A stretch of DNA of 62,531 nucleotides, counting the filler, from Actinomycetota bacterium (GTDB lineage: Bacteria; Actinomycetota; Acidimicrobiia; IMCC26256; VFJJ01): assembly GCA_009886115.1 (NCBI GenBank). It is 6 parts of 6 records of this genome, joined end to end, with 100 filler letters (N's around TTAATTAATTAA, not from the genome) between each part and the next. Parts side by side here need not be neighbours in the genome. Positions count along the whole stretch, not along the records: positions 1 to 29,709 come from VFJJ01000085.1; 5 more parts are not named here. One strand, given 5' to 3'. Below, piece after piece: positions 1 to 62,531 of the stretch. The notes under the pieces are model-generated. The model saw nothing but the letters and a program-made list of their open reading frames with translations. It had not been told where the DNA came from and did not search any database. Both the position numbers and the translations under genes were made by a program. Each line of letters opens with the position of its first letter. Positions within the stretch are counted from its first letter, which is position 1.

Positions 1-618
1 CGCCGGGGGTTGGGGACCGGGAAAGGGAGCGGGGGCGGGAGCGGGAGCAGGAGCAGGAGCAGGAGCGACCGGGGTGGACGGTGGTGGAAGCGCCGACACG
101 GGCGGCGGAGTTGTAGCGGGCGGTGGGGTCACTGGCGCCAGCGCAGCGGGCCTTTCGGGCAGGGTGTCGGAGTAGGCGCTGGCCGGCATGACCTCCGTCA
201 ACACGGCCACGGTGCTCGGGGTCCCGAGCGGGCTCGCCGGTGCCGATGCGGGCGTCGTCCCGGGCGTCGGCGCGGGCGCCCCAGTCGACTCGAGCACTGC
301 CGAGGCCGGGGGAGGCACCGTCGGAGGGGGAGGAGCCGGGGCAGCCGAGAGCGTCGTGGGCGTCGTGGTGGGGCTCGCCGTAGGCGTTGGAGCCGGGCTG
401 GCGGCGTTGGTGTCTGGCCCGTCGGAGCTGGTCGCCGAGGTGGTGGCTCCGGCCTCTGCCTCCTGTACGCCAGGCCCGGCAGCCGGTTCCTCGAGCTCTG
501 CAGCGCTCAGCTCGCGGGCCGGCTCGTCCTGGGCGGCTCGGACCACGGTGAACGTCGCCGTGGCCACGGCGAGCGTTCCTGTGATGACCACGAAGAACGT
601 TCTGGTTGTGCGCCCCAT
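1..618 (-). CDS. Secreted or membrane-anchored Pro/Thr/Ala-rich protein, 5' part (runs off the left edge of the window)
   Basis: Not in the ORF track because it has no stop in the window. Manual translation from ATG at 618: MGRTTRTFFVVITGTLAVATATFTVVRAAQDEP... (basic N-terminus plus hydrophobic stretch), then PAPTPTASPTTTPTT...PAPAPAPAP, open to position 1. The N-terminal part of + ORF 188..1789 reads as its antisense shadow. Confidence 0.7.
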   Translation of the reverse strand, partial: MGRTTRTFFVVITGTLAVATATFTVVRAAQDEPARELSAAELEEPAAGPGVQEAEAGATTSATSSDGPDTNAASPAPTPTASPTTTPTTLSAAPAPPPPTVPPPASAVLESTGAPAPTPGTTPASAPASPLGTPSTVAVLTEVMPASAYSDTLPERPAALAPVTPPPATTPPPVSALPPPSTPVAPAPAPAPAPAPAPFPGPQPPA

Positions 619-830
619 CGAATCCCCCGGCTCGTTCCGTCGAGCTCGACGATGCCAGGCCGGAGCCGACGGGGGATCGGGGGAGTCCCCCTTCCCGACC
701 CCCAATCGGGCCTTGAGATCACGGGTTCGTGGAGTTGCCCTCAGGGTCGGATGCTCCATACGGGGGATCGGCCCCATCACCGAGGCCATCCACCCGCCCC
801 GGCGCTGTTGCAGCACCGCGAGAGGATCGC

Positions 831-947
831 ATGGCCAAGATCTGGGCGAACTCGGGCGACAGCCACGTCGAGACGGTGGCGTCCATCGAGCCCCGCGCTC
901 GACTGAGTTCGTTCTTTGTGGCCACGCCGGTGCTGGGCGCTGGCTGA
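831..947 (+). pseudogene. N-terminal remnant of an amidohydrolase-family protein
   Basis: GAGAGG RBS then MAKIWANSGDSHVE, resembling the conserved start (with metal-binding DSH) of actinobacterial amidohydrolases. Similarity is lost after about 14 codons and the frame stops at 947. Confidence 0.5.
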
Positions 948-959
948 GCCACAAAGAAC
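911..959. repeat. 49-bp palindromic REP-like element, copy 1
   Basis: GTTCTTTGTGGC...GCCACAAAGAAC perfect 12-bp inverted repeat; a related copy of the same length lies at 54826-54874. Confidence 0.65.
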
Positions 960-994
960 GCCGGGACGTGGCGCCGGCGGCTAGAAACTCACCT

Positions 995-1789
995 GTGGAG
1001 CTGGGGTTGGCGGGGCGGGTGGCGGTGGTCACCGGGGGCAGCCAGGGGATCGGGCGGGAGATCGCGCTCGGACTGGCGACCGAGGGCTGCGACGTGGTGA
1101 TCGCCGCTCGACGAGCGGAACCTCTCGAAGCCGTGGCCGAGGAGATCAGGGCGCTCGGGAGGAGAGCGCTGGCCGTCGCCGCCGACGTGACGACGACTGA
1201 GGGGGTCGCCGCCATCGCCGACGGCGCTCGTACCACCTTCGGGCACGTCGACGTCCTCGTCAACAACGCCGGCAAGGGTTCGCCCAAGGCGATCCTCGAG
1301 CTGACCGACGACGACTGGCTGGCGTCGTACGACCTCAACCTGATGAGCGCCGTCCGGCTGAGCAAGGAAGTGATACCGGGCATGCGGGAGCGACGCTGGG
1401 GCCGCATCGTCAACATCTCCTCACGGGTGGGCCGCGAGCCCGACGCCTATTTCGGTCCGTATGGCGCGGCCAAGGCTGCGCTCATCAACTACTCGAAGAC
1501 GCTCGCCAACGCGTTCTCGAAGGACGGCGTGCTCACGAACTGCGTCGTGCCCGGGCTCATCCGCAGCGAGGCCATCGACGACGCGGCCCGCACGAGTGCC
1601 GAGGCGACCGGCAAGACGTTCGACGAGGTGATGGCCGAGTCGCTGCGGCGCCGGCCCATCCCGGCCGGGCGCATCGGCGAGCCGGGCGATGTCGCCGGCC
1701 TCGTGGTGCTGCTCTGCTCGGAGCGGGCGTCGTGGATCACCGGGAGCTGCTTCACCGTCGACGGCGGGATCGTCCGCCACATGATGTAG
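995..1789 (+). CDS. SDR family NAD(P)-dependent oxidoreductase
   Basis: GTG start at 995 (MELGLAGRVAVVTGGSQGIG); TGxxxGIG, NNAG, YxxxK (YGAAK) and C-terminal ITGxxxxVDGG motifs. Confidence 0.92.
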   Translation: MELGLAGRVAVVTGGSQGIGREIALGLATEGCDVVIAARRAEPLEAVAEEIRALGRRALAVAADVTTTEGVAAIADGARTTFGHVDVLVNNAGKGSPKAILELTDDDWLASYDLNLMSAVRLSKEVIPGMRERRWGRIVNISSRVGREPDAYFGPYGAAKAALINYSKTLANAFSKDGVLTNCVVPGLIRSEAIDDAARTSAEATGKTFDEVMAESLRRRPIPAGRIGEPGDVAGLVVLLCSERASWITGSCFTVDGGIVRHMM

Positions 1790-1802
1790 TGGTGGGAATA
1801 GT

Positions 1803-1851
1803 TTACTTCCGAAGCAATCTACTTGACACGGAACTATATTATTCGTAGACT
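1803..1851 (+). promoter_or_regulatory. Housekeeping sigma70-type promoter with an adjacent palindrome (candidate MarR operator)
   Basis: TTGACA (1823-1828), 17 nt, TAGACT (1846-1851); imperfect palindrome TTACTTC-C-GAAGCAA at 1803-1817; AT-rich patch upstream of the small gene + marR pair. Confidence 0.65.
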
Positions 1852-1891
1852 TGCGGATAACCGGTGCCTACCCTTCCCAAGGAGCAACTCG

Positions 1892-2164
1892 ATGACCGCA
1901 ACCCTGATCGTCCGTCATCCGGTCCACGACTACGCCGCCTGGCGGCAGGTCTACGACTCCGTCTCGTCACTCCAGCTGCGCCACGGCGTGACCGACTCGG
2001 AGGTCCTGCAGCTTGCCGGCGACGCCAACGAGGTTGTGGTCATCCATCGCTTCGCCTCGGTGGCCGAGGCCGAGTCCCTCGTCGGCGATCCCGAGCTGAA
2101 GAGCGCCATGGAGCGCGGTGGCGTCTCCGGACCTCCCCGGATCGAGATCCTGATTGACGCCTGA
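1892..2164 (+). CDS. Small dimeric alpha/beta-barrel (ABM/cyclase-like) protein
   Basis: AAGGAG RBS, ATG at 1892: MTATLIVRHPVHDYAAWRQVYD...VVVIHRFASVAEA...ELKSAMERGGVSGPP, 90 aa. Confidence 0.75.
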   Translation: MTATLIVRHPVHDYAAWRQVYDSVSSLQLRHGVTDSEVLQLAGDANEVVVIHRFASVAEAESLVGDPELKSAMERGGVSGPPRIEILIDA

Positions 2165-2786
2165 GCCCTCGACACGTGCGGCTCGACGCACCAAGCGGGG
2201 CGGTCGCGACCGCCCCGCTCTGGCCGCGCTCGGCGTCGTCAGCGTCGACGCCGACTTCGAGGCCGAGTACCCCGAGGGCAACGCGACGAGCACGGAGGCC
2301 TACGCCTCGCTCGTGCGTACCGGCGAGGCCCTTCTTGGCGCGCTCGATCGCAGTATCCAGGCGACGTTCGGCGTGCCCCAGCCGGTCATCACGGCGCTCG
2401 CCGTGATCGATGGTGCGGGCGAGCTCCTGACGCCGTCGCAGATCAGCGAACGGGTCCTGGTGTCGGGGGCCACCATGACCTCGACCCTCGACATCCTGGA
2501 GGACCGGGGCTGGATCCGACGCCTCCCCAACCCCGACGACCGTCGCAGCCTCCTCGTCGAGATCACCGACGCCGGACGCGCCGCGGCCGATCAGGCCCTG
2601 CCCGGCATCAGGAGCATCGAGCGCCGAATCATGTCAGCCCTCTCTGAGGCCCAACGACGCTCCCTCCTCGGGATGCTCTCGAAGGTGCTGACGGAGGCGG
2701 CGGAGGTCGCCAGCGAGGCACCCGTGAGCCTGGCCGGCCCTCGGGTTCGGCCGGCCCGACTCGACGCCGCGCACGGATCGTCGTGA
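2154..2786 (+). CDS. MarR family transcriptional regulator
   Basis: Winged-HTH signature LTPSQISERVLVSGATMTSTLDILEDRGWIRR...DDRRSLLVEITDAGR. Confidence 0.9.
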   Translation: MTPEPSTRAARRTKRGGRDRPALAALGVVSVDADFEAEYPEGNATSTEAYASLVRTGEALLGALDRSIQATFGVPQPVITALAVIDGAGELLTPSQISERVLVSGATMTSTLDILEDRGWIRRLPNPDDRRSLLVEITDAGRAAADQALPGIRSIERRIMSALSEAQRRSLLGMLSKVLTEAAEVASEAPVSLAGPRVRPARLDAAHGSS

Positions 2787-2832
2787 GACGCTGCCGCATC
2801 GTCGACCGGTCGAGCTCCGACACTGGTCCCGG

Positions 2833-3741
2833 ATGAGTCGGGGAGGGCCCGTGCCGACACGACCACGAGGCGGTCCGGCACCCGCGCCGCCACCGGAGGA
2901 CGGCGGCCCGTCACGGGACGAGGTCGTGTCGTGGGACGAGGTCATGGATGCCGCGCTGTTCGTGACCGAACGTGACGGCATCGACGGTCTGACGGTTCGA
3001 GCGGTGGCCGAGGCTCTCGGCGTCGCCGGCCCGACGGTCCGTCACCATGTCGAGGGAGACGACGAGCTCGCCGACCGGGTGTGCGAGCACCTCGGAGACA
3101 GCGTCGACCTCGATCTTGACCTCAGCGCCGGCCTCGCCTGGGACGACCGGATCGTGGCCATCGTTCTCGGGATGGACCGCACGCTGGCCCGCTACCCCGG
3201 CGTCGCGGCCCGCGTCTTCGCCGTGAGCCGCACGGCCCGGGTGCTGCGACCCGTCCACGAGCACATCACCACGGTGGTGCTCGGGGCCGGATTCCCTCCC
3301 CAGGAGGCCGCGGCGCTCGTGGCCACGGTGCACTTCCACCACAGCGGATGGGTGCTCGGGCGCCCTGTCGTGCTCGAGGTCACGACGGCTGATCCGGGCT
3401 CGCGAACCGCTGCCGACAGCCTGGCTCAGGGTGGGCATCCGGCGTTGAGCGCCGTGCGCAGCAACGGGCTCGTCGCGGCAGCCACCTCCTCGACCGGGAG
3501 CTCGACCACCGATCTGCTCGAGACGGGACTGCGCCGGATCCTCGACGGGTTCGCTGTCGCATCGGCGAGTCGCATCCCCGACCGCAGCCGGCACCGATCG
3601 CCAACGGGCTCCACGGCTTCGGGCCCCCACCGGGTCATGCGTGCCCGCCGCCTCGAGAGCGCCGCGCTGGCGACGGGCGACGGCGCCTCGTCCGGCGACC
3701 GCCGTGCGTTCCCCCCGGATATCGGGCCCCCCGTCCACTGA
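2833..3741 (+). CDS. TetR/AcrR family regulator with a TetR_C-like domain
   Basis: N-terminal HTH: AALFVTERDGIDGLTVRAVAEALGVAGPTVRHHV; helical C-terminal domain ending LETGLRRILDG; low-complexity tail. Confidence 0.8.
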   Translation: MSRGGPVPTRPRGGPAPAPPPEDGGPSRDEVVSWDEVMDAALFVTERDGIDGLTVRAVAEALGVAGPTVRHHVEGDDELADRVCEHLGDSVDLDLDLSAGLAWDDRIVAIVLGMDRTLARYPGVAARVFAVSRTARVLRPVHEHITTVVLGAGFPPQEAAALVATVHFHHSGWVLGRPVVLEVTTADPGSRTAADSLAQGGHPALSAVRSNGLVAAATSSTGSSTTDLLETGLRRILDGFAVASASRIPDRSRHRSPTGSTASGPHRVMRARRLESAALATGDGASSGDRRAFPPDIGPPVH

Positions 3742-3763
3742 ACGACGGGTCGTCGCTCGTCGC

Positions 3764-5347
3764 TCAGCCCGGGTCGGCGACCTCACGTTCGGCGACGAGC
3801 GCCGACCGGTTGATCTTGCCGGCAGCGCTGCGGGGGAGCCCGTCGACGATCTCGAACGACTTGGGGACCTTGGCGCCCGAGAGACGTTCGCGGCAGTGCA
3901 GGGCCAGGTCCGATGCGCCGATGTCGGTGACGACGATGGCATGGACCCGGTGGCCCCACTCGGGATCGGGCAGACCGATGACCACGGCGTCGGCGACATC
4001 GGGATGCTCGGTGAGCGCGGCCTCCACCTCGGCCGGGAACACGTTGACCCCGCCGGTGATGATCATGTCGACGCGCCGGTCGGCGATGTAGAGATACTCG
4101 TCGTCGTCGAGCCAGCCGAGGTCGCCGATGCTGGTGAACCCGTCCTCGGTCCGTGGGGGCGGTGGCGCGTTCACGTATTCGAACGCCGTCGCACCAGCGG
4201 CCACGAAGGCGGCCGTCGAGCGCAGGAAGATCTCGCCGATCTCTCCGGGCAGCAGGCGACGGGCGCTGTCGGGATCGGCGCCGGTGCCGGTGTCGAGGAT
4301 CCTGATCTCGGTGTCGGTGCCCCGGCCGACGGTGCCCGGATGGGCCAGCCATTCGTCGCCCCGGCACGACGCCAGGCCCACGCCCTCGGTCGATCCGTAC
4401 GAGCTCCAGTACCGCTCGGGTCCGATGCGCTCGATCCAGAACCGGGCCAGCCACGGCGGCATCGACGCACCGCCTTGGATGAGCGACTCGATGCTCGACA
4501 GGTCGCGCCCGGCGATGTCGGGGAGGCGGGCCATCCGCATGAGCATGGTGGGCACGGCGATCATGGCGGAGATGCGGTGCCGCTCGATGAGATCGATGGC
4601 ACGCGCCGCGTCGAAGGCCTCCATGAGCACGATCGGCTCGCCCCCGAGCAACAGGCGATAGCACGCGAAACCGTTGGTGTGATAGAGCGGCGCCGGGATC
4701 AGGTGGCGTTGACCTGTGGGCGCGAGGCCGTACCGGGCCAGCATCGAGGTCGACGGGTCGACGACGATCTGGCCGGGGGTGGGGCTCATGATCAGCTTGG
4801 GACGGCCCGTCGAGCCGCTCGAAGCGATGGCCTGGGCCCGGGGTGCGACCACGTCGGGCAGCGGTGCCCCGGGCGACGGCTCGCCATCGGTCGCGGCGAC
4901 ATCGCGACGAGTGACGTCGGCCCCGGACCAGTCGGCCACGACGATCCGGGGATCGGCGACGGCGAGCAGCCGGTCGCGCTCCCAGGGCGGGAGATCGTGA
5001 CGCACGGGCAGCACGCACGCTCCGAGCTTCCACGCGCCGATGGTGGTCGCCGCGTGCTCGGGCGAGCTCCCGAGGCCGACCACCACGAGATCACCGAGGC
5101 CGACGCCCTGTGCCATGAGGAACTGCGCCGTCTGGACGGCACGGTGGTCGAGCTCGGTCCAGGTGACGGGGGCGTCGCGCCCGTCAGACCCGGCGAAGAC
5201 CACGGCGATCTCGCGGGGTCGCTCACGGGCGAGGTCGCTGAACCGGCGGCCGTACGACACGGGCGCCGGCGGGACGGGTGCCGGCGGGACGGGCACTGCC
5301 GGGACGGGTACTGCCGGTGGCGTCGGCAGCCGCGGCCCGGAACCCAT
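3764..5347 (-). CDS. AMP-binding acyl-CoA synthetase (bile acid-CoA ligase-like)
   Basis: SSGSTGRPK P-loop, PLYHTNG, YGSTEG, GDLGWLD, DRRVDMIITGGVNVFPAEVE and LPRSAAGK motifs. Confidence 0.92.
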   Translation of the reverse strand: MGSGPRLPTPPAVPVPAVPVPPAPVPPAPVSYGRRFSDLARERPREIAVVFAGSDGRDAPVTWTELDHRAVQTAQFLMAQGVGLGDLVVVGLGSSPEHAATTIGAWKLGACVLPVRHDLPPWERDRLLAVADPRIVVADWSGADVTRRDVAATDGEPSPGAPLPDVVAPRAQAIASSGSTGRPKLIMSPTPGQIVVDPSTSMLARYGLAPTGQRHLIPAPLYHTNGFACYRLLLGGEPIVLMEAFDAARAIDLIERHRISAMIAVPTMLMRMARLPDIAGRDLSSIESLIQGGASMPPWLARFWIERIGPERYWSSYGSTEGVGLASCRGDEWLAHPGTVGRGTDTEIRILDTGTGADPDSARRLLPGEIGEIFLRSTAAFVAAGATAFEYVNAPPPPRTEDGFTSIGDLGWLDDDEYLYIADRRVDMIITGGVNVFPAEVEAALTEHPDVADAVVIGLPDPEWGHRVHAIVVTDIGASDLALHCRERLSGAKVPKSFEIVDGLPRSAAGKINRSALVAEREVADPG

Positions 5348-5351
5348 GGCG

Positions 5352-5690
5352 TTACAGTGCCACCGGGTTGAGCGCGTCGCGCAGCGCCGACATGCGCTCC
5401 GGGGCGAAGCTGAACCAGGCCCACTTGCCGCGTTGCTCCCGGCGGAGGATGCCGGCCCTCACGAGCTGCGAGAGGTGGTGGCTGACGGTCGGCTGTGAGC
5501 GACCCAGCGGTGCCGCGAGATCGCACGCGCACACCTCGCCATCGGGGGCCGCGGCGATGATGCTCACCAGGCGCAACCGAGCGGGATCGGCGAGCGCCTT
5601 GAGGACGGCCGCCAGCTCGACGGCCTGTTCCTCGTCGAGCGGGGCTCTCAGGAGCGGGGGGCAACACGGGTCGGTGACCATGAGATTCAT
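5352..5690 (-). CDS. arsR: ArsR/SmtB family metalloregulator
   Basis: KALADPARLRL, EVCACDL alpha3 Cys motif, SQPTVSHHL HTH, N-terminal CC pair; divergent from an arsI-like gene. The start may be the ATG at 5681. Confidence 0.9.
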   Translation of the reverse strand: MNLMVTDPCCPPLLRAPLDEEQAVELAAVLKALADPARLRLVSIIAAAPDGEVCACDLAAPLGRSQPTVSHHLSQLVRAGILRREQRGKWAWFSFAPERMSALRDALNPVAL

Positions 5691-5740
5691 ATTGACACTT
5701 ATCGAAGTGTGTGTCTATCATATCGACAGGCATCGAAATG
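5688..5740. promoter_or_regulatory. Divergent arsR/arsI promoter-operator
   Basis: AT-rich region with two related imperfect palindromes ATTGACACTTATCGAA and ATCGACAGGCATCGAA, and a TTGACA -35-like hexamer. Confidence 0.55.
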
Positions 5741-5820
5741 ACTTGGTCGGCGACCCGGCCCCGGCCCCGGCCCCACCCCCGAGCCCCGACCTACCCCTGA
5801 ACCCGAGGAGCCCGTCCATC

Positions 5821-6237
5821 ATGCGTCTCCAGCTCGCACTCAACGTCTCCGACCTCGGCGAGGCCGTCGACTTCTACACCCGGATGTTCGGTACGGGCCC
5901 GGCCAAGGTCCGGCCCGGATATGCCAACTTCGCCATCGCCGACCCGCCGCTCAAGCTCGTCCTCTTCGAGGACGGCGGCGCTCCCGGCTCGATCAACCAC
6001 CTCGGCGTCGAGACCGAGACGGCCGATGAGGTCGTAGCCGCCGAGACCCGTCTGGCCGCATCGGGCCTGGGCACCACCGGCATCGACGACACGGTCTGTT
6101 GCTACGCCACCAAGACCGAGACCTGGGTCGAGGGCCCCGACGGAGCCCGCTGGGAGTGGTACGTGAAGACCGGCGACGCCGAGCAGCTCGCCAACACTGT
6201 CGTCGGCGCACCCCCCACGACCTGCTGCCCGGAGTAG
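5821..6237 (+). CDS. arsI: ArsI/CadI family VOC metalloenzyme (C-As lyase-like)
   Basis: ATG at 5821: MRLQLALNVSDL...PAKVRPGYANF...PPLKLVL...INHLGVE...TVCCYA...WVEGPDGARWEWY; vicinal CC pair and Q/H/E metal ligands; extra C-terminal CC. Confidence 0.88.
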   Translation: MRLQLALNVSDLGEAVDFYTRMFGTGPAKVRPGYANFAIADPPLKLVLFEDGGAPGSINHLGVETETADEVVAAETRLAASGLGTTGIDDTVCCYATKTETWVEGPDGARWEWYVKTGDAEQLANTVVGAPPTTCCPE

Positions 6238-6243
6238 CCGCCG

Positions 6244-7425
6244 TCAGCCTGTGACGGGCTCCACCACCACCCGGGCATGCTCCGTCGCCGAGCGGCGGAT
6301 GGCGTCGAGGACGGCCTGTGCGGCTGCGCCGTCTCGGAAGGTTGCGGCGACGGGATCGCCAGGATCTTCAGCCGCGATCCGGCCGGCGGTGCGGCCGGCG
6401 GTGCGGTCGGCCATGCGCTCGGCGATGCGGTCGGCCACGAGGCGATAGATGCGGGTGAACGGCGCCAGGTCGATGCCGGTCGAGTGCCACATGTCGTAGG
6501 TGGTCACGAGCAGATCGCCCGGCGGCGGGTCGGGCGGGGGATTGACGAGATCGCCGGGTGTGGGAACCTGGCGCGGGCCCCCGCTGGAACCGTTGTCGCA
6601 GAAGAGATCGTCGCCCTGCAGCCAGGCCGAGCCCCCGGTACCGGTGATCGTGGTCGTCGCCACGACGTGACGCTGGGTGCACGACGAGTGCATCAGGCCG
6701 GTGGCGCCGTTGGCAATCTCGAAATGAACGGTGAAGGTGTCGTCGGCCGTCATCGCCGGTCGGGGCGCCAGCGTGTGCAGCGACGCGCTCACCGCGGTGA
6801 TCTCGCCCATGGTCGAACGGATCTGGTCGACGACGTGTGACCCGTAGGCCCCGAGCCAACCACCGCCCTGGCCGGCGTCCTCCCACCAGGCGGGTATCAC
6901 CGCAGTCGGATCGACGAGCGTGGGGAGCTGCAACACGAACATGGCCGAGCGGGGATCGCCGATCGCCCCGCTGCGCACGAAGCGGCTCAGGTGCGCCTGC
7001 CCGGTCGAGAAGCGGAACTCGGTGCCGAGGACGTTGACGACGCCGGCGGACTCGGCAGCCGACACCATCGTTCGCGCCTCGGTGAGATCGGCAGCAAACG
7101 GCTTCTCGCACATCACGTGCTTGCCGGCTGCGATGGCCTCGAGCACAAGGGCCGCATGGGTGCGCGGTGGGGTCGTGACCGCGACCACGTCGACGCCGGG
7201 AACAGCGAGCGCCTCGGCCAGGGAGGTCGTGCCGAGCGGAACCTCGAAACGCGCCGCTCGCATGCTGGTCTTGGCCGGATCGCGACCCACGAGCGCTTTG
7301 ACGTCGTAGCCGGCGGCCCGCATCGCCCGAAGGTGGGTGATGACGCCGAAGCCCGTCCCCACGACGACGGCGCCCGGTCCGGGGGTGGCGCTGGGGTCGG
7401 TGTCGGTGTTGGTGTCGGTGGCCAT
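6244..7425 (-). CDS. Gfo/Idh/MocA family oxidoreductase
   Basis: GTGFG Rossmann motif, AIAAGKHVMCEKP, GGGWLGAYGSHVVD. Confidence 0.9.
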   Translation of the reverse strand: MATDTNTDTDPSATPGPGAVVVGTGFGVITHLRAMRAAGYDVKALVGRDPAKTSMRAARFEVPLGTTSLAEALAVPGVDVVAVTTPPRTHAALVLEAIAAGKHVMCEKPFAADLTEARTMVSAAESAGVVNVLGTEFRFSTGQAHLSRFVRSGAIGDPRSAMFVLQLPTLVDPTAVIPAWWEDAGQGGGWLGAYGSHVVDQIRSTMGEITAVSASLHTLAPRPAMTADDTFTVHFEIANGATGLMHSSCTQRHVVATTTITGTGGSAWLQGDDLFCDNGSSGGPRQVPTPGDLVNPPPDPPPGDLLVTTYDMWHSTGIDLAPFTRIYRLVADRIAERMADRTAGRTAGRIAAEDPGDPVAATFRDGAAAQAVLDAIRRSATEHARVVVEPVTG

Positions 7426-7431
7426 CGGACC

Positions 7432-8124
7432 TCAGTTGGTGGTGAGCGAGGGTGGGGTGCCGTAGGCGATGATCGACAGGAAGCGGATGGGTGTGCGTTG
7501 CAGCTCGACCGGCCCGTGGGGGACCTCGCCGGCAAACTCGAGCGCGTCGCCGTCGCGCAACGAGTAGCGCGACGACCCATAGCCATACACCATGGCCCCG
7601 TCGAGCATGTAGATGAACTCGGTGCCGGGATGCTGGAACAGCGGGAAGACCTCGGAGTCGTCGGTGAGGGTCACCAACAAGGGTTCCAGGCGCTTGTGGT
7701 CGCCGCGCATGCTGCCGAGGAGCCGGTAGCGGTGCCCCACCCGTGTGCCGTCGCGCACGATCTCGAGGCCCTGCCCGGCCGGGACGTACAGCGCGTCGTG
7801 CTCTTCCTCGAGACCGCGGAACAAGGCGGTGACGGGCACGCTCAGCGCGGCCGCCACCCGGGCCAGCGTCGACAGGCTCGGAGAGGCCTGGCCGTTCTCG
7901 ATCTTGGACAGCATGCCCTTGGAGATGCCGCTCGACTCGGCGAGTTGGGCGACCGTGTACCCGAGCTGTTGGCGGTATTGCCTGACCCGCTGGGCGATCA
8001 CGGCGTTCAGCGGATCGGCGATGCTGTCCTTGGCGGCCGTTGCCGAGATCTCGGCGCGGGCGGACGCGGACCCGCTGTCGAGGCTGGGCCCGGGCTCGGC
8101 GCGAAGCGGTCGGCTCGGGGACAC
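7432..8124 (-). CDS. XRE-family HTH regulator with a C-terminal cupin (probable regulator of the methylamine island)
   Basis: IAQRVRQYRQQLGYTVAQLAESSGISKGMLSKIENGQASPSLSTL; cupin FQHPGTEFIYMLDG...GDALEFAGEVPHGP; TAGCAT -10 box 6 nt before the GTG at 8124 (leaderless). Confidence 0.9.
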   Translation of the reverse strand: MSPSRPLRAEPGPSLDSGSASARAEISATAAKDSIADPLNAVIAQRVRQYRQQLGYTVAQLAESSGISKGMLSKIENGQASPSLSTLARVAAALSVPVTALFRGLEEEHDALYVPAGQGLEIVRDGTRVGHRYRLLGSMRGDHKRLEPLLVTLTDDSEVFPLFQHPGTEFIYMLDGAMVYGYGSSRYSLRDGDALEFAGEVPHGPVELQRTPIRFLSIIAYGTPPSLTTN

Positions 8125-8155
8125 GGGCCGATGCTACCTGCGACGCGGCGCGGTT

Positions 8156-8192
8156 GTTTCGGCACAGGAAACATCGTCTCTTGCGTGGAAAC
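8156..8192. promoter_or_regulatory. Tandem 17-bp operator pair (site 1)
   Basis: GTTTC-GGCACAG-GAAAC (8156-8172) and GTCTC-TTGCGTG-GAAAC (8176-8192), 20 bp apart, between the divergent XRE regulator and permease genes. Confidence 0.7.
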
Positions 8193-8255
8193 GTGCTGCG
8201 CGTCACACTGCGCGTCGACGCGCTGGAGGGGCCGTCGACCCGAGGGGGGATTGAC

Positions 8256-9815
8256 ATGTCGGATCAAACGTCGGTTTTCGGTGCCGCGCTGGAGGGCGAA
8301 GGCCCATCTGGCGCCTTGGCCAAGGACACGAACTGGTGGGGCGCCTTCGTCATCGGGCTCTCGGGCACGCTGCTGGTGATCGCGCTGGTGGGCTTCGCGG
8401 TGGCGTCGCTCGGCGCCGCGTCGATCCTGCTCTTCGTGGGGGTGACTGCCGCCGGAGTGTTGCTGTGCTTCTGCCTGGCCGAGCTGGCCGCGGCCATGCC
8501 CGATCGCACCGGGGGGCTGCCGGCGTACACCTTCGAGACCTTCAAGCCGTTGGGTGAGACGACGGCCAAGCATCTCGGTGGACTGTCGACGTGGGGCTAC
8601 TGGCTGGGCTGGTTCACCGTGGCCCCGATCAACTCCATCTTGGCGGCGTTCTACATCCAGGAGCTGTTCAACATTCCGGCGGGGCGTACCTTCGATCCCT
8701 TCGGCACGACGTTCGGGCTTCCTGTCACGTCGACGCAGTTGATTCTCTCGGCGATCATCATGGTCGGGTTGTTCGTTCCCTGCTGGCTCGGGATCAGGCT
8801 CGGCGCCGGGTTCGCCACCGTCCTCGGCGTGGCCTCGATCGTCCCGCTGCTGCTGCTCATCGTCTTGCCGCTGTTCCAGCCCGGTGACACCGACTTCGGC
8901 CGGCTCTCGGGCTTCAACCTCCCCGACGGGGTCGACGGCTCGTTCGCCCTCATCATCGGGTGGATCTTCATCTTCACCTGGTCGGTGCTGGCCATGGAAG
9001 CGGCTGCGTGCTATGTGGGCGAGTGCCGTGAACCGGCCCGCGACGCCAAGATCGCCATGACCGCCGAAGGTCTCTTCGGGTTCTTCGTGTACGTCGCCCT
9101 GCCGATCATGGTCATCGCCGTGCTCGGCGTCGGCGCCGACCTCGCCAGCATCGACGCCCGGGTGGTGTTCACCGATTACACGACCAAGCTCTTCGGCGAC
9201 TCGAAGTTCTGGGAGTGGTTGGTGGGCCTGACCCTGATCATCGCCCTGATGCTCTCGGTGTTGAACGCCATCATGGGTTGCGGGCGGGGCTTGTACCAGA
9301 ATGCCCACGACGGCATCCTGCCCCGCTGGTTCGGCAAAGCCAACCGCCACGGCTCGCCCAGCTCGGCCATGATCTTCAACCTGGCCTGCTCGGTCGTGCT
9401 GTTGTTCTCGGGCACCCCGCTCGAGATCTACATCTTCTCGAACATGGGGTATCTCTTCGCCGTGGCCCTGTCGCTCGTCGGCTACTTCGTCTACCGCAGC
9501 CGGGGGGCCGCCGATCCGGCCCGGGAGCTGAAGATGCCGGCCTGGATGAGCCCACTGGCCCTGGTGGTCGGGGTGTTCTTCCTCTTCACCTGGATCTACG
9601 GAGGCTGGAAGTCACCCGAGTTCGTTCTCGCCGACACATCCAAGCAGTACCTGTTCTGGCTCGGTTTGGGCCTGCTCGCCCTCTACTTCCCGCTCTACTG
9701 GTGGCGGACTCAGGAAGACAAGCGCGTCGGCTCGAAGGCCTACAACCCCAACCAGCCCAGCGCCAAGCTCGACAAGGCACCGGCGCCGGTCGGGACACCG
9801 GGCGGGGCGTCGTAG
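8256..9815 (+). CDS. APC family amino acid/amine permease
   Basis: ATG at 8256 after GAGGGGG; about 12 hydrophobic segments; AELAAAMPDRTGG, YVGECREPARDAKIAM, GILPRWFGKANRHGSP. Confidence 0.9.
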   Translation: MSDQTSVFGAALEGEGPSGALAKDTNWWGAFVIGLSGTLLVIALVGFAVASLGAASILLFVGVTAAGVLLCFCLAELAAAMPDRTGGLPAYTFETFKPLGETTAKHLGGLSTWGYWLGWFTVAPINSILAAFYIQELFNIPAGRTFDPFGTTFGLPVTSTQLILSAIIMVGLFVPCWLGIRLGAGFATVLGVASIVPLLLLIVLPLFQPGDTDFGRLSGFNLPDGVDGSFALIIGWIFIFTWSVLAMEAAACYVGECREPARDAKIAMTAEGLFGFFVYVALPIMVIAVLGVGADLASIDARVVFTDYTTKLFGDSKFWEWLVGLTLIIALMLSVLNAIMGCGRGLYQNAHDGILPRWFGKANRHGSPSSAMIFNLACSVVLLFSGTPLEIYIFSNMGYLFAVALSLVGYFVYRSRGAADPARELKMPAWMSPLALVVGVFFLFTWIYGGWKSPEFVLADTSKQYLFWLGLGLLALYFPLYWWRTQEDKRVGSKAYNPNQPSAKLDKAPAPVGTPGGAS

Positions 9816-10301
9816 GTGCAGCTCCTCCGCCGCAGCAAGAAGCGGTGGGACGAGCAGCCGACGAGTCCGTGCCACGTGGTGCTGGCCTCGGACGGTCGAC
9901 AGGAGTTCGGCAAGGGGGCGGTCGCCAAGGCGGCCGCCCTCGCCGGCACCGAGCCCGTGGCCGTGCTCACCATCGCCCGGATCTACGGGACGTCGTTCGG
10001 CCTCCCCAACCCGGGTCTCATGCCCACCAAGGCCGAGCTGGCCGAACGTCACGGCTGGGTTGATGCGGCCCTCACTACCCTGCGGCGCAAGGGTCTCGCG
10101 GTCGACGGCCAGGTGGCCTCGACCCGCAAGCCCGGTCGCCTCATCGCCCGGGTCGCGCAAGCCCGCGGTGCGACCGTGGTGGTCATGGAACGCCCCCCGC
10201 CGACGGGTCGAGTCCGCGCCGTCGTCGAAGGCGATCTCTCGCGCGACGTCGCCCGCCGCCTCCGCAACACGTCGATCCGCGTGGAGACCGTCGACCCCTG
10301 A
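9816..10301 (+). CDS. Universal stress protein (USP) domain protein
   Basis: VVLASDG...LIARVAQARGATVVVM...VVEGDLSRDVARR USP pattern; starts immediately after the permease stop (TAG GTG). Confidence 0.7.
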   Translation: MQLLRRSKKRWDEQPTSPCHVVLASDGRQEFGKGAVAKAAALAGTEPVAVLTIARIYGTSFGLPNPGLMPTKAELAERHGWVDAALTTLRRKGLAVDGQVASTRKPGRLIARVAQARGATVVVMERPPPTGRVRAVVEGDLSRDVARRLRNTSIRVETVDP

Positions 10302-10415
10302 GCCGGTGGGGCGCAACGTTTCCGCGATCGCCGCGCTGTGCCCGGTGGCGCCGCCCGCGAGCGCAGCGAGCACCATGGGGGGATCCGGAAGGGGGGAAGG
10401 TCCCCTTCCCCCCAC

Positions 10416-11768
10416 CTAGAACAGCGTCAGGTATCGGTCGACTTCCCAGGCGCTGACGACGGAGTGGTAGGCGGCGAACTCGTCGCGCTTGGTCTGGACG
10501 TAGTAGTCGATGTAGTCGCCGTGGGGAGTGCGGCCGAGCGCCGCTCTCAGCACATTGTCGGTGGCCAGATGGTCGACGGCGTGCAACAGGGTCGGGGGCA
10601 TCGACGTGATGCCTCTGGCGGCGATCTCGGCGGCGGGAAGCGTGTACAGGTTGTCGCGGTTGGGCGGGCCGGGGTCGAGCTTGCGCTCGACACCGTCGAG
10701 CCCGGCCGCCAACAGCGCGGTCATGGCCAGATAGGGGTTCGCCGCGCCGTCGGCGCCGCGGAACTCGAAACGACCACCCTCGGGCACCCTGATCATCTGG
10801 GTCCGGTTGTTGCCGCCGTAGGTGGCATAGGCGGGCGCCCAGGTGGCCCCGGAGTTGGGGGCACCGACGCCCATCCGCTTGTAGGAGTTGACGATGGGGC
10901 AGGTGACGGCCACCAACGCGCGAGCGTGGTCGATGACCCCGGCCATGAACTGGGTACCGAGGCTCGACAGGCCCAGCCCGGTGGGATCGTCATGAGCACC
11001 CGCATCGAACATGTTGTCACCGTCGCTCCAGAGCGACGAGTGCATGTGCAGCCCGTTCCCGGTGAGGTTGGCGAAGGGCTTGGGCATGAACGTCGCGGCC
11101 ATGCCGGCCCGGTGCGCCAGGGTGTGGACCATGTAGCGGAAGAAGATCAGGCGGTCGGCGGTGGTGAGCGCGTCGGCGTACTTGAAGTTCTGCTCGAACT
11201 GGCCGTTGGCGTCTTCGTGGTCGTTGGCGTAGTTGGTCCAGCCGAGCTGGTTCATGTAGCGCGACACCGTGGTGAGGTGGTCGTACATCCGGCTCAGGCC
11301 CTTGGCGTCGTAACACGGCGCCGCCGCGGTGTCGAGCGGATCGGCCAGCTCGATGCCGCCACCATCGCGCCGGCGCACGAGGAAGTACTCGGCCTCCACG
11401 CCCACGTTGAACGTCAGTCCGGCCTCGAGCCGCTCCAGCTGGCGCTGGAGGATCACCCTCGGACTGTAGGGCCACAGCTCACCGTCGACGGCGACGTCGC
11501 AGTGCACGACGGCGAGCCCATCCTGCCATGGCACCTTGGTGTAAGACCGGGGGTCGGGGACCGCGATCAGATCGGGATCAGCCGGCGATTGGCCCATCGG
11601 GCCGGCTGCGAAGCCCGCGAAGCCGGCACCGCCCATCAGCACGTCCATCGCTGACGACGGGACCAGCTTGGCGCAGGGCTTGCCGTGCATGTCGACGAAC
11701 ATGGCGAAGAAGAACTCGATGTCGTCTTCCTTCGCGCGGGCTTCGAGCTCTTCGCGGCCATCGGACAT
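10416..11768 (-). CDS. gmaS: Type III glutamate-ammonia ligase / gamma-glutamylmethylamide synthetase
   Basis: ATG at 11768: FVDMHGKPCAKLVP, GAGFAGFA, CYD, NDHEDANGQFE, TFMPKPF...GNGLHMH, NSYKR...SGATWAP, GNNRTQMIRVP, DGAANPYLA (GlnT/GmaS pattern); divergent from mgsABC. Confidence 0.88.
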   Translation of the reverse strand: MSDGREELEARAKEDDIEFFFAMFVDMHGKPCAKLVPSSAMDVLMGGAGFAGFAAGPMGQSPADPDLIAVPDPRSYTKVPWQDGLAVVHCDVAVDGELWPYSPRVILQRQLERLEAGLTFNVGVEAEYFLVRRRDGGGIELADPLDTAAAPCYDAKGLSRMYDHLTTVSRYMNQLGWTNYANDHEDANGQFEQNFKYADALTTADRLIFFRYMVHTLAHRAGMAATFMPKPFANLTGNGLHMHSSLWSDGDNMFDAGAHDDPTGLGLSSLGTQFMAGVIDHARALVAVTCPIVNSYKRMGVGAPNSGATWAPAYATYGGNNRTQMIRVPEGGRFEFRGADGAANPYLAMTALLAAGLDGVERKLDPGPPNRDNLYTLPAAEIAARGITSMPPTLLHAVDHLATDNVLRAALGRTPHGDYIDYYVQTKRDEFAAYHSVVSAWEVDRYLTLF

Positions 11769-11810
11769 GGTTTCCGCCTCCTCGACGTTGTTTCCCGGGC
11801 CGTCCACCGA

Positions 11811-11847
11811 GTCCACTGGGACGGATCCAGATTTCCTCACAGTGAAC
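11811..11847. promoter_or_regulatory. Tandem 17-bp operator pair (site 2)
   Basis: ATTTC-CTCACAG-TGAAC (11831-11847) and, 20 bp upstream, GTCCA-CTGGGAC-GGATC (11811-11827), in the gmaS/mgsA divergent intergenic region. Confidence 0.55.
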
Positions 11848-11899
11848 AGCTGTATACCATGAGCAATCACGCTCGCGCCCGGGCGACGGGAGACCCAGC

Positions 11900-12853
11900 A
11901 TGTGTGGAATCGTCGGACTGCACCTCCTCGAGCCTGATCTCGAACCGCGGCTCGGCGCGCTCGTGAGCACGATGCTCGAGGCCATGACCGAGCGGGGCCC
12001 CGATTCGGCCGGCGTGGCCATCTACGTCGACGACCTCGGTGACCCGATCCCCGGCCCGGCCGACGGCCCGCTCGGCGTCGACGGCCTCCCGGGCTCCGAG
12101 CGGGTGAAATACTCCCTGCGGGCCGACGACCCGGCGTTCGACTGGGTGGAGCTCGCCGCCGAGCTCGGTGCCGAGCTTCGGCCGGTGGGCGGGAACGCCG
12201 TGCTGGTGGGTGACGGGGCGATCTGGCCGAGGCTGGAGGCCCTGGCGCCACTGGTACGCGTGGTCTCTGCGGGCCACGCGCTCGAGGTCTTCAAGGACGT
12301 GGGCGCACCGCGTGACATCTGCGATCGCTACGGGGTGCCCGCCCGCTCGGGCTACCAGGGTGTCGGCCACACCCGCATGGCCACGGAGTCGGATGTCACC
12401 ATCGACCACTCGCACCCGTTCTCGCCCGCGCTCGACCTCTGCGTGGTGCACAACGGCAGCTTCTCGAACCACTATTCGGTACGACGCGACCTCGAGCAGC
12501 AGGGCGTGAGCTTCGTGACCGACAACGACACCGAGGTGGCCGCCCGGCTGCTCGCCTTCGAGATGGCCCGGGGCGCCGATCTGGGCGACGCGCTGCGGGC
12601 TCTCATGAAGGTGATGGACGGGTTCTACACGCTGCTCGTCTCGACCCGCGATCAATTCGCCGTGGTGCGCGACGCCTTCGCCTGCAAGCCCGCAGCCATC
12701 GCCGTCACGCCGCAGTACATCGCCATGGCGTCGGAGTACCGGGCCCTGGCCGAGCTGCCCGGTGTCGAGGCGGCCGAGGTCTTCGAACCCATGCCCGAGG
12801 AGATCCACCTCTGGACCCGGGGCGGCGGTCGGTCGATTCGGGAGGCGGCATGA
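11900..12853 (+). CDS. mgsA: N-methylglutamate synthase subunit A (GlxB; class II glutamine amidotransferase-like)
   Basis: MCGIVG Ntn Cys, RGPDSAG, GHTRMATES, HSHPF, VHNGSFSN, NDTEVAA, RDAFACKP. Confidence 0.85.
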   Translation: MCGIVGLHLLEPDLEPRLGALVSTMLEAMTERGPDSAGVAIYVDDLGDPIPGPADGPLGVDGLPGSERVKYSLRADDPAFDWVELAAELGAELRPVGGNAVLVGDGAIWPRLEALAPLVRVVSAGHALEVFKDVGAPRDICDRYGVPARSGYQGVGHTRMATESDVTIDHSHPFSPALDLCVVHNGSFSNHYSVRRDLEQQGVSFVTDNDTEVAARLLAFEMARGADLGDALRALMKVMDGFYTLLVSTRDQFAVVRDAFACKPAAIAVTPQYIAMASEYRALAELPGVEAAEVFEPMPEEIHLWTRGGGRSIREAA

Positions 12854-13572
12854 GCGTTGCCGATCAGACCGTCTCGCAGTCGAGCTCCGCGGCGTCGACC
12901 GTCCTCGACTGTGCCGTGCTGAGCACCCGCGAGATCAACGTGGCGCTCCGGGCGCTCCCCGAGGGTTCCCGGGTCACGATCACCAACCCCAAGGGGCGGC
13001 ACAACCTCGCCGTGGGGCTCATGCACCACCTCGACATCACGATCGACGGCAACGCCGGCTACTACATCGGCGGTCTGTGCGACGGTCCCGACGTCACGGT
13101 CAACGGTTTCGTCGGATGGTCGGTGGGCGAGAACCTCATGCGCGGGACGGTCAGGGTCCACGGCAACGCCAGCGAGTGCGCCGGAGCCACCGCCCACGGC
13201 GGCCACATCGTGATCGAGGGCAGCGCGTCGAGCAGGGCTGCCATCTCGCTCAAGGGCGGGACGATCGCGGTGGCCGGCGACGTGGGCCACATGAGCGCCT
13301 TCATGGCCCAAGCCGGCGTGCTGCTCGTGGGTGGCGATGCCGGGGAGGCGCTCGGCGACTCCCTGTACGAGGCCGTGGTCTACGTGGCCGGGAAGGTCCG
13401 CTCGCTGGGCAGCGACGCCCGCGTGAGCGAACTCACCGGGGCCGATGTGGAGTTCGCCCGTGCGCTCGTCGCCCTCGCCGGTTTCGACCACGTCGAGCCT
13501 GAGAACCTCACCAAGGTGGTCTCGGCCAAGGAGCTCTACAACTTCGACGCCCTCAAGGCCCACCACTACTGA
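12850..13572 (+). CDS. mgsB: N-methylglutamate synthase subunit B (GlxC; GXGXG beta-helix)
   Basis: REINVALR, GNAGYYIGG, GENLMRG, AISLKGG, GHMSAFMAQAG, GDSLYE, SAKELYNF; ATGA overlap with mgsA. Confidence 0.85.
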   Translation: MSVADQTVSQSSSAASTVLDCAVLSTREINVALRALPEGSRVTITNPKGRHNLAVGLMHHLDITIDGNAGYYIGGLCDGPDVTVNGFVGWSVGENLMRGTVRVHGNASECAGATAHGGHIVIEGSASSRAAISLKGGTIAVAGDVGHMSAFMAQAGVLLVGGDAGEALGDSLYEAVVYVAGKVRSLGSDARVSELTGADVEFARALVALAGFDHVEPENLTKVVSAKELYNFDALKAHHY

Positions 13573-13573
13573 T

Positions 13574-13616
13574 CCAACCCCACGCCCAACCCCACGCCCA
13601 ACCCCACGCCCAACCC
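13574..13616. repeat. 12-bp tandem repeat (CCAACCCCACGC, about 3.6 copies)
   Basis: Seen directly in the mgsB-mgsC intergenic region. Confidence 0.9.
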
Positions 13617-13638
13617 GGAGTTCTGAGAGGACCCGCTG

Positions 13639-15003
13639 GTGTCTGAGACACCGTCCCATCGCCGCCGCATCCCGTTGCGAGCCAGCCACACGTTCTCGCC
13701 GCAGGTGATCGACCAGATCCACACCATGGCCGAGGAGGGGCGCTACGAGATCAGGGGTTGGGGCGCCAAGCGGGTGCTGCCCACGTTCGACGATCTCGTC
13801 TTCATCTCGGCCTCGGCCTCGCGCTACCCGCTCGAGGGCTATCGGGAGAAGTGCGAGACCCGCACCGTGCTGGGGTCGCGTTTCGCATCGAAGCCCATCG
13901 TGCTCGACATCCCGATCACCATCGCGGGCATGTCGTTCGGCTCGCTGTCGGCCAATGCCAAGGAGGCCCTGGGACGCGCCGCGACGATGGTCGGCACCTC
14001 CACCACCACTGGCGACGGCGGCATGACCCCCGAGGAGCGCCGCGCCTCGAAGCAGCTCGTCTACCAGTGCCTCCCGTCGCGCTACGGCTTCAACCCGGCC
14101 GACCTGCACCGAGCCGACGCCATCGAGGTCGTGATCGGCCAGGGGGCCAAGCCCGGCGGCGGAGGGATGCTGCTGGGCCAGAAGGTGAGCGAGCGCGTCG
14201 CCGCCATGCGCACCTTGCCGGCGGGAATCGACCAGCGCTCGGCCTCGAGGCATCCCGACTGGGTGGGTCCCGACGACCTGTGCATCAAGATCGAGGAGCT
14301 GCGCGAGGCGACCAACTGGGAGAAGCCGATCTACGTGAAGGTGGGGGCGACCCGTACCGAGCACGACGTGAAGCTGGCGGTCGCGGCGGGCGCCGACGTC
14401 GTCGTGGTCGACGGCCTCCAGGGCGGGACGGGCGCGACGCAGGACGTCTTCATCGAGCACGCGGGCATCCCCACGCTGCCCGCGGTGCGCATCGCCGCGG
14501 AGGCCTTGCGCGACATCGGCAAGCAGCACGAGGTTCAGCTCATCGTCTCGGGTGGGATCCGCTCGGGTGCCGACGTGGCCAAGGCCATCGCCCTGGGCGC
14601 CACGGCGGTGTCGATCGGTGTCGCGTCGCTCATCGGGCTGGGTTGCAACCGCTCGGAGTGGTTCTCGCCCGGCGACGGCGCCTGGCACGACGTCACCGGT
14701 GAGTACGAGGCGCTCGGCGCTGCTCCCGGCTACTGCCACCACTGCCACACCGGTCGGTGCCCGGTCGGCATCACCACGCAGGACCCCGAGCTCGAGCGGC
14801 GGCTCGACCCCGAGGTCGGGGCCCGCTGGATGGCCAACTACCTCCGCGCGATGACGATGGAGCTCACGACCCTGGCCCGGGCCTGCGGGAAGTCGGATGT
14901 GCACAACCTCGAACGCGAAGACCTCGTCGCCCTCACGATCGAGGCCGCGGCCATGGCCGGGGTGCCTCTGGCCGGCACCAGCTGGATCCCGGGGAGGATC
15001 TGA
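13639..15003 (+). CDS. mgsC: N-methylglutamate synthase subunit C (GlxD; FMN-binding glutamate synthase family)
   Basis: SRYPLEGYREKC, AGMSFGSLS, TTGDGG, GQGAKPGGGG, RHPDW, DGLQGGTGA, SGGIRSGADVAKA, Fe-S motif CHHCHTGRCPVG. Confidence 0.88.
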   Translation: MSETPSHRRRIPLRASHTFSPQVIDQIHTMAEEGRYEIRGWGAKRVLPTFDDLVFISASASRYPLEGYREKCETRTVLGSRFASKPIVLDIPITIAGMSFGSLSANAKEALGRAATMVGTSTTTGDGGMTPEERRASKQLVYQCLPSRYGFNPADLHRADAIEVVIGQGAKPGGGGMLLGQKVSERVAAMRTLPAGIDQRSASRHPDWVGPDDLCIKIEELREATNWEKPIYVKVGATRTEHDVKLAVAAGADVVVVDGLQGGTGATQDVFIEHAGIPTLPAVRIAAEALRDIGKQHEVQLIVSGGIRSGADVAKAIALGATAVSIGVASLIGLGCNRSEWFSPGDGAWHDVTGEYEALGAAPGYCHHCHTGRCPVGITTQDPELERRLDPEVGARWMANYLRAMTMELTTLARACGKSDVHNLEREDLVALTIEAAAMAGVPLAGTSWIPGRI

Positions 15004-15052
15004 CGCTCGACATCGTCTCAGGCCGAGGGGGGTTTCCTGGGAGGGTTCGAGT

Positions 15053-15069
15053 GTTTCTCCAGAGTGGAC
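15053..15069. promoter_or_regulatory. 17-bp operator (site 3), upstream of soxB/mgdA
   Basis: GTTTC-TCCAGAG-TGGAC; a weaker GTTTC half-site at 15032; TAGGCT -10-like box downstream. Confidence 0.45.
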
Positions 15070-15106
15070 GAGGTAGCGGGTCGTCGGTAGGCTGGCCAGG
15101 TCAGGG

Positions 15107-16510
15107 ATGGCCGCTGAGGGAGGCATCGATCGCATGGCCGACCAGCCATCGGGCACGGGGCATCCCGCCGGTAACGCTCCCGCTCCCAACGCTCCCGCTC
15201 CCAACGCTCCCGCTCCCAAGCCCACGGTGAGAGCCAACGGGAGCAGCGGGAAGGCCCGCTACCCGGCCAAGTATTCGGCCCTGAGCCTGTTCACCCACGG
15301 ACTGCGGGGACGTGATTGGCCCCGCATGTGGCGCCGGCACGAGATGCGCCCGTCCTACGACGTCGTCATCATCGGTGCCGGAGTGCACGGGCTGGCCACC
15401 GCCTACTACCTGGCGGCCAACTGGGGTGTCACCAACGTCGCCGTGCTCGACAAGGGCTATCTCGGCGGCGGCGGTTCGGGGCGCAACACCGCGATCGTGA
15501 GAGCCAACTACCTCACCCCCGAGGGCGTGCGCTTCTACGACCGGTCGGTGAAGCTCTACGAGAACCTCGCCGCCGACCTCAACTTCAACGTCATGTACTC
15601 GCAGCGCGGCCATCTCACCTTGGCCCACAACGACTCGTCGCTGCGCACGATGCGCTGGCGGGCCGAGGTGAACAAGCTCGAAGGTGTCGACTCCGAGGTC
15701 ATCGGGCCCGACGAGATCAAGGAGCTCGTGCCCTACATGGACACGAGCGAGAACACCCGCTATCCCATCCTCGGCGCCCTGTATCACCCGCCTGGAGGGA
15801 TCATCCGCCACGACGCGGTCAACTGGGGGTATGCCCGCGGCGCCGACATCCGCGGCGTGCACATCCACCAGGAGACCGAGGTGGTGGGCATCGACGTCGA
15901 GGCCGGGAAGGTCACCGGCGTTCAGACCAGCCGCGGTCGCATCGCGACGCCGGTCGTCGTCAACTGTACTGCCGGATGGGCGTCGCTGATCTCCGACATG
16001 GCCGGCGTGAAGATGCCGATCATCACCCACCCGCTGCAGGCCGCAGTCACCGAGCCGGTCAAGGTCTTCCTGAACGCGGTCGTCGTATCGGGCACGCTGC
16101 ACGTCTACGTGTCGCAGACCGACCGGGGCGAGCTCGTCTTCGGCGCCAGCACCGACCCCTACGCGTCGTACTCGACCCGGGGCTCGCTCGAGTTCACCGA
16201 GGAGCTCGCCGGTCACATCCTCGAGCTCATGCCCTCGATCTCGAAGATGCGGGTGCTCAGGCAATGGGCCGGCCTGTGCGACATCACCCCCGATTTCTCG
16301 CCGATCATGGGTGTGACGCCCGTCGAGGGATTTCTGGCCGATGTCGGCTGGGGCACCTACGGATTCAAGGCTGGCCCGGTGGCGGGTGAGTCCATGGCTG
16401 AGCTCATCGCCACCGGTGTCACGCCCGAGCTCATCGCCTCGTTCGACCTGGCCCGCTTCGCCGAAGGTCGGCTGGTGGGCGAGAAGGGCGCAGCGGCCGT
16501 CGGCCACTGA
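15107..16510 (+). CDS. soxB: Sarcosine oxidase beta / N-methylglutamate dehydrogenase subunit A (FAD)
   Basis: YSALSL...YDVVIIGAGVHGLATAYYLA, GGGSGRNTAIVRANY, RHDAVNWGYA, LRQWAG, GWGTYGFKAGP, C-terminal EKGAAAVGH; NAPAP x3 in the N-terminal extension. Confidence 0.92.
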   Translation: MAAEGGIDRMADQPSGTGHPAGNAPAPNAPAPNAPAPKPTVRANGSSGKARYPAKYSALSLFTHGLRGRDWPRMWRRHEMRPSYDVVIIGAGVHGLATAYYLAANWGVTNVAVLDKGYLGGGGSGRNTAIVRANYLTPEGVRFYDRSVKLYENLAADLNFNVMYSQRGHLTLAHNDSSLRTMRWRAEVNKLEGVDSEVIGPDEIKELVPYMDTSENTRYPILGALYHPPGGIIRHDAVNWGYARGADIRGVHIHQETEVVGIDVEAGKVTGVQTSRGRIATPVVVNCTAGWASLISDMAGVKMPIITHPLQAAVTEPVKVFLNAVVVSGTLHVYVSQTDRGELVFGASTDPYASYSTRGSLEFTEELAGHILELMPSISKMRVLRQWAGLCDITPDFSPIMGVTPVEGFLADVGWGTYGFKAGPVAGESMAELIATGVTPELIASFDLARFAEGRLVGEKGAAAVGH

Positions 16511-16547
16511 GACGCGAGCAAGTGTCGAGAGACTGCGAGGGAGTCAC

Positions 16548-16829
16548 GTGATCCTGGTGTCGTGTCCGTGGTGCGGGCCGCGCAACTCGTCGGAGTTCCG
16601 GTATGTCGGCGAGTCGAAGGGCCGGCCCGACCCCAACGCGGCCACGCCCGAGGAGTGGCGGCGCTACCTCTACGTGAAGTCGAACCCGGCCGACTGGGCC
16701 ACCGAGACCTGGTACCACCGGGCCGGGTGTCGCCGGTTCTTCGCGGTCGAGCGCCACACCGTCACCAACGAGATCCGCGAGACACGCCGGCCGGCGGCGC
16801 AGCTCCGCCTGGAGGGTGGCGGGTCATGA
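16548..16829 (+). CDS. soxD: Sarcosine oxidase delta / NMG dehydrogenase subunit B (Zn-binding)
   Basis: GTG at 16548: MILVSCPWCGPRNSSEFRY...YLYVKSNP...ETWYHRAGCRRFF...RHTVTNEI. Confidence 0.9.
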   Translation: MILVSCPWCGPRNSSEFRYVGESKGRPDPNAATPEEWRRYLYVKSNPADWATETWYHRAGCRRFFAVERHTVTNEIRETRRPAAQLRLEGGGS

Positions 16830-19672
16830 GCGCTGCGAAGGTGTCGTCGCGTACCGCGACCAAGGCTTCAAGCGGCAGCGCGGCCGCCGCGCCCATGCGG
16901 CTGGGCCCCCAGCCGGCTGAGGTGCTCGATCGCAGCCGGGTCTTGGCGTTCACCTGGAACGGCCAGCCGGTGGAGGGCTTCGATGGCGACACGATCGCCT
17001 CGGCGCTGGCGGCGGCCGGCGTGCGGGTGTTCTCCCGCAGCCTCAAGTACCACCGGCCCCGTGGATTGCTGTCGGCCACGTACCACGATCCCAACTGCAC
17101 GCTCCAGGTGGGTGACGAGCCCAACGTGCGGGCGGCGCACCGGCGCCTCAGTGCCGGGATTCACGTGCAGGCCGAGAACGCCTGGCCGTCGCTGGCGTTC
17201 GACGTGCGCTCGGCCAACCGGCTCGTCGGCCGATTTCTCGGCGCCGGCTTCTACTACAAGACGTTCATCAAGCCCCAGCGATTGTGGCCGGCCTACGAGA
17301 AGGTGTTGGCCCGCTTCGCGGCGGGAGGCGTCGTCGAGGCCGACAGCCCGCACGGGCACTTCGACAAGCGGTACGTCCACGTCGAGGTCTGTGTGGCCGG
17401 TGGCGGTCCGGCCGGGATGGCCGCGGCGATCGCCGCCGCTCAGGCCGGAGCCCGCGTTCTGCTCGTGGAGGAGGAGCACGACCTCGGCGGCCACCTCCGT
17501 TTTGGCACCGACGCCGAACGGGCCGCGATGGTCGAGCTCCGTGCCGCTGTGGCCGCCGAGCCCGGTGTCGAGGTGATGACCAACTCGGTGGTCACCGGCC
17601 GCTACGACGACAACTGGGTCGCCGTGGTTCAGCGTGGCCTTCCCGGCGTCTTCGAGCGGCTGTGCAAGGTGCGGGCTCGCACGCTCGTCGTCGCACCCGG
17701 TCTCATCGAGCGCCCGTATGTCTTCGAGGGCAACGACCTCCCGGGCGTCATGCTCTCGACTGCGGTGCGGCGCCTGGTGAACCTCCATGCGGTCAAGCCC
17801 GGTTCGAGGGCCGTCGTGCTCAGCGCCAACGCCGATGGAGACGCGGCAGCCGACGATCTGCGTCGCGTCGGGGTCGACGTGGCCCGGGTCGTCGACGCCC
17901 GTACGGGCGGCAACGTCGTGCGCGCCGACGGTGGACGGGTGCTGCGGCGAGTCGAGCTGGGCGACGGCACCAAGGTCGACTGCGACCTCCTCGTCACTGC
18001 CGTCGGCTGGACCGCCCCCACGTCGTTGCTCAACTTCGCCGGTGACCGTCCGGTCTACGACGCGGGAGCGGCCCGGTTCTTCCCCGGCGGCGCAGGTTCC
18101 GACAACGTCGTCGCCGCCGGAGGCCTGTGCGGCGACGGAACGCTCGACGAGCTGATCGCCCACGGACGTGCGGTCGGTGCCGCGGCCGCGGCCGCGGGCG
18201 AGAATGCTCGTCCGGCGATATCGGCCCTCGGGCGCGCGCCCCATCCCGAGCTGTACCGCAGCACCACGCACGGGATCGTCGACTGGAGCGAGGACGTGTC
18301 GTCGAAGGACCTCCTGGCTGCGGCCAAGGAGGGCTACGACTCGATTGAGCTCGTGAAGCGCTTCACGACCGTCACCATGGGGCCGTCGCAGGGCAAGCTC
18401 GAATCGGTCAACGCGGTCGCGATCATGAGCGAGGCTCTCCATCAGACGATTGCCGAGACCGGTACCACCGTCTGGCGGCCGCCGTACGTGCCGATCACCT
18501 TGGGAGCCTTGGCCGGACGGGGTTTCGAGAACACGCGGCTGTCTCCCATGCACGGCTGGCACGTCGCCCGCGGCGCCCGTCCCCTCGTGGCTGGCGACTG
18601 GATCCGTCCCGACCATTACGGCGATCCCGCGGCCGAGGTGAACAACGTCCGCAGCAACGTGGGTCTCATCGACGTGACCCCGCTGGGCAAGCTCGACCTG
18701 CGCGGACCAGACGTCCCGAAGCTGCTCAACCTGGTGTACGTCAACAAGTGGTCGAAGTTGCCGCTCGGCGCGGTCCGGTACGGCGTGATGTGCGCCGAGG
18801 ACGGTGTGGTGCTCGACGACGGGGTCACCGGCCGGTTGGGCGACGAGCACTACTTGATGTCGACCACGTCGTCGGGCGCGGCCACGGTGTGGGAATGGGT
18901 CGAGAACTGGCTCCAGACCGAGCATCCCGAATGGCGGGTGCACGTCACGCCGGTCACGACGGCCTACGCGTCGATGAACATCGCCGGTCCCAAGAGCCGC
19001 GAGCTGCTGGGGCGCATCCTCGAAGGTGTCGACCTGTCGCCCGAGGCGTTCCCCTACATGCACGTCCGCCAGGGGCGAATGGCCGGGGTCGACGGCTGCT
19101 TCTTGTGGCGTATCGGTTTCACCGGCGAGCTCTCGTATGAGGTGCACGTCCCGGCGGCTTACGGGCTCCACGTCTGGGAGGCCTGTTTCTCGGCCGGCGC
19201 CGATCTGGGTGTCGGGGCCTTCGGCGTGGAGGCCCAACGCATCATGCGCCTCGAGAAGGGCCATTTCATCGTGGGTCAGGACACCGACGGTCTGACCCAG
19301 GCCTACGGTGCCGACCTCGACTGGCTGGTGAAGCTCGACAAGGACGATTTCGCCGGCAAGCCCGAGCTGCGTTGGCAGCAGGAGTCTGGCGGATATCAGC
19401 GCCTCGTGGGGCTGCAACCCGTCGACCCGCGTGAGGTACCGGCCGAGGCCAGCCAGCTCGTCGAGGGGGCCAAGCACATCGTGGGCCGCATCACGTCCAG
19501 CCGGATGTCGCCCACCCTCGGACGGGCGATCTGCCTCGGGTTCGTCGCCCCGCACCTCACCGAGCCGGGGACGCTGATCACCTGCCAGCTCCCCGACCGT
19601 CGCCGTATCCAGGTTCGGGTCACCGAGCACCTGGCTCAGTTCGACCCCGACGGGGAGCGACTCCGTGGCTGA
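16826..19672 (+). CDS. soxA: Sarcosine oxidase alpha / NMG dehydrogenase subunit C (folate-binding GcvT-like C-terminus)
   Basis: ATG at 16826 (ATGA overlap): GDTIASAL, SRSLKYHRPRG, AGFYYKTF, GGGPAG, KRFTTVTMGPSQGK, DVTPLGK, RIGFTGELSYE, MRLEKGH, FDPDGERLRG. Confidence 0.93.
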   Translation: MSAAKVSSRTATKASSGSAAAAPMRLGPQPAEVLDRSRVLAFTWNGQPVEGFDGDTIASALAAAGVRVFSRSLKYHRPRGLLSATYHDPNCTLQVGDEPNVRAAHRRLSAGIHVQAENAWPSLAFDVRSANRLVGRFLGAGFYYKTFIKPQRLWPAYEKVLARFAAGGVVEADSPHGHFDKRYVHVEVCVAGGGPAGMAAAIAAAQAGARVLLVEEEHDLGGHLRFGTDAERAAMVELRAAVAAEPGVEVMTNSVVTGRYDDNWVAVVQRGLPGVFERLCKVRARTLVVAPGLIERPYVFEGNDLPGVMLSTAVRRLVNLHAVKPGSRAVVLSANADGDAAADDLRRVGVDVARVVDARTGGNVVRADGGRVLRRVELGDGTKVDCDLLVTAVGWTAPTSLLNFAGDRPVYDAGAARFFPGGAGSDNVVAAGGLCGDGTLDELIAHGRAVGAAAAAAGENARPAISALGRAPHPELYRSTTHGIVDWSEDVSSKDLLAAAKEGYDSIELVKRFTTVTMGPSQGKLESVNAVAIMSEALHQTIAETGTTVWRPPYVPITLGALAGRGFENTRLSPMHGWHVARGARPLVAGDWIRPDHYGDPAAEVNNVRSNVGLIDVTPLGKLDLRGPDVPKLLNLVYVNKWSKLPLGAVRYGVMCAEDGVVLDDGVTGRLGDEHYLMSTTSSGAATVWEWVENWLQTEHPEWRVHVTPVTTAYASMNIAGPKSRELLGRILEGVDLSPEAFPYMHVRQGRMAGVDGCFLWRIGFTGELSYEVHVPAAYGLHVWEACFSAGADLGVGAFGVEAQRIMRLEKGHFIVGQDTDGLTQAYGADLDWLVKLDKDDFAGKPELRWQQESGGYQRLVGLQPVDPREVPAEASQLVEGAKHIVGRITSSRMSPTLGRAICLGFVAPHLTEPGTLITCQLPDRRRIQVRVTEHLAQFDPDGERLRG

Positions 19673-20336
19673 GAGCACGATCGCCGATGCCGACGCCGCG
19701 GGCACCCCGCCCGTGGCCCGCAGCTCGATCAGCCAAGCACCGCCCGTTGCCGTCGTCGACGGCTGGGAGGTGTCGCAGCGCACGAGCGATGCCGTGCTGA
19801 CGCTGTCGGACGAGAGCGCGCTGGCCAAGGTCGTCGTCCACGGGCCCGAGGCGGGAGCCTTCGCCGGTGCGATGGGGGTGGCTTTCGGACGGGCTACCCG
19901 GCGAGACGACGGCGTGCTCGTCGTCGGGTCGTCGCCTGGAGAATGGCTGCTGATCGGGGCCCCCGGCACCGGCGCGGCTCTGGAGGCCGCCGTCGCGGCC
20001 GGAGTCGACCCGGCCGGCGACCCGGCCGGCGACTTCGTGACGATGGTCGACATCACCCACGGGCGGGCGCTCATACGGCTCACCGGGGCCGCGGCGCCGA
20101 GCCTCATGGCCAAGATCTGCGCCGTCGACCTCGACGATCGGGTCACCCCCAACGCCACGGCGCTGCGCACCTCGGTGGCCAAGCTGGTGACCGACGTGGT
20201 GCGCGACGATCGGCCCGACGGCACGAGGTCGTACCTGTTGCACTGCGACCGGTCGTCGGGGCAGGTGTTGTTCGATGCCGTGCTCGACGCCGGTATCGAA
20301 CACGGCATCGACATCGCGGGTTTCACTGCCAGATGA
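19665..20336 (+). CDS. soxG: Sarcosine oxidase gamma / NMG dehydrogenase subunit D
   Basis: SPGEWLL, VDITHGRALIRLTG, KICAVDL, DRSSGQVLFDAVLDAG; overlaps the end of soxA. Confidence 0.82.
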   Translation: MAESTIADADAAGTPPVARSSISQAPPVAVVDGWEVSQRTSDAVLTLSDESALAKVVVHGPEAGAFAGAMGVAFGRATRRDDGVLVVGSSPGEWLLIGAPGTGAALEAAVAAGVDPAGDPAGDFVTMVDITHGRALIRLTGAAAPSLMAKICAVDLDDRVTPNATALRTSVAKLVTDVVRDDRPDGTRSYLLHCDRSSGQVLFDAVLDAGIEHGIDIAGFTAR

Positions 20337-20347
20337 GATGAACGACG

Positions 20348-20364
20348 GTTCCCAGGGGGAAAAC
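20348..20364. promoter_or_regulatory. 17-bp operator-like site (site 4) overlapping the fhs RBS
   Basis: GTTCC-CAGGGGG-AAAAC immediately before the ATG at 20366. Confidence 0.4.
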
Positions 20365-20365
20365 G

Positions 20366-22063
20366 ATGGTATTTCCGACCGATCTGCAAATTGCCCGCGA
20401 GGCGACGCTCAAGCCGCTGCCCGAGATCGCGCACAGCATGGGTATCGGCGAGCATTTGCTCGAAGCCCACGGCGAGAGCGTGGCCAAGATCAAGCTGGAG
20501 GCCATCGAGGAGCTCTCGTCGCGACCCGATGCCAAGTACGTGGTCGTCACGGCGATCACGCCGACCCCACTGGGTGAGGGCAAGACGACGACCACCGTGG
20601 GTCTTGGCCAGGCCATGGCCCGCATCGGTCGGCAGGCGACGATCTCGTTGCGCCAACCGTCGATGGGGCCGACGTTCGGGATCAAGGGCGGAGCGGCCGG
20701 CGGCGGGTACAGCCAGGTCGTGCCCATGGAGCTGTTGAACCTCCATCTCACCGGCGACTTCCACGCCGTGACCGCAGCGCACAACTTGCTGGCTGCGATG
20801 CTCGACAACCATCTGCACCAGGGCAACGAGCTCGGCTTCGACCTGCACAACATCACCTGGCGACGCGCGCTCGACGTCAACGATCGGGCGCTGCGCAACA
20901 TCATCATCGGCATGGGCACCAAGGAGGACGGGGTCGTCCGTCAGAGCGGTTTCGACATCACCGCGGCGTCGGAGGTGATGGCCGTCCTCGGCCTGGCGAG
21001 CTCGATCACCGATCTCAGGGCCCGGCTGGGGCGCATCGTTGTGGGGTACACGAAACAGGGTGAGCCGATCACCGCCGAGCAGCTGCACGGCGCCGGATCG
21101 ATGGCCGTGATGCTGCGCGAGGCGATCAAGCCCAACCTGTTGCAGACGCTCGAGAACACCCCGGTGATCGTGCACACCGGACCGTTCGGCAACATCGCGC
21201 ACGGGAACTCGTCGATCATCGGCGACCTCGTCGGCATCAAGACGGGTGAGTACCTCATCACCGAGGCCGGCTTCGGCGCCGACATGGGCGCCGAGCGCTT
21301 CTTCAACATCAAGTGCCGCTACTCGGGCCTCACGCCCCACGCGGCTGTGCTCGTGGCGACGGTCCGGGCGCTCAAGGCCCATTCGGGACGGCACCGGATC
21401 GTGGCCGGCAAGGCGTTGCCTGAGGCGCTGCTGGCCGAGAACCCCGATGAGGTGCACATGGGCGGGGCGAACCTGCGCAAGCAGATCGAGAACGTGATGA
21501 TCCACGGCGTCGCCCCTGTCGTGGCGATCAACGCCTTCCCCACCGATCACCCGTCCGAGCACGACGCCATCCGAGAGATCGCCGAGGCGATGGGGGCGCG
21601 CGTCGCGGTGTGCACCCATTTCTCCGAGGGTGGTGCTGGGGCGGTTGATCTGGCCCACGCCGTGGTCGCCGCGGCCGACGAGAAGACCAGCTTCGCTCCG
21701 CTGTATCCCGACTCGGCCAGCCTCCGCGAGAAGATCGAGATCGTGGCCACCAAGGTCTATGGGGCCGCCGACGTGAGTTACTCGGCGCAGGCGGCCAAGC
21801 AGCTCGACACCTACGAGCGCAACGGCTTTGGGAACCTGCCTGTCTGCATCGCCAAGACCCACCTGTCGATCTCGTCGGATGCCACGCTCAAGGGCGCCCC
21901 CACGGGCTGGACGCTGCCGGTGCGCGAGGTGCGTGCCTCGGTCGGCGCCGGCTTCGTCTACCCGATCTGCGGCGACATGCGGACGATGCCCGGGCTGGGC
22001 TCGGCGCCGGCGGCGGCGATCATCGACTTCGACGACGACGGCGAGATCGTGGGCCTGTCGTGA
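20366..22063 (+). CDS. fhs: Formate--tetrahydrofolate ligase
   Basis: TAITPTPLGEGKTTTTVGL, FGIKGGAAGGGYSQV, NLHLTGDFHA, GPFGNIAHG, TEAGFGADMGAERF, VATVRALK, MPGL. Confidence 0.97.
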   Translation: MVFPTDLQIAREATLKPLPEIAHSMGIGEHLLEAHGESVAKIKLEAIEELSSRPDAKYVVVTAITPTPLGEGKTTTTVGLGQAMARIGRQATISLRQPSMGPTFGIKGGAAGGGYSQVVPMELLNLHLTGDFHAVTAAHNLLAAMLDNHLHQGNELGFDLHNITWRRALDVNDRALRNIIIGMGTKEDGVVRQSGFDITAASEVMAVLGLASSITDLRARLGRIVVGYTKQGEPITAEQLHGAGSMAVMLREAIKPNLLQTLENTPVIVHTGPFGNIAHGNSSIIGDLVGIKTGEYLITEAGFGADMGAERFFNIKCRYSGLTPHAAVLVATVRALKAHSGRHRIVAGKALPEALLAENPDEVHMGGANLRKQIENVMIHGVAPVVAINAFPTDHPSEHDAIREIAEAMGARVAVCTHFSEGGAGAVDLAHAVVAAADEKTSFAPLYPDSASLREKIEIVATKVYGAADVSYSAQAAKQLDTYERNGFGNLPVCIAKTHLSISSDATLKGAPTGWTLPVREVRASVGAGFVYPICGDMRTMPGLGSAPAAAIIDFDDDGEIVGLS

Positions 22064-22079
22064 CGCCGCCACCCCTGGA

Positions 22080-22140
22080 CCTCCCGAAATGTGCGCGGAA
22101 TTGCTCACGGGGTGAGCTTTTCCGCGCACATTTGGGGAGG
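22080..22140 (+). terminator. Long stem-loop after fhs (terminator or REP-like palindrome)
   Basis: CCTCCCGAAATGTGCGCGGAA...TTCCGCGCACATTTGGGGAGG with an inner GCTCAC/GTGAGC stem. Confidence 0.65.
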
Positions 22141-22173
22141 GGAGGGCCTCCGGGGCCGGGTACCGAGGCGTTT

Positions 22174-22210
22174 GTCAACTGTGGCGAGACGGTGTTGAAT
22201 GTGGGGAAAC
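22174..22210. promoter_or_regulatory. Tandem 17-bp operator pair (site 5), upstream of the second GS-like gene
   Basis: Reverse complements read GTCTC-GCCACAG-TTGAC (22174-22190) and GTTTC-CCCACAT-TCAAC (22194-22210), 20 bp apart as at site 1. Confidence 0.65.
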
Positions 22211-22235
22211 ACGGCAACGACAACCTGGGGGAATC

Positions 22236-23633
22236 GTGACCACTGATCTCGAACGCTTTCTGGGGCAGGACGCACGGGACGCCGCGGTCGCCGAGGTACG
22301 GCGTCAGATCGACGCCGCCGGCGTGCAGTACATCTACTACCAGTTCGTCTCGGTGACGGGCCGGGTGATGGGCAAGGGCATCCCGGCCAAGCACTGGGAA
22401 CGCACCGCCCGCAGCGGGTTCCAGCTCGTGTATGGGGCCACCGCCAACCTGTTCGTCGACCGGAAGGGCAACTACATCGGCTACGGCCCCGAGGCCCGTG
22501 AGCTCGTCGGCCTGCCCGAGCCCGAGACGTTCTGCGTGCTCCCGTGGGACACCAAGACGGCCCGGGTGTTCTGCACGCTGTTCCGGGGCCGGGAGGAAGA
22601 GGTGGACCCGGGCGCGTTCCTCACGTCCGACTGCCGGGGGAACTTGAAGCGCATCCACCGGTCGTTCGAGGAGGAGACCGGGCACCACATGCGGGTGGGC
22701 TGTGAGCCCGAGATGATGTGGCTCAAGACCAATCCCGACGGGACCCCGTCGGTCGAGGGCATGACCAAGCCCTACTGCTATCACATCGACCAGTTCTCCG
22801 AGCTCCAACCCATCATCCACAAGGTGTTGGAGTACGCCGAGGCGATGGGCCTCGACATGATCCAGGGCGACCACGAGGACGCGCCGGGCCAGCTCGAGCT
22901 GAACTTCCAGTTCGACCGGGCCGAGCTCACGGCCGACCGCCTCACCACCTACCGCCAGATCTGCCGGCAGGTCGGTCGTGAGATGGGAGCCTTCCCGTGC
23001 TTCATGCCCAAGCCGTTCATGGGCGTCTCGGCCAATGGCTGCCACCACAACTTCTCGCTGTGGCAGGGCGAAACCAACACGTTCATGCCCGACACGAGCA
23101 ATCCCCGCATGCCCGGCAAGATGGGCATGCCCGCGCTCGGAGGAATCCTCGCCCACTTGCGGGCATTGACGGCCATCAGCGCTTCCACAGTGAACTCCTA
23201 CCGCCGCTTCGCCGACGCCGGCTTCTGGGCTCCGATCTTCGCCGACTGGGGATTCCAGAACCGCACCACGGCCATTCGGGTCTCGGCCCCGGGACGCTTC
23301 GAGTACCGCTCGGTCGACTCGGCCGTGAACCAGTACCTGTGCATGGCCGGCATGCTCGTGTGCATGCGCGACGGCATCCGCAACAACATCGATCCCGGTG
23401 AGCCCGAGGAACGCAACATCTACCAGGCCATCGAGGGCGGTAAGCAGGTCAAGCGGATTCCCGCCACCTTCGGCGAGGCGCTCGACGAGCTCGAACGCGA
23501 CGAAGTCGTCAAGGAAGCTTTGCCCGGCGACATGTACACGGTATTCATGCACTACAAGCGCGACGAGTGGGAACGCTTCATCTCGACTGTCACTGAGTGG
23601 GACATCAAGGAGTACCTCGACGTGCTGCCCTGA
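22236..23633 (+). CDS. Second glutamine synthetase-family protein (probable gamma-glutamyl-amine ligase)
   Basis: YYQFVSVTGRVMGKGIP, VGCEPE, KPYCYH, GDHEDAPGQLELNF, FMPKPF...NGCHHN, NSYRR, WGFQNRT, FEYRSVDSAVN. It has DHED as GmaS does, not the HHEV of canonical GlnA. Confidence 0.88.
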   Translation: MTTDLERFLGQDARDAAVAEVRRQIDAAGVQYIYYQFVSVTGRVMGKGIPAKHWERTARSGFQLVYGATANLFVDRKGNYIGYGPEARELVGLPEPETFCVLPWDTKTARVFCTLFRGREEEVDPGAFLTSDCRGNLKRIHRSFEEETGHHMRVGCEPEMMWLKTNPDGTPSVEGMTKPYCYHIDQFSELQPIIHKVLEYAEAMGLDMIQGDHEDAPGQLELNFQFDRAELTADRLTTYRQICRQVGREMGAFPCFMPKPFMGVSANGCHHNFSLWQGETNTFMPDTSNPRMPGKMGMPALGGILAHLRALTAISASTVNSYRRFADAGFWAPIFADWGFQNRTTAIRVSAPGRFEYRSVDSAVNQYLCMAGMLVCMRDGIRNNIDPGEPEERNIYQAIEGGKQVKRIPATFGEALDELERDEVVKEALPGDMYTVFMHYKRDEWERFISTVTEWDIKEYLDVLP

Positions 23634-23701
23634 CGGGTCGCCGGTGGGCGGGGTTCGTCACAGGAGTACGCCGAAGGTGAGACGGTCGAGGGAGGACTGG
23701 T

Positions 23702-24631
23702 ATGTGCGGGATCGCCGGGGTGATCCATCGCGATGGCGAGGCCGACATCGGCCAGGAGATGGTCCAGATGCTCCAGGCCATGAAGCATCGGGGGCCTGAC
23801 TCGACGGGATATGCGCTCTACGCGCCGCCGACCGAGGGGATCGTCATCCGCTTCAAGCTGGCCGATGCGAACGACGCGCGCGACTTCGAGTTCGGCGAGC
23901 GGCTCGAACGGCACCGGAACGAGGTCGAGGCGCGACTGGGCAAGATCGGGGCCACGGTCGAGCGGATGGAGGGCGACACCGAGTACGCCTTCCGGGCCCG
24001 GGTGCGCTACACGGGCGACATCAAGGCGCTCGCCGACTACCTCGAGGACGTGCCGGGCTGTGAGGTGCTCTCGATCGGAACGTCGCTCGAGATCGTCAAA
24101 GACATCGGCGACGCCGAGACCGTCGCTGGTATGTATCACCTTGGCGGCTTTCGCGGCACACACGCGATCGGTCACGTGCGCATGGCCACCGAGTCCGATG
24201 TCGACATCTCCGGAGCCCACCCCTACTGGGCGTATCCGTTCAGCGACGTCGCCGTGGTGCACAACGGTCAGCTCACGAACTACTTCCACTGGAAGCGCCG
24301 CCTCGAACGTTCGGGCCACCGCTTCCAGAGCGAGTGCGACTCAGAGATCATCGCGGTGTACCTCGCCGAGAAGATGGCCGCTGGCGCGTCGCTCGAAAGC
24401 GCGATGAAGCAGAGCCTCGACGATTTGGACGGGGTCTTCACCTATGTCGCGGTCACCAGCGACTCGCTCGGTGTGGCCAAGGACGAGATGGCAGCCAAGC
24501 CGTTGGTGCTGTTCGAATCCGAGAACCTCGTGGTGTTGGCGTCGGAGGAGATGGCGATCCGGGCCATCATCGATCACGAGATCGACACCTATGACCCCTA
24601 CGAGGGTCAGGTGCTGGTGTGGTCACGGTGA
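23702..24631 (+). CDS. Second GlxB/MgsA-like class II amidotransferase subunit
   Basis: MCGIAG, HRGPDSTG, GHVRMATES, AHPY, VHNGQLTNY, CDSEII, LDGVFTY. Confidence 0.85.
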   Translation: MCGIAGVIHRDGEADIGQEMVQMLQAMKHRGPDSTGYALYAPPTEGIVIRFKLADANDARDFEFGERLERHRNEVEARLGKIGATVERMEGDTEYAFRARVRYTGDIKALADYLEDVPGCEVLSIGTSLEIVKDIGDAETVAGMYHLGGFRGTHAIGHVRMATESDVDISGAHPYWAYPFSDVAVVHNGQLTNYFHWKRRLERSGHRFQSECDSEIIAVYLAEKMAAGASLESAMKQSLDDLDGVFTYVAVTSDSLGVAKDEMAAKPLVLFESENLVVLASEEMAIRAIIDHEIDTYDPYEGQVLVWSR

Positions 24632-24659
24632 AACGGTCCCGTCGAAACGGGGAGGGCTG

Positions 24660-25448
24660 ATGGCCGAAGGTTCGAGCCAGCGTGTCACCTATGACGCTCG
24701 GGGTCTGTCTGAACCGACCGTCGAGACACCGAAGGTGTCGCAGATCGACGGCGATCGTGCCGTCTTCGATGCCGGACCGTTGACAACGCGTCAGATCAAC
24801 CGTGAGCTGCGGTGGCTCGTCTACGAGGAGGGCGTGCACGACGTGACGATCACCAACCCCGGGGCCAAGCACTCCCTCGGCGTGGCGATCCTCACTCGTT
24901 GCACGATCACGTTCGAGGGAAGCCTGGGGTACTTCGGATGCGGGCTCATCGACGGCCCCGAGATCCATATCACCGGGCGGGTGGGATGGTCGTTCGGCGA
25001 GAACATGATGAGTGGTGTCGTCGTGATCGACAAGAACGCCGGTTCGCTCACCGGGGCGGCGTTTCGTGGCGGCGACCTCGTCGTCAAGGGAGACGTCGGG
25101 GCCCGCACCGGGATCGACCAGAAGGGCGGGACCATCCTCGTGGGCGGTAACGGCGGCATGAACATCGGGTTCATGATGCAGCGAGGACGACAGATCTACT
25201 GCGGCAACGTGGGGCCCGGTCTCGGCGACTCGATGTACGACGGGTCGATCTATGTGGCCGGTTCGGTGAAGTCGCTCGGGATCGACTGTGTCGAAGCCGA
25301 GTTCACCCCGGCCGACAAGGAGATGATCGACCGCAAGTTCGCCATCTACGACTTCGGGACGCCGCCGGCTTTCCGGAAGTTCACCTGCGGTCGCCAGCTC
25401 TGGAACTACGACAACCTCGAGCCCAGCGAACGCAAGCTCGTTTTGTAG
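24660..25448 (+). CDS. Second GlxC/MgsB-like GXGXG subunit
   Basis: ATG at 24660 after GGAGG; RQINRELR, GSLGYFGCG, GWSFGENMMSG, GIDQKGG, GFMMQRG, GDSMYDG. Confidence 0.85.
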   Translation: MAEGSSQRVTYDARGLSEPTVETPKVSQIDGDRAVFDAGPLTTRQINRELRWLVYEEGVHDVTITNPGAKHSLGVAILTRCTITFEGSLGYFGCGLIDGPEIHITGRVGWSFGENMMSGVVVIDKNAGSLTGAAFRGGDLVVKGDVGARTGIDQKGGTILVGGNGGMNIGFMMQRGRQIYCGNVGPGLGDSMYDGSIYVAGSVKSLGIDCVEAEFTPADKEMIDRKFAIYDFGTPPAFRKFTCGRQLWNYDNLEPSERKLVL

Positions 25449-25510
25449 CTGTAGCCGGCACGCGCTGCACCGCGCTCGGACGCCCCGATCCACTGTGGAA
25501 GGACGCTGAC

Positions 25511-26917
25511 ATGGCCGTCGAGGATTCGACATCGAACAAGAACATCCTCGGGACGAGTCGCATCTTCACGCCCGAGGTCATCAACGACATCCACGTGAAA
25601 TCCGAGCTGGGCCGGTATCGGATGCGGGGCTTCTCGATGTTCAAGAAGATCCCCCACTGGGACGAGCTGATGTTCCTTCCCGGCACCCTCACCCGTTTCG
25701 TGATCGAGGGATACCGTGAGAAGTGCTCGACCAAGACGGTGCTCGGAGCGCGCTTCGCCAAGAACCCCATCGAGCTCGACATCCCCATCTACATCACGGG
25801 GATGAGCTTCGGAGCCCTGTCGCTCGAGGCCAAGATGGCTCTGGCCAAAGGAGCCTCGATGGCGGGGACGGCGACGTGCTCGGGCGAGGGCGGCATGATC
25901 CCGCCCGAGCGCGATTACTCGACCAAGTGGTATTACCAGTGTATCCAGAGTCGGTACGGCTTCAACCCGCATCACCTGATGCTCGCCGACGCCTGTGAGT
26001 TCTTCATTGGCCAGGGTTGCAAGGTCGGCCTCGGTGGTCACCTGATGGGCCAGAAGGTCACCGAGCAGGTGGCCGAGATGCGTTCGCTGCCCGCCGGTAT
26101 CGACCAGCGTTCACCGGCTCGTCATCCCGACTGGCTGGGGCCTGACGACCTCTCGCTCAAGATCCAAGAGATCCGCGAAGCCACCGATTACCGGATACCC
26201 ATCCAGCTCAAGCTCGGTGCGGCCCGGGTGTACGACGACGTGCGCATGGCGGCCAAGTGCGGCCCCGACATCATCTATCTCGACGGGGCCGAGGGGGGGA
26301 CCGGCGCCGGTCCGCACATCGCCACCGAGGAGACCGGTATCCCGTTGATGGCGGCGATCCCCGAGGCCCGTCGGGCGCTCGAGGACGTCGGGCTGGCCGA
26401 CGAGATCGACCTGGTCGTCGCCGGCGGCATTCGCAACGGCGCTGACGTGGCCAAGTGCATCAGCCTGGGGGCCAAGGCGGTGGCGATCGGTCATGCGAGC
26501 CTGATGGCGCTCAACTGCAACAAGGAGTTACCGGGGATCACCGATTACGAGGGCACGATCGGCGTGCCGGCTGGGAGCTGTTATCACTGTCACACCGGGC
26601 GCTGCCCCGTGGGGGTGGCGACACAAGACCCCGAGCTGCGCAAGCGCCTGAACGTTGAGGAAGGGGCGACGCGGGTCTACAACTTCCTGCACACCCTCAC
26701 CCTCGAGCTCCAGATGCTGGCCCGGGCCTGCGGGAAGACCGATGTCCACTCGCTCGAGCCTGAAGACCTCTGTGCGCTCACGGTGGAGGCCTCGGCCATG
26801 GCCCGGGTGCCCCTTGCGGGAACCAGTTGGATCCCCGGAACCACCGAGGACCGTACGCTGGCCCGCATCGAGAGTCTCCTCGAGAAGTATCTCGCCGACC
26901 GGGGCGGTGTGTCGTGA
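25511..26917 (+). CDS. Second GlxD/MgsC-like FMN/Fe-S glutamate synthase-family subunit
   Basis: IEGYREKC, GMSFGALS, CSGEGG, GQGCKVGLGG, RHPDW, DGAEGGTGA, AGGIRNGADVAK, CYHCHTGRCPVG. Confidence 0.88.
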   Translation: MAVEDSTSNKNILGTSRIFTPEVINDIHVKSELGRYRMRGFSMFKKIPHWDELMFLPGTLTRFVIEGYREKCSTKTVLGARFAKNPIELDIPIYITGMSFGALSLEAKMALAKGASMAGTATCSGEGGMIPPERDYSTKWYYQCIQSRYGFNPHHLMLADACEFFIGQGCKVGLGGHLMGQKVTEQVAEMRSLPAGIDQRSPARHPDWLGPDDLSLKIQEIREATDYRIPIQLKLGAARVYDDVRMAAKCGPDIIYLDGAEGGTGAGPHIATEETGIPLMAAIPEARRALEDVGLADEIDLVVAGGIRNGADVAKCISLGAKAVAIGHASLMALNCNKELPGITDYEGTIGVPAGSCYHCHTGRCPVGVATQDPELRKRLNVEEGATRVYNFLHTLTLELQMLARACGKTDVHSLEPEDLCALTVEASAMARVPLAGTSWIPGTTEDRTLARIESLLEKYLADRGGVS

Positions 26918-27372
26918 GCGACGCGAGCGGCAACAGTCCGATCGTGCATCATCTCTCGACCCGGACCGGTATTGACGCCGAGGAGCTCGCCGGGCGGAGC
27001 TTCCCCTACCAGCACGACCTCGCGCTGGTTGAGAACGTCGATCTCATCGCGTCCACGCCGGGGAAGGACCTGAACTGGCTGGAGGACGTGTCGTTGCTGG
27101 TCGAGGACGGCGTTCCTGCGGTGTTCGACCGGTACTCCAACTCGTTCCTCAAGATCCACTTCCCGATCCCGCCCGGACGGGAGGACGAGATCGCCCGCAA
27201 GGTCCTCATCACGCACCTCCAGTCGGGGAACTCGTACGGGATCATCCTCAAGCGCAAGCACGCCAAGTTCCCCCAGCCCGAGCTCGGACCATGGGTTGAC
27301 GGATCCGATTTGGTCGGCCAGGACTGGAAACCGTCCGTGCTCGAAGGCTGGGAAAGCCCCAGCGGCCACTGA
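26914..27372 (+). CDS. Hypothetical protein (152 aa) translationally coupled to the second glxD-like gene
   Basis: GTGA start/stop overlap at 26914; high-GC3 codon usage and globular composition; no family recognised. Confidence 0.75.
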   Translation: MSDASGNSPIVHHLSTRTGIDAEELAGRSFPYQHDLALVENVDLIASTPGKDLNWLEDVSLLVEDGVPAVFDRYSNSFLKIHFPIPPGREDEIARKVLITHLQSGNSYGIILKRKHAKFPQPELGPWVDGSDLVGQDWKPSVLEGWESPSGH

Positions 27373-27384
27373 GCCATCGACGTC

Positions 27385-28134
27385 GTGATCGAGCGGGCGC
27401 TCGTCCTCCAGCACATCGCCTGTGAACCTCCGGGCGTGTACGAGGACGTGCTCGTCGAGCGGGGCGTTGAGCTGGTGCGCGTCGAGCTCGACGCGGGCGA
27501 GTCGTTGCCGCCGTGGCGCGACTCCGACCTGATGGTGGTCATGGGCGGCCCCATGGGCGCCTACGAGGTGGAGGCCCACCCCTGGCTCGAGGGCGAGATC
27601 GCGGCCGTCGGCGACGCTGCTCGGGCCGGCCATCCCGTCTGGGGCGTGTGCCTGGGCGCTCAGATCCTCGCCGCGGCGCTGGGGGCTCCGGTGTATGCCG
27701 GCCCGGCACCTGAGGTCGGGGTGCTGCCGGTCACGCTCACCGACGCAGGTCGGACCGATCCGGTGCTCCGCGAGCTCGACCGGGCGCCGGCCGGCGACGC
27801 GGCTGGTGACGCGGCCGGCGATGCGCTGACGCTCCAGTGGCACGGCGACACGTTCGATCTCCCGGCTGGAGCCGAACTGCTCGCATCCTCGGGCGCGTAC
27901 CCTCAGCAGGCGTTCCGCTACGGGCGTTCGTACGGCCTCCAGTTCCACCTCGAGGTGTCACGCTCGATGGCCGCGGAGTGGGCCCTGGTCCCGGCCTACC
28001 GGGCCGCGCTCGACAGCGTCCTTGGCCCGGATTCGTGGCCGGCGCTGCAGCGTGACTTCGAGGCCCAGGTCGACGAGATGCGCGCACATGCTCGCTCGAT
28101 GTTCACCCACTGGCTCGACGTGGTCGTCGGCTGA
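27385..28134 (+). CDS. Class I (type 1) glutamine amidotransferase, GMP-synthase-like
   Basis: LQHIACEPPG, VVMGGPMG, GVCLGAQ nucleophile elbow, QWHGDTFDLP, LQFHLE (Cys-His-Glu triad). Confidence 0.9.
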   Translation: MIERALVLQHIACEPPGVYEDVLVERGVELVRVELDAGESLPPWRDSDLMVVMGGPMGAYEVEAHPWLEGEIAAVGDAARAGHPVWGVCLGAQILAAALGAPVYAGPAPEVGVLPVTLTDAGRTDPVLRELDRAPAGDAAGDAAGDALTLQWHGDTFDLPAGAELLASSGAYPQQAFRYGRSYGLQFHLEVSRSMAAEWALVPAYRAALDSVLGPDSWPALQRDFEAQVDEMRAHARSMFTHWLDVVVG

Positions 28135-28610
28135 TGACTGCGTCTCTGGAGCTCGTGATCGACGCCGTCGATGCTGAGGCGGTCGCTCACTTCTGGGCGC
28201 AGGCCCTACCGGCCGAGGTGCTGTATCGGCGCCCGCCTTATCTGGTGCTGGGCCTGGAGAGCGGGATACGGGTGCTCATCCAGCAGGTTGGGGATCCTCG
28301 GGAGCCGGAGCCGTCGGGTCCGGTCCTAAGCAGCGCTCCGGAGAGGATCGGAAGTGTTCACATCGACCTGCGCGTCGACGACCCCACGGCGACCGTCGAG
28401 CGCATCGTGGCCTTGGGAGCCCGCGTGTTGCGACACGTCGACGAGCGTGAGGACGGCGGTACGACCTGGACGGTTCTCGAAGATCCCTGGGGAATGGCGT
28501 TCTGCATCGCCCCGGCCCGGGACACCGCCGCAGCCAGCGCAGGATGTGATAAGCCGACCCTCGGGCGCGACAGGCGCCGCTCGAACGACCAAGACATGGG
28601 GGGCCCGTGA
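28134..28610 (+). CDS. VOC/glyoxalase-like protein
   Basis: VIDAVDAEAVAHFWAQAL...VHIDLRVDD...ALGA...WTVLEDPWGMAFCI; TGATG overlap with the GATase gene. Confidence 0.82.
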   Translation: MTASLELVIDAVDAEAVAHFWAQALPAEVLYRRPPYLVLGLESGIRVLIQQVGDPREPEPSGPVLSSAPERIGSVHIDLRVDDPTATVERIVALGARVLRHVDEREDGGTTWTVLEDPWGMAFCIAPARDTAAASAGCDKPTLGRDRRRSNDQDMGGP

Positions 28611-29038
28611 AGACGATCGTGGTTGGTACCGACGGCTCGGAGAGTTCGCTGGGCGCGGTACGTGAGGCCGCCAAGATGGCGGTGGCCCTCGATGCGACCC
28701 TCAACATTGCCTGCGTTGCCCGTCAGGCGATCGACTTCTCGGCGGCCGCGATGGCGCCGATGCCTGCGATGTTCGACACGAGCGCGAGCAGTGATGCCGA
28801 AGCGTCCGTCGCCAGTGCTGCGGATGCGGCTGCGGAGCTCGGCGCGGTCGTGGAGCGCCATGTGGTGCACGGAGAGCCGTCGGCCGCGCTGATCGAGCTG
28901 TGCGAGAAGCTCGACGCCGACCTGCTGGTCGTCGGCAGCCGCGGCATGACGGGCGCCGCGCGGTTCCTGCTCGGTAGCGTCCCCAACCGCTGCGCCCACC
29001 ACGCGCCGTGCTCCGTGCTGATCGTCCGCACGACCTGA
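28607..29038 (+). CDS. Universal stress protein
   Basis: IVVGTDGSESS...ADLLVVGSRGMTGAARFLLGSVPNRCAHHAPCSVLIVR. Confidence 0.93.
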   Translation: MKTIVVGTDGSESSLGAVREAAKMAVALDATLNIACVARQAIDFSAAAMAPMPAMFDTSASSDAEASVASAADAAAELGAVVERHVVHGEPSAALIELCEKLDADLLVVGSRGMTGAARFLLGSVPNRCAHHAPCSVLIVRTT

Positions 29039-29176
29039 CGGCCGGTGCGGGGGCTGACGCGTCGGAGATCACGGCTCGGAGGAGCACCTGCTGGGGCGCC
29101 TGTCGGAGCCGGCCCGCCTGTCTCGATGATGGCCGCCCCGTGCGGCGGGTGGGGGGCTTGTGGGAGGCTGCGGGGT

Positions 29177-29709
29177 GTGGAGGGCTTGCCGGCGGGGACG
29201 GTGACGTTTGTGTTCAGTGATGTGGAGGGTTCGACGCGTCGGTGGCAGGACGAGCCGGAGGCGATGCGGGCGTTGCTTTCCGAGCACGACGCGATCTTGC
29301 GGGACGTGATCGACAAGCATCACGGTCATCTGTTCAAGCACATGGGTGACGGGGTGGCCGCGGTGTTCGCGTCGGCGCATGACGCGGTGTCCGCGGCGGT
29401 GGATGGGCAGGCTCGGCTGCATGGCGTCTTGCCGGTGCGGATGGGGTTGCATACGGGTGAGGCGGAGGTGCGGGACGGGGATTATTTCGGTTCGACGTTG
29501 AACCGGTGTGCCCGGCTGATGGGGATCGCGCATGGCGACCAGATCGTGTGCAGCGCAGCGACCGCCGAGCTCGTCCGGGACCGTGACGATCTCCGGGATC
29601 TGGGTGAGCATCGGTTGCGGGATCTGTCGCGGGCTGAGCATGTCTGGCAGGTCGGTGGCGGCGAGTTTCCGGCGTTGCGGTCGTTGGAGAATGCGCCGAC
29701 GAACCTTCC
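29177..29709 (+). CDS. Class III adenylate/guanylate cyclase-domain protein, 5' partial (probably a cyclase-ATPase regulator)
   Basis: LPAGTVTFVFSDVEGSTRRW, KHMGDG, VRMGLHTGEA, YFGSTLNRCARL, LGEHRLRDL, FPALRSL...TNLP; cut by the contig end. Confidence 0.88.
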
Positions 29710-29809
29710 NNNNNNNNNNNNNNNNNNNNNNNNNNNNNNNNNNNNNNNNNNNNTTAATTAATTAANNNNNNNNNNNNNNNNNNNNNNNNNNNNNNNNNNN
29801 NNNNNNNNN
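29710..29809. other. Artificial contig-joining spacer
   Basis: N44-TTAATTAATTAA-N44 (stops in all six frames). Confidence 0.98.
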
Positions 29810-31505
29810 AGCGGGCCCACGCCTCGCGTCCGTCACGCTCGCGCTCCTCGCGCTCGGCGGCGGGATGCTCGGAACGGGCTTCGCGCTCGTGGCGCACGCC
29901 GTCTTCCCTTCGGACTTCCAGATGGGCTCGGGCATCGTGGCGCTGTGTGCCCTGACCGGCGCGCTGGCCACGGCGGCGATCCCTCCCACGGCCCGTCTGC
30001 TCGTCGGACCGGGCATGAGCCGTCTCAGCGCCGAGTTGGCTCGGGCCCGGGCGGCTGCCGATGCGCTCGAGCGTCGGGCCGGACACGATCCGCTGACCGG
30101 TCTGCCCAACCGGGTCCTGTTCCTCATGCATCTCGAGCACGCGCTCGACGCAGCCCGCCGGGACGGATCGACCGTCGCCGTCTTGTTCCTCGACCTCGAC
30201 CGCTTCAAGATCGTGAACGACTCGCTCGGCCACCGCGAGGGCGATCGACTCCTGTGCGTGATCGGCGAGCGGCTCCGAGGCCTCGTCCGGGAATCCGACG
30301 TGGTCGCGCGCCTCGGCGGCGATGAGTTCGTGATCCTCGTCGACCGGCTCAGGGAGCCCTCGCGCGCGCTCGCGCTCGCCGAACGCGTCGCCGAGGCCGT
30401 CGCGACGCCGATCGCGCTCGGCACGACCCAGGCCACGGTGTCGACGAGCATCGGCATCGCCGTTGCCAGTCCGGACACGCCGGCCGAGTCACCCGAGATC
30501 CTGGTTCGCAACGCCGACATCGCGATGTATCGGGCCAAGCACGCGGGCTCCGGCACCTACGAGGTGTTCGACATCGAGATGCAACGTCTCGTCACGGCCC
30601 GCCACGAGCGCGACGAGGCACTGCGCAACGCCGTGGAACGCAACGAGCTCGCCGTCGTCTATCAGCCGATCGTGAACGTGGCCACCGGGCTGATCTGGGG
30701 CTTCGCCGCCTCGGCCCACTGGAACGGACCGGGGAACGAACCCGTCGACCGGGAGGAGCTCGCGGCCGCGTGCGACCGGTTGGGGCTCATGCCCCGCGTG
30801 GGGGCACAGCTCACGACGGAGGCGTGTCGGCAGCTGGCGTCGTGGCGCGATCGGTGGCCGGTCCGCCATCTCGGCCTGGTGATCAGTGTCTCGGGCCGGC
30901 TGCTCGCCGATCCCGCGCTCGTGCCGATGGTCGAGGACGCGCTCACCGCGTCCGGCGTGAGCCCCGAGTCGCTGACCCTCGAGGTCACCGAGAGCGTGCT
31001 CGGGACCGATCCTGGCACCGACCAGGTGCTGTGCAGCCTCAAGCAGGCGGGCGTCAAAATCGCCGTCGACGGCTTCGGGACCGGGTACGAATCGCTGTTG
31101 CAGCTCCGGAGCCTGCCCTTCGACGTGGTCAGGGTGGGCGGGGGCCTGCTCGACCGTCTCGGTTTCCCATGCTGGCCCGATCCCACGGGCACGGGCCCCC
31201 GCATCGCTGAGGCTGGGCTGCCCGGCGCTGAGCCCCCCGACGACTCGAGGATCGTGGCGGCTGTGGTGCACCTGGCCCACGGGATCGGGATGCGAACGAT
31301 CGCCGACAGGATCGCGACGTCCCAGCAGCTCGCAACGCTCGCCAGCATGGGATGCGACTACGCGCAGGGTGACCACATCTCGCCCCCGGCGAGGCCCGAG
31401 GAGATCGAGCGTCTGCTGTCCGCTGAGCCCGTGCCCCGGTCGATGCCCTTCGCCGAGGCCGCCGCCTGGTTCAGCGAGGGCGTCGCGAGCTCGGGACCCG
31501 CGTAG
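29810..31505 (+). CDS. Membrane GGDEF-EAL protein, 5' partial; intact diguanylate cyclase, degenerate EAL
   Basis: HDPLTGLPNR, DLDRFKIVNDSLGH, RESD I-site + RLGGDEF, ADIAMYRAK; the EAL region reads GFAASAHW, VDGFGTGY and IADRI in place of EAL, DDFGTG and AEGVE. Confidence 0.88.
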
Positions 31506-31647
31506 CCGGTCCGATCGACCACGGCTCCGATCGGCCACGGCTCCGGGTCCCGGGTCCCGGACCGCATCCGGCCCGGCTCGCTGGTCGCTGACGCCGGTGT
31601 CAGACTGCGGCCCGTTCCGACCGCCAGCACCCGTCAGGAGCCGCGCC

Positions 31648-32484
31648 GTGGCCGACCAGGACGCCCCCAGAGCACTCGAGGATCAAGTCCTCACCCGGAC
31701 CGAGAACGGGGTGCTGTGGATCACCCTGAACCGACCCGAGGTCGCCAACTCGATCACGCCCGACCAGCGGAACTACATCATCGACCTCCTCGCCGAGGCC
31801 AACAGCTCGTTCGAGGTCAGGGCCGTCGTCCTCACCGCGACCGGGAAGTTCTTCTGCACAGGTGCCGATCTCCGCACGCCACGAGCCGCCGTCGTCAGGC
31901 CGGCCGACGTGCCCGAACGGGTGCTGGGCGACGCCCGACGGATGATGCTCACGGGGGCCATCCGCCTGATGACGGCCATCATGGACTGCGAGAAGCCGGT
32001 CATCGCAGCCGTTCCGGGGACCGCAGCGGGCATCGGCGCGCACATGGCCTTCGCGTCCGACCTGGTGATCGCCGCCGACACCGCCAAGTTCATCGAGGTC
32101 TTCGTGCGGCGGGGCCTTGTGTGCGACGGGCTCGGTACCTACATGCTCCCTCGACTGATCGGCTTGCAAAAAACGAAAGAGCTCGTGTTCTTTGGTGACG
32201 ATATCTCGGCACAGAAAGCTGCCGAGCTGGGACTCGTGAACAAGGTCGTTCCGGCGGCTGAGCTTGAATCAGCGACCAAAGAGTGGGCCGAGCGCCTCGC
32301 ATCATCCCCTACTAAGAGCATCATGATGAACAAATGGCTCATCAACAGGTCGCTCGATGTCGACCGGGCGACGATTGCTCACGACGAGGCTTGGGCCGTA
32401 GAGCTCATTACACAGACTGAAGATTCCAAGGAGGGCGTCGCCTCGTTCGTCGAGCGCCGGGCCCCCAACTTCCGCGGCTACTGA
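31648..32484 (+). CDS. Enoyl-CoA hydratase/isomerase family protein
   Basis: GTG at 31648 after AGGAG; ITLNRPEVANS, FCTGADL, KPVIAAV, TEDSKEGVASFVERRAPNF. Confidence 0.9.
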   Translation: MADQDAPRALEDQVLTRTENGVLWITLNRPEVANSITPDQRNYIIDLLAEANSSFEVRAVVLTATGKFFCTGADLRTPRAAVVRPADVPERVLGDARRMMLTGAIRLMTAIMDCEKPVIAAVPGTAAGIGAHMAFASDLVIAADTAKFIEVFVRRGLVCDGLGTYMLPRLIGLQKTKELVFFGDDISAQKAAELGLVNKVVPAAELESATKEWAERLASSPTKSIMMNKWLINRSLDVDRATIAHDEAWAVELITQTEDSKEGVASFVERRAPNFRGY

Positions 32485-32500
32485 GCCCACTGGAGATTCG

Positions 32501-33658
32501 ATGAGCGACATTCTTTCGATAAAGGATCGGACAGCTATCGTCGGCATCGGCGAGACAAAGTTCGCGAAGCATCTAGAACCGTCCGAAAAAGAGCTGGCCT
32601 GTATAGCGATCAAAAGTGCACTTGATGATGCTGGTATTCATCCATCAGAGGTCAACGCACTGTCGAGTTATACCATGGAATCGACCGAGGAGGTCGAGAT
32701 CGCTCGCAACCTCGGGATGGGCAACATCACGTTCTTCTCGCAGATCCACTACGGCGGCGGCGCCGGATGCGGATGCGTGCTGCACGTCGCGATGGCGGTC
32801 GCCACCGGTCAGGCCGACGTGGGCGTGGCCTGGCGGTCGCGCAAGCGGGGATCGGGGGCCCGACCCTGGGCGACGGTCGGGGCGCGCCTGCACGACAACT
32901 GGAAGTACACACGTCCGTACGGGCTGGTTCGACCGGTGGACGAGATCTCGCTGCTGACGCGCCGTTACATGCACGAGTACGGCGCGACTCGCGAGCACCT
33001 GTGCAACGTCGCGATGGCCGTCCGCAAGCACGCCAACAACAACCCCAACGCGATCATGTACGAGCGCACGCTGTCGCGCGACGAGTACATGAGCGCCCGC
33101 TGGATCTCCGAGCCCCTGTGCCTGTTCGACAACTGCCTCGAGACCGACGGCGCGCTCGCCTGCGTGATCGTGAGAGCCGACCGGGCCAAGGACACCTTGC
33201 AGAAGCCGGTGTACCTCCACGCTGCGTCGCAGGGTTTCGGTCCGCAACACCAGACGATGACGAACTACCACTGTGAAGACCCGCTGCTGGGTCCCTCGTG
33301 GGCCACCAGCGCCCGCTTGTGGTCGCTGTCCGACATCAAGCCGGCCGACATCAAGGTGGCGCAACTCTACGACGCCTTCTCGCCGCTCATCCCTCTCTCG
33401 TTGGAGGGCTACGGCTTCTGCGAGCGAGGGGAGGGAGCGGCGTTCACCGAGAACGGCGCCATCGAGATCGGCGGCCGGCTGCCCGTCAACACGAGCGGCG
33501 GCGGGATGTCCGAGGCGTACGTGCACGGTTTCAACCTGATCAACGAAGGGGTCCGCCAGATGCGGGGAACCTCGACGAACCAGGTCACGGGGGCCGACAG
33601 TTGCCTGGTGACGAGCGGCGAGGGTGTGCCGACGGGCGCCCTCATCCTGCGAACGTAA
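32501..33658 (+). CDS. Thiolase-fold lipid-transfer protein (Ltp2-like retro-aldolase)
   Basis: TAIVGIGETKF, GGGAG, RKHANNNPNA, DNCLETDGA, QLYDAFSP, VNTSGGGMSEAYVHG; followed by a DUF35 gene. Confidence 0.88.
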   Translation: MSDILSIKDRTAIVGIGETKFAKHLEPSEKELACIAIKSALDDAGIHPSEVNALSSYTMESTEEVEIARNLGMGNITFFSQIHYGGGAGCGCVLHVAMAVATGQADVGVAWRSRKRGSGARPWATVGARLHDNWKYTRPYGLVRPVDEISLLTRRYMHEYGATREHLCNVAMAVRKHANNNPNAIMYERTLSRDEYMSARWISEPLCLFDNCLETDGALACVIVRADRAKDTLQKPVYLHAASQGFGPQHQTMTNYHCEDPLLGPSWATSARLWSLSDIKPADIKVAQLYDAFSPLIPLSLEGYGFCERGEGAAFTENGAIEIGGRLPVNTSGGGMSEAYVHGFNLINEGVRQMRGTSTNQVTGADSCLVTSGEGVPTGALILRT

Positions 33659-33667
33659 GGAGCCGAG

Positions 33668-34129
33668 ATGGCTGGCGATGAGAAGATGGTGCAGGACTGG
33701 CCCCTCCCCGACACCGTCGAGGACGAGGACGCTCCGTTCTGGCAACACGCCAATGCCGGTGAGCTGGCGATCCAGGCCTGCGCGAGGTGCTCGAGGTTGC
33801 GCCACCCGGCCCGTCCCATGTGCCCGTTCTGCCAGTCCCGGGAGCGGGAATGGCGGGTCATGTCGGGTCACGGCCGGATCTGGTCGCTCACGATCCCGCA
33901 TCCACCGCTGCTGCCGGCGTTCATGCCCTACGCCCCGTACAACGTGATCGTGGTCGAGCTCGACGAGGACCCGACCATCCGTCTGGTCGGCAATTTGGTG
34001 ACGGGTCCCGACGGACGGATCGACGAGCTCGATCCGCACGAGATCATGATCGGCGAGCCCGTGCACACGGTCTTCACCCGGATGGCCGACGATTGCTCGC
34101 TCGTGCGCTGGGTCCGCGACGGGAGCTGA
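33668..34129 (+). CDS. Zn-ribbon/OB-fold (DUF35) protein
   Basis: APFWQ...QACARC...HPARPMCPFC...SGHGRIWS...PYNVIVVELDE. Confidence 0.9.
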   Translation: MAGDEKMVQDWPLPDTVEDEDAPFWQHANAGELAIQACARCSRLRHPARPMCPFCQSREREWRVMSGHGRIWSLTIPHPPLLPAFMPYAPYNVIVVELDEDPTIRLVGNLVTGPDGRIDELDPHEIMIGEPVHTVFTRMADDCSLVRWVRDGS

Positions 34130-34156
34130 TGCGTCTCAGCGCGAGAGCCGACGGGC

Positions 34157-34214
34157 CAGATGGCAGATGGCAGAAGGTCCGGTGGCAGATGGCACACGGC
34201 AGAAGGTCCGGTGG
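34157..34214. repeat. Heptamer-based 29-bp tandem repeat (2 copies)
   Basis: CAGATGGCAGATGGCAGAAGGTCCGGTGG / CAGATGGCACACGGCAGAAGGTCCGGTGG between convergent genes. Confidence 0.75.
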
Positions 34215-34263
34215 TCGATGGCCGGAGGCCAGAAGCCTCCAGAAGCCGCGAGCCGAGACCTCG

Positions 34264-36504
34264 CTACTCCTCGAGGACCGAGACGGCGACGATCGGTTGG
34301 GTGGGCGGCGTGGCCCCGAGTGAGCCGAAGAAGCCCTGATCGGAGAAGTTGAAGATGCCGCCATCGGCGCCGACCATCAAGTAGCCGTCGCCGAAGCGGA
34401 CCATCCCCACGACCGGTCGGTTGAGCGAGACCGTGCCCATCGACCCACGGAAGGCTGCATCGAAGGCGAAGATCCCGCCATCGGAGCCGACCAGCCAGTA
34501 GCCCCGTCCATCGCCGTCGGGCACGAGCCCCATGACCGGGGCGTTGAGGCGGAACCCTCCCATCGAGCCCGCGAACTGAGCGTCACCGAAGGCGAAGATC
34601 CCGCCATCGGAGGCGACCATGAAGTACCCACCACCGGTGGGGGTCGGGATCGAGCCGATCACAGGGCCGTTGAGCACCAGCGTCGACACGTCTCCGTGGT
34701 GCACGGCGTCGCCGAAGGCCAGAGCCCGCCCCCGATTGCTGAAGAGCCAGTAACCGGCGCCCGAACCGGTGGCAGCGAGGCTCGTCACCTGCTCACCGGC
34801 GACGAGCGTCACCTGGGGAGCGTCGCCGAAGCGCCGGGCATCGCCGAAGGCCTTGACCCGACCGGAGCTGTCGACGATCCAGTAGCCCAGCCCGGTGGGG
34901 GTCGTCTCCAGATCGGTCGCCGTCGCCGAGCCCGACAGCGTCCCGGCGATGTCGCCGTAGTGCAGCGCCGAGCCGAAGGCGTGCGCCCGCCCCGAACGCT
35001 CGAGCATCCAGTACCCCCGACCCCGCCGAGCACGGCCGGGCGCTGTCGTGGTTGTCGTCGGCGGTGGAGCCGTGGTCGCTGTCGGTGGTGTCGTGGTCGT
35101 GGTCGAGGGCGGTGCCGTCGTGGCGGTCGTCGTCGTCGACGAGGAGGCGGAAAGTTCGATCTCGACGGTGGCCGCGGTGGAGGTCACCGAGACCACGGTG
35201 ATCCGTGAACCCGAGACGGGATCGAGAAACGTCTGGCCGGCGGCGAGCGGCGCGTCGTTGAACGTCGTGGTTCCCGGTGTGGCGTCGAGCACGTAGCTCT
35301 GCGACGAGTACGAGGCCGTCGTACGCATGCCGACACCCATGACGAACGGATCGGTCGAGATCCAGTTGTCGAACCTCGCCGTGGGTTGGCGGTACTCCAA
35401 CCAGAGATCCACGTTCGTGCCGAGGGCGATCTTCAGCAGGCGCGGCGAGCCGGCGCCCTCCATCGGGGCGATCGTGTAGGTCCCCGACGTCGAGACCTGC
35501 TGCGTCGGCATCGTGTACCCGAGGAGGGCCTGATGACGGGCGTGGTGCATGCGCGTGCTCGCACCCATGACCGACGCCGGGTCCCCGTACTCCGAGGCCG
35601 TGCACGACGTGGAGTACGTCACCCGGACGCCGGCGGACGTGCAGTTGAGCGACGATGCATGGTGCACGTTGAAGTTGTGTCCCAGCTCGTGGGCGATGGT
35701 CCGAAGCGTGGGCGAACCGTTGATCCAAGCCCCCGACCAACCCAGATACGCCAGCCCCGACCATCCGCAGCTCAGGCTCGGGAAGTTGTAGACGATCCAG
35801 TCGTACGCGCCGAGCGTGTGGCCGTTGGCGGTGGCCTTGGCGTTGGCTTCACTGGCCCAGGTGCCGTAGTTCGATCCGCAGCTGGCGTTGGTGGCATCGA
35901 GCTCGATCCAGTCGGTGACGGTGCCCGTGATCGTGAGCTCCCCGTTCGACACGTCCGAGTAGTACGCGGCGACCGATGTGGGGTTGGTGAGCAGCACCTG
36001 CTCGGCCGCGGCCTTGGTCCAGGGCGTACGGCGGTCGTTGGCGAAGTTGAACATGATCATCAGGACCGACTGGGCGCCCGTGGCCATGGCGGCGGTGTCG
36101 GCCGCGACCTCGGGGCCGTGGTCATGCGTGGCGTGATCGTGCGAGAGCTCCGACGGGGGAACGACGAGCTCGGCCTGGCCCGGCGTCTGGTACGCGGTCA
36201 CCTCGCTGCCAACGTGAGCCATGGCAGCGTCACTCGAGAGCGCTACGGGGGTGGCTGCGGGATCGACTGCCGCCGTCCCGCTGACGAGGCCGACCTCCTC
36301 GTCGGCGATCCCGGCGACGAAGTCGTCTCCGTGGGCGATGACCAGGGTACCGTCGACGGCCGTCCCCGAGGGGGGCGCAGCGACCAGGGGCGGGAGGCTG
36401 GCAGCCGAGGACCCGTTGGCCGTCGGGACGAGTGCCGCCACGCCCACGCACGAGAGCGCGAGGCCGCTCACGAGACATCTCGTGGTCTGCAGAACCCTGA
36501 GCAC
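34264..36504 (-). CDS. Secreted metzincin (M11 gametolysin-like) peptidase with a Thr/Pro linker and C-terminal GYWLVxSDGGIF repeats
   Basis: Signal peptide; HELGHNFNVHH zinc motif; EYGDPASVMG Met-turn; poly-Thr linker; several GYW...G.V..FGDA / DGGIFAFG repeats. Confidence 0.82.
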   Translation of the reverse strand: MLRVLQTTRCLVSGLALSCVGVAALVPTANGSSAASLPPLVAAPPSGTAVDGTLVIAHGDDFVAGIADEEVGLVSGTAAVDPAATPVALSSDAAMAHVGSEVTAYQTPGQAELVVPPSELSHDHATHDHGPEVAADTAAMATGAQSVLMIMFNFANDRRTPWTKAAAEQVLLTNPTSVAAYYSDVSNGELTITGTVTDWIELDATNASCGSNYGTWASEANAKATANGHTLGAYDWIVYNFPSLSCGWSGLAYLGWSGAWINGSPTLRTIAHELGHNFNVHHASSLNCTSAGVRVTYSTSCTASEYGDPASVMGASTRMHHARHQALLGYTMPTQQVSTSGTYTIAPMEGAGSPRLLKIALGTNVDLWLEYRQPTARFDNWISTDPFVMGVGMRTTASYSSQSYVLDATPGTTTFNDAPLAAGQTFLDPVSGSRITVVSVTSTAATVEIELSASSSTTTTATTAPPSTTTTTPPTATTAPPPTTTTTAPGRARRGRGYWMLERSGRAHAFGSALHYGDIAGTLSGSATATDLETTPTGLGYWIVDSSGRVKAFGDARRFGDAPQVTLVAGEQVTSLAATGSGAGYWLFSNRGRALAFGDAVHHGDVSTLVLNGPVIGSIPTPTGGGYFMVASDGGIFAFGDAQFAGSMGGFRLNAPVMGLVPDGDGRGYWLVGSDGGIFAFDAAFRGSMGTVSLNRPVVGMVRFGDGYLMVGADGGIFNFSDQGFFGSLGATPPTQPIVAVSVLEE

Positions 36505-36654
36505 GACGCGCGACCTTCCTTCGCCCCACCTGACATTCGTCGCGGGACGCTCGGGCGCTTGACGGGCCGGGAGCAGAACTGCACCGTCTGCGGCTTGGGC
36601 ACCGGATCCGACCGGTCGACCTTGACGCTCCGGGTTTGTCCGGGAAAAGGTGGT

Positions 36655-36682
36655 TCAACCCGTGCCCCGGTTGTGCCGATAG
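36655..36682 (+). promoter_or_regulatory. FliA/WhiG (sigma28)-type promoter
   Basis: TCAA, 16 nt, GCCGATAG upstream of the partial gene at 36760. Confidence 0.5.
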
Positions 36683-36759
36683 GCCATGTGGATGGCGTCA
36701 ACGGTCTCGCTCAGGCGACCTGTCCCGTCCCGTGGGAGCCCCTGAGAACGGGAGATGCC

Positions 36760-36832
36760 GTGATCAACCTGGACGCACTCACCCGATCGGCTCGGGACCT
36801 CGAGCCTCTGCCCGTGAGCGTCAGTCGGTTGG
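36760..36832 (+). CDS. 5' fragment of a probable HDOD-domain signalling protein
   Basis: GGGAG RBS, GTG at 36760: MINLDALTRSARDLEPLPVSVSRL (the LxxLP start of HDOD domains); only 24 codons visible. Confidence 0.4.
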
Positions 36833-36932
36833 NNNNNNNNNNNNNNNNNNNNNNNNNNNNNNNNNNNNNNNNNNNNTTAATTAATTAANNNNNNNNNNNN
36901 NNNNNNNNNNNNNNNNNNNNNNNNNNNNNNNN
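36833..36932. other. Artificial contig-joining spacer
   Basis: N44-TTAATTAATTAA-N44. Confidence 0.98.
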
Positions 36933-37070
36933 ACCGGGCACGCCGGGTAGCGAAGGTAGCCGTTGCTCGCAGAGCGTGGCCATCGACTCGACGGGTTGCT
37001 TCGATGAGCGGCTCCTCTGGCGGGCGGAGGCGGATCGGGAGGCGTTCGGATCGGCGGGCCGGTAGGATCG

Positions 37071-37101
37071 TGGTCGCAAGTTCGATTCTTGCTAGCCCCA
37101 C
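37071..37101 (+). other. tRNA 3'-half fragment (candidate att site)
   Basis: TGGTC-GCAAG-TTCGATT-CTTGC-TAGCCCC-AC: variable loop, perfect 5-bp T-stem with TTCGA loop and acceptor 3' strand; no complementary GGGGCTA 5' half upstream. Confidence 0.55.
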
Positions 37102-37324
37102 AAACACGGACAACCAGCAGGTCAGAGCTAGTGTGGCGTCAGTTCGTCGTGCCCGGGCATGGGTAGCACAGCGCTTCGGACGACTGATTACACGATCCCT
37201 TTTCCGATCGGGAATGGCGTCGGCGAGGGCTACTGACGACGAGCGACGGCTCGCCCGATGGCCCGCTTCCGGGGTCGCCCGCGCCGCAGCGGGTCCCGTG
37301 CCCGCCGACGTGCCAACATGTGTC

Positions 37325-38761
37325 ATGGCACGTCATTTCGGTCTCACAGGTCTCGCGGTCATGGGTCAGAACCTTGCTCGCAACGTCGCGTCGAAGGGGT
37401 TCCCTATCGCGGTTCACAACCGCACGTCGGCCAAGACCGAAGAGTTCGTCGCCACGTACGGGCACGAGGGTGACATCGTTGGTGGCGCGACGATGGCCGA
37501 CTTCGTGGGCGCCCTCGAGCGGCCCCGCGCCGTGATGATCATGGTGAAGGCGGGCGCGCCCGTCGACGCCGTGATCGAGGAGCTCATCGCTCACCTCGAC
37601 GACGGCGACGTCATCATCGACGGGGGCAACTCGCTGTTCACCGACACCGAGCGCCGCGTGAGGTCGCTCGCGGCGCGAGGCCTGCGCTTCCTCGGAACCG
37701 GGGTCTCGGGTGGCGAGGAAGGTGCGCTCCACGGTCCGAGCATGATGCCAGGCGGCTCGCACGACGCCTACGCGGTTGTCGCTGAGGTCTTCACGAAGAT
37801 CGCGGCGCAGGTCGACGGCGAGCCGTGCTGCACCTACATCGGCGACGGCGGCGCCGGTCACTACACGAAGATGGTGCACAACGGCATCGAGTACGCCGAC
37901 ATGCAGCTCATCGCCGAGGCCTACGACCTTCTCCGCCACGGGCTGGGGCTCGGCAACGACGAGCTCCATGAGGTGTTCAGCACCTGGAACGCCGGCGAGC
38001 TCAGCTCGTTCCTCATCGAGATCACCGCCCGCATCTTCGCGGTCCGTGACGACCAGCCCCCCGTGGCTGGCGTGGCCGGGGCGCCGGGTCACCTCATCGA
38101 CCAGGTCCTCGACCAGGCCGCCCAGAAGGGCACCGGCCGGCAGACCGCCCAGGAGGCCCTGGAGCTCGGGATCCCGGTGACCGCCATCACCGAGGCGGTG
38201 TTCGCCCGGGCGCTCTCGGCGCTGCGCGACCAGCGGCTCGCGGCGTCCACGGTGCTTCCCGGCCCCGTGCCGGGCGACGCCCGGGTCGGCGACGACCGGC
38301 AGGGCTTCGTCGACGCCGTGCGCGACGCCCTGTACGCGTCGAAGGTGGTGGCCTACGCACAGGGCTTCGACCAGCTCCGGGCAGCGGGCGCCGAGCACGG
38401 GTGGGCGCTCGACCTCGGAACCACCGCGGCGATCTGGCGGGGTGGTTGCATCATCCGGGCCCAGTTCCTCAACCGGATCCGCGACGCGTACACCGAGCAT
38501 CCCGACCTCGCCAACCTGCTACTGGCCCCGTACTTCACCGAGCTCCTCGCCCGGACCCAGGACAACTGGCGCCGGGTGGTCTCCGAGGCGGTCCGCCTCG
38601 GGATTCCGGCGCCCGCGTTCTCGTCGTCGCTCGCCTACTACGACGGCTACCGACGGGCGCAGCTCCCGGCCAACCTCATCCAGGCCCAGCGGGACCTGTT
38701 CGGGGCCCACACCTACGAGCGCGTCGACCGTCCCGGCACGTTCCACTCGGCCTGGGAGTGA
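37325..38761 (+). CDS. gndA: NADP-dependent 6-phosphogluconate dehydrogenase
   Basis: ATG at 37325: GLAVMGQNLARN, HNRT, IDGGN, GVSGGEEGA, AGHYTKMVHNGIEYADMQ, QKGTG, WRGGCIIRA, LIQAQRDLFGAHTY. Confidence 0.97.
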   Translation: MARHFGLTGLAVMGQNLARNVASKGFPIAVHNRTSAKTEEFVATYGHEGDIVGGATMADFVGALERPRAVMIMVKAGAPVDAVIEELIAHLDDGDVIIDGGNSLFTDTERRVRSLAARGLRFLGTGVSGGEEGALHGPSMMPGGSHDAYAVVAEVFTKIAAQVDGEPCCTYIGDGGAGHYTKMVHNGIEYADMQLIAEAYDLLRHGLGLGNDELHEVFSTWNAGELSSFLIEITARIFAVRDDQPPVAGVAGAPGHLIDQVLDQAAQKGTGRQTAQEALELGIPVTAITEAVFARALSALRDQRLAASTVLPGPVPGDARVGDDRQGFVDAVRDALYASKVVAYAQGFDQLRAAGAEHGWALDLGTTAAIWRGGCIIRAQFLNRIRDAYTEHPDLANLLLAPYFTELLARTQDNWRRVVSEAVRLGIPAPAFSSSLAYYDGYRRAQLPANLIQAQRDLFGAHTYERVDRPGTFHSAWE

Positions 38762-38880
38762 CCCTCGGGCCACGCCAACTCGGCACCGGCACGTTGAACA
38801 GTGCTGACACACCTCGCCGGAGTCGCCGCCCTGCCTGGTGTGATCATCGACCGAACGCGTGACGGGGCAGAGCCCCCCGG

Positions 38881-39963
38881 CTATCCGGCCTTGTGGCAGA
38901 CGTAGTAGTTGTTGAACGGGTCGTCGGGCAGGGTGTGAACGACGATGTCGGTGAAGCCGGCGTTGGCGAAGACCTCCCGGGCCTTCTGCACGCCCCACAT
39001 GGCGCCGAGACCGACGCCGTCGTAGGCGAGGGAGACGGTCATGCAGTGCTGGCACGACACCGAGTAGAGGAACGTGCCCATGGGGTGGTTGAGGTTCTCG
39101 CCGACGTGGCTCGACGCCTGGATGTCGACGCACAGCCAGTCGCCGCCGGGCTTGAGTGACCGGAAGATGCCGTCGACCATCCCTTGGGGGTCGGCCTGGT
39201 CGTGCACGGCGTCGAAGGTGGTCATGAGGTCGAACTGCTGGCTGCCGTCGAGCTTGGCGGCGTCCTGGGCCCGGAACGTGGCGTTGGTGAGCCCCCACTC
39301 GGCCGCCTCGGCCCGCCCGAACGCCAGGGCCTCGTCGGAGAAGTCGATGCCGACGAAGCGCGAGGCCGGGAACGCCTTGGCCATGACGTTGATCGCATGC
39401 CCGCGTCCGGTACCAACATCGGCAACGTCGATCCCTCTGGTGAGACGTTCGGTGGCTCCGGGGATCATCGTGAGGGTGCCGTCGACGAGACCGACGTCGA
39501 AGATCGCTCCGCTCATCTCGGCCATGGCCTCGTGGAAACGTCGGTACGAGCTGTACGGGACGCCTCCGCCGTTGCGGAACTTGTCGACGATCTCGTCCTC
39601 GACGCCGCTGCAGATGGCGATGAATTGGGTGAAGCACGCGAAGTTGTTGGGCCCCGCGGCCCGGGTGGTCATTGCGGCGTGCTCGGGCGGCAGCTTGAAC
39701 CCGGCTCGCCCAGGCTCGTACTCGACGATCCCGGCGGTGGCCATGGCCCCGAGCCACTCCCGGACGTAGCGCTCGTCGAGCCCGGCGGCCTCGGCGATCT
39801 CGGCTGAGGTTGCCGCGTGTGGGATCTGGGCCATGGTGTCGAAGAGACCGACCTGATGGCCGATGCTGATCATCGTGGCGGCCATCCCGCCATTGAGGAT
39901 TCCCAGCATCTTCTCGCCGAACTGTTCCAACTTCGCAGGATCGAGCTCGAGTGTCTCCGACAT
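38881..39963 (-). CDS. Class I SAM-dependent methyltransferase with an N-terminal winged helix (Rv2258c-like)
   Basis: IGHQVGLFD, AGLDERYVREWL, FRNGGGVPY, VADVGTGRG, FDAVHD, CMTVSLA...GLGAMWG, DPFNNYY. Confidence 0.9.
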   Translation of the reverse strand: MSETLELDPAKLEQFGEKMLGILNGGMAATMISIGHQVGLFDTMAQIPHAATSAEIAEAAGLDERYVREWLGAMATAGIVEYEPGRAGFKLPPEHAAMTTRAAGPNNFACFTQFIAICSGVEDEIVDKFRNGGGVPYSSYRRFHEAMAEMSGAIFDVGLVDGTLTMIPGATERLTRGIDVADVGTGRGHAINVMAKAFPASRFVGIDFSDEALAFGRAEAAEWGLTNATFRAQDAAKLDGSQQFDLMTTFDAVHDQADPQGMVDGIFRSLKPGGDWLCVDIQASSHVGENLNHPMGTFLYSVSCQHCMTVSLAYDGVGLGAMWGVQKAREVFANAGFTDIVVHTLPDDPFNNYYVCHKAG

Positions 39964-40105
39964 CTCCGGCTCCTCTCGTCGCAGCCGACATCCGTCGAGG
40001 ATCGACCGTAGTACCAGCTGGCGTGCACTGACCGAGGATCAGGGACATCATGGGCTCATGACAGGTGGAGATCACGATTAGTGCTGATGCTCCCTGTTCG
40101 TCGCC

Positions 40106-40366
40106 GTGGCCGACGACGGGGCTCACTGGAAGTCGGTCGCCTGGCCCGGCAACGACCTGATGACGACGCTCATGGACATTCGCCTCTACTACGAAGAGGC
40201 CGCGCTGGCCCTCACCGACCACGTGCCTGCCGCCCGCCAGGCCGACGCCTGGTTCTACCGGTCCACCGAGATGGGAAAGCTGCTGCGCCGGTTCAAAGAG
40301 CAAGTCGAGTCACAGGACCCGCCCTTCAAAGGCAGTGCCTACCTGCTCCCTCAACACGAACAATGA
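40106..40366 (+). pseudogene. Probable C-terminal fragment of an unidentified conserved protein
   Basis: DIRLYYEEAALALTDHVPAARQADAWFYRSTEMG reads as real protein with high-GC3 codons, but there is no RBS or convincing start. Confidence 0.4.
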
Positions 40367-40427
40367 GCCACAGCCCTCACCCGGCTGGGTGAGGGCCCCG
40401 ACCACGACGGTCGAACGAGGCAGGCGG

Positions 40428-41735
40428 ATGGGATCGAACTCGGAGCCCCTGAGGGCATGCCCCGGATGTCTGAGATGCTTGCCGCTCACCACCGACTGCC
40501 CTGCTTGCGGCCCAGCCGACGCAGGCATCGAGCCCGCTCGCCCGAACACCGGGGACAGCAGTCGCCGCGCCTCTCGATTTCGTCGACGTCGCGGAGCGAT
40601 ACTGGCGGTCGTCACGATCGGCGCAGCCGCCATCGGGGTGTCCGCGGTCCGGGATTGGCACCCGTCGGCCTCGGACGTTGCGGCCAGCGCCGCACCGGGG
40701 CCAAACACACAGGCTTTCCCAGCCCTGGCCACCGAGGTCTCAGCCCCGCCCGGTCCGGCCGTCTCGGATCCGCTCACCACGACGAGCATCGTCCTGGGAC
40801 CGCAGCTGCCCGAACCAACCGGGACGACCCTGCTCATCGCCGACGATGGCGACACTCAGCTCCTCGCCTTCGAGCTCGACACCGGGACCGTCACCATCGT
40901 CGACCTGCGCGTCCCACCAACAGGCCTCTCCCCCAGCACGGTCATCTCCGTCGCCGGTGGGATCATCGACATCCACGGACCCACGATCCGCTTCGTCCCC
41001 ATCGACGGATCGCCTCCGGTCGACTTGGCACCGAACCGTTGCGGTGCCCTCGCTGCCGATCAGCTCGATCAGGTCTGGATCGTCGACTGCGAACCACGAA
41101 TCTCGGTTCGAGCCGTTGATCTCGACGGTCGTCCTCTCACCGACGCGATCGTGCTCCCCGCGAACAGCTACCCCATCGGCGGCTGGTCGGACGGCGTGGT
41201 GGTCCAGGGTGTCGGTCAGATCTCCCGGGTCGACGCCGCCGGCGCCGTGACCCCGATTGCTGACGGACTGTCCTCGGGCGTCGCAGGAGGCCGACTCCTG
41301 CGCACGTCATGCCGCAACGGCGACGGCTGCCGGGCCGACATCGTCGACATCATCACCGGCGTCACCGTCGCGTCCCTTGCAAGGCCGACGCTCGAACCCC
41401 AATCGACCGGATACTTCGGCCGGACGAGCGCCGCCGTGTCACCCGACCGGAGCCAACTCGTCGTCGCTTCGGGGTTCGGCCCCGACAGCTCACCCACGTT
41501 CACCGCTATCGACATGCGCAACGGCACCGGGGCCAGGGTTCCCGGCGCCTCGATCGACCTGTACCGAGACGGAGTGGCCTGGTCCGACGACGGCCGCTGG
41601 CTCTTCTACCGCGGACCCGATTCGATCCTGAGCGCATGGAGAATCGGTGACCCCGAACCGATCAGGCTCACTGACGCCCCCCGAGGCCCCGTGCTCGCAA
41701 GCGCCCCGACCCCCGGCGTGAAGGCCACCCGCTGA
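40428..41735 (+). CDS. Membrane-anchored hypothetical protein: N-terminal CxxC-CxxC ribbon, one TM, Pro-rich linker, probable beta-propeller
   Basis: CPGC...CPAC, RRRRGAILAVVTIGAAAIGV, TolB-like AVSPDRSQL and AWSDDGRWLFY motifs. Confidence 0.65.
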   Translation: MGSNSEPLRACPGCLRCLPLTTDCPACGPADAGIEPARPNTGDSSRRASRFRRRRGAILAVVTIGAAAIGVSAVRDWHPSASDVAASAAPGPNTQAFPALATEVSAPPGPAVSDPLTTTSIVLGPQLPEPTGTTLLIADDGDTQLLAFELDTGTVTIVDLRVPPTGLSPSTVISVAGGIIDIHGPTIRFVPIDGSPPVDLAPNRCGALAADQLDQVWIVDCEPRISVRAVDLDGRPLTDAIVLPANSYPIGGWSDGVVVQGVGQISRVDAAGAVTPIADGLSSGVAGGRLLRTSCRNGDGCRADIVDIITGVTVASLARPTLEPQSTGYFGRTSAAVSPDRSQLVVASGFGPDSSPTFTAIDMRNGTGARVPGASIDLYRDGVAWSDDGRWLFYRGPDSILSAWRIGDPEPIRLTDAPRGPVLASAPTPGVKATR

Positions 41736-42115
41736 GCAACCGGAACATCGAGATGCGAATTGGCGATCGGACATCCCGATCGTCAAATACTTTCCCCCGC
41801 CCTGGCGAAGGGGCGGTCCTTCACTCGGAACCCCCCCGTGCCGTGCGACGACCTCTCGGTCGTCGCAGCAACGCCAGCACGAGGCGAATCTCAGACCCGA
41901 CGCTGTGCCACGACCGGCCTTCATCGGCGTCAAGCCCGTGACCATGACGTCGTTGGCGTGACCTCACTCGGCTGGAACGCAGTTGGGCTCCTGTGGGGAG
42001 CCCCGGTCGGGCTTGACCCCGGGTCCGGTCGTGGGTCATGGCGCAGCCATGGGAGCGCAGCGCGGAGGTGCGCTCCCGCCTGGAAGGGACGGGAACCGTC
42101 ACTTGGAGGTTCCGA

Positions 42116-42430
42116 ATGGACGCCATCCAGCACATCGCTATCCGGCTCTTGACCACACCCGAACGTGTCCGGCACGGCTGGCCACTCGACGCCCGCCCCT
42201 TCGAGGGACTTCCAATCCTCGGGCCGAGCAGCGTCGTGATGTTGCGCTGGGTGGCCCGACACGCGGACGAGCTGATCCGCTACCAACGGACGCCGTTGGC
42301 CGAGCTGGCGGCAGACCCTTTCGCCGACAACCACAGCCCTGTCGGCCTGTCGTGTCGCATCTCTCGAAGCGACGCAGGTACCGACGGCGCGCCCTCGGTC
42401 GACGAGTTCATTGCGTTGCTCTTCTCATGA
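42116..42430 (+). pseudogene. Degraded hypothetical gene fragment
   Basis: GGAGG RBS then MDAIQHIAIRL...LPILGPSSVVMLRWVARH; the C-terminal part loses protein-like character. Confidence 0.3.
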
Positions 42431-42654
42431 GGGCGGAACGATGCCTGCTGGCCGCCTGTTGAGGGTTGCGCTGGTTGACTGCTGTGCTGGTTGTCTGCTG
42501 AGCCGGGCCGGTGCTCGCCGGGGTGGTGTCCTTGCTGCTGTCACCGGCTTCGTCTCGGGAGCCTGGTGGCTGCTTGCCGTCGCCGCAGTGCTCTGCATGC
42601 TGGCGCCCATCGGCCTGCGCCACCGATCCCACTCGGCCCCCGAGGAGTTCTGAC

Positions 42655-43186
42655 ATGCCCGAGCCGGTTGACCGTTATCGGGTCCAGGAGCTGCTCGCCG
42701 CGGGAGCGCAGCTCGTCGAGGTGCTCCCGGAGGAGGAGTTCGCCGAGGAACACTTGCCCGGCGCTTCCAACATCAACCTGAAGCGTCTCGATGCAAAGGC
42801 GGTCGCCCAGCTCGATCCGGCTCGACCGGTCATCGTCTACTGCTGGGACGCTCTTTGAGACATGAGCCCACGTCGACCCGAGCCCGGCTATCTGTGCGCC
42901 CTCCGACCCGGTCGGTGATGTCGCCGCGATGGTCGCTGTGCAGGGCAGCGTCCTGGTCGTTCAACACGGAGTTCTGCTCGGTCGTGTTCGCTCGAAGCAC
43001 CTCGCCGGCGTGCACCCGGCCACGCCGGAGGAGGAGGTCATGGGCCCCGGTCCGGCCACGGTACGGGCGAACGAGCCGCTCGATGCTCTGCTCGAACGGA
43101 TGGCAGCCCGCAACGTCGACGAGATGGTGGTGACCACAACCGACGGGCACCTTCTGGGCGTCGTGCGAACAGAGGACGCCTCGTGA
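42655..43186 (+). pseudogene. Rhodanese (probable selenocysteine)-CBS fusion gene broken by an internal deletion/frameshift
   Basis: GAGGAG RBS; MPEPVDRYRVQELLAAGAQLVEVLP...HLPGA...PVIVYCWDAL-TGA(42856-58)-DMSPR. A CBS pair continues in the +1 frame (HVDPSPAICAPSDPVGDV...GVLLGRV...VMGPGPATVRANE...VVTTTDGHLLGVV). Confidence 0.7.
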
Positions 43187-43322
43187 GATCCGACCAGTCC
43201 CCAGCGGCAACCCGCGACCTGGCGGCATCTGAGGGCGTGTTCCGACTGCTCCGAGCACACACAGAGTTCGGTCGCCTCTTCCTGGCCCACTCCATCTCGC
43301 GTGCCGGCGACGCCTTCAACAC
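43183..43322 (+). pseudogene. MFS transporter N-terminal fragment
   Basis: GTGA overlap with the CBS stop; VFRLLRAHTEFGRLFLAHSISRAGDAFNT resembles an MFS TM1 motif, then the similarity ends. Confidence 0.55.
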
Positions 43323-43706
43323 CTCGCCCTTCGCAAGACGGTCGGGCGAGCGGCCTCCGTCGAGGTGCACGGCGGTACCCAAGCCCTCCAACGTGCTGAA
43401 CGGGTTCCCGTCCGGTCGGGCGATCGAACCGCCCTGGTGCCCCGCCCGAACCTGCTCGGCGCGATCATCATCAAGGCCGCCGCCAGTGGCAACGACCCGC
43501 GACCGCGCCGGCACCTCCTCGACCTTGCGCTCTTGTGCTCCCTCGTCGAGGACCCACTCGCACTTCGCGAAGACCTCACCAGCAAAGACCGCACGCGGCT
43601 CCGCCTTGCCCACAAGCTCGACGATCGCACCCACGAGGCATGGCTCCTCGTCGACGCGTCCGGGACCGTGTACGCCGCCTATCAACTCCTCCACCAGAGC
43701 GGCTGA
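43320..43706 (+). pseudogene. C-terminal fragment of a possible AbiEii-like nucleotidyltransferase
   Basis: EVHGGTQALQR...VPRPNLLGAIIIKAAA...RHLLDLALL (K...D-L pattern); lacks an N-terminus and abuts the MFS fragment. Confidence 0.4.
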
Positions 43707-43853
43707 CACCAGGGCCACCTACAGCACTGGTACTTGATGACCGTCGCCTGACGGGATGCCCTCCGCTCCGTTATCGATGCCGACCCGGCCGTCTCCCGCT
43801 CTCGCCCCAAGCCGCTTGTGGCGTTGCGGCCACCGATCGGTGCCCGATGGCTG

Positions 43854-44381
43854 CTAGTCGAGGAAGGCGACTCGGATGGTGGGGCTGGGACCGTTGACCC
43901 GCCAGCTCCCGTCGGCCTGTTGTACCTGGACCGAGACGAACACGAACCGGACCTCGGTCGAGGTGAACGACAGATCGATACTGCGGGCAGCGAGCCCACC
44001 GGCCGTGCGGCACAGCGAGCGGGTGCTGGTGGACAGGTCGCTCAGGTCGGACCGTTCCCAGGTGACCCTGATGCGAACGCAGCGTCCGGTGAATAGGTCG
44101 TCGTGGTAGAGCAGGCCCTGGACCCGTGCGGTGATCGGCCCGGTGAGCGACGTGCCCGACCATGAGACGGTGCCCGGTTGGGTCGGCGCTCCGAACAGGT
44201 GCGGGTTGTTCCCGAAGTCAGCAGCGCCGCCGTCGAGGGTGATGTTGTCGGTGTCGAGATTCCCGGCGGCATAGGCCGGGGAACCAGCCACACCGGCCAG
44301 CACCAGGGTGCACACGCCGACCACCGCAGCGATCAGGCGCAGCTTCCGGCGGGGAACTCGAAGCGTTCGTGTCGTGGCCAT
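43854..44381 (-). CDS. Secreted hypothetical protein (175 aa)
   Basis: Signal peptide RRKLRLIAAVVGVCTLVLAGVAGSPAYA; beta-rich mature region with two Cys. Confidence 0.7.
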   Translation of the reverse strand: MATTRTLRVPRRKLRLIAAVVGVCTLVLAGVAGSPAYAAGNLDTDNITLDGGAADFGNNPHLFGAPTQPGTVSWSGTSLTGPITARVQGLLYHDDLFTGRCVRIRVTWERSDLSDLSTSTRSLCRTAGGLAARSIDLSFTSTEVRFVFVSVQVQQADGSWRVNGPSPTIRVAFLD

Positions 44382-44574
44382 GGCCTGTGCTCCAACTCGT
44401 GAGGTCGATGTCTGCTCACGACTACGGGAGAACGACCCGATCCGTTCACGTGCTCGAATGCATCGCCCACATAGGCCCGGTCGTCGGGAAACTGAGCACC
44501 AACTCGGGCATTGACGTTCTCGCCGCCGCGACCATGGGCATGCTCTTGGAATCCGCTCCCGAATCTGAAGGTCT

Positions 44575-44679
44575 TCACCCGAACATCACGACCGGGTCGA
44601 GCTCGTCGCCACGGACGACGAACACGCCGTCATCGGGCCCCGGGGTGAGCCGTACCCGTGGTGAGCGGTCCAGCGCCAT
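44575..44679 (-). pseudogene. Leaderless 5' gene fragment
   Basis: TAGCTT -10 box 7 nt before ATG 44679; MALDRSPRVRLTPGPDDGVFVVRGDELDPVVMFG*. Confidence 0.4.
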
Positions 44680-44846
44680 GAGCACGAAGCTATCGCCGGG
44701 AACCCAGGAACACTGGGGCCGCTGCGGGGTATCGGCGTTCCACGCGGCGTCCGATGACGAGGTCGACGCGCTGTGCGAAGCGCAACTCGTACGGTTCGAC
44801 GAGGTGGTCGTGTTCCGGCGTGTCGACCTCGAAATGGTTGGTATCG

Positions 44847-44946
44847 NNNNNNNNNNNNNNNNNNNNNNNNNNNNNNNNNNNNNNNNNNNNTTAATTAATT
44901 AANNNNNNNNNNNNNNNNNNNNNNNNNNNNNNNNNNNNNNNNNNNN
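44847..44946. other. Artificial contig-joining spacer
   Basis: N44-TTAATTAATTAA-N44. Confidence 0.98.
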
Positions 44947-45786
44947 CTTCGCAGCGGATCGGCCGATCTGATCGTCGCCACCGACGTCGCCGCGCGGGGC
45001 CTCGACATCGGTCAGCTCAGCCACGTCGTGAACTACGACGTGCCGTCGGCTCCCGACTCGTACGTCCACCGGATCGGACGGGTCGGGCGGGCTGGTCGTC
45101 CCGGGGTCGCGATCACCCTGGTCGAGCCCCGCGAGCATCGGTTGCTCAAGAGCCTCGAGCGGGCGACGAAGCAGAAGATCGCCGTCGAGAAGGTGCCGAC
45201 CATCGACGACCTCCGGGCTCGTCAGCTCGAGCTGACCCGAGCCACGGTTCGCGACGTGCTGGTGGCCGGCGACCTCGAGCGGTTCCGTGTCGTCGTCGAG
45301 TCGCTCTCGGACGAGTTCGACGTGATCGACGTGGCGCTGGCCGCGGTGAAGGCGCTCCACGAGGCGGCCGGGACGGTCGACGACGGCGAGGAGATCCCCG
45401 ACGTCCGACCGGCACCGGAGCCGACCGCGGCCAGGGACCGTCCCGGAGCCAGGCCCGGGGGTCCGGGAGCCACGCCTGGGGCCGGGGGGCCCGGGAAGCC
45501 CGGCGACCGACCGGCCCGGCCCGAGCGCGGGCACCGGGCCGCGGGCGCGGGCACGACCCGGCTGTTCGTCGGGGTCGGCCGCTCGATGGGCATCCGTCCG
45601 CAGGACCTCGTCGGCGCCATCGTCAACGAGACGACGGTGTCAGCGCGCGAGATCGGGTCGATCCACGTCGCCGAGCGGTTCTCGCTCGTGGAGGTGCCCG
45701 AGGTCTCCGTCGAGGAGGTGATCGCGGCGTTACGGGCCACCACGTTGCGCGGCAAGCGCCCGACCGTGCGCCGCGACCGATCCTGA
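44947..45786 (+). CDS. deaD: DEAD-box RNA helicase (DeaD/CsdA-like), 3' part with a DbpA RNA-binding domain
   Basis: [14 protein letters not shown] (motif V), [12 protein letters not shown] (motif VI), RLFVGVGR...[10 protein letters not shown]...IGSI...FSLVEV. Confidence 0.9.
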
Positions 45787-45793
45787 GCATTCT

Positions 45794-45841
45794 CAACTGT
45801 CAGCGTGGCAGGCCGTATCCGGGCCCTCACGCTGACAGTTG
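45794..45841. terminator. Palindrome between convergent genes (bidirectional terminator or REP-like)
   Basis: CAACTGTCAGCGTG-N20-CACGCTGACAGTTG, perfect 14-bp inverted repeat. Confidence 0.7.
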
Positions 45842-45858
45842 GAGGTGTTGTCGAGCGA

Positions 45859-48198
45859 TCAGAACAGCTCGAGATCGCCCATCGTGAGTGACCAGTCGGC
45901 CAGGGGCGGCATCGTCTGGTCGGTGACTGACTTCCACGTGAGCGTCGGGCCCTGGCCGGGCACGGTCACGAACCCTCGGTCGAAGCGGGTCCCCAACCCG
46001 GAGGGGCCCGACCCACTGCGCAGGAGGTAGTGGGCCCCGCCCGACCGGGCCGCTCGGGCAACCGCAGCCACGAGCGCCTGCGCCGACCGGGCATCGTCGG
46101 GTGCGGTGATCACGTCACCGAGGACGGCTTCGAGCGCGGGGCCCCGCCTGCGCAGACGGAAGAACGCCACGCCGGCGCCACGGTCGACGGTGACCGCGCG
46201 GTAGGGCAGGACCTCGGAGCCGTAGCGCCAGCGGAGGTATTCGAGCGTGCGATGCGTCTGCAGACGTGCGTCGCCCGCGGCGCCCGCATGGCCCGCGGCG
46301 CCCGCATGGGCCGTCGCCTCGATGAGACCGACGAGAGCCTGATCGGCCAGGACCTCGGCTGCGGGTGACGCGACGTCGGTGGGGGCCGACCATCGATCGG
46401 CCGCCACCTTCGCCCGGACGATGCGCATCGGTGCGGTGAACGAGAGCGGTCGGATGGCCGCCGGCACCTGGGCGACCACCTCCCATCCCATCTTCAGGTA
46501 GCCGGGGCGGCTCTGGTCGTTCGGCGTGTTGAACACGAAGGCGATGCCCTCACGCTCGAGCTCCTCGAGCGCCTGACGGGTGAGCACCGTGAAGATCCCC
46601 ATGCCTCGATAGTCGGGGTGCGTCGCGGTGTCGACGGCCCGGACGGCACGCACGATCCGCCCGTCGCGGACGAACTCCCAATGCAGCATGGTCCGGAACC
46701 CGGCGATGCGGTCACCCTCGAAGGCGATCCACACCGGCGAGGCCCCGAACGGGTTCTCGAGGTGCTTCCAACGGAAGAACCGGCGATAGCTGTCGTCGTT
46801 GGTCGCTCCGAGCGACGCCGACAGCAGCTCGAGCACCTCGCCCTCGTGCTCGGGCCCGCCGCGCTCGATCCGCAGGTCGGGTCGGCGCCGTGGGGCTCGG
46901 GCCGGGCCTCCGGCCGCTGCGGTCGCTGCGGTCGTGGGTGCCGCAGCCGTCACCTCGTGTCGGCCAGCCTGAGATGGCCGGCGGGAACGCCGGGCTCCCG
47001 GGCGGGTGACCGAACGGTAGATCTCCTCGATCCGGCGCGTCGCGGGCTCGACACCGAATGCGTGGCTCCGGTCTGCGGCCGCGGCTGCCATGCGGGCCCG
47101 CATCGCAGCGTCACCGGTGATCTCGAGGTAGGCGCGAGCGAGGAGGTCGGGCCGTGACGGCGGAACGAGCAGCGCCTCGACGCCGTCGGTCACGGCCTCC
47201 GGCACGCCACCCACGGTCGTGGCCACGACGGGGAGCCCGATCGCCAGGGCCTCCATGAGCGCAACCGGCAACCCTTCGTGGATCGACGACAGGGTGAAGA
47301 CGTCGCAGCCGGCGAGGATGCGTTGGGCGTCCTCCCGGTAGCCGAGCAGCTGGAACCCCTCACCCAGCTCGAGCTCGCCGTGACGGGCGGTGATCTCGGC
47401 TTCGAGCGGTCCCTGGCCGACGGCCACGAACCGGACGGGCGCCCCCGAGTCGATCGCCGTGCGGGCCGCCTGCAACAGGTCGGGATACGCCTTCTGGACG
47501 CGGTAGTTGGCGACCGTTCCGAACAGCACCTCGTGCGAGCCGATGCCGAGCTCGTCGCGCACGTCGTCGCGGTGACGGCGCTGGGCCCGCACGGCTTCGA
47601 GGTCGACGCCGTGCACGACGACCTCGGTGATCGCCTGCAACGACGCGGGAATCGTGGCCCGTACGCCGTCGGACACCGCGACGTGCGCCGCGTCGAGCCG
47701 GTACGTGATGCGGTTGGCCCAGTAGGTGAGGCGGGAGTAGCGCTCCCAGACGTTGTGCTCGGTGGACATCACGACGGGTCGGACCCGCCGGGGGAGCGTC
47801 CGAACCACGACCCGCGTGACCGCGGCGACATAGGGCGAGTGGACGTGCACGACATCGACCGGCGACGCGACCAGGCGTCTCCGGAGGCGTGTCGCCCAGC
47901 GGGGGTCGAGCTCTCGTTCACCCTGGAGGCATTCGACGGGGACATCGACCGCTTCGAGGTCGTGGACGAGCTTGTCCTTCCACGGCACCAGGTACGCGGC
48001 CTGGTACGCGAACCGATCGCGATCGCGGGCGCGGGCGAGGTTCACGAGGAGCTGCTCGGCCCCGCCGGGTCCCAGACCCTTGATGATCCAGAGGATCCGC
48101 AGCGGTGGAGCCGGCGCCGTGACAGCCGGCACCGTCCCGGCCGGCGCCGGGGGGTCGGCGTCGCCGGGGTGACGCTCGCCGCTCAACTCATCGCCCAT
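45859..48198 (-). CDS. GT4 glycosyltransferase fused to a GNAT acetyltransferase
   Basis: LGPGGAEQ, VHVHS, TEHN, VHGVD, QKAYPDL, SIHEGLPVALMEALAIGLPVVATTVGGVPE (GT4 ExxxxxxxE); then WKHLENPFG, AVDTATHPDYRGMGIF, FVFNTPNDQSRPGYLKMGW (GNAT). Confidence 0.85.
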   Translation of the reverse strand: MGDELSGERHPGDADPPAPAGTVPAVTAPAPPLRILWIIKGLGPGGAEQLLVNLARARDRDRFAYQAAYLVPWKDKLVHDLEAVDVPVECLQGERELDPRWATRLRRRLVASPVDVVHVHSPYVAAVTRVVVRTLPRRVRPVVMSTEHNVWERYSRLTYWANRITYRLDAAHVAVSDGVRATIPASLQAITEVVVHGVDLEAVRAQRRHRDDVRDELGIGSHEVLFGTVANYRVQKAYPDLLQAARTAIDSGAPVRFVAVGQGPLEAEITARHGELELGEGFQLLGYREDAQRILAGCDVFTLSSIHEGLPVALMEALAIGLPVVATTVGGVPEAVTDGVEALLVPPSRPDLLARAYLEITGDAAMRARMAAAAADRSHAFGVEPATRRIEEIYRSVTRPGARRSRRPSQAGRHEVTAAAPTTAATAAAGGPARAPRRRPDLRIERGGPEHEGEVLELLSASLGATNDDSYRRFFRWKHLENPFGASPVWIAFEGDRIAGFRTMLHWEFVRDGRIVRAVRAVDTATHPDYRGMGIFTVLTRQALEELEREGIAFVFNTPNDQSRPGYLKMGWEVVAQVPAAIRPLSFTAPMRIVRAKVAADRWSAPTDVASPAAEVLADQALVGLIEATAHAGAAGHAGAAGDARLQTHRTLEYLRWRYGSEVLPYRAVTVDRGAGVAFFRLRRRGPALEAVLGDVITAPDDARSAQALVAAVARAARSGGAHYLLRSGSGPSGLGTRFDRGFVTVPGQGPTLTWKSVTDQTMPPLADWSLTMGDLELF

Positions 48199-49361
48199 GA
48201 CGCGTCGACGTGGATCGGCGCGAGACGGACGATCGCGGCCGGGCCATGGTCGAGATCGGGGCCGGCCACGTCGATCGTGAGGACCGGCTGCCAACCGAGG
48301 AGGTCGGCCTCGTCATGGTCGAACATCCCGCACCACAGGTAGTACCGCCCCCGGGGAAGCGGCAACCGCTGGATCTCGCAGGTGATCTCCAGCCCGCCGT
48401 TCTCGATCTCGACCCTGCGGCCCAGGAGGACGATGGGATTGGCCGTGCCCTGGGTGAGACCGAAGAAGAACCGGCCGCGCTGGAACCCGTCGGCGTTGAG
48501 GCGGAATCGGAGATGCAACGGCTGCTGGGTCTTGGGGATGTCGCCGTTGGGGTCGCTGGCCTCGGCCGAGAGCAGGTGCACGGGGTCGTTGCTCGATGCG
48601 ACCGCCCCGTGGGCCTTCTCCTCGATGGTTCGGCGATAGGCGCCCATGACATCGCGGATCGGCCCGTCCATCTGGACGACGCCGTCCTTCAGGTAGATGC
48701 CACGCTTGCACGTGGCCTCGACGGCGGCGAGGTCGTGGGACACGAGCACGAGCGTCGTGCCCTGGGCCATCACCTGGCGCATCCGGTCGAGGCACTTCTG
48801 CTGGAACGATGCGTCGCCCACGGCGAGCACCTCGTCGACGAGCAGCACGTCGGGTTCGAGGAAGGCCGCCACGGCGAACCCGATGCGCATCTGCATCCCG
48901 CTCGAATAGAACTTCACCTGGCGGTCGATCGCATGCTCGATCTCGGCGAAGTCGACGATGGCGTCGAAACGGCGGGCCACCTCGTCGCGCTTCAGACCCA
49001 GGAATGAGCCGGCGAGGTAGATGTTCTCGCGCCCCGACAGCTCGGGGTGAATGCCCGCCTTGACCTCGATGAGCGCCCCGACCCGTCCGCACACGGCGAC
49101 GTCGCCGGCGTACGGGTACATGACCCGGTTCAGGATCTTCAGCAGCGTCGACTTGCCGGAGCCGTTGGCCCCCAAGAGGCTCAGCGACTCGCCCGGCTGG
49201 ATGTGGAAGTCGACGTCGCGCAGGGCCCACCGGTGACCGCGGTGACGCCGGGTGCTGGGGTTGGTGAACCCCTGGATCTTGTCGCGAAGCAGCTTGCGGG
49301 AGTCGTCGCCCTTGAACCGCTTCCACACCTGGTTGGCGACGATGGTCCCGTCAGGCAACAT
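48183..49361 (-). CDS. wzt: Polysaccharide ABC exporter ATP-binding protein with a Wzt C-terminal domain
   Basis: WALRDVDF, GANGSGKST, HPELSGRENI, VKFYSSGMQMR, LLVDEVLAVGDASFQQKC. Confidence 0.92.
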   Translation of the reverse strand: MLPDGTIVANQVWKRFKGDDSRKLLRDKIQGFTNPSTRRHRGHRWALRDVDFHIQPGESLSLLGANGSGKSTLLKILNRVMYPYAGDVAVCGRVGALIEVKAGIHPELSGRENIYLAGSFLGLKRDEVARRFDAIVDFAEIEHAIDRQVKFYSSGMQMRIGFAVAAFLEPDVLLVDEVLAVGDASFQQKCLDRMRQVMAQGTTLVLVSHDLAAVEATCKRGIYLKDGVVQMDGPIRDVMGAYRRTIEEKAHGAVASSNDPVHLLSAEASDPNGDIPKTQQPLHLRFRLNADGFQRGRFFFGLTQGTANPIVLLGRRVEIENGGLEITCEIQRLPLPRGRYYLWCGMFDHDEADLLGWQPVLTIDVAGPDLDHGPAAIVRLAPIHVDASWAMS

Positions 49362-50439
49362 CGGCGATCCCCGTCTCGAGCCGCTTGAACACCCGGTACC
49401 CGACGATCACCATGACCACCGACGTGATGGCGCCGAGACCGAGGAGGCCCCACTGGGGAGCCTGGCCGTAGAGGACCGCCCGCCGATAGCCGTCGATCAC
49501 CGGCGCCATCGGGTTGAGCGCGGCGTAGACGCCCCGCCACGACTCGGGAATCTCGGTGATGGGGTAGGCCACCGGGGTGGCGAAGAGCCCGAGCTGGAGG
49601 ATGATCGGGAGCAGGTGCCGGAGGTCACGGAGGTACACGACCACCGACGAGAACAACAGGACCATTCCGAGCATGAACACGAGCTGCACGAGCAGGAGCA
49701 CGGGCACCCAGTAGGTGGTGGCTTTGGGCGCAAAGGTCTGCACCGCGAAGAGGATGAAGAGCGCACTCGACGAGAAGATGGTGTCGGCCAGGGCCGAGAA
49801 CATCCCGGCGATGGGGAAGACCTCTCGGGGGCAATACACCTTGTTCAGGAGCGAGCCATTGGTGATGAGGCTCATCCCTCCCGCCGAGATCGACGTCGAG
49901 AAGAAGCCCCAGGGGAGCAGACCGATGTACGAGAACAGGGCGTAGGGCACGTCGCCAGTGTCGATGTTGGCCACACGCTTGAAGAAGATCGTGAAGACCA
50001 GCATCAGGGTGACCGGCGTGAGGATCGTCCAGGCGAAGCCGAGGAACGCCTGCTTGTAGCGCGAACGCAGGTCGCGCTCGACGAGCGACCGCACCAACTC
50101 GCGGTGCGCCCAGACCTCGCGAATCGATTGCAGCAGGCTCACCTTGCGCTTGAAGATCGTCGCCGGGTCGGGCTCGGCGGGCACCTCACGAACAGGCGGG
50201 GCCTCGATGGTCTCGAACGTGCTCGGCGCGTCGGTGCTGGCGGTGCCGTTCAGCGGGGGGGTCGGACGAGCGTCGGGCTCGGGCTCGACGGTCTGTCGCA
50301 GGGACGGCATCGTAGGGAGCGCCGGAGCCCACGACGGGGGGGGCGGCGGAACCGGGACCGCGACCACCGCATCCTCCTCGGACGGGACGGTTGGAGCGAG
50401 GTTTGGCGTCAGCTTGGGGGATCGCACAGTTTCGGACAT
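49351..50439 (-). CDS. wzm: Polysaccharide ABC exporter permease with a Pro-rich N-terminal extension
   Basis: RELVRSLVERDLRSRYKQAFLGFAW, LLNKVYCPRE, RDLRHLLP, LNPMAPVIDGYR, FKRLETGIADV. Confidence 0.92.
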   Translation of the reverse strand: MSETVRSPKLTPNLAPTVPSEEDAVVAVPVPPPPPSWAPALPTMPSLRQTVEPEPDARPTPPLNGTASTDAPSTFETIEAPPVREVPAEPDPATIFKRKVSLLQSIREVWAHRELVRSLVERDLRSRYKQAFLGFAWTILTPVTLMLVFTIFFKRVANIDTGDVPYALFSYIGLLPWGFFSTSISAGGMSLITNGSLLNKVYCPREVFPIAGMFSALADTIFSSSALFILFAVQTFAPKATTYWVPVLLLVQLVFMLGMVLLFSSVVVYLRDLRHLLPIILQLGLFATPVAYPITEIPESWRGVYAALNPMAPVIDGYRRAVLYGQAPQWGLLGLGAITSVVMVIVGYRVFKRLETGIADVA

Positions 50440-50907
50440 CGGTTCTCACGAGGTGCCGGGTGAAGAGGACTGGTCGACAGGAATGTCGGATCGGAATCGG
50501 TATCACTGTAGGGCGCGTTCGGATCGCCTCCGCGCCGCTGGCTGTCAGCGGCGTGCTTCCTCGATCGCCAAGCGGGCACTGGCGCCTCCAATATTGCATT
50601 CCGTCGCCGTCGGTGCGCGAACGGCACCCCGAACGGGCACGCCCGGGACGAAGGCACCGAGGTCGGGCCCACCACCGGATCGAGGGCGGCGCCGAGCCCG
50701 TATCATGGCGTGCACGTCGCGCCGCGGGTTCAGCCCAGAACGCCCCAGCGCGTTCGAGTCGACACTTCCGGTGGTTCGGACATGTGCCACGATGCTGCTC
50801 TCGGCGATGTCGAAGCCCACGAACCGACGGGGGCCTGGAGCGCCCTTCGCCCTTCACCCGGGTTCGAGAGCCCGGCACTGCACGACGTGAGTCGCAAGGA
50901 GATCGAG

Positions 50908-51251
50908 ATGGCGGACGAGAGCGCGAGAGGACGGATCGGGCTCGCTGAAGCGCTCGACGCGACGACCGACCGCGTGATTCGCTCGCTCCCCGATCTGCTC
51001 GAGATCCCGACTGATCGGTTGCGTCCCGTCGAGCCTCGCGGAGATCACGACGAGCTGATCGTCGCCATCGGCGCGCCGGCGCGTACGGCCCTGGAAGCCC
51101 TGGCAGCGGGCGCGCTCGCGCCCCCCATCGCGGTGCTGGTCGGACTGCTCCACGCCCTGCTCGCTCGGTACACGAGGGACTCGGTCGTGGCCGTGGCGGT
51201 ACCCGACGATGGCGGATGGTGCCTCGTCCCCTGCGAGATCGACGTCGAGGC
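50908..51251 (+). CDS. 5' partial protein beginning with an NRPS condensation-domain-like segment
   Basis: AAGGAG RBS, ATG at 50908; LLEIPTDRLRP...LLHALLARYTRDSVVAV resembles the LxLPTDRPRP...LLxRYS part of C domains; cut by the contig end. Confidence 0.5.
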
Positions 51252-51351
51252 NNNNNNNNNNNNNNNNNNNNNNNNNNNNNNNNNNNNNNNNNNNNTTAAT
51301 TAATTAANNNNNNNNNNNNNNNNNNNNNNNNNNNNNNNNNNNNNNNNNNNN
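51252..51351. other. Artificial contig-joining spacer
   Basis: N44-TTAATTAATTAA-N44. Confidence 0.98.
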
Positions 51352-51409
51352 CCCCGGCCTCGGCCTCGGCCTCGGCACTGCCGACCGCTCTCCCCGACCG
51401 TTCGAGGAC

Positions 51410-51612
51410 CGTGACGCCGACCGTCGTCGAGACGGCCAACCAACCCGATCCGGCGCTCCGGGAGCCGGACCTCGAGACCCGCAGGAAGAGCTGATGAGAT
51501 GCATCGTGTTTCACAACGGAGAGACACGACCTGGGGTGACGACGGTGACGTTCACCGCGAGGGTCAGACCGTCGTCGTCAACGAGGTGCCCGCGGAGGTC
51601 TGCGAGACTTTG
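51410..51612 (+). pseudogene. Decayed DUF4258 + YgiT/MqsA-type zinc finger (toxin-antitoxin-like) pair
   Basis: ...VVETANQPDPALREPDLETRRKS* overlaps (TGATG) MRCIVFHNGETRPGVTTVTF, then after a frameshift HREGQTVVVNEVPAEVCET; one Cys is lost from each CxxC. Confidence 0.55.
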
Positions 51613-51631
51613 AGACCGTCACTGGGGATAC

Positions 51632-51733
51632 GCGGGCCGAGCCGGGGTTCACCCGGTCGTCACGGCGCGGTGCTGGAGTTGGCTGTCGCCCCAGCTGGGC
51701 AGCGCCGAGGCGTGGAGGTTGCCCAGGCCGCCG
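51632..51733 (-). repeat. Duplicated 3' end of the 53191-54294 gene (direct repeat, copy 1)
   Basis: 102 bp with 12 mismatches against 53174-53275 (manual alignment); encodes GGLGNLHASALPSWGDSQLQHRAVTTG*. Confidence 0.9.
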
Positions 51734-51757
51734 TGGACGAGAGCCTGGAGCGGGGGC

Positions 51758-52348
51758 TCAGCTGCGGGCGAAGGACACGAGCGGCTTGATATCTCCACGG
51801 TCGGCATGGTGGAGGGCGTCGAGATACGCGGCGCGGAGAACGTCGGTCGTCACGCGATGTCCGGCGCCCCAGCTGAAGGGTTCTTGGCCGAGGCCTCGGG
51901 CGAGGTAGTCGGCGGCGATTCGTCCGTGCCTGCCGTTTCCGTTGGGGAAGGGGTGGATGGCGACAAGCCGATGGTGGAAGCGGATGGCGAGCTCGTCGGG
52001 TGGATAGGTACGGTCCTCGACCCATGTCCGGGCGTCACCGGTGAGGGCGCGGACGCTTATGGCGATCTGGTGTGGGTCGACACCGATGTTGGTTTCGCGC
52101 TGTCGATAGCGGCCGGCCCATCGCCACACCTGGCGGAACATGGCCCGGTGGAGGTCCCGCAGGTACTTGTCGTCGAGGAGCTGCTCGGTGGCGGGTGGGC
52201 GGCGGCGGAGGAGCGCGTCGGCGATGTTGCGTTGCTCAGCGTCAAAGAGCTCGCCGCGTGTCGAGATGTAGGTCGGGATGAGCTCTGCGCTGTCGTCGGC
52301 GGAGAGTGCCGTTTGTCCGTCTCCGGCGGGTACGAGTCGGCCGGTCAC
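51758..52348 (-). CDS. Mobile mystery protein B (Fic-domain protein)
   Basis: GTG at 52348 (GTGA overlap): DGQTAL...LIPTYISTRGELFDAEQRNI, LHRAMFRQVWRWAGRYR, FHHRLVAIHPFPNGNGRHGR (Fic motif). Confidence 0.9.
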   Translation of the reverse strand: MTGRLVPAGDGQTALSADDSAELIPTYISTRGELFDAEQRNIADALLRRRPPATEQLLDDKYLRDLHRAMFRQVWRWAGRYRQRETNIGVDPHQIAISVRALTGDARTWVEDRTYPPDELAIRFHHRLVAIHPFPNGNGRHGRIAADYLARGLGQEPFSWGAGHRVTTDVLRAAYLDALHHADRGDIKPLVSFARS

Positions 52349-52815
52349 GATTCGTTGGTGGTCTCGGTCCAGAGCCCGCGCCGGTCGAGGTAGTGGTCGG
52401 CGACTTCGACGAGTTGTGCTCGGGTGTCGTCGGGCCCGACGGCCTGGTCTTCGAGGCGCATGTGGTGGGCGACGCCGGCGAGGTGACTGGTCGCTTTTCG
52501 TAGCGCTTGGGCCCGCACCATGTCGTCGAGGCTGGTGCGGGGCACCAGCGCGTAGGCGAGGTCGCAGCCGAGAGCGTCGGCGACACGGCGGAGCGTGTCG
52601 AGCTTGATCGTCCCGAGCTCCTCGCTGCGTTCGAGGTCGATGATCGACGGCTGGCGGATCCCGAGGCGGGCGGCGAGCTCGCCGCTCGACATGCCGAGCG
52701 CGTCGCGAATGGCCCGGATGTACCCGCGTGGCGGACGCGGTTGGTTGACGAGGGGCCGAAACGGCCTGAGGCGGTTGTCGAGGTGCCGGCGAGCAAGCGC
52801 AAAGGTTCGAGGCAT
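52345..52815 (-). CDS. Mobile mystery protein A (XRE HTH)
   Basis: PPRGYIRAIRDALGMSSGELAARLGI...ERSEELGTIKLDTLRRVADALGCDLAYALVP...HHMRLEDQ; leaderless TAGAAT -10 box. Confidence 0.9.
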   Translation of the reverse strand: MPRTFALARRHLDNRLRPFRPLVNQPRPPRGYIRAIRDALGMSSGELAARLGIRQPSIIDLERSEELGTIKLDTLRRVADALGCDLAYALVPRTSLDDMVRAQALRKATSHLAGVAHHMRLEDQAVGPDDTRAQLVEVADHYLDRRGLWTETTNES

Positions 52816-52902
52816 GGCTCATTCTACAGGTTGCGACCTCTTGATCCTGAAATATCAACAAGGGTATAGCCTGTTGCTAATGGCCCTTCCGATAGGCTAT
52901 GA

Positions 52903-53103
52903 GTGATAGAAAGGCTGCTCGCGCACGGCTCGTCGGAACGCGATCGTGATGTGGTGCGTCTCGTGGCGCTCGATCGGTCGACATCGGAGATCGCGTCCGC
53001 GCTCGGGGTGACCGAGGCCGCGGCACGAAAGCGGGTCTACCGGGCGCGTCGTCGGTTGGCCGAGTTGCTCGACGGGGCCCAGGACGGGGATGGCGCCGCG
53101 TGA
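52903..53103 (+). pseudogene. C-terminal (region 4) fragment of an ECF sigma factor
   Basis: ERDRDVVRLVAL...STSEIASALGVTEAAARKRVYRARRRL; region 2 is missing. Confidence 0.6.
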
Positions 53104-53173
53104 GCCGGCGGGGCGGGCGCCGTTTCCTGCTCGCCTCGTACTCGGGCTCGTTCCGCCCCGTCGCAGGCTGAGC

Positions 53174-53275
53174 GTGGGTCGAGCCGGGGTTCACCCGGTA
53201 GCGACGGCGCGGTGTTGGAGTTGGCTGTCGCCCCAGCTGGGCAGGGCGACGGCGTGGAGGTTGCCTTGGCCGCCG
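53174..53275 (-). repeat. Direct repeat copy 2 (functional 3' end of the gene)
   Basis: Encodes GGQGNLHAVALPSWGDSQLQHRAVATG*. Confidence 0.9.
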
Positions 53276-54294
53276 CAGACGACGATCACGAACTGGTCGG
53301 GGCGGTCGTTGAGGTAGACCCGTCCGCCCGAGGCGACGCGGCCCTTGTCTTCGAGGAGGCGCTGGTTGGCCTCGGGCCACAGGTCGAGTGGTTGCCAGGC
53401 GCGTTCGTGGAGGAAGGCCTTGGCGTCGTTGATGTCGGGGAACTCCTTGGCGAAGCGGTCGGCCCAGACGGGGTTGACGGCCACGATGGTCTGGCCGCTG
53501 CCGCCGTTGGGTGTGAGGTACTTGTTCGAGAGGGGGAACGCCATGCTCTTGGCCAGCAGGTGCATGAGATCGCGGGCGTCGTCGCAGTGGATGTCGGCCA
53601 TGGCGTGGGTGCCCTTGGAACCGTGGATGGTGACGACGTCCTGATCGGCGCGGTAGCCCCACTGGGTGGCCAGCGACGGCCAGGGTGAGCGTTCCTCCCA
53701 CTCGCCGAAGCACAGTCCCGCCGTGCGTCCCGGCTGGCCGAACACGCTCTTGGAGGTCTGCCCGACCTTCTGGCCGCCGATGTTGCGCAGGCACAGCTGG
53801 ATGGTGCGGCCGATCGTGGCCGAACCCCGTCCGGCCGCGCCGCCCATGCAACCGGGCCCGGAGTCGATGCCCAGGCGGGCTCGCGAGGGGCCGTTCACGA
53901 TGATCGCCGGATGCACACTGCTGGTGGTGGTGGTGAGCCCGAACAGGTTGAAATCGGGTTCTGCCATGGCTTCGAGCACGGTGACGACGTGCATCATGGC
54001 GGCGGGCTCGAGGCCGGTCATCGCTCCGTTGATCGCCACCAGCTCGACGGTGGCCTCGCGATCCTGGGGCGGGAGCTTCGAGACCACGTCATCGGGATGG
54101 AAGCCGGTGGCATCGATGATGGAGCGCACGCGCGCCTCGGTGGGCGGGAGCAGCGGCAGACCGTCCCCCCAACCCTGTGTGAGCGAGAGCTCGTAGAGGG
54201 TGTACGGATCGGCGTCGATCTGGAGACGCTCGGCCCGCAGCGGGTCAGATGCCGCAGAGGAGGTCGACGAGACGGGGGTACGTGTCCGTAGCAA
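53191..54294 (-). CDS. Uncharacterised ~360-aa partner protein of UGSC-type (seleno)proteins
   Basis: GWGDGLPLLPPTEARV, ATVELVAINGAMTG, TTTSS...IVNGP, ATIGRTIQLCLRNIGG, GEWEERSPW, C-terminal VCGGxGxLH; overlaps the end of the UGSC gene; start uncertain (TTG). Confidence 0.75.
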   Translation of the reverse strand: MLRTRTPVSSTSSAASDPLRAERLQIDADPYTLYELSLTQGWGDGLPLLPPTEARVRSIIDATGFHPDDVVSKLPPQDREATVELVAINGAMTGLEPAAMMHVVTVLEAMAEPDFNLFGLTTTTSSVHPAIIVNGPSRARLGIDSGPGCMGGAAGRGSATIGRTIQLCLRNIGGQKVGQTSKSVFGQPGRTAGLCFGEWEERSPWPSLATQWGYRADQDVVTIHGSKGTHAMADIHCDDARDLMHLLAKSMAFPLSNKYLTPNGGSGQTIVAVNPVWADRFAKEFPDINDAKAFLHERAWQPLDLWPEANQRLLEDKGRVASGGRVYLNDRPDQFVIVVCGGQGNLHAVALPSWGDSQLQHRAVATG

Positions 54295-54793
54295 TCTGAC
54301 GCAGCTCCTCTTCGGGTCGCCCCTCCAGCGGGTACGGCAGGACGAGCAGTCGCAACGACGGACGGCCGTGATGCGCAGCCATGCGGTGGGCGAGGTCGAC
54401 GAACTCCTCGGTGACGACGACCACCGCCGGCTTCTCGAGACTCTCGACGATCACGGTGTCGTGGACACTCCACGCCGTGCACGAGCCTCAGTTGCCCAGA
54501 CCCACCACGCCGCACTCGACGAGGCGCGACCACTCGTCGACATCGCTGCGGGTCTTGGCGGCATTGGGTCCGGCGTGATCGCCCGTCCACACCACGTGGG
54601 CCTTGGCGCCATTCCGCTCGAGGAGGTTCGTCCACACGTCGACGACGGTGATGTACGAACGCCATGCCGTGTCGAGACGCAGCCCCACGGCCACGCCGGC
54701 GATCGGCCGGTCGAGCGTGTAGACGGCCGAGCCGTCGTCGGGCTCGGGTGGGGGAGTGGGGAGCAGGATCTCGATGGTGGGGCCCGTCGCCAT
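54245..54793 (-). CDS. UGSC-motif selenoprotein (182 aa, Sec at codon 102)
   Basis: Track ORFs 54488..54793 and 54245..54454 are one frame joined by a single TGA (54488-90): VVGLGN-U-GSCTAWSVHDTVIVESLEKPAVVVVTEEF...LVLPYPL; leaderless TAGTCT -10 box. Confidence 0.85.
54452..54479 (-). promoter_or_regulatory. Candidate bacterial SECIS hairpin
   Basis: Starts 8 nt after the UGA: CACGG-CGUGGA-GUG-UCCACG-ACA-CCGUG (two stems, G-containing apical loop about 20 nt from the UGA). Confidence 0.65.
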
Positions 54794-54825
54794 GGGCCGA
54801 GACTAGCCCGGTCGCTTCCACCCTG

Positions 54826-54874
54826 GTTCTTTGTGGCCAGCTCCACCCAGGACGCGGTGTGAGACCCAAAGAAG
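54826..54874. repeat. 49-bp palindromic REP-like element, copy 2
   Basis: GTTCTTTGTGGCCA-N23-GACCCAAAGAAG; same length and near-identical ends as 911-959. Confidence 0.6.
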
Positions 54875-54903
54875 GGAGGGACGGGCTCGCCGGGCCCCGA
54901 ACG

Positions 54904-55842
54904 TCAGGTGGGCACCGGGCCCCGGAGGGCCGGGAGCACGTCCTCGGCGAGCACCCGGGCCATGTCGTCGTGCTCGTCGGGCGGGCAGGCGAGCGCCAGG
55001 ATCATGGCCCGGCTCCCGGCGTCGCGGTACTCCTCGATCCGTCGCCGGCATTCCTCGGGTGTTCCGGCGACGAGATAGCGGCCGAGCTTCGAGAAGTCCT
55101 GCTGGTACGTGCCGCCCACCCGCTCGCTGGCGACGCGGCGGGCCTTCTCGCCATCGGGGTACACACTGGCGAAGCAGAACGTGGCGTTCCACACCACGTC
55201 GGAAGGGCGCCCGGCGTCCTCGCACATCGTTGCCAGCTTGGCACCCGCCGTCGACACCATCTCGGGCGAGTACATGTACGGCAGCCACACGTCGCCGTAG
55301 CGGGCGGCCCGGCGGATGGCTGCGTCGCGCCGGCCCGACACCCAGATCGGCGGCCCGGGGCGCTGCGTCGGCGGGGGTTGGAGACGGCCGGCCTGGAAGC
55401 TCGTGAACCGGCCCGCGAAGTCGACCGTGTCGCCCGTCCACAAGGCCCGGATGACCTCGAGTGCTTCGTTGGCTCGGGCGCCGCGTTCGTTGACGGGGAT
55501 GCCGCACGCCTCGAATTCGGTCGGATACTCGCCGCCGATGCCGACGCCGAACTGGAAGCGACCGCCCGAGAGCACGTCGAGCGCGGCGGTCTGCTTGGCC
55601 AGGATCGCCGGAGGGTAGAGGGGTAAGAGCACGATCGAGCTGAGCAGCTTGACCCGTTGGGTGACCGCAGCGGCGAACGCCAACGCCATGAGGGCATTGG
55701 GTGTGGGACCGTGGAACATGAGGTGCTCGCCCGTGGCGACGTAGTCGAACCCGAGCTGCTCGGCCCGCTGGGCCCGCTCGGCCGAGCCGGGATCGACCCC
55801 ACCGAAGACGAGCCCGAACTCCATCTGCTCGGGTCCTGCCAT
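54904..55842 (-). CDS. LLM class flavin/F420-dependent oxidoreductase
   Basis: AEQLGFDYVATGEH, LPLYPPAILAKQTAALDVLSGGRFQFGVGIG, ERGARANEAL, PPIWVSG...AIRRAARYGDVW. Confidence 0.9.
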   Translation of the reverse strand: MAGPEQMEFGLVFGGVDPGSAERAQRAEQLGFDYVATGEHLMFHGPTPNALMALAFAAAVTQRVKLLSSIVLLPLYPPAILAKQTAALDVLSGGRFQFGVGIGGEYPTEFEACGIPVNERGARANEALEVIRALWTGDTVDFAGRFTSFQAGRLQPPPTQRPGPPIWVSGRRDAAIRRAARYGDVWLPYMYSPEMVSTAGAKLATMCEDAGRPSDVVWNATFCFASVYPDGEKARRVASERVGGTYQQDFSKLGRYLVAGTPEECRRRIEEYRDAGSRAMILALACPPDEHDDMARVLAEDVLPALRGPVPT

Positions 55843-56018
55843 GGACGGGCCCTCTTCTCGGCGGCGTGGTTCGAACATTCGAGAGAGTACCGCCGGGCTC
55901 GGGCTTGGGTCTCGGGGCACGGGCCGGGTCCGGGGTCGGGCATCGCGACGAGGTGGCGGGGGAGTTTCCTGCCACCTCGTCGCGGCTGGCTACCCGGTGG
56001 GTTCGGCGCAGCAGCAGG

Positions 56019-56640
56019 TCAGTCGTCGTTCCTGATGATGCCGTCGGCGGTGCTGCACCCGGTGTCGAGCGTGGCCCCGGAAGGGTTGGTGAGTCGGAGC
56101 GTGAACCTCTCGTCGGGTTCGACGGTGTGGTCGCCCTTGACCGTTATCTTCACGGTACGGCTGGTCTGGCCAGGGTTGAACGTGACGGTCTGGTTCGTGA
56201 TGGCGACATAGTCGGATCCGGCTTTTGCGGTTCCGTCGGCGGTGCTGGCCTTGACGGTGACGGAGCTCGTTGCGGCTCGGTCGGGGGTGATGGTGAAGGT
56301 GAGCACCTTGGTGCCCTGGTTGCCCTCGCTCGTCGCGGCCTCGGTGATGAACAGCCGAGTGGTCGTGCCCGTGTCGTCGTTGACGATGGAGGCTTGGGCA
56401 GTTCCGTCACCGATGGTGAGGTTCTGGGGGTTCGACAGCACGACGTGGAACCGTTCGGACAGCTTGGCGATCACGGTCTCGTTGCCCGTGGCGGGACCGT
56501 CGAGCGTGAGGACCATCTGGATCTGGCTGGTCCCGGCGTTCCCGTCGACCTTCGACCGGTTGGCGATCGACACGACACGACGCACCGGCGGTGGTGGTGC
56601 CGGCGGGGAAGGTGACGAGCTGGTTGGTGATGGTGCCGCT
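56019..56640 (-). pseudogene. Calx-beta repeat remnant (C-terminal part of an adhesin-like gene)
   Basis: One full Calx-beta repeat (SEGNQGTK...TADGTAKAGSDY...TFNPGQTSRT...DHTVEPDERF...IRNDD) preceded by an internally deleted repeat and an out-of-frame piece (VTFPAGTT); no start codon. Confidence 0.65.
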
Positions 56641-56674
56641 CTCTGTGTGTCGTGACCTCCGAGACGACGTCGGT

Positions 56675-57439
56675 TCAGCCTCGGCCCGACCATGCCCGGG
56701 CGACGGCGCCGATGCGTCGGCGCCCTGTGGCGATGTCCCGTGTGACGACGCGCGCCGTTGCTCCCGGGCCGGCGAGGTCGAAGACAGATTCGGACAGCAC
56801 TGCCCCGGTACTTTGCGCCCTGATGGTGCTCGTTCGTGCGGGGCCCGGATCGCTGCTCGGACTGACATGTGGGCGGCGGCCGAGCACATGGACGGCTCCC
56901 AGATACCGGACGGAGCCGAGCACAGCCGGTCCGGTGGCGCCGGGCTGGCTGGTGTCGATGCCGTCGCGCAGCAGGGCCCGTCCAGCGTGGCGCGCCGTGA
57001 GGGTCGTGGCGACGGGCCCGGCTGTCTCGCCGCTGCGTCCGAGCACGAGCTCCTCCACCCAGATGGCGACGCCGGTCGACGCCAGCTCGATGCGGGTGGC
57101 GCCGCGATGGTCGCACCCGGCGCAGGCGACGAGGGGCTCGGGCCACCAGGTCAGGTGGGCGTCGTCAGCCACGTGGGCCTCGACGTCGAAGCGGGTCCCG
57201 GGGCCGCCGTGCACCGGATGTGCCAGCGTCGCCGCGACCGTGTGGACGGCCAGCATGCTGCCCGGTCCGAGCCGCACGCTGACCGTGACGACATCGCCCC
57301 TCAGGAGGCCGGCTGCCGAGCCGACGAGATGCACGACGGCGCTGCCGGGCCCGCCGGTGACCTTGGCCGCGAACGGGGGCTCGGCCCGTAGGCACACGAC
57401 CCGGTTGTCGGCTACGACGATCTCGACGGCACCTTCCAC
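56675..57439 (-). CDS. ureD: Urease accessory protein UreD
   Basis: VHLVGSAAGLLRGD, VHTVAATLAHP, LTWWPEPLV, EELVLGRSGE; directly downstream of ureG. Confidence 0.82.
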   Translation of the reverse strand: MEGAVEIVVADNRVVCLRAEPPFAAKVTGGPGSAVVHLVGSAAGLLRGDVVTVSVRLGPGSMLAVHTVAATLAHPVHGGPGTRFDVEAHVADDAHLTWWPEPLVACAGCDHRGATRIELASTGVAIWVEELVLGRSGETAGPVATTLTARHAGRALLRDGIDTSQPGATGPAVLGSVRYLGAVHVLGRRPHVSPSSDPGPARTSTIRAQSTGAVLSESVFDLAGPGATARVVTRDIATGRRRIGAVARAWSGRG

Positions 57440-57455
57440 GCAGCTGACCCGTCGC

Positions 57456-58247
57456 TCAGTGCGGGTGGGGGTGCGGGTGCGGATGTGAGTGGTCGTGCGC
57501 GTGGTCTTGGCCGAGGCGGGCCTGAGCAGATGCCGCGGCCGGGCCGGCGGCCAGCGCGGCCTCGACGAACGCGCCCACCTGGCTGGCGAGCGGATCCTCG
57601 ACGAGCGAGGTGAACACGACCGGCCGGCCGTCGCGGACGCGGGCGGCGTCGGAGGCCATCACCGAGAGATCGGCCCCGACGAACGGAGCCAGGTCGGTCT
57701 TGTTGATCACCAGCAGATCAGATCGGCACACACCCGGCCCGCCCTTGCGGGGCACCTTGTCGCCGCCGGCCACGTCGATCACGAAGAGCTGCACGTCGGC
57801 CAGCCGGGGGCTGAACGTCGCCGTGAGATTGTCGCCCCCCGACTCCACGAGCACGAGCTCGAGGCCGGGATGGCGCGCCTCGAGGCCGTCGACGGCATCG
57901 AGGTTGGCCGTCACGTCGTCGCGGATGGCCGTGTGCGGACAGCATCCGGTCTCCACGCCCACGATCCGGTCGGGGGCCAACACTCCGGCGCGCAGCAGCT
58001 GCTCGGCGTCCTCGCTGGTGTAGATGTCGTTGGTGACAACGGCCATGTCGACCCGGCCCGAAAGTGAGCGACACAACGCCGCCACGAGCGCCGTCTTGCC
58101 CGAGCCGACCGGGCCGCCGATGCCCACGCGCAACGCCCGGGTGGGTTGGTGGTGCGGGGTTTCACGGGACGGGGCGTCACGGGACGGGGTTTCACGGGAC
58201 GGGGTTTCACGGGACGGAGTTTCACGGGACGGGGTTTCACGAGGCAT
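57456..58247 (-). CDS. ureG: Urease accessory GTPase UreG with a His-rich C-terminal tail
   Basis: [52 protein letters not shown]; tail [14 protein letters not shown]. Confidence 0.96.
58156..58241. repeat. 15-bp in-frame tandem repeat (about 5.7 copies) in the 5' end of ureG
   Basis: GGGGTTTCACGGGAC units, encoding PSRET repeats. Confidence 0.92.
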
Positions 58248-58300
58248 ACAGGCGCATCTCCTGGCGAGAGTGGCGGTCGGAACGGGCGTCGTGCAGGGGC
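58237..58300 (-). CDS. ureF: UreF 3' end (partial)
   Basis: ...[20 protein letters not shown] matches the UreF C-terminal H...RLFxS motif and overlaps the ureG start. Confidence 0.7.
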
Positions 58301-58400
58301 NNNNNNNNNNNNNNNNNNNNNNNNNNNNNNNNNNNNNNNNNNNNTTAATTAATTAANNNNNNNNNNNNNNNNNNNNNNNNNNNNNNNNNNNNNNNNNNNN
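58301..58400. other. Artificial contig-joining spacer
   Basis: N44-TTAATTAATTAA-N44. Confidence 0.98.
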
Positions 58401-58512
58401 CGATCTCATCGAGAACCAGCCCTACATCCTCACCCACGGCGGGTACAGGTCCGACTACAACCTGCGGCGCGACGCCATCGAGGCTGCGTTCGATCGAATG
58501 GAGGCATCGTGA
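58401..58512 (+). CDS. 3' end of a gene (possibly SDR family)
   Basis: ...DLIENQPYILTHGGYRSDYNLRRDAIEAAFDRMEAS*; resembles SDR C-terminal tails. Confidence 0.4.
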
Positions 58513-58603
58513 ACGACCAGCGGGCCCGGCGGCTGCGGGCCGGCCCGCTCGAGTGACGACCGCAGACCTTTCGTGACGAACCGGTACCCGACCAGGAGAC
58601 GAC

Positions 58604-59413
58604 GTGGAGTTCGAGACCATCCTCTATGAGCGTCGCGACCGCACCGCCTGCATCACCCTGAACCGTCCCGACAAGCTCAACGCCATCGACCACACGATGA
58701 TCCGCGAGCTCGACGAGGCCTACCGCGCCGCCGAGGGCGACGACGACGTCTGGACGCTCATCGTCACCGGCGCCGGGCGCGCCCTGTGCAGCGGGGCCGA
58801 CGTCACGACCGTGGAACAGCCCAAGCCCGGCATGGACACCCGTGGCGAACCGCTGCTCGGCTCGTACTGGCAGTGGAACACGTCGGCGGAAGCCACGCCG
58901 CCGTACCTCGAGATGGCCAAGCCCGTCATCTGCGCCGTGAACGGCGTCGCGGCCGGCGCCGGTCTCGACCTGATCACCACGTGCGACATCGCCATTGCCT
59001 CGACGACAGCCACGTTCCTCGATCCCCACGTGAGCATCGGCGTCGTGTCAGCCCGAGAGTCGGCGCGCCTGGTACGGGTGCTGCCCCTCAACGTGGCCAT
59101 GCGCGTGGCGCTCATGGGCACGCAGGAGCGGCTCAGCGCGCAGCGGGCCTACGAGCTGGGACTCGTCACCGAGCTCGTCGAACCCGAGAAGCTGATGGAC
59201 AGGGCCTGGGAGATCGCCGCGATGATCAACCGCAACGCCCCTCTCGCCGTGCGCGGCACCCGGCTCGGCATCCGCAAGGGCCTCGGGCTCCCCATCGCCC
59301 AGGCCGAGCACGTGGCCGAGAGCCACCGGCTGCGCGTGGCCCACTCCGACGACGCATTCGAGGGCCCGCGGGCCTTCCTCGAAAAGCGGGCCCCCGATTG
59401 GCAGTGCCGCTGA
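58604..59413 (+). CDS. Enoyl-CoA hydratase/isomerase family protein
   Basis: ITLNRPDKLNA, LCSGADV, KPVICAVNGVAAGAG, DAFEGPRAFLEKRAPDW. Confidence 0.92.
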   Translation: MEFETILYERRDRTACITLNRPDKLNAIDHTMIRELDEAYRAAEGDDDVWTLIVTGAGRALCSGADVTTVEQPKPGMDTRGEPLLGSYWQWNTSAEATPPYLEMAKPVICAVNGVAAGAGLDLITTCDIAIASTTATFLDPHVSIGVVSARESARLVRVLPLNVAMRVALMGTQERLSAQRAYELGLVTELVEPEKLMDRAWEIAAMINRNAPLAVRGTRLGIRKGLGLPIAQAEHVAESHRLRVAHSDDAFEGPRAFLEKRAPDWQCR

Positions 59414-59526
59414 ACCGTCATCGGTGGGCGGTGAGATGTCGCGATCTGAAGCCGTCCGTCCAAAGTGGAAAGATCTAGATGTAAGGCTAAGGTGCAACGC
59501 TTGGATGTCACGACGCAGGAGACACG

Positions 59527-60402
59527 GTGACTGACGATCGAGTCCGGATGGAACGCGATGTCGAGACCGGTATCGCACGTGTGACGATCGACAATCCGGC
59601 TCGTCGGAATTCCTACGACCCGTCGATGCGCCGCCAGTTGGGTGACTACCTTCACGATCTCGCCGACGACGACGACATCAAGGTCGTGCTGTTGCGCGGC
59701 GAGGGTGGTGTGTTCAGCACGGGTGCCGACATGAACAATGCCTATGCCTGGTATGGCGACGGAGCGGTCGCCGGGAGTGAAGCTGGGCGTCGTCGTCGTC
59801 CGAGCCAGCGTCGTCGTCTCACGGTCGATCGCCAGGCGTTCGACTTCTACCATCAGTTCCTCGGGTATCCGAAGGCCACCGTGGCCGAGGTGCGCGGCTA
59901 CGCGTTGGGCGGCGGGCTCGAGCTGGCGCTCATGGCCGACATAGCGGTCGTGGCTGGGAACACGAAGCTCGGCATGCCGGCGACCCGGTTGCTCGGGCCG
60001 GCGCTGGGCTCGTTGCACCTGTTCTTCCATCGGCTCGGTCCGGTGCTCACCCGGCGTCTCCTGTTGACGGGTGACACGGTGGACGCCTCGAGCATCGCCC
60101 ATCTGGGCGTGTTCACCGAGGTGCTCGACGACGGCCTGGTCGCGGCCCGGGCCGAGTGGTTCGCGCACAAGGTTGCCCGGATGCCCGCTGATGGCATCGT
60201 GATGGCCAAGGAGGCATTTCGCTTGGTCGAGCAGCTCCAGGCGTATCAGGGTGAGGAAGTGACGAGTTACCTGGTGCACGCGTTCGGTACGAACCTCCAG
60301 TTCGACGAGGGCGAGTTCAACTTCGTCAAGGCCCGCGCCGAGCACGGCACCTCACGCGCCTTCCAACTCCGCGACGAGCACTTCGAGATTCCCGAACCCT
60401 GA
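59527..60402 (+). CDS. Enoyl-CoA hydratase/isomerase family protein
   Basis: VTIDNPARRNS, FSTGADM, KATVAEVRGYALGGGLELAL. Confidence 0.9.
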   Translation: MTDDRVRMERDVETGIARVTIDNPARRNSYDPSMRRQLGDYLHDLADDDDIKVVLLRGEGGVFSTGADMNNAYAWYGDGAVAGSEAGRRRRPSQRRRLTVDRQAFDFYHQFLGYPKATVAEVRGYALGGGLELALMADIAVVAGNTKLGMPATRLLGPALGSLHLFFHRLGPVLTRRLLLTGDTVDASSIAHLGVFTEVLDDGLVAARAEWFAHKVARMPADGIVMAKEAFRLVEQLQAYQGEEVTSYLVHAFGTNLQFDEGEFNFVKARAEHGTSRAFQLRDEHFEIPEP

Positions 60403-60484
60403 GCTCCGCGTGCACCGGCTGAGGGCTGCCTGGCCAGAACACGATCCCGGGCGCGACCCTGCTCCGGTGCGCCATGGTTGGGTG

Positions 60485-60943
60485 GTGCAGCTCTCGTCTG
60501 ATCGGCGGTACTCGTTCCCGGTGGAGGTCGCGGTGGTCTGGGCGGCCGTCGCCGACGTCGACCGGTACCCCGCCCTGTGGCCGTGGTTGCAGCAGTTCGA
60601 TGCGGGTGGCTTGATCGCCGGTGAGGTCTGGCGGTGCCGGGTGAAGCCTCCGCTCCCGTACTCGGTGCGTTTCACCATCGAGCTCGAGGAGGTCGTGCCT
60701 CTCGACCATGTGGTGGCGAGCGTCGCCGGTGACATCTCGGGTGTCGCCCGCCTCGACTTCGAGTCGACCGCGGCCGGCTCGGACATCCGGCTGACGTCGA
60801 CGCTGGCCCCGAGCGGTCGGGCGTTCGCGCTCGTCGCCACCGTGATGCGTCCGCTTGTGGGGCGCGGCCACGACTGGGTGCTCGACACCGGCGCCGCCCA
60901 GTTCGCGCGGAGCTTGAGCCCCACCGCCGAGTCCGACCAATGA
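60485..60943 (+). CDS. SRPBCC/polyketide cyclase-like protein
   Basis: YSFPVEVAVVWAAVADVDRYPALWPW...LPYSVRF...VAGDISG...HDWV. Confidence 0.75.
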   Translation: MQLSSDRRYSFPVEVAVVWAAVADVDRYPALWPWLQQFDAGGLIAGEVWRCRVKPPLPYSVRFTIELEEVVPLDHVVASVAGDISGVARLDFESTAAGSDIRLTSTLAPSGRAFALVATVMRPLVGRGHDWVLDTGAAQFARSLSPTAESDQ

Positions 60944-60982
60944 CCGGCGGCTCGCGTTGTCCTGCGCCGGAACACCAAGGCG

Positions 60983-61285
60983 TTATTGGGTTGCGGGCTC
61001 TGCTCCAGCAACGAGAAAGACGCGCGCGTCGGCCGAGGCAATGCGCAGCGGCATGACCGCCTGGTACTCGGGGGAGTGGTACCACGCCTGGGCGCTGGCC
61101 CAGTCGGGGAACTCGAGCACGACCATCCGCCCGGTCACCGGCTCGCCTTCCAGGCTCTCGACGCCGCCACCACGAACCAGGTACCGACCGCCGAATGCGT
61201 CGACGGTGGCCGGGGCCAGGGCACGGTACGGCTCGTAGGCCGTCGGGTCGGTCACGGCGATCTCACCGATGATGTAGGCAGGCAT
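60983..61285 (-). CDS. DUF1330 domain protein
   Basis: MPAYII...YEPYR...FGGRYLVRGG...LEG...VVLEFPD...AWYHSPEYQ; leaderless TACTCT -10 box. Confidence 0.9.
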   Translation of the reverse strand: MPAYIIGEIAVTDPTAYEPYRALAPATVDAFGGRYLVRGGGVESLEGEPVTGRMVVLEFPDWASAQAWYHSPEYQAVMPLRIASADARVFLVAGAEPATQ

Positions 61286-61830
61286 GGCGCAAGAGTACGG
61301 CCCGCCCGCCCCGACGGCTCAGATCGCACTTCGGGCACTTCCTGAGCACGGCCTCGCCGCGCCGCTCGCCGCAGTTCGGGCAGTACGTGACGATCGAGGT
61401 GTCGGCGTCGAGACCCTGGCACCGAGGACAGACGAAGTCGATGTCGAAGTTCTTCAAGCGGGCCAGCGATCCGAGGATGATGAACGGGTTCACGCCGCGA
61501 GGCGACACCGTGGCCCCGACCGCACCCGTGAGCACCTGCTTGCGGCGGTTGCGTTCCTGGAGCTTCTTGAAGTCGGGGTTCTCGACCTTCTCGAGCTTGC
61601 ACGTGGTGCAGATCTGCAGCGTGCGCAACGGCAGGTTTCCCCTGATCTCGGACTGCTTGGCCAGGAACTCGACCACCGGAACCTCGCCTTCGCTCAACTC
61701 GAGCACGAGACGGCCCTGCGGCTGGGCAGCGATGGCCGCCTCGAGGCGGGTCGAGAACGTCTCGACATCGTGCGCCAGGTTGGCGGGCATCGAGCCCGGC
61801 TTCCTGGAGATGAGCAGAGCCACCGCGAGG
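61263..61830 (-). CDS. Multi-CxxC zinc-ribbon hypothetical protein (possibly truncated or chimeric)
   Basis: CTTC, CPRC, CPNC and CPKC motifs in one frame; start unclear; C-terminus degenerates into the DUF1330 promoter region. Confidence 0.5.
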
Positions 61831-62157
61831 AGGCCGTCGACGGCTCGCTGTCGGCGGTCGCGTAGTAGTCGCCGGCCGTGGTGCTGTGGTCGACGGCCAC
61901 GTCGAGGCTGGCGTCTGCTCTGGCAACGCGGCATCGCCGGCCACGTCGTACCCGCCGGCGTACGCGGCCGTGGCGGCGGCTGCGTCAGCCACCGAGGTGT
62001 CCTCGGCCGAGTACTCGTCCCACGTGCTGTCGCTCATGACCCCTCCAGGCTCGTCGCTCGGCCTCGAGCCCAAGCCCGGCGGAAGTCGAAATCTGCAACC
62101 TGGTCGAGCGAACAGCGCCTCGGCCGAATTGCCCAGACGTGTGACGGCCGTGCCCCG

Positions 62158-62412
62158 CTACGACTCGTCGGAGATCTTCTCCCACCATTGGCACCACCAC
62201 TGATCGCCCACGAGGATGCGGAGCTTGGGGTGCCAGCAGTACGAGACCTCCACCGTGGGCTCCAGGTAGTACAGGCAGTTCTCGCACTTCTCGTTCCCCG
62301 ACGGTCGTCCCTTCAACACCGCGTTGTCGGAGAGATGACGCAGCTCGATCGAGAGCTTCTCGTCGATCTCCTTGGGCTCGGGCGGCGGGATCACGTACTC
62401 GGGCTCGATCAT
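62158..62412 (-). CDS. Small HiPIP-like four-Cys iron-sulfur protein (84 aa, no export signal)
   Basis: C-EN-C-LYY-x9-C-x12-WW-C-QWW pattern; TAGCGT -10 box 8 nt before ATG 62412. Confidence 0.6.
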   Translation of the reverse strand: MIEPEYVIPPPEPKEIDEKLSIELRHLSDNAVLKGRPSGNEKCENCLYYLEPTVEVSYCWHPKLRILVGDQWWCQWWEKISDES

Positions 62413-62531
62413 GACTGGAAACGCTAGCAAGCGCTCGAGCACCGGATCGGCACGCTGCTGTGCTCGTCCGTCTCGGGGCCGGAGACCGCGATTCCCATTG
62501 TGGAGAGAGCCTTCACGACGGTGGGATGCAC

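Follow-up and report, generated by a model that had tools for sequence, protein, structure and literature searches.

Dimethylamine (DMA) is the product of the TMAO demethylase Tdm, and sarcosine oxidase beta, dimethylglycine dehydrogenase and dimethylglycine oxidase demethylate N-methyl amino acids. For GmaS, the ligase of the methylamine pathway, the structure paper places the catalytic Asp177 within a DHED motif. According to PMC7948447, RhGmaS uses monomethylamine (MMA) with a Km of 27 µM and ethylamine with a Km of 58 µM, and is poor on DMA (Km 16 mM). The locus described here, module 2, represents a widespread and uncharacterised cassette, probably catabolic, comprising a GS-family ligase (GS2), an A2-B2-C2 trio, the 152-residue protein orf152 and usually a DAO-type flavoprotein of 443 residues.

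The window is the whole stretch of DNA that was analysed (62,531 nucleotides), in which only positions 1-29709 form the contig in question; an N run begins at 29710. Upstream of module 2 lies a full module 1 block, made up of gmaS on the minus strand, an mgsABC-like trio, soxB, soxD, soxA, soxG and fhs.

7432..8124, minus strand: HTH_3 and cupin regulator, PuuR-like (Pfam HTH_3 58.8 bits, Cupin_2 40.3 bits)
8155..8173: perfect palindrome TGTTTC-N7-GAAACA, candidate operator, between the regulator and permease genes
8256..9815, plus strand: APC-family permease (AA_permease_2 149 bits)
10416..11768, minus strand: canonical GmaS, the module 1 ligase (TIGR03105 596.6 bits, cut-off 469.6)
11900-12853 (A1), 12850-13572 (B1) and 13639-15003 (C1), plus strand: MgsABC-like trio, from domain matches (GATase_6/7, GXGXG and Glu_synthase, the last at 320 bits)
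15107-16510, plus strand: soxB, DAO domain (soxB model 519.6 bits, just below the cut-off of 529.45)
About 16557-16787 (domain; ORF end 16829), plus strand: soxD (SoxD Pfam 95.3 bits)
16562-19672 (longest ORF), plus strand: soxA, true start probably after soxD; SO_alpha_A3 and GCV_T are among the domains of the 15107..22063 block
19665-20336, plus strand: soxG, in the same block with DAO, GCV_T, SO_alpha_A3 and FTHFS domains
20366-22063, plus strand: fhs, FTHFS domain
22080..22140, plus strand: stem-loop 3' of fhs (MFE -52.7 kcal/mol, z = -8.36)
22193..22211, plus strand: operator-like site TGTTGA-N7-GAAACA, ending 25 bp 5' of the GS2 start

The module 1 GmaS matches the Rhodovulum GmaS structure 7cql (390 bits) and 9qur (376 bits). 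Among NCBIfam models the permease matches that of the TMAO permease best, with a score (169 bits) that lies far under the cut-off of 690.

The initial annotation had placed a second GS-, GlxB-, GlxC- and GlxD-like set beside module 1, and all six ORFs were found between 22236 and 28134, all on the plus strand; two further genes follow.

22236..23633, plus strand: GS2, GS-family ligase (Gln-synt_C 279 bits)
23702..24631, plus strand: A2, class II (Ntn) amidotransferase subunit, GlxB/MgsA-like (GATase_6 67.8, GATase_7 61.6 bits)
24660..25448, plus strand: B2, GXGXG subunit, GlxC/MgsB-like (GXGXG 45 bits)
25511..26917, plus strand: C2, FMN and Fe-S synthase subunit, GlxD/MgsC-like (Glu_synthase 312.8 bits)
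26914..27372, plus strand: orf152, 152 residues, GTG start, without Pfam or NCBIfam match
27385..28134, plus strand: class I GATase (PF00117 55.2 bits)
28134-28610, plus strand: glyoxalase-like gene (Glyoxalase_6 80.5 bits)
28607-29038, plus strand: universal stress protein gene (Usp 118.8 bits)

The N-terminus of A2 is MCGI. The true ATG of B2 sits after the ribosome-binding site GGGGAGGG; the longer ORF from 24444 overlaps A2. Identity to the module 1 paralogues (10416-15003) is 30% for GS, 31% for A, 41% for B and 56% for C. The motif contrasts reported between C2 and C1 are real and diagnostic of two families: C2-type sequences carry GTATCSGEGG (58 of 62) and GQGCKVGLGGH (59 of 62), C1-type sequences GTSTTTGDGG and GQGAKPGGGG (18 of 19 each). 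In C2 itself CSGEGG lies at position 123, GQGCKVGLGGH at 167 and CYHCHTGRCP, retained in 61 of 62 C2-type sequences, at 357. The view of module 2 as an old, separately conserved paralogue and no recent duplicate is supported.

At least 596 GS2 relatives occur in one-per-species genomes. The best 80 of these, 70-96% identical, were examined and come from Acidimicrobiia, Actinomycetes, Gaiellales and, in one case, a Chloroflexota MAG. Of their loci, 61 keep an intact GS2-A2-B2-C2-orf152 set, and seven of the other 19 are cut by contig ends. Neighbours of the cassette include Tdm, Tmm, SoxBDAG, Fhs, FolD and GCV_T, and no aldehyde or alcohol dehydrogenase genes were found among the neighbours of the loci examined. 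The survey ties module 2 to amine and C1 genes, as the initial annotation had supposed, and not to ordinary GS/GOGAT genes. GmaS exceeds the TIGR03105 cut-off in 38 of 50 GS2-bearing genomes, and a full A1-B1-C1-type trio adjoins it in eight of the ten canonical-GmaS loci fetched (L101-L110; L107 has a mixed trio, L106 none). Module 2 is therefore no replacement for GmaS, and their usual coexistence argues for a different job. The closed chromosome G018 carries Tdm, soxB/A/G, the cassette and the DAO flavoprotein, with no GmaS over the cut-off, which indicates that module 2 can stand alone. In ten genomes a GATase and a third GS-like gene accompany the GS2 orthologue (about 75% identity); in these ten neither A2-B2-C2, nor orf152 (0/10), nor a Tdm-sized frame was found.

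GS2 falls below the cut-offs of both TIGR03105 (311.2 against 469.6 bits) and the GlnA model (262.8 against 429.15), and its top-scoring solved match is an archaeal glutamine synthetase (219 bits). Phylogeny places it in a distinct clade of 78 sequences (SH-aLRT support 100%, stem length 1.68) with GmaS as the sister group (support 80%). The DHED motif that had been singled out as GmaS-like is present in both ligases of the contig. D212 and E221 of GS2 correspond to GmaS Asp177 and Glu186, and the flap Trp is W331; glutamine synthetases, in contrast, have a catalytic flap Glu where GS2 has Trp and the His of HHE where it has Asp. Possession of the GmaS catalytic Asp, Glu and flap Trp would make GS2 a ligase of amines and not of ammonium. 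GS2 departs from GmaS in a conserved loop, LF(I/V)DR(H/K)G.YIGYG, which includes D75, is nine residues longer and takes the place of FAGFAAG in GmaS.

Described at first as an orphan, orf152 belongs to a tightly conserved family and matches 7,557 protein clusters (E <= 0.001), all unnamed or 'hypothetical' and none with a Pfam domain, and it is present in 61 of the best 80 loci. The C2 stop and the orf152 GTG start overlap as GTGA, and orf152 is predicted to be translationally coupled to the GlxD-like C2. Its C-terminal His is invariant, the AF2 model has a pLDDT of 84.5 and no fold match was found for it. Fusions of orf152 exist both with GlxD-like proteins (P0124, P0137) and with DAO flavoproteins (P0184, P0200). 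Co-folding with C2 gave an ipSAE of 0.65 against 0.00 for the top control (0.65, 0.70 and 0.01 by run), with contact agreement among runs of at least 0% and partner pLDDT of at least 62; of 157 solved complexes 116 attain that ipSAE mark, as do 2 of 215 mismatched pairs. We regard orf152 as a core cassette component that probably binds C2, and as a candidate fourth subunit matching no known family.

An operator shared by the island and module 2, as proposed earlier, is plausible from the motif sites. TGTT-N9-GAAACA occurs at two sites in the window (8155-8173 and 22193-22211), which count as three matches because the palindrome matches both strands; chance expectation is 0.49 matches, and three were attained in 2 of 100 shuffles. 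Among the 80 loci scanned the motif recurs in 8 to 10: it lies 44-101 bp 5' of GS2 in L006, L007, L010, L011, L012, L014, L026 and L058, whilst L016 and L023 have weaker copies. The regulator at 7432..8124 scores 44.7 bits with NCBIfam PuuR, under the cut-off, and is a candidate regulator of the island; a homologue of at least 45% identity adjoins GS2 at 13 of the 61 loci with the cassette and at 11 of the remaining 19. Folding equal to that of the 22080..22140 stem-loop was reached in 0 of 200 shuffles, and a simple terminator scan, which demands a T-run, made no call there; by its predicted fold this element is probably a terminator dividing fhs from module 2.

The sixth cassette gene encodes the DAO-type flavoprotein, which is present in 48 of 61 cassette loci; of the 58 loci that extend 2 kb or more downstream, 40 have it directly 3' of orf152. 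In the source genome it lies on a separate contig (C80) adjoining tdm. The single dehydrogenase that had been envisaged as shared by both modules does not fit a cassette with a flavoprotein of its own. Its closest solved sequences are sarcosine oxidase beta, dimethylglycine dehydrogenase and dimethylglycine oxidase, the match being confined to the N-terminal half. A protein consisting of GCV_T only follows it in L011, L012, L014, L026 and L058. The class I GATase, once assigned a pathway step, comes after orf152 in just 5 of the 61 cassettes, and directly after GS2 in 10 of the 19 loci without the cassette; judged from gene content, it is an accessory, lineage-specific extra and not a core step. 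It scores 187.7 bits with PRK07053 (cut-off 250) and has C89, H188 and E190, presumably its Cys-His-Glu triad. The glyoxalase-like and Usp genes beyond it run in the same direction and overlap; in L009 and L060 a glyoxalase-like homologue lies between GATase and DAO flavoprotein.

Tdm was called above the NF053776 cut-off in evenly drawn class and phylum samples; that of the source genome (C80:11508-13865) scores 1134.8 against 1100. The class sample (401 genomes including the source) has orf152 in six and Tdm in five, all five orf152-positive, and the phylum sample (301 including the source) has orf152 in 13 and Tdm in ten, all ten orf152-positive, although sampled kin are not independent and these counts therefore overstate significance. 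Orf152-negative genomes with Tdm over the cut-off were found in neither sample. In the nine phylum-sample Tdm genomes besides the source, Tdm lies about 1-7 kb from orf152 on the same contig. The orf152-positive genomes spread over at least nine families; GmaS occurs in 12 genomes of the class sample, including all six with orf152. Tdm is missing from four of the sampled genomes with orf152 (G136, G493, G670, G694), and of the 40 cassette carriers among the 50 GS2 genomes six have no Tdm-sized DUF1989 frame, with two more ambiguous; the cassette would thus work also without Tdm, for instance on imported amine. A search for the Dmm marker, the alpha-subunit family PF11927, gave no match in the source genome (95.6% complete) or in the other sampled orf152/Tdm genomes (0/5 and 0/9), and none of the 14 Tdm-bearing genomes has it; matches in 2 of 50 GS2 genomes indicate that the search works. 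Tmm is present in four of five sampled orf152 genomes, and the L029 FMO exceeds the Tmm model cut-off (726.6 against 675). Of the substrates first suggested, DMA gains from the orf152/Tdm co-occurrence and the missing Dmm, and ethylamine has no contextual support.

We propose that the cassette is a glutamate-dependent route for DMA downstream of Tdm, a reading of genomic context that we hold to be evenly poised between right and wrong. GS2 would join DMA to glutamate using ATP, giving gamma-glutamyl-dimethylamide. A2-B2-C2, with orf152 on C2, would free the amine at the Ntn site and re-attach it reductively at the FMN site to give N,N-dimethylglutamate. The DAO flavoprotein encoded beside tdm would take off one methyl group and the SoxBDAG/Mgd-type enzyme (15107-20336) the other, the C1 units passing to tetrahydrofolate and Fhs, whilst module 1 would handle free MMA. 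Several points count against this route: the overstated significance of the co-occurrence counts, the cassettes without Tdm, the single low co-fold run, and the ten genomes with GS2, GATase and a third GS-like gene, an arrangement for which it gives no account. At the FMN site, moreover, a secondary amine would need to pass through an iminium ion, which is plausible but has no known precedent in this glutamate-synthase-like family. Finally, the missing DMA oxidiser might be the DAO flavoprotein itself, which would leave module 2 to MMA.

The last point leads to the main rival, which we regard as unlikely: module 2 would be a second MMA (N-methylglutamate) module reserved for the TMAO route, in which the DAO flavoprotein with a GCV_T partner or SoxBDAG turns DMA into MMA, GS2 and A2-B2-C2 process the MMA, and orf152 tethers both enzymes. 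This accounts equally well for the Tdm link and the Dmm absence, and draws on the three GmaS-type catalytic features kept in GS2, on the adjacency and occasional fusion of DAO and orf152, and on the GCV_T-only proteins. However, it gives no account of why most GS2 genomes also hold canonical GmaS, mostly with a full MgsABC-type trio in the loci fetched, nor of the long stem branch and remodelled amine-side loop of GS2. Free small amines are not known as substrates of DAO-family demethylases, whose targets are N-methyl amino acids with a carboxylate, and the closest solved relatives agree.

Glutamylation of another primary amine (ethylamine, ethanolamine, aminopropanol and the like) is improbable: GS-like ligases are often promiscuous, as the ethylamine Km of RhGmaS illustrates, and some cassettes lack Tdm, but the genes around the cassette serve C1/folate and methylated-amine metabolism, and a Puu-like set with aldehyde dehydrogenase lies elsewhere in the genome (C150). 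An alternative ammonium-assimilating GS/GOGAT pair, suggested by the GS and split, archaeal-type glutamate synthase domains and by the archaeal top match, is very improbable given the failed GlnA model, the Trp and Asp replacements, the GlnA-like (C73) and GltB-like (C52) genes already in the genome, and a distribution that tracks Tdm and not general nitrogen metabolism.

Module 2 is an unstudied, conserved sister set to the methylamine pathway with a new candidate small subunit, orf152. Since the cassette travels with tdm, it may, if the DMA reading is true, supply the DMA step otherwise missing in these bacteria.

Module 2, the second glutamylation set of the methylamine island, lies on contig C135, which supplies positions 1-29709 of the window (several contigs joined by N runs; GC 63-72%) and belongs to a 5.45-Mb MAG (G000) that is 95.6% complete. 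The two sets proposed in the initial annotation are indeed distinct: module 2 (GS2, A2, B2, C2) is 30% (GS), 31% (A), 41% (B) and 56% (C) identical to module 1 (GS1, A1, B1, C1). The genes of the island are as follows.

Genes of the island on contig C135 (strand where recorded)
7432-8124, minus strand: HTH_3-cupin regulator
8256-9815: APC permease
9816-10301: weakly USP-like 161-aa ORF (sub-threshold USP match, 20.1 bits)
10416-11768, minus strand: gmaS (GS1)
11900-15003: mgsABC-like trio (A1-B1-C1)
15107-20336: soxB, soxD, soxA, soxG
20366-22063: fhs
22236-23633: GS2
23702-24631: A2, GATase_6/7, begins MCGI
24660-25448: B2, GXGXG (45 bits)
25511-26917: C2, Glu_synthase (312.8 bits)
26914-27372: orf152, a 152-aa ORF whose GTG start overlaps the C2 stop as GTGA
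27385-28134: class I GATase (PF00117)
28134-28610: glyoxalase-like gene
28607-29038: USP gene

Near-identical contigs of the island are present in DNA runs of an independent study, and an independent MAG locus (L006) has the same fhs-GS2 junction. Metatranscriptome run X8 contains short near-identical contigs on GS1, A1, B1, soxB, soxA and 26901-27205; contigs from an RNA library are no proof of transcription, and the uncovered parts are uninformative. The ORF at 9816-10301 is conserved beside permease and GmaS in other genomes (32-55% identity).

GS1 passes the curated GmaS/type III GS model TIGR03105 (596.6 bits, cut-off 469.6) and matches solved GmaS structures at 390 and 376 bits. GS2 falls below both the GmaS equivalog cut-off of TIGR03105 (311.2 vs 469.6 bits) and that of the GlnA model TIGR00653 (262.8 vs 429.15 bits), and among solved structures it stands about as far from GmaS (204 and 171 bits) as from archaeal glutamine synthetase (219 bits). 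In a GS tree (quick method, LG+G4, all rows kept), 78 GS2 sequences form one clade (100% SH-aLRT, stem length 1.68, short internal branches), sister to the GmaS clade at 80% support.

The report on the solved Rhodovulum GmaS structure describes Asp177 as deprotonating methylamine, Glu186 as a second base, Trp300 in place of the GS flap Glu and Ala48' in place of Asp50', with Km values of 27 uM for monomethylamine (MMA) and 16 mM for dimethylamine (DMA) (PMC7948447). GS2 residues D212, E221 and W331 correspond to Asp177, Glu186 and Trp300 of RhGmaS (PMC7948447 numbering). GS2 thus has DHE instead of HHE and a Trp at the flap position of the GS Glu; across its orthologues DHEDAPGQLE and GFWAP are conserved (78 of 78, 90% level). 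Because the GmaS-type Asp, Glu and Trp are kept, GS2 is, by its residues, an amine ligase and not a glutamine synthetase. The short Asp50'-type loop of GmaS with Ala48' (FAGFAAG) is absent from GS2; by alignment only, the loop there is 9 residues longer, LFVDRKGNYIGYG, with D75 at the position of the Asp in the GS FDGSS motif. All GS2 orthologues have the longer loop, as LF(I/V)DR(H/K)G.YIGYG. Such a remodelled amine side would fit an altered amine specificity, without pointing to which amine.

A2, B2 and C2 have the three-subunit layout of MgsABC/GlxBCD, namely an Ntn amidotransferase with N-terminal Cys, a GXGXG protein and an FMN-type Glu_synthase protein, and at 31/41/56% identity to the same-contig canonical set they lie outside the canonical MgsABC clade; the NCBIfam scan surfaced no MgsABC-specific curated model. 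The motif contrasts noted in the initial annotation prove diagnostic: best hits and motifs sort 62 C2-type and 19 C1-type sequences into two clean groups. The Fe-S cysteine motif C..C....C is kept by 61 of the 62 C2 proteins; 7 of the 19 C1-type (MgsC) sequences, drawn from loci L018-L025 and L101-L110, did not match the search pattern, and the C1 of the window keeps the motif.

One-per-species genomes hold at least 596 GS2 relatives, and the loci studied are the best 80 of these (70-96% identical). A survey of their neighbourhoods found GS2-A2-B2-C2 followed by an orf152 homologue (63-79% identity) in 61 of the 80. In the other 19, the sequence ends too early (7), a GATase and a third GS-like gene come after GS2 (10) or GS2 stands alone (2). 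The gene first described as an orphan is therefore a member of the cassette. Its product matches 7,557 protein clusters, every one of them unnamed or "hypothetical" and lacking a Pfam domain. Distant relatives are nearly absent: at the 50% clustering level, 175 representatives match at E <= 0.001, nearly all at least 60% identical. The family ends in LEGWExPxGH with an invariant final His. An AF2 model (pLDDT 84.5, pTM 0.77) gave zero Foldseek matches in the PDB at E <= 0.001 and a best Z of 2.6 in VIA-align against 48,161 chains; hits in the protein atlas scored no more than 0.85 and were unrelated helicase fragments, and a Pfam scan at E <= 0.01 found nothing. Fusions of orf152 with a GlxD-like protein (P0124, 617 aa; P0137) and with a DAO flavoprotein (P0184, P0200) occur, some of which may be gene-calling artefacts.

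Co-folding predicts a partner for orf152 within the cassette. With C2 the ipSAE is 0.65 (runs 0.65, 0.70 and 0.01), against 0.00 for the best control. Of 157 solved complexes 116 attain this mark, as do 2 of 215 mismatched pairs; contact agreement between the runs is at least 0% and partner pLDDT at least 62. The predicted interface comprises the most conserved stretches of orf152 (71-78 and 108-121) and loop 128-139 of C2, directly after the family-specific CSGEGG motif. orf152 probably binds C2, which the model favours without proving.

The cassette usually carries a sixth gene. Of the 61 cassette loci, 48 encode a 443-aa DAO-type flavoprotein; among the 58 with room downstream it follows orf152 immediately in 40, and it adjoins orf152 directly in 5/5 sampled genomes. 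Among solved sequences, sarcosine oxidase beta and dimethylglycine dehydrogenase/oxidase come nearest to this flavoprotein, the match being confined to its N-terminal half. The nearest relatives of the window have the order cassette, GATase, glyoxalase-like gene, DAO, followed in L060 by the TMAO demethylase gene tdm. Contig C135 ends 0.7 kb past the USP gene, within a gene having >20 paralogues, so the module 2 cluster in the window may simply be cut at the contig end. That gene, adenylate/guanylate-cyclase-like (29045-29709), has most of its G000 paralogues at 77-87% identity, on contigs C165, C159, C94, C219, C26, C192, C174 and C72 (nine on C165, ~2.7 kb apart); its multiple copies probably explain the assembly break at 29709. 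The G000 orthologue of the DAO (69% identical) is on contig C80 at ~8658-9992, upstream of an ACAD-fold protein and a gene passing the curated Tdm model (1134.8 vs 1100 bits). This C80 locus (L099, 8199-15057) also has a flavin reductase on the other strand, and its ACAD-fold protein weakly resembles two-component flavin monooxygenases.

Module 2 is no substitute for the canonical pathway. GmaS above cut-off is also found in 38 of 50 GS2-bearing genomes, and among ten canonical-GmaS loci fetched (L101-L110) a full A1-B1-C1-type trio adjoins GmaS in 8, with L107 mixed and L106 having none. Elsewhere the neighbours of GS2 include genes passing or resembling curated Tmm and Tdm models, OpuAC-type ABC transporters, SoxBDAG, Fhs, FolD and GCV_T proteins. 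A Tdm-sized DUF1989 frame (at least 700 aa) occurs in 32 of the 50 GS2 genomes, mostly on the GS2 contig 10-40 kb away, and in 0 of the 10 genomes with GS2-GATase-third GS loci, from which orf152 is likewise absent.

Evenly drawn samples, each including G000, give the same association. The class sample of 401 genomes (negatives include one unpublished genome, G304) has orf152 in 6 and Tdm above cut-off in 5, of which 5/5 have orf152; GmaS, counted in this sample only, is above cut-off in 12, including all 6 orf152-positive genomes. The phylum sample of 301 has orf152 in 13 and Tdm in 10, again with orf152 in 10/10, and the 9 other Tdm genes share a contig with orf152, ~1-7 kb apart. Tdm above cut-off was found in zero orf152-negative genomes of either sample (401; 301). 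Tdm is thus nested within orf152 and orf152 within GmaS, which would be expected were the cassette an upward extension of the monomethylamine pathway reaching the Tdm product. The positives span at least 9 families and, since kin are not independent, no P value is given.

The Tdm product is DMA, and the next known enzyme, dimethylamine monooxygenase (DmmDABC), is described in the 2017 source as absent from many marine bacteria bearing tmm, tdm and gmaS, the steps before and after, which it reads as a metabolic "bottleneck" (PMC5520151). PF11927, the Dmm alpha subunit, had no match in G000, in any of the 5 further class-sample genomes with orf152 or in any of the 9 further phylum-sample genomes with Tdm; it was not found in 14/14 sampled Tdm-bearing genomes. 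It is present in 2 of the 50 GS2 genomes (G001, G012), so the search is able to find this subunit. Tmm was found in 4/5 sampled orf152 genomes and not in G000.

We propose, as the best-supported reading, a glutamate-dependent dimethylamine route in which we infer every chemical step: (i) GS2 would form gamma-glutamyl-dimethylamide; (ii) A2-B2-C2 with orf152 would convert it to N,N-dimethylglutamate; (iii) the DAO flavoprotein, followed by SoxBDAG, would transfer both methyl groups to folate. In the main rival, module 2 would still act on monomethylamine and the DMA enzyme would be the DAO flavoprotein. In G018, a closed chromosome with Tdm, soxB/A/G, cassette and DAO, canonical GmaS is absent and the cassette must carry the whole flux. 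Another candidate for the general DMA enzyme, the ACAD-fold protein (C80:9940-11505) with the flavin reductase (C80:14503-15057), was rejected as lineage-specific, with a homologue in 0/5 other sampled orf152 genomes at E <= 1e-40 and in 1/80 loci; it may instead stand in for the Tmm missing from G000, and the pair might oxidise TMA there.

The glutamate-dependent route in its full form would make the six-gene cassette (GS2, A2-B2-C2, orf152, DAO) the Dmm-independent DMA route missing since the 2017 "bottleneck", running via gamma-glutamyl-dimethylamide and N,N-dimethylglutamate, with orf152 as a new-fold fourth subunit, and serving essentially all Tdm-bearing Actinomycetota; we rate this whole at somewhat under an even chance. 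No report of either intermediate in a bacterial pathway was found in the non-subscription literature searched, nor a description of the cassette.

The initial annotation had the GATase hydrolysing the gamma-glutamyl amide, but its distribution does not bear out a core role. It accompanies 15 of the 80 GS2 loci, after orf152 in only 5 of 61 cassettes and directly after GS2 in 10 loci without A2-B2-C2, and is treated here as accessory, not core. The protein matches PF00117 only, the Peptidase_C26 domain not being matched, and has C89, H188 and E190, a putative Cys-His-Glu catalytic triad. The 10 loci (L015, L018-L025, L063) combine a GS2 orthologue (~75% identical) with a class I GATase and a third, highly divergent GS-like gene, next to canonical module 1; 9 of the 10 GS2 orthologues form a subclade in the GS tree, and the genomes lack A2-B2-C2, orf152 and Tdm. 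G000 has a third gamma-glutamylation set at C150:6973-18390 (L100), with a PuuA-like GS, a PuuD-like Peptidase_C26 hydrolase (195 bits), an aldehyde dehydrogenase, an SDR, an APC permease, a 991-aa DAO-FAO_M-GCV_T dehydrogenase and an amidohydrolase.

Module 2 looks like its own transcription unit because a very stable stem-loop (22080-22140; 61 nt, nested inner hairpin, -52.7 kcal/mol, z = -8.4, no T-run) separates fhs from GS2. It was found by folding, a scan of 21900-22400 for sigma-70 promoters and T-run terminators having returned nothing, and may be a terminator or regulatory element. A perfect palindrome, TGTTTC-N7-GAAACA, lies at 8155-8173 between the regulator and permease genes, and TGTTGA-N7-GAAACA at 22193-22211 ends 25 bp short of the start of GS2. 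The 62.5 kb contain no other such site, and 0.49 matches are expected by chance; the observed count of 3 (the palindrome counted on both strands) was reached by 2 of 100 shuffles. Among the 80 loci scanned, the motif recurs 44-101 bp upstream of GS2 in L006, L007, L010, L011, L012, L014, L026 and L058, with weaker copies in L016 and L023. Because of the two window sites and this recurrence, the shared operator suggested earlier is plausible for this lineage. In the GS1/A1 divergent region only a 2-mismatch version was seen, by eye, and no claim is made for it.

The N-methylglutamate pathway (GmaS, MgsABC (GlnT/GlxBCD) and MgdABCD) is characterised in Methyloversatilis, Methylobacterium and Methylocella. 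In common with it, module 2 has an amine ligase of the GS family that keeps the Asp/Glu pair and flap Trp of GmaS, a split three-subunit glutamate-synthase-like enzyme (Ntn amidotransferase, GXGXG, FMN/Fe-S), and an association with methylated-amine genes, with folate enzymes and with a demethylating flavoenzyme of the Sox type. It differs in its low identity to the same-contig canonical set (30/31/41/56%), a GS2 below the curated cut-off with a longer Asp-bearing loop, C2 family-specific motifs and two added conserved genes, orf152 and the 443-aa DAO flavoprotein. Most genomes carry module 2 together with the canonical set, and its distribution tracks Tdm. The glycine betaine chain, in which dimethylglycine and then sarcosine demethylases, two DAO-family flavoenzymes, pass C1 units to folate, has the logic proposed for N,N-dimethylglutamate and then N-methylglutamate: two successive N-demethylations by different DAO-family flavoenzymes. 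Here, however, glutamate would take the place of glycine as carrier, and ATP-dependent ligation of the free amine would bring in the methyl groups. The Puu/Ipu pathways (PuuA/PuuD, IpuC/IpuF) likewise use gamma-glutamylation, with a GS-like ligase adjoining a class I amidotransferase-fold protein that may hydrolyse gamma-glutamyl amides, but the true PuuA/PuuD-like pair with aldehyde dehydrogenase is on C150, not beside GS2. DmmDABC of Ruegeria, Methylocella and Paracoccus (PMC5520151), a heme/PAS, FMN/2Fe-2S, THF-binding oxygenase needing O2 and NADPH, has zero homology with the cassette and would be related to it by function only. Both lie beside tdm with the proposed role of removing Tdm-made DMA so that TMA/TMAO carbon and nitrogen become usable, whereas the cassette would spend ATP and use glutamate as carrier.

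In seas and soils, methylated amines form a large pool of organic nitrogen, and they are aerosol precursors. Current annotation will mislabel the cassette as "glutamine synthetase / glutamate synthase", and orf152 is a new small protein family without recognisable fold that joins a well-known enzyme class. A conserved, testable gene set travels with TMAO demethylase in Dmm-less genomes and the DMA question is therefore directly addressable, with culturable carriers in Pseudonocardia acaciae DSM 45401, P. spinosispora DSM 44797 and Tamaricihabitans halophyticus DSM 45765.
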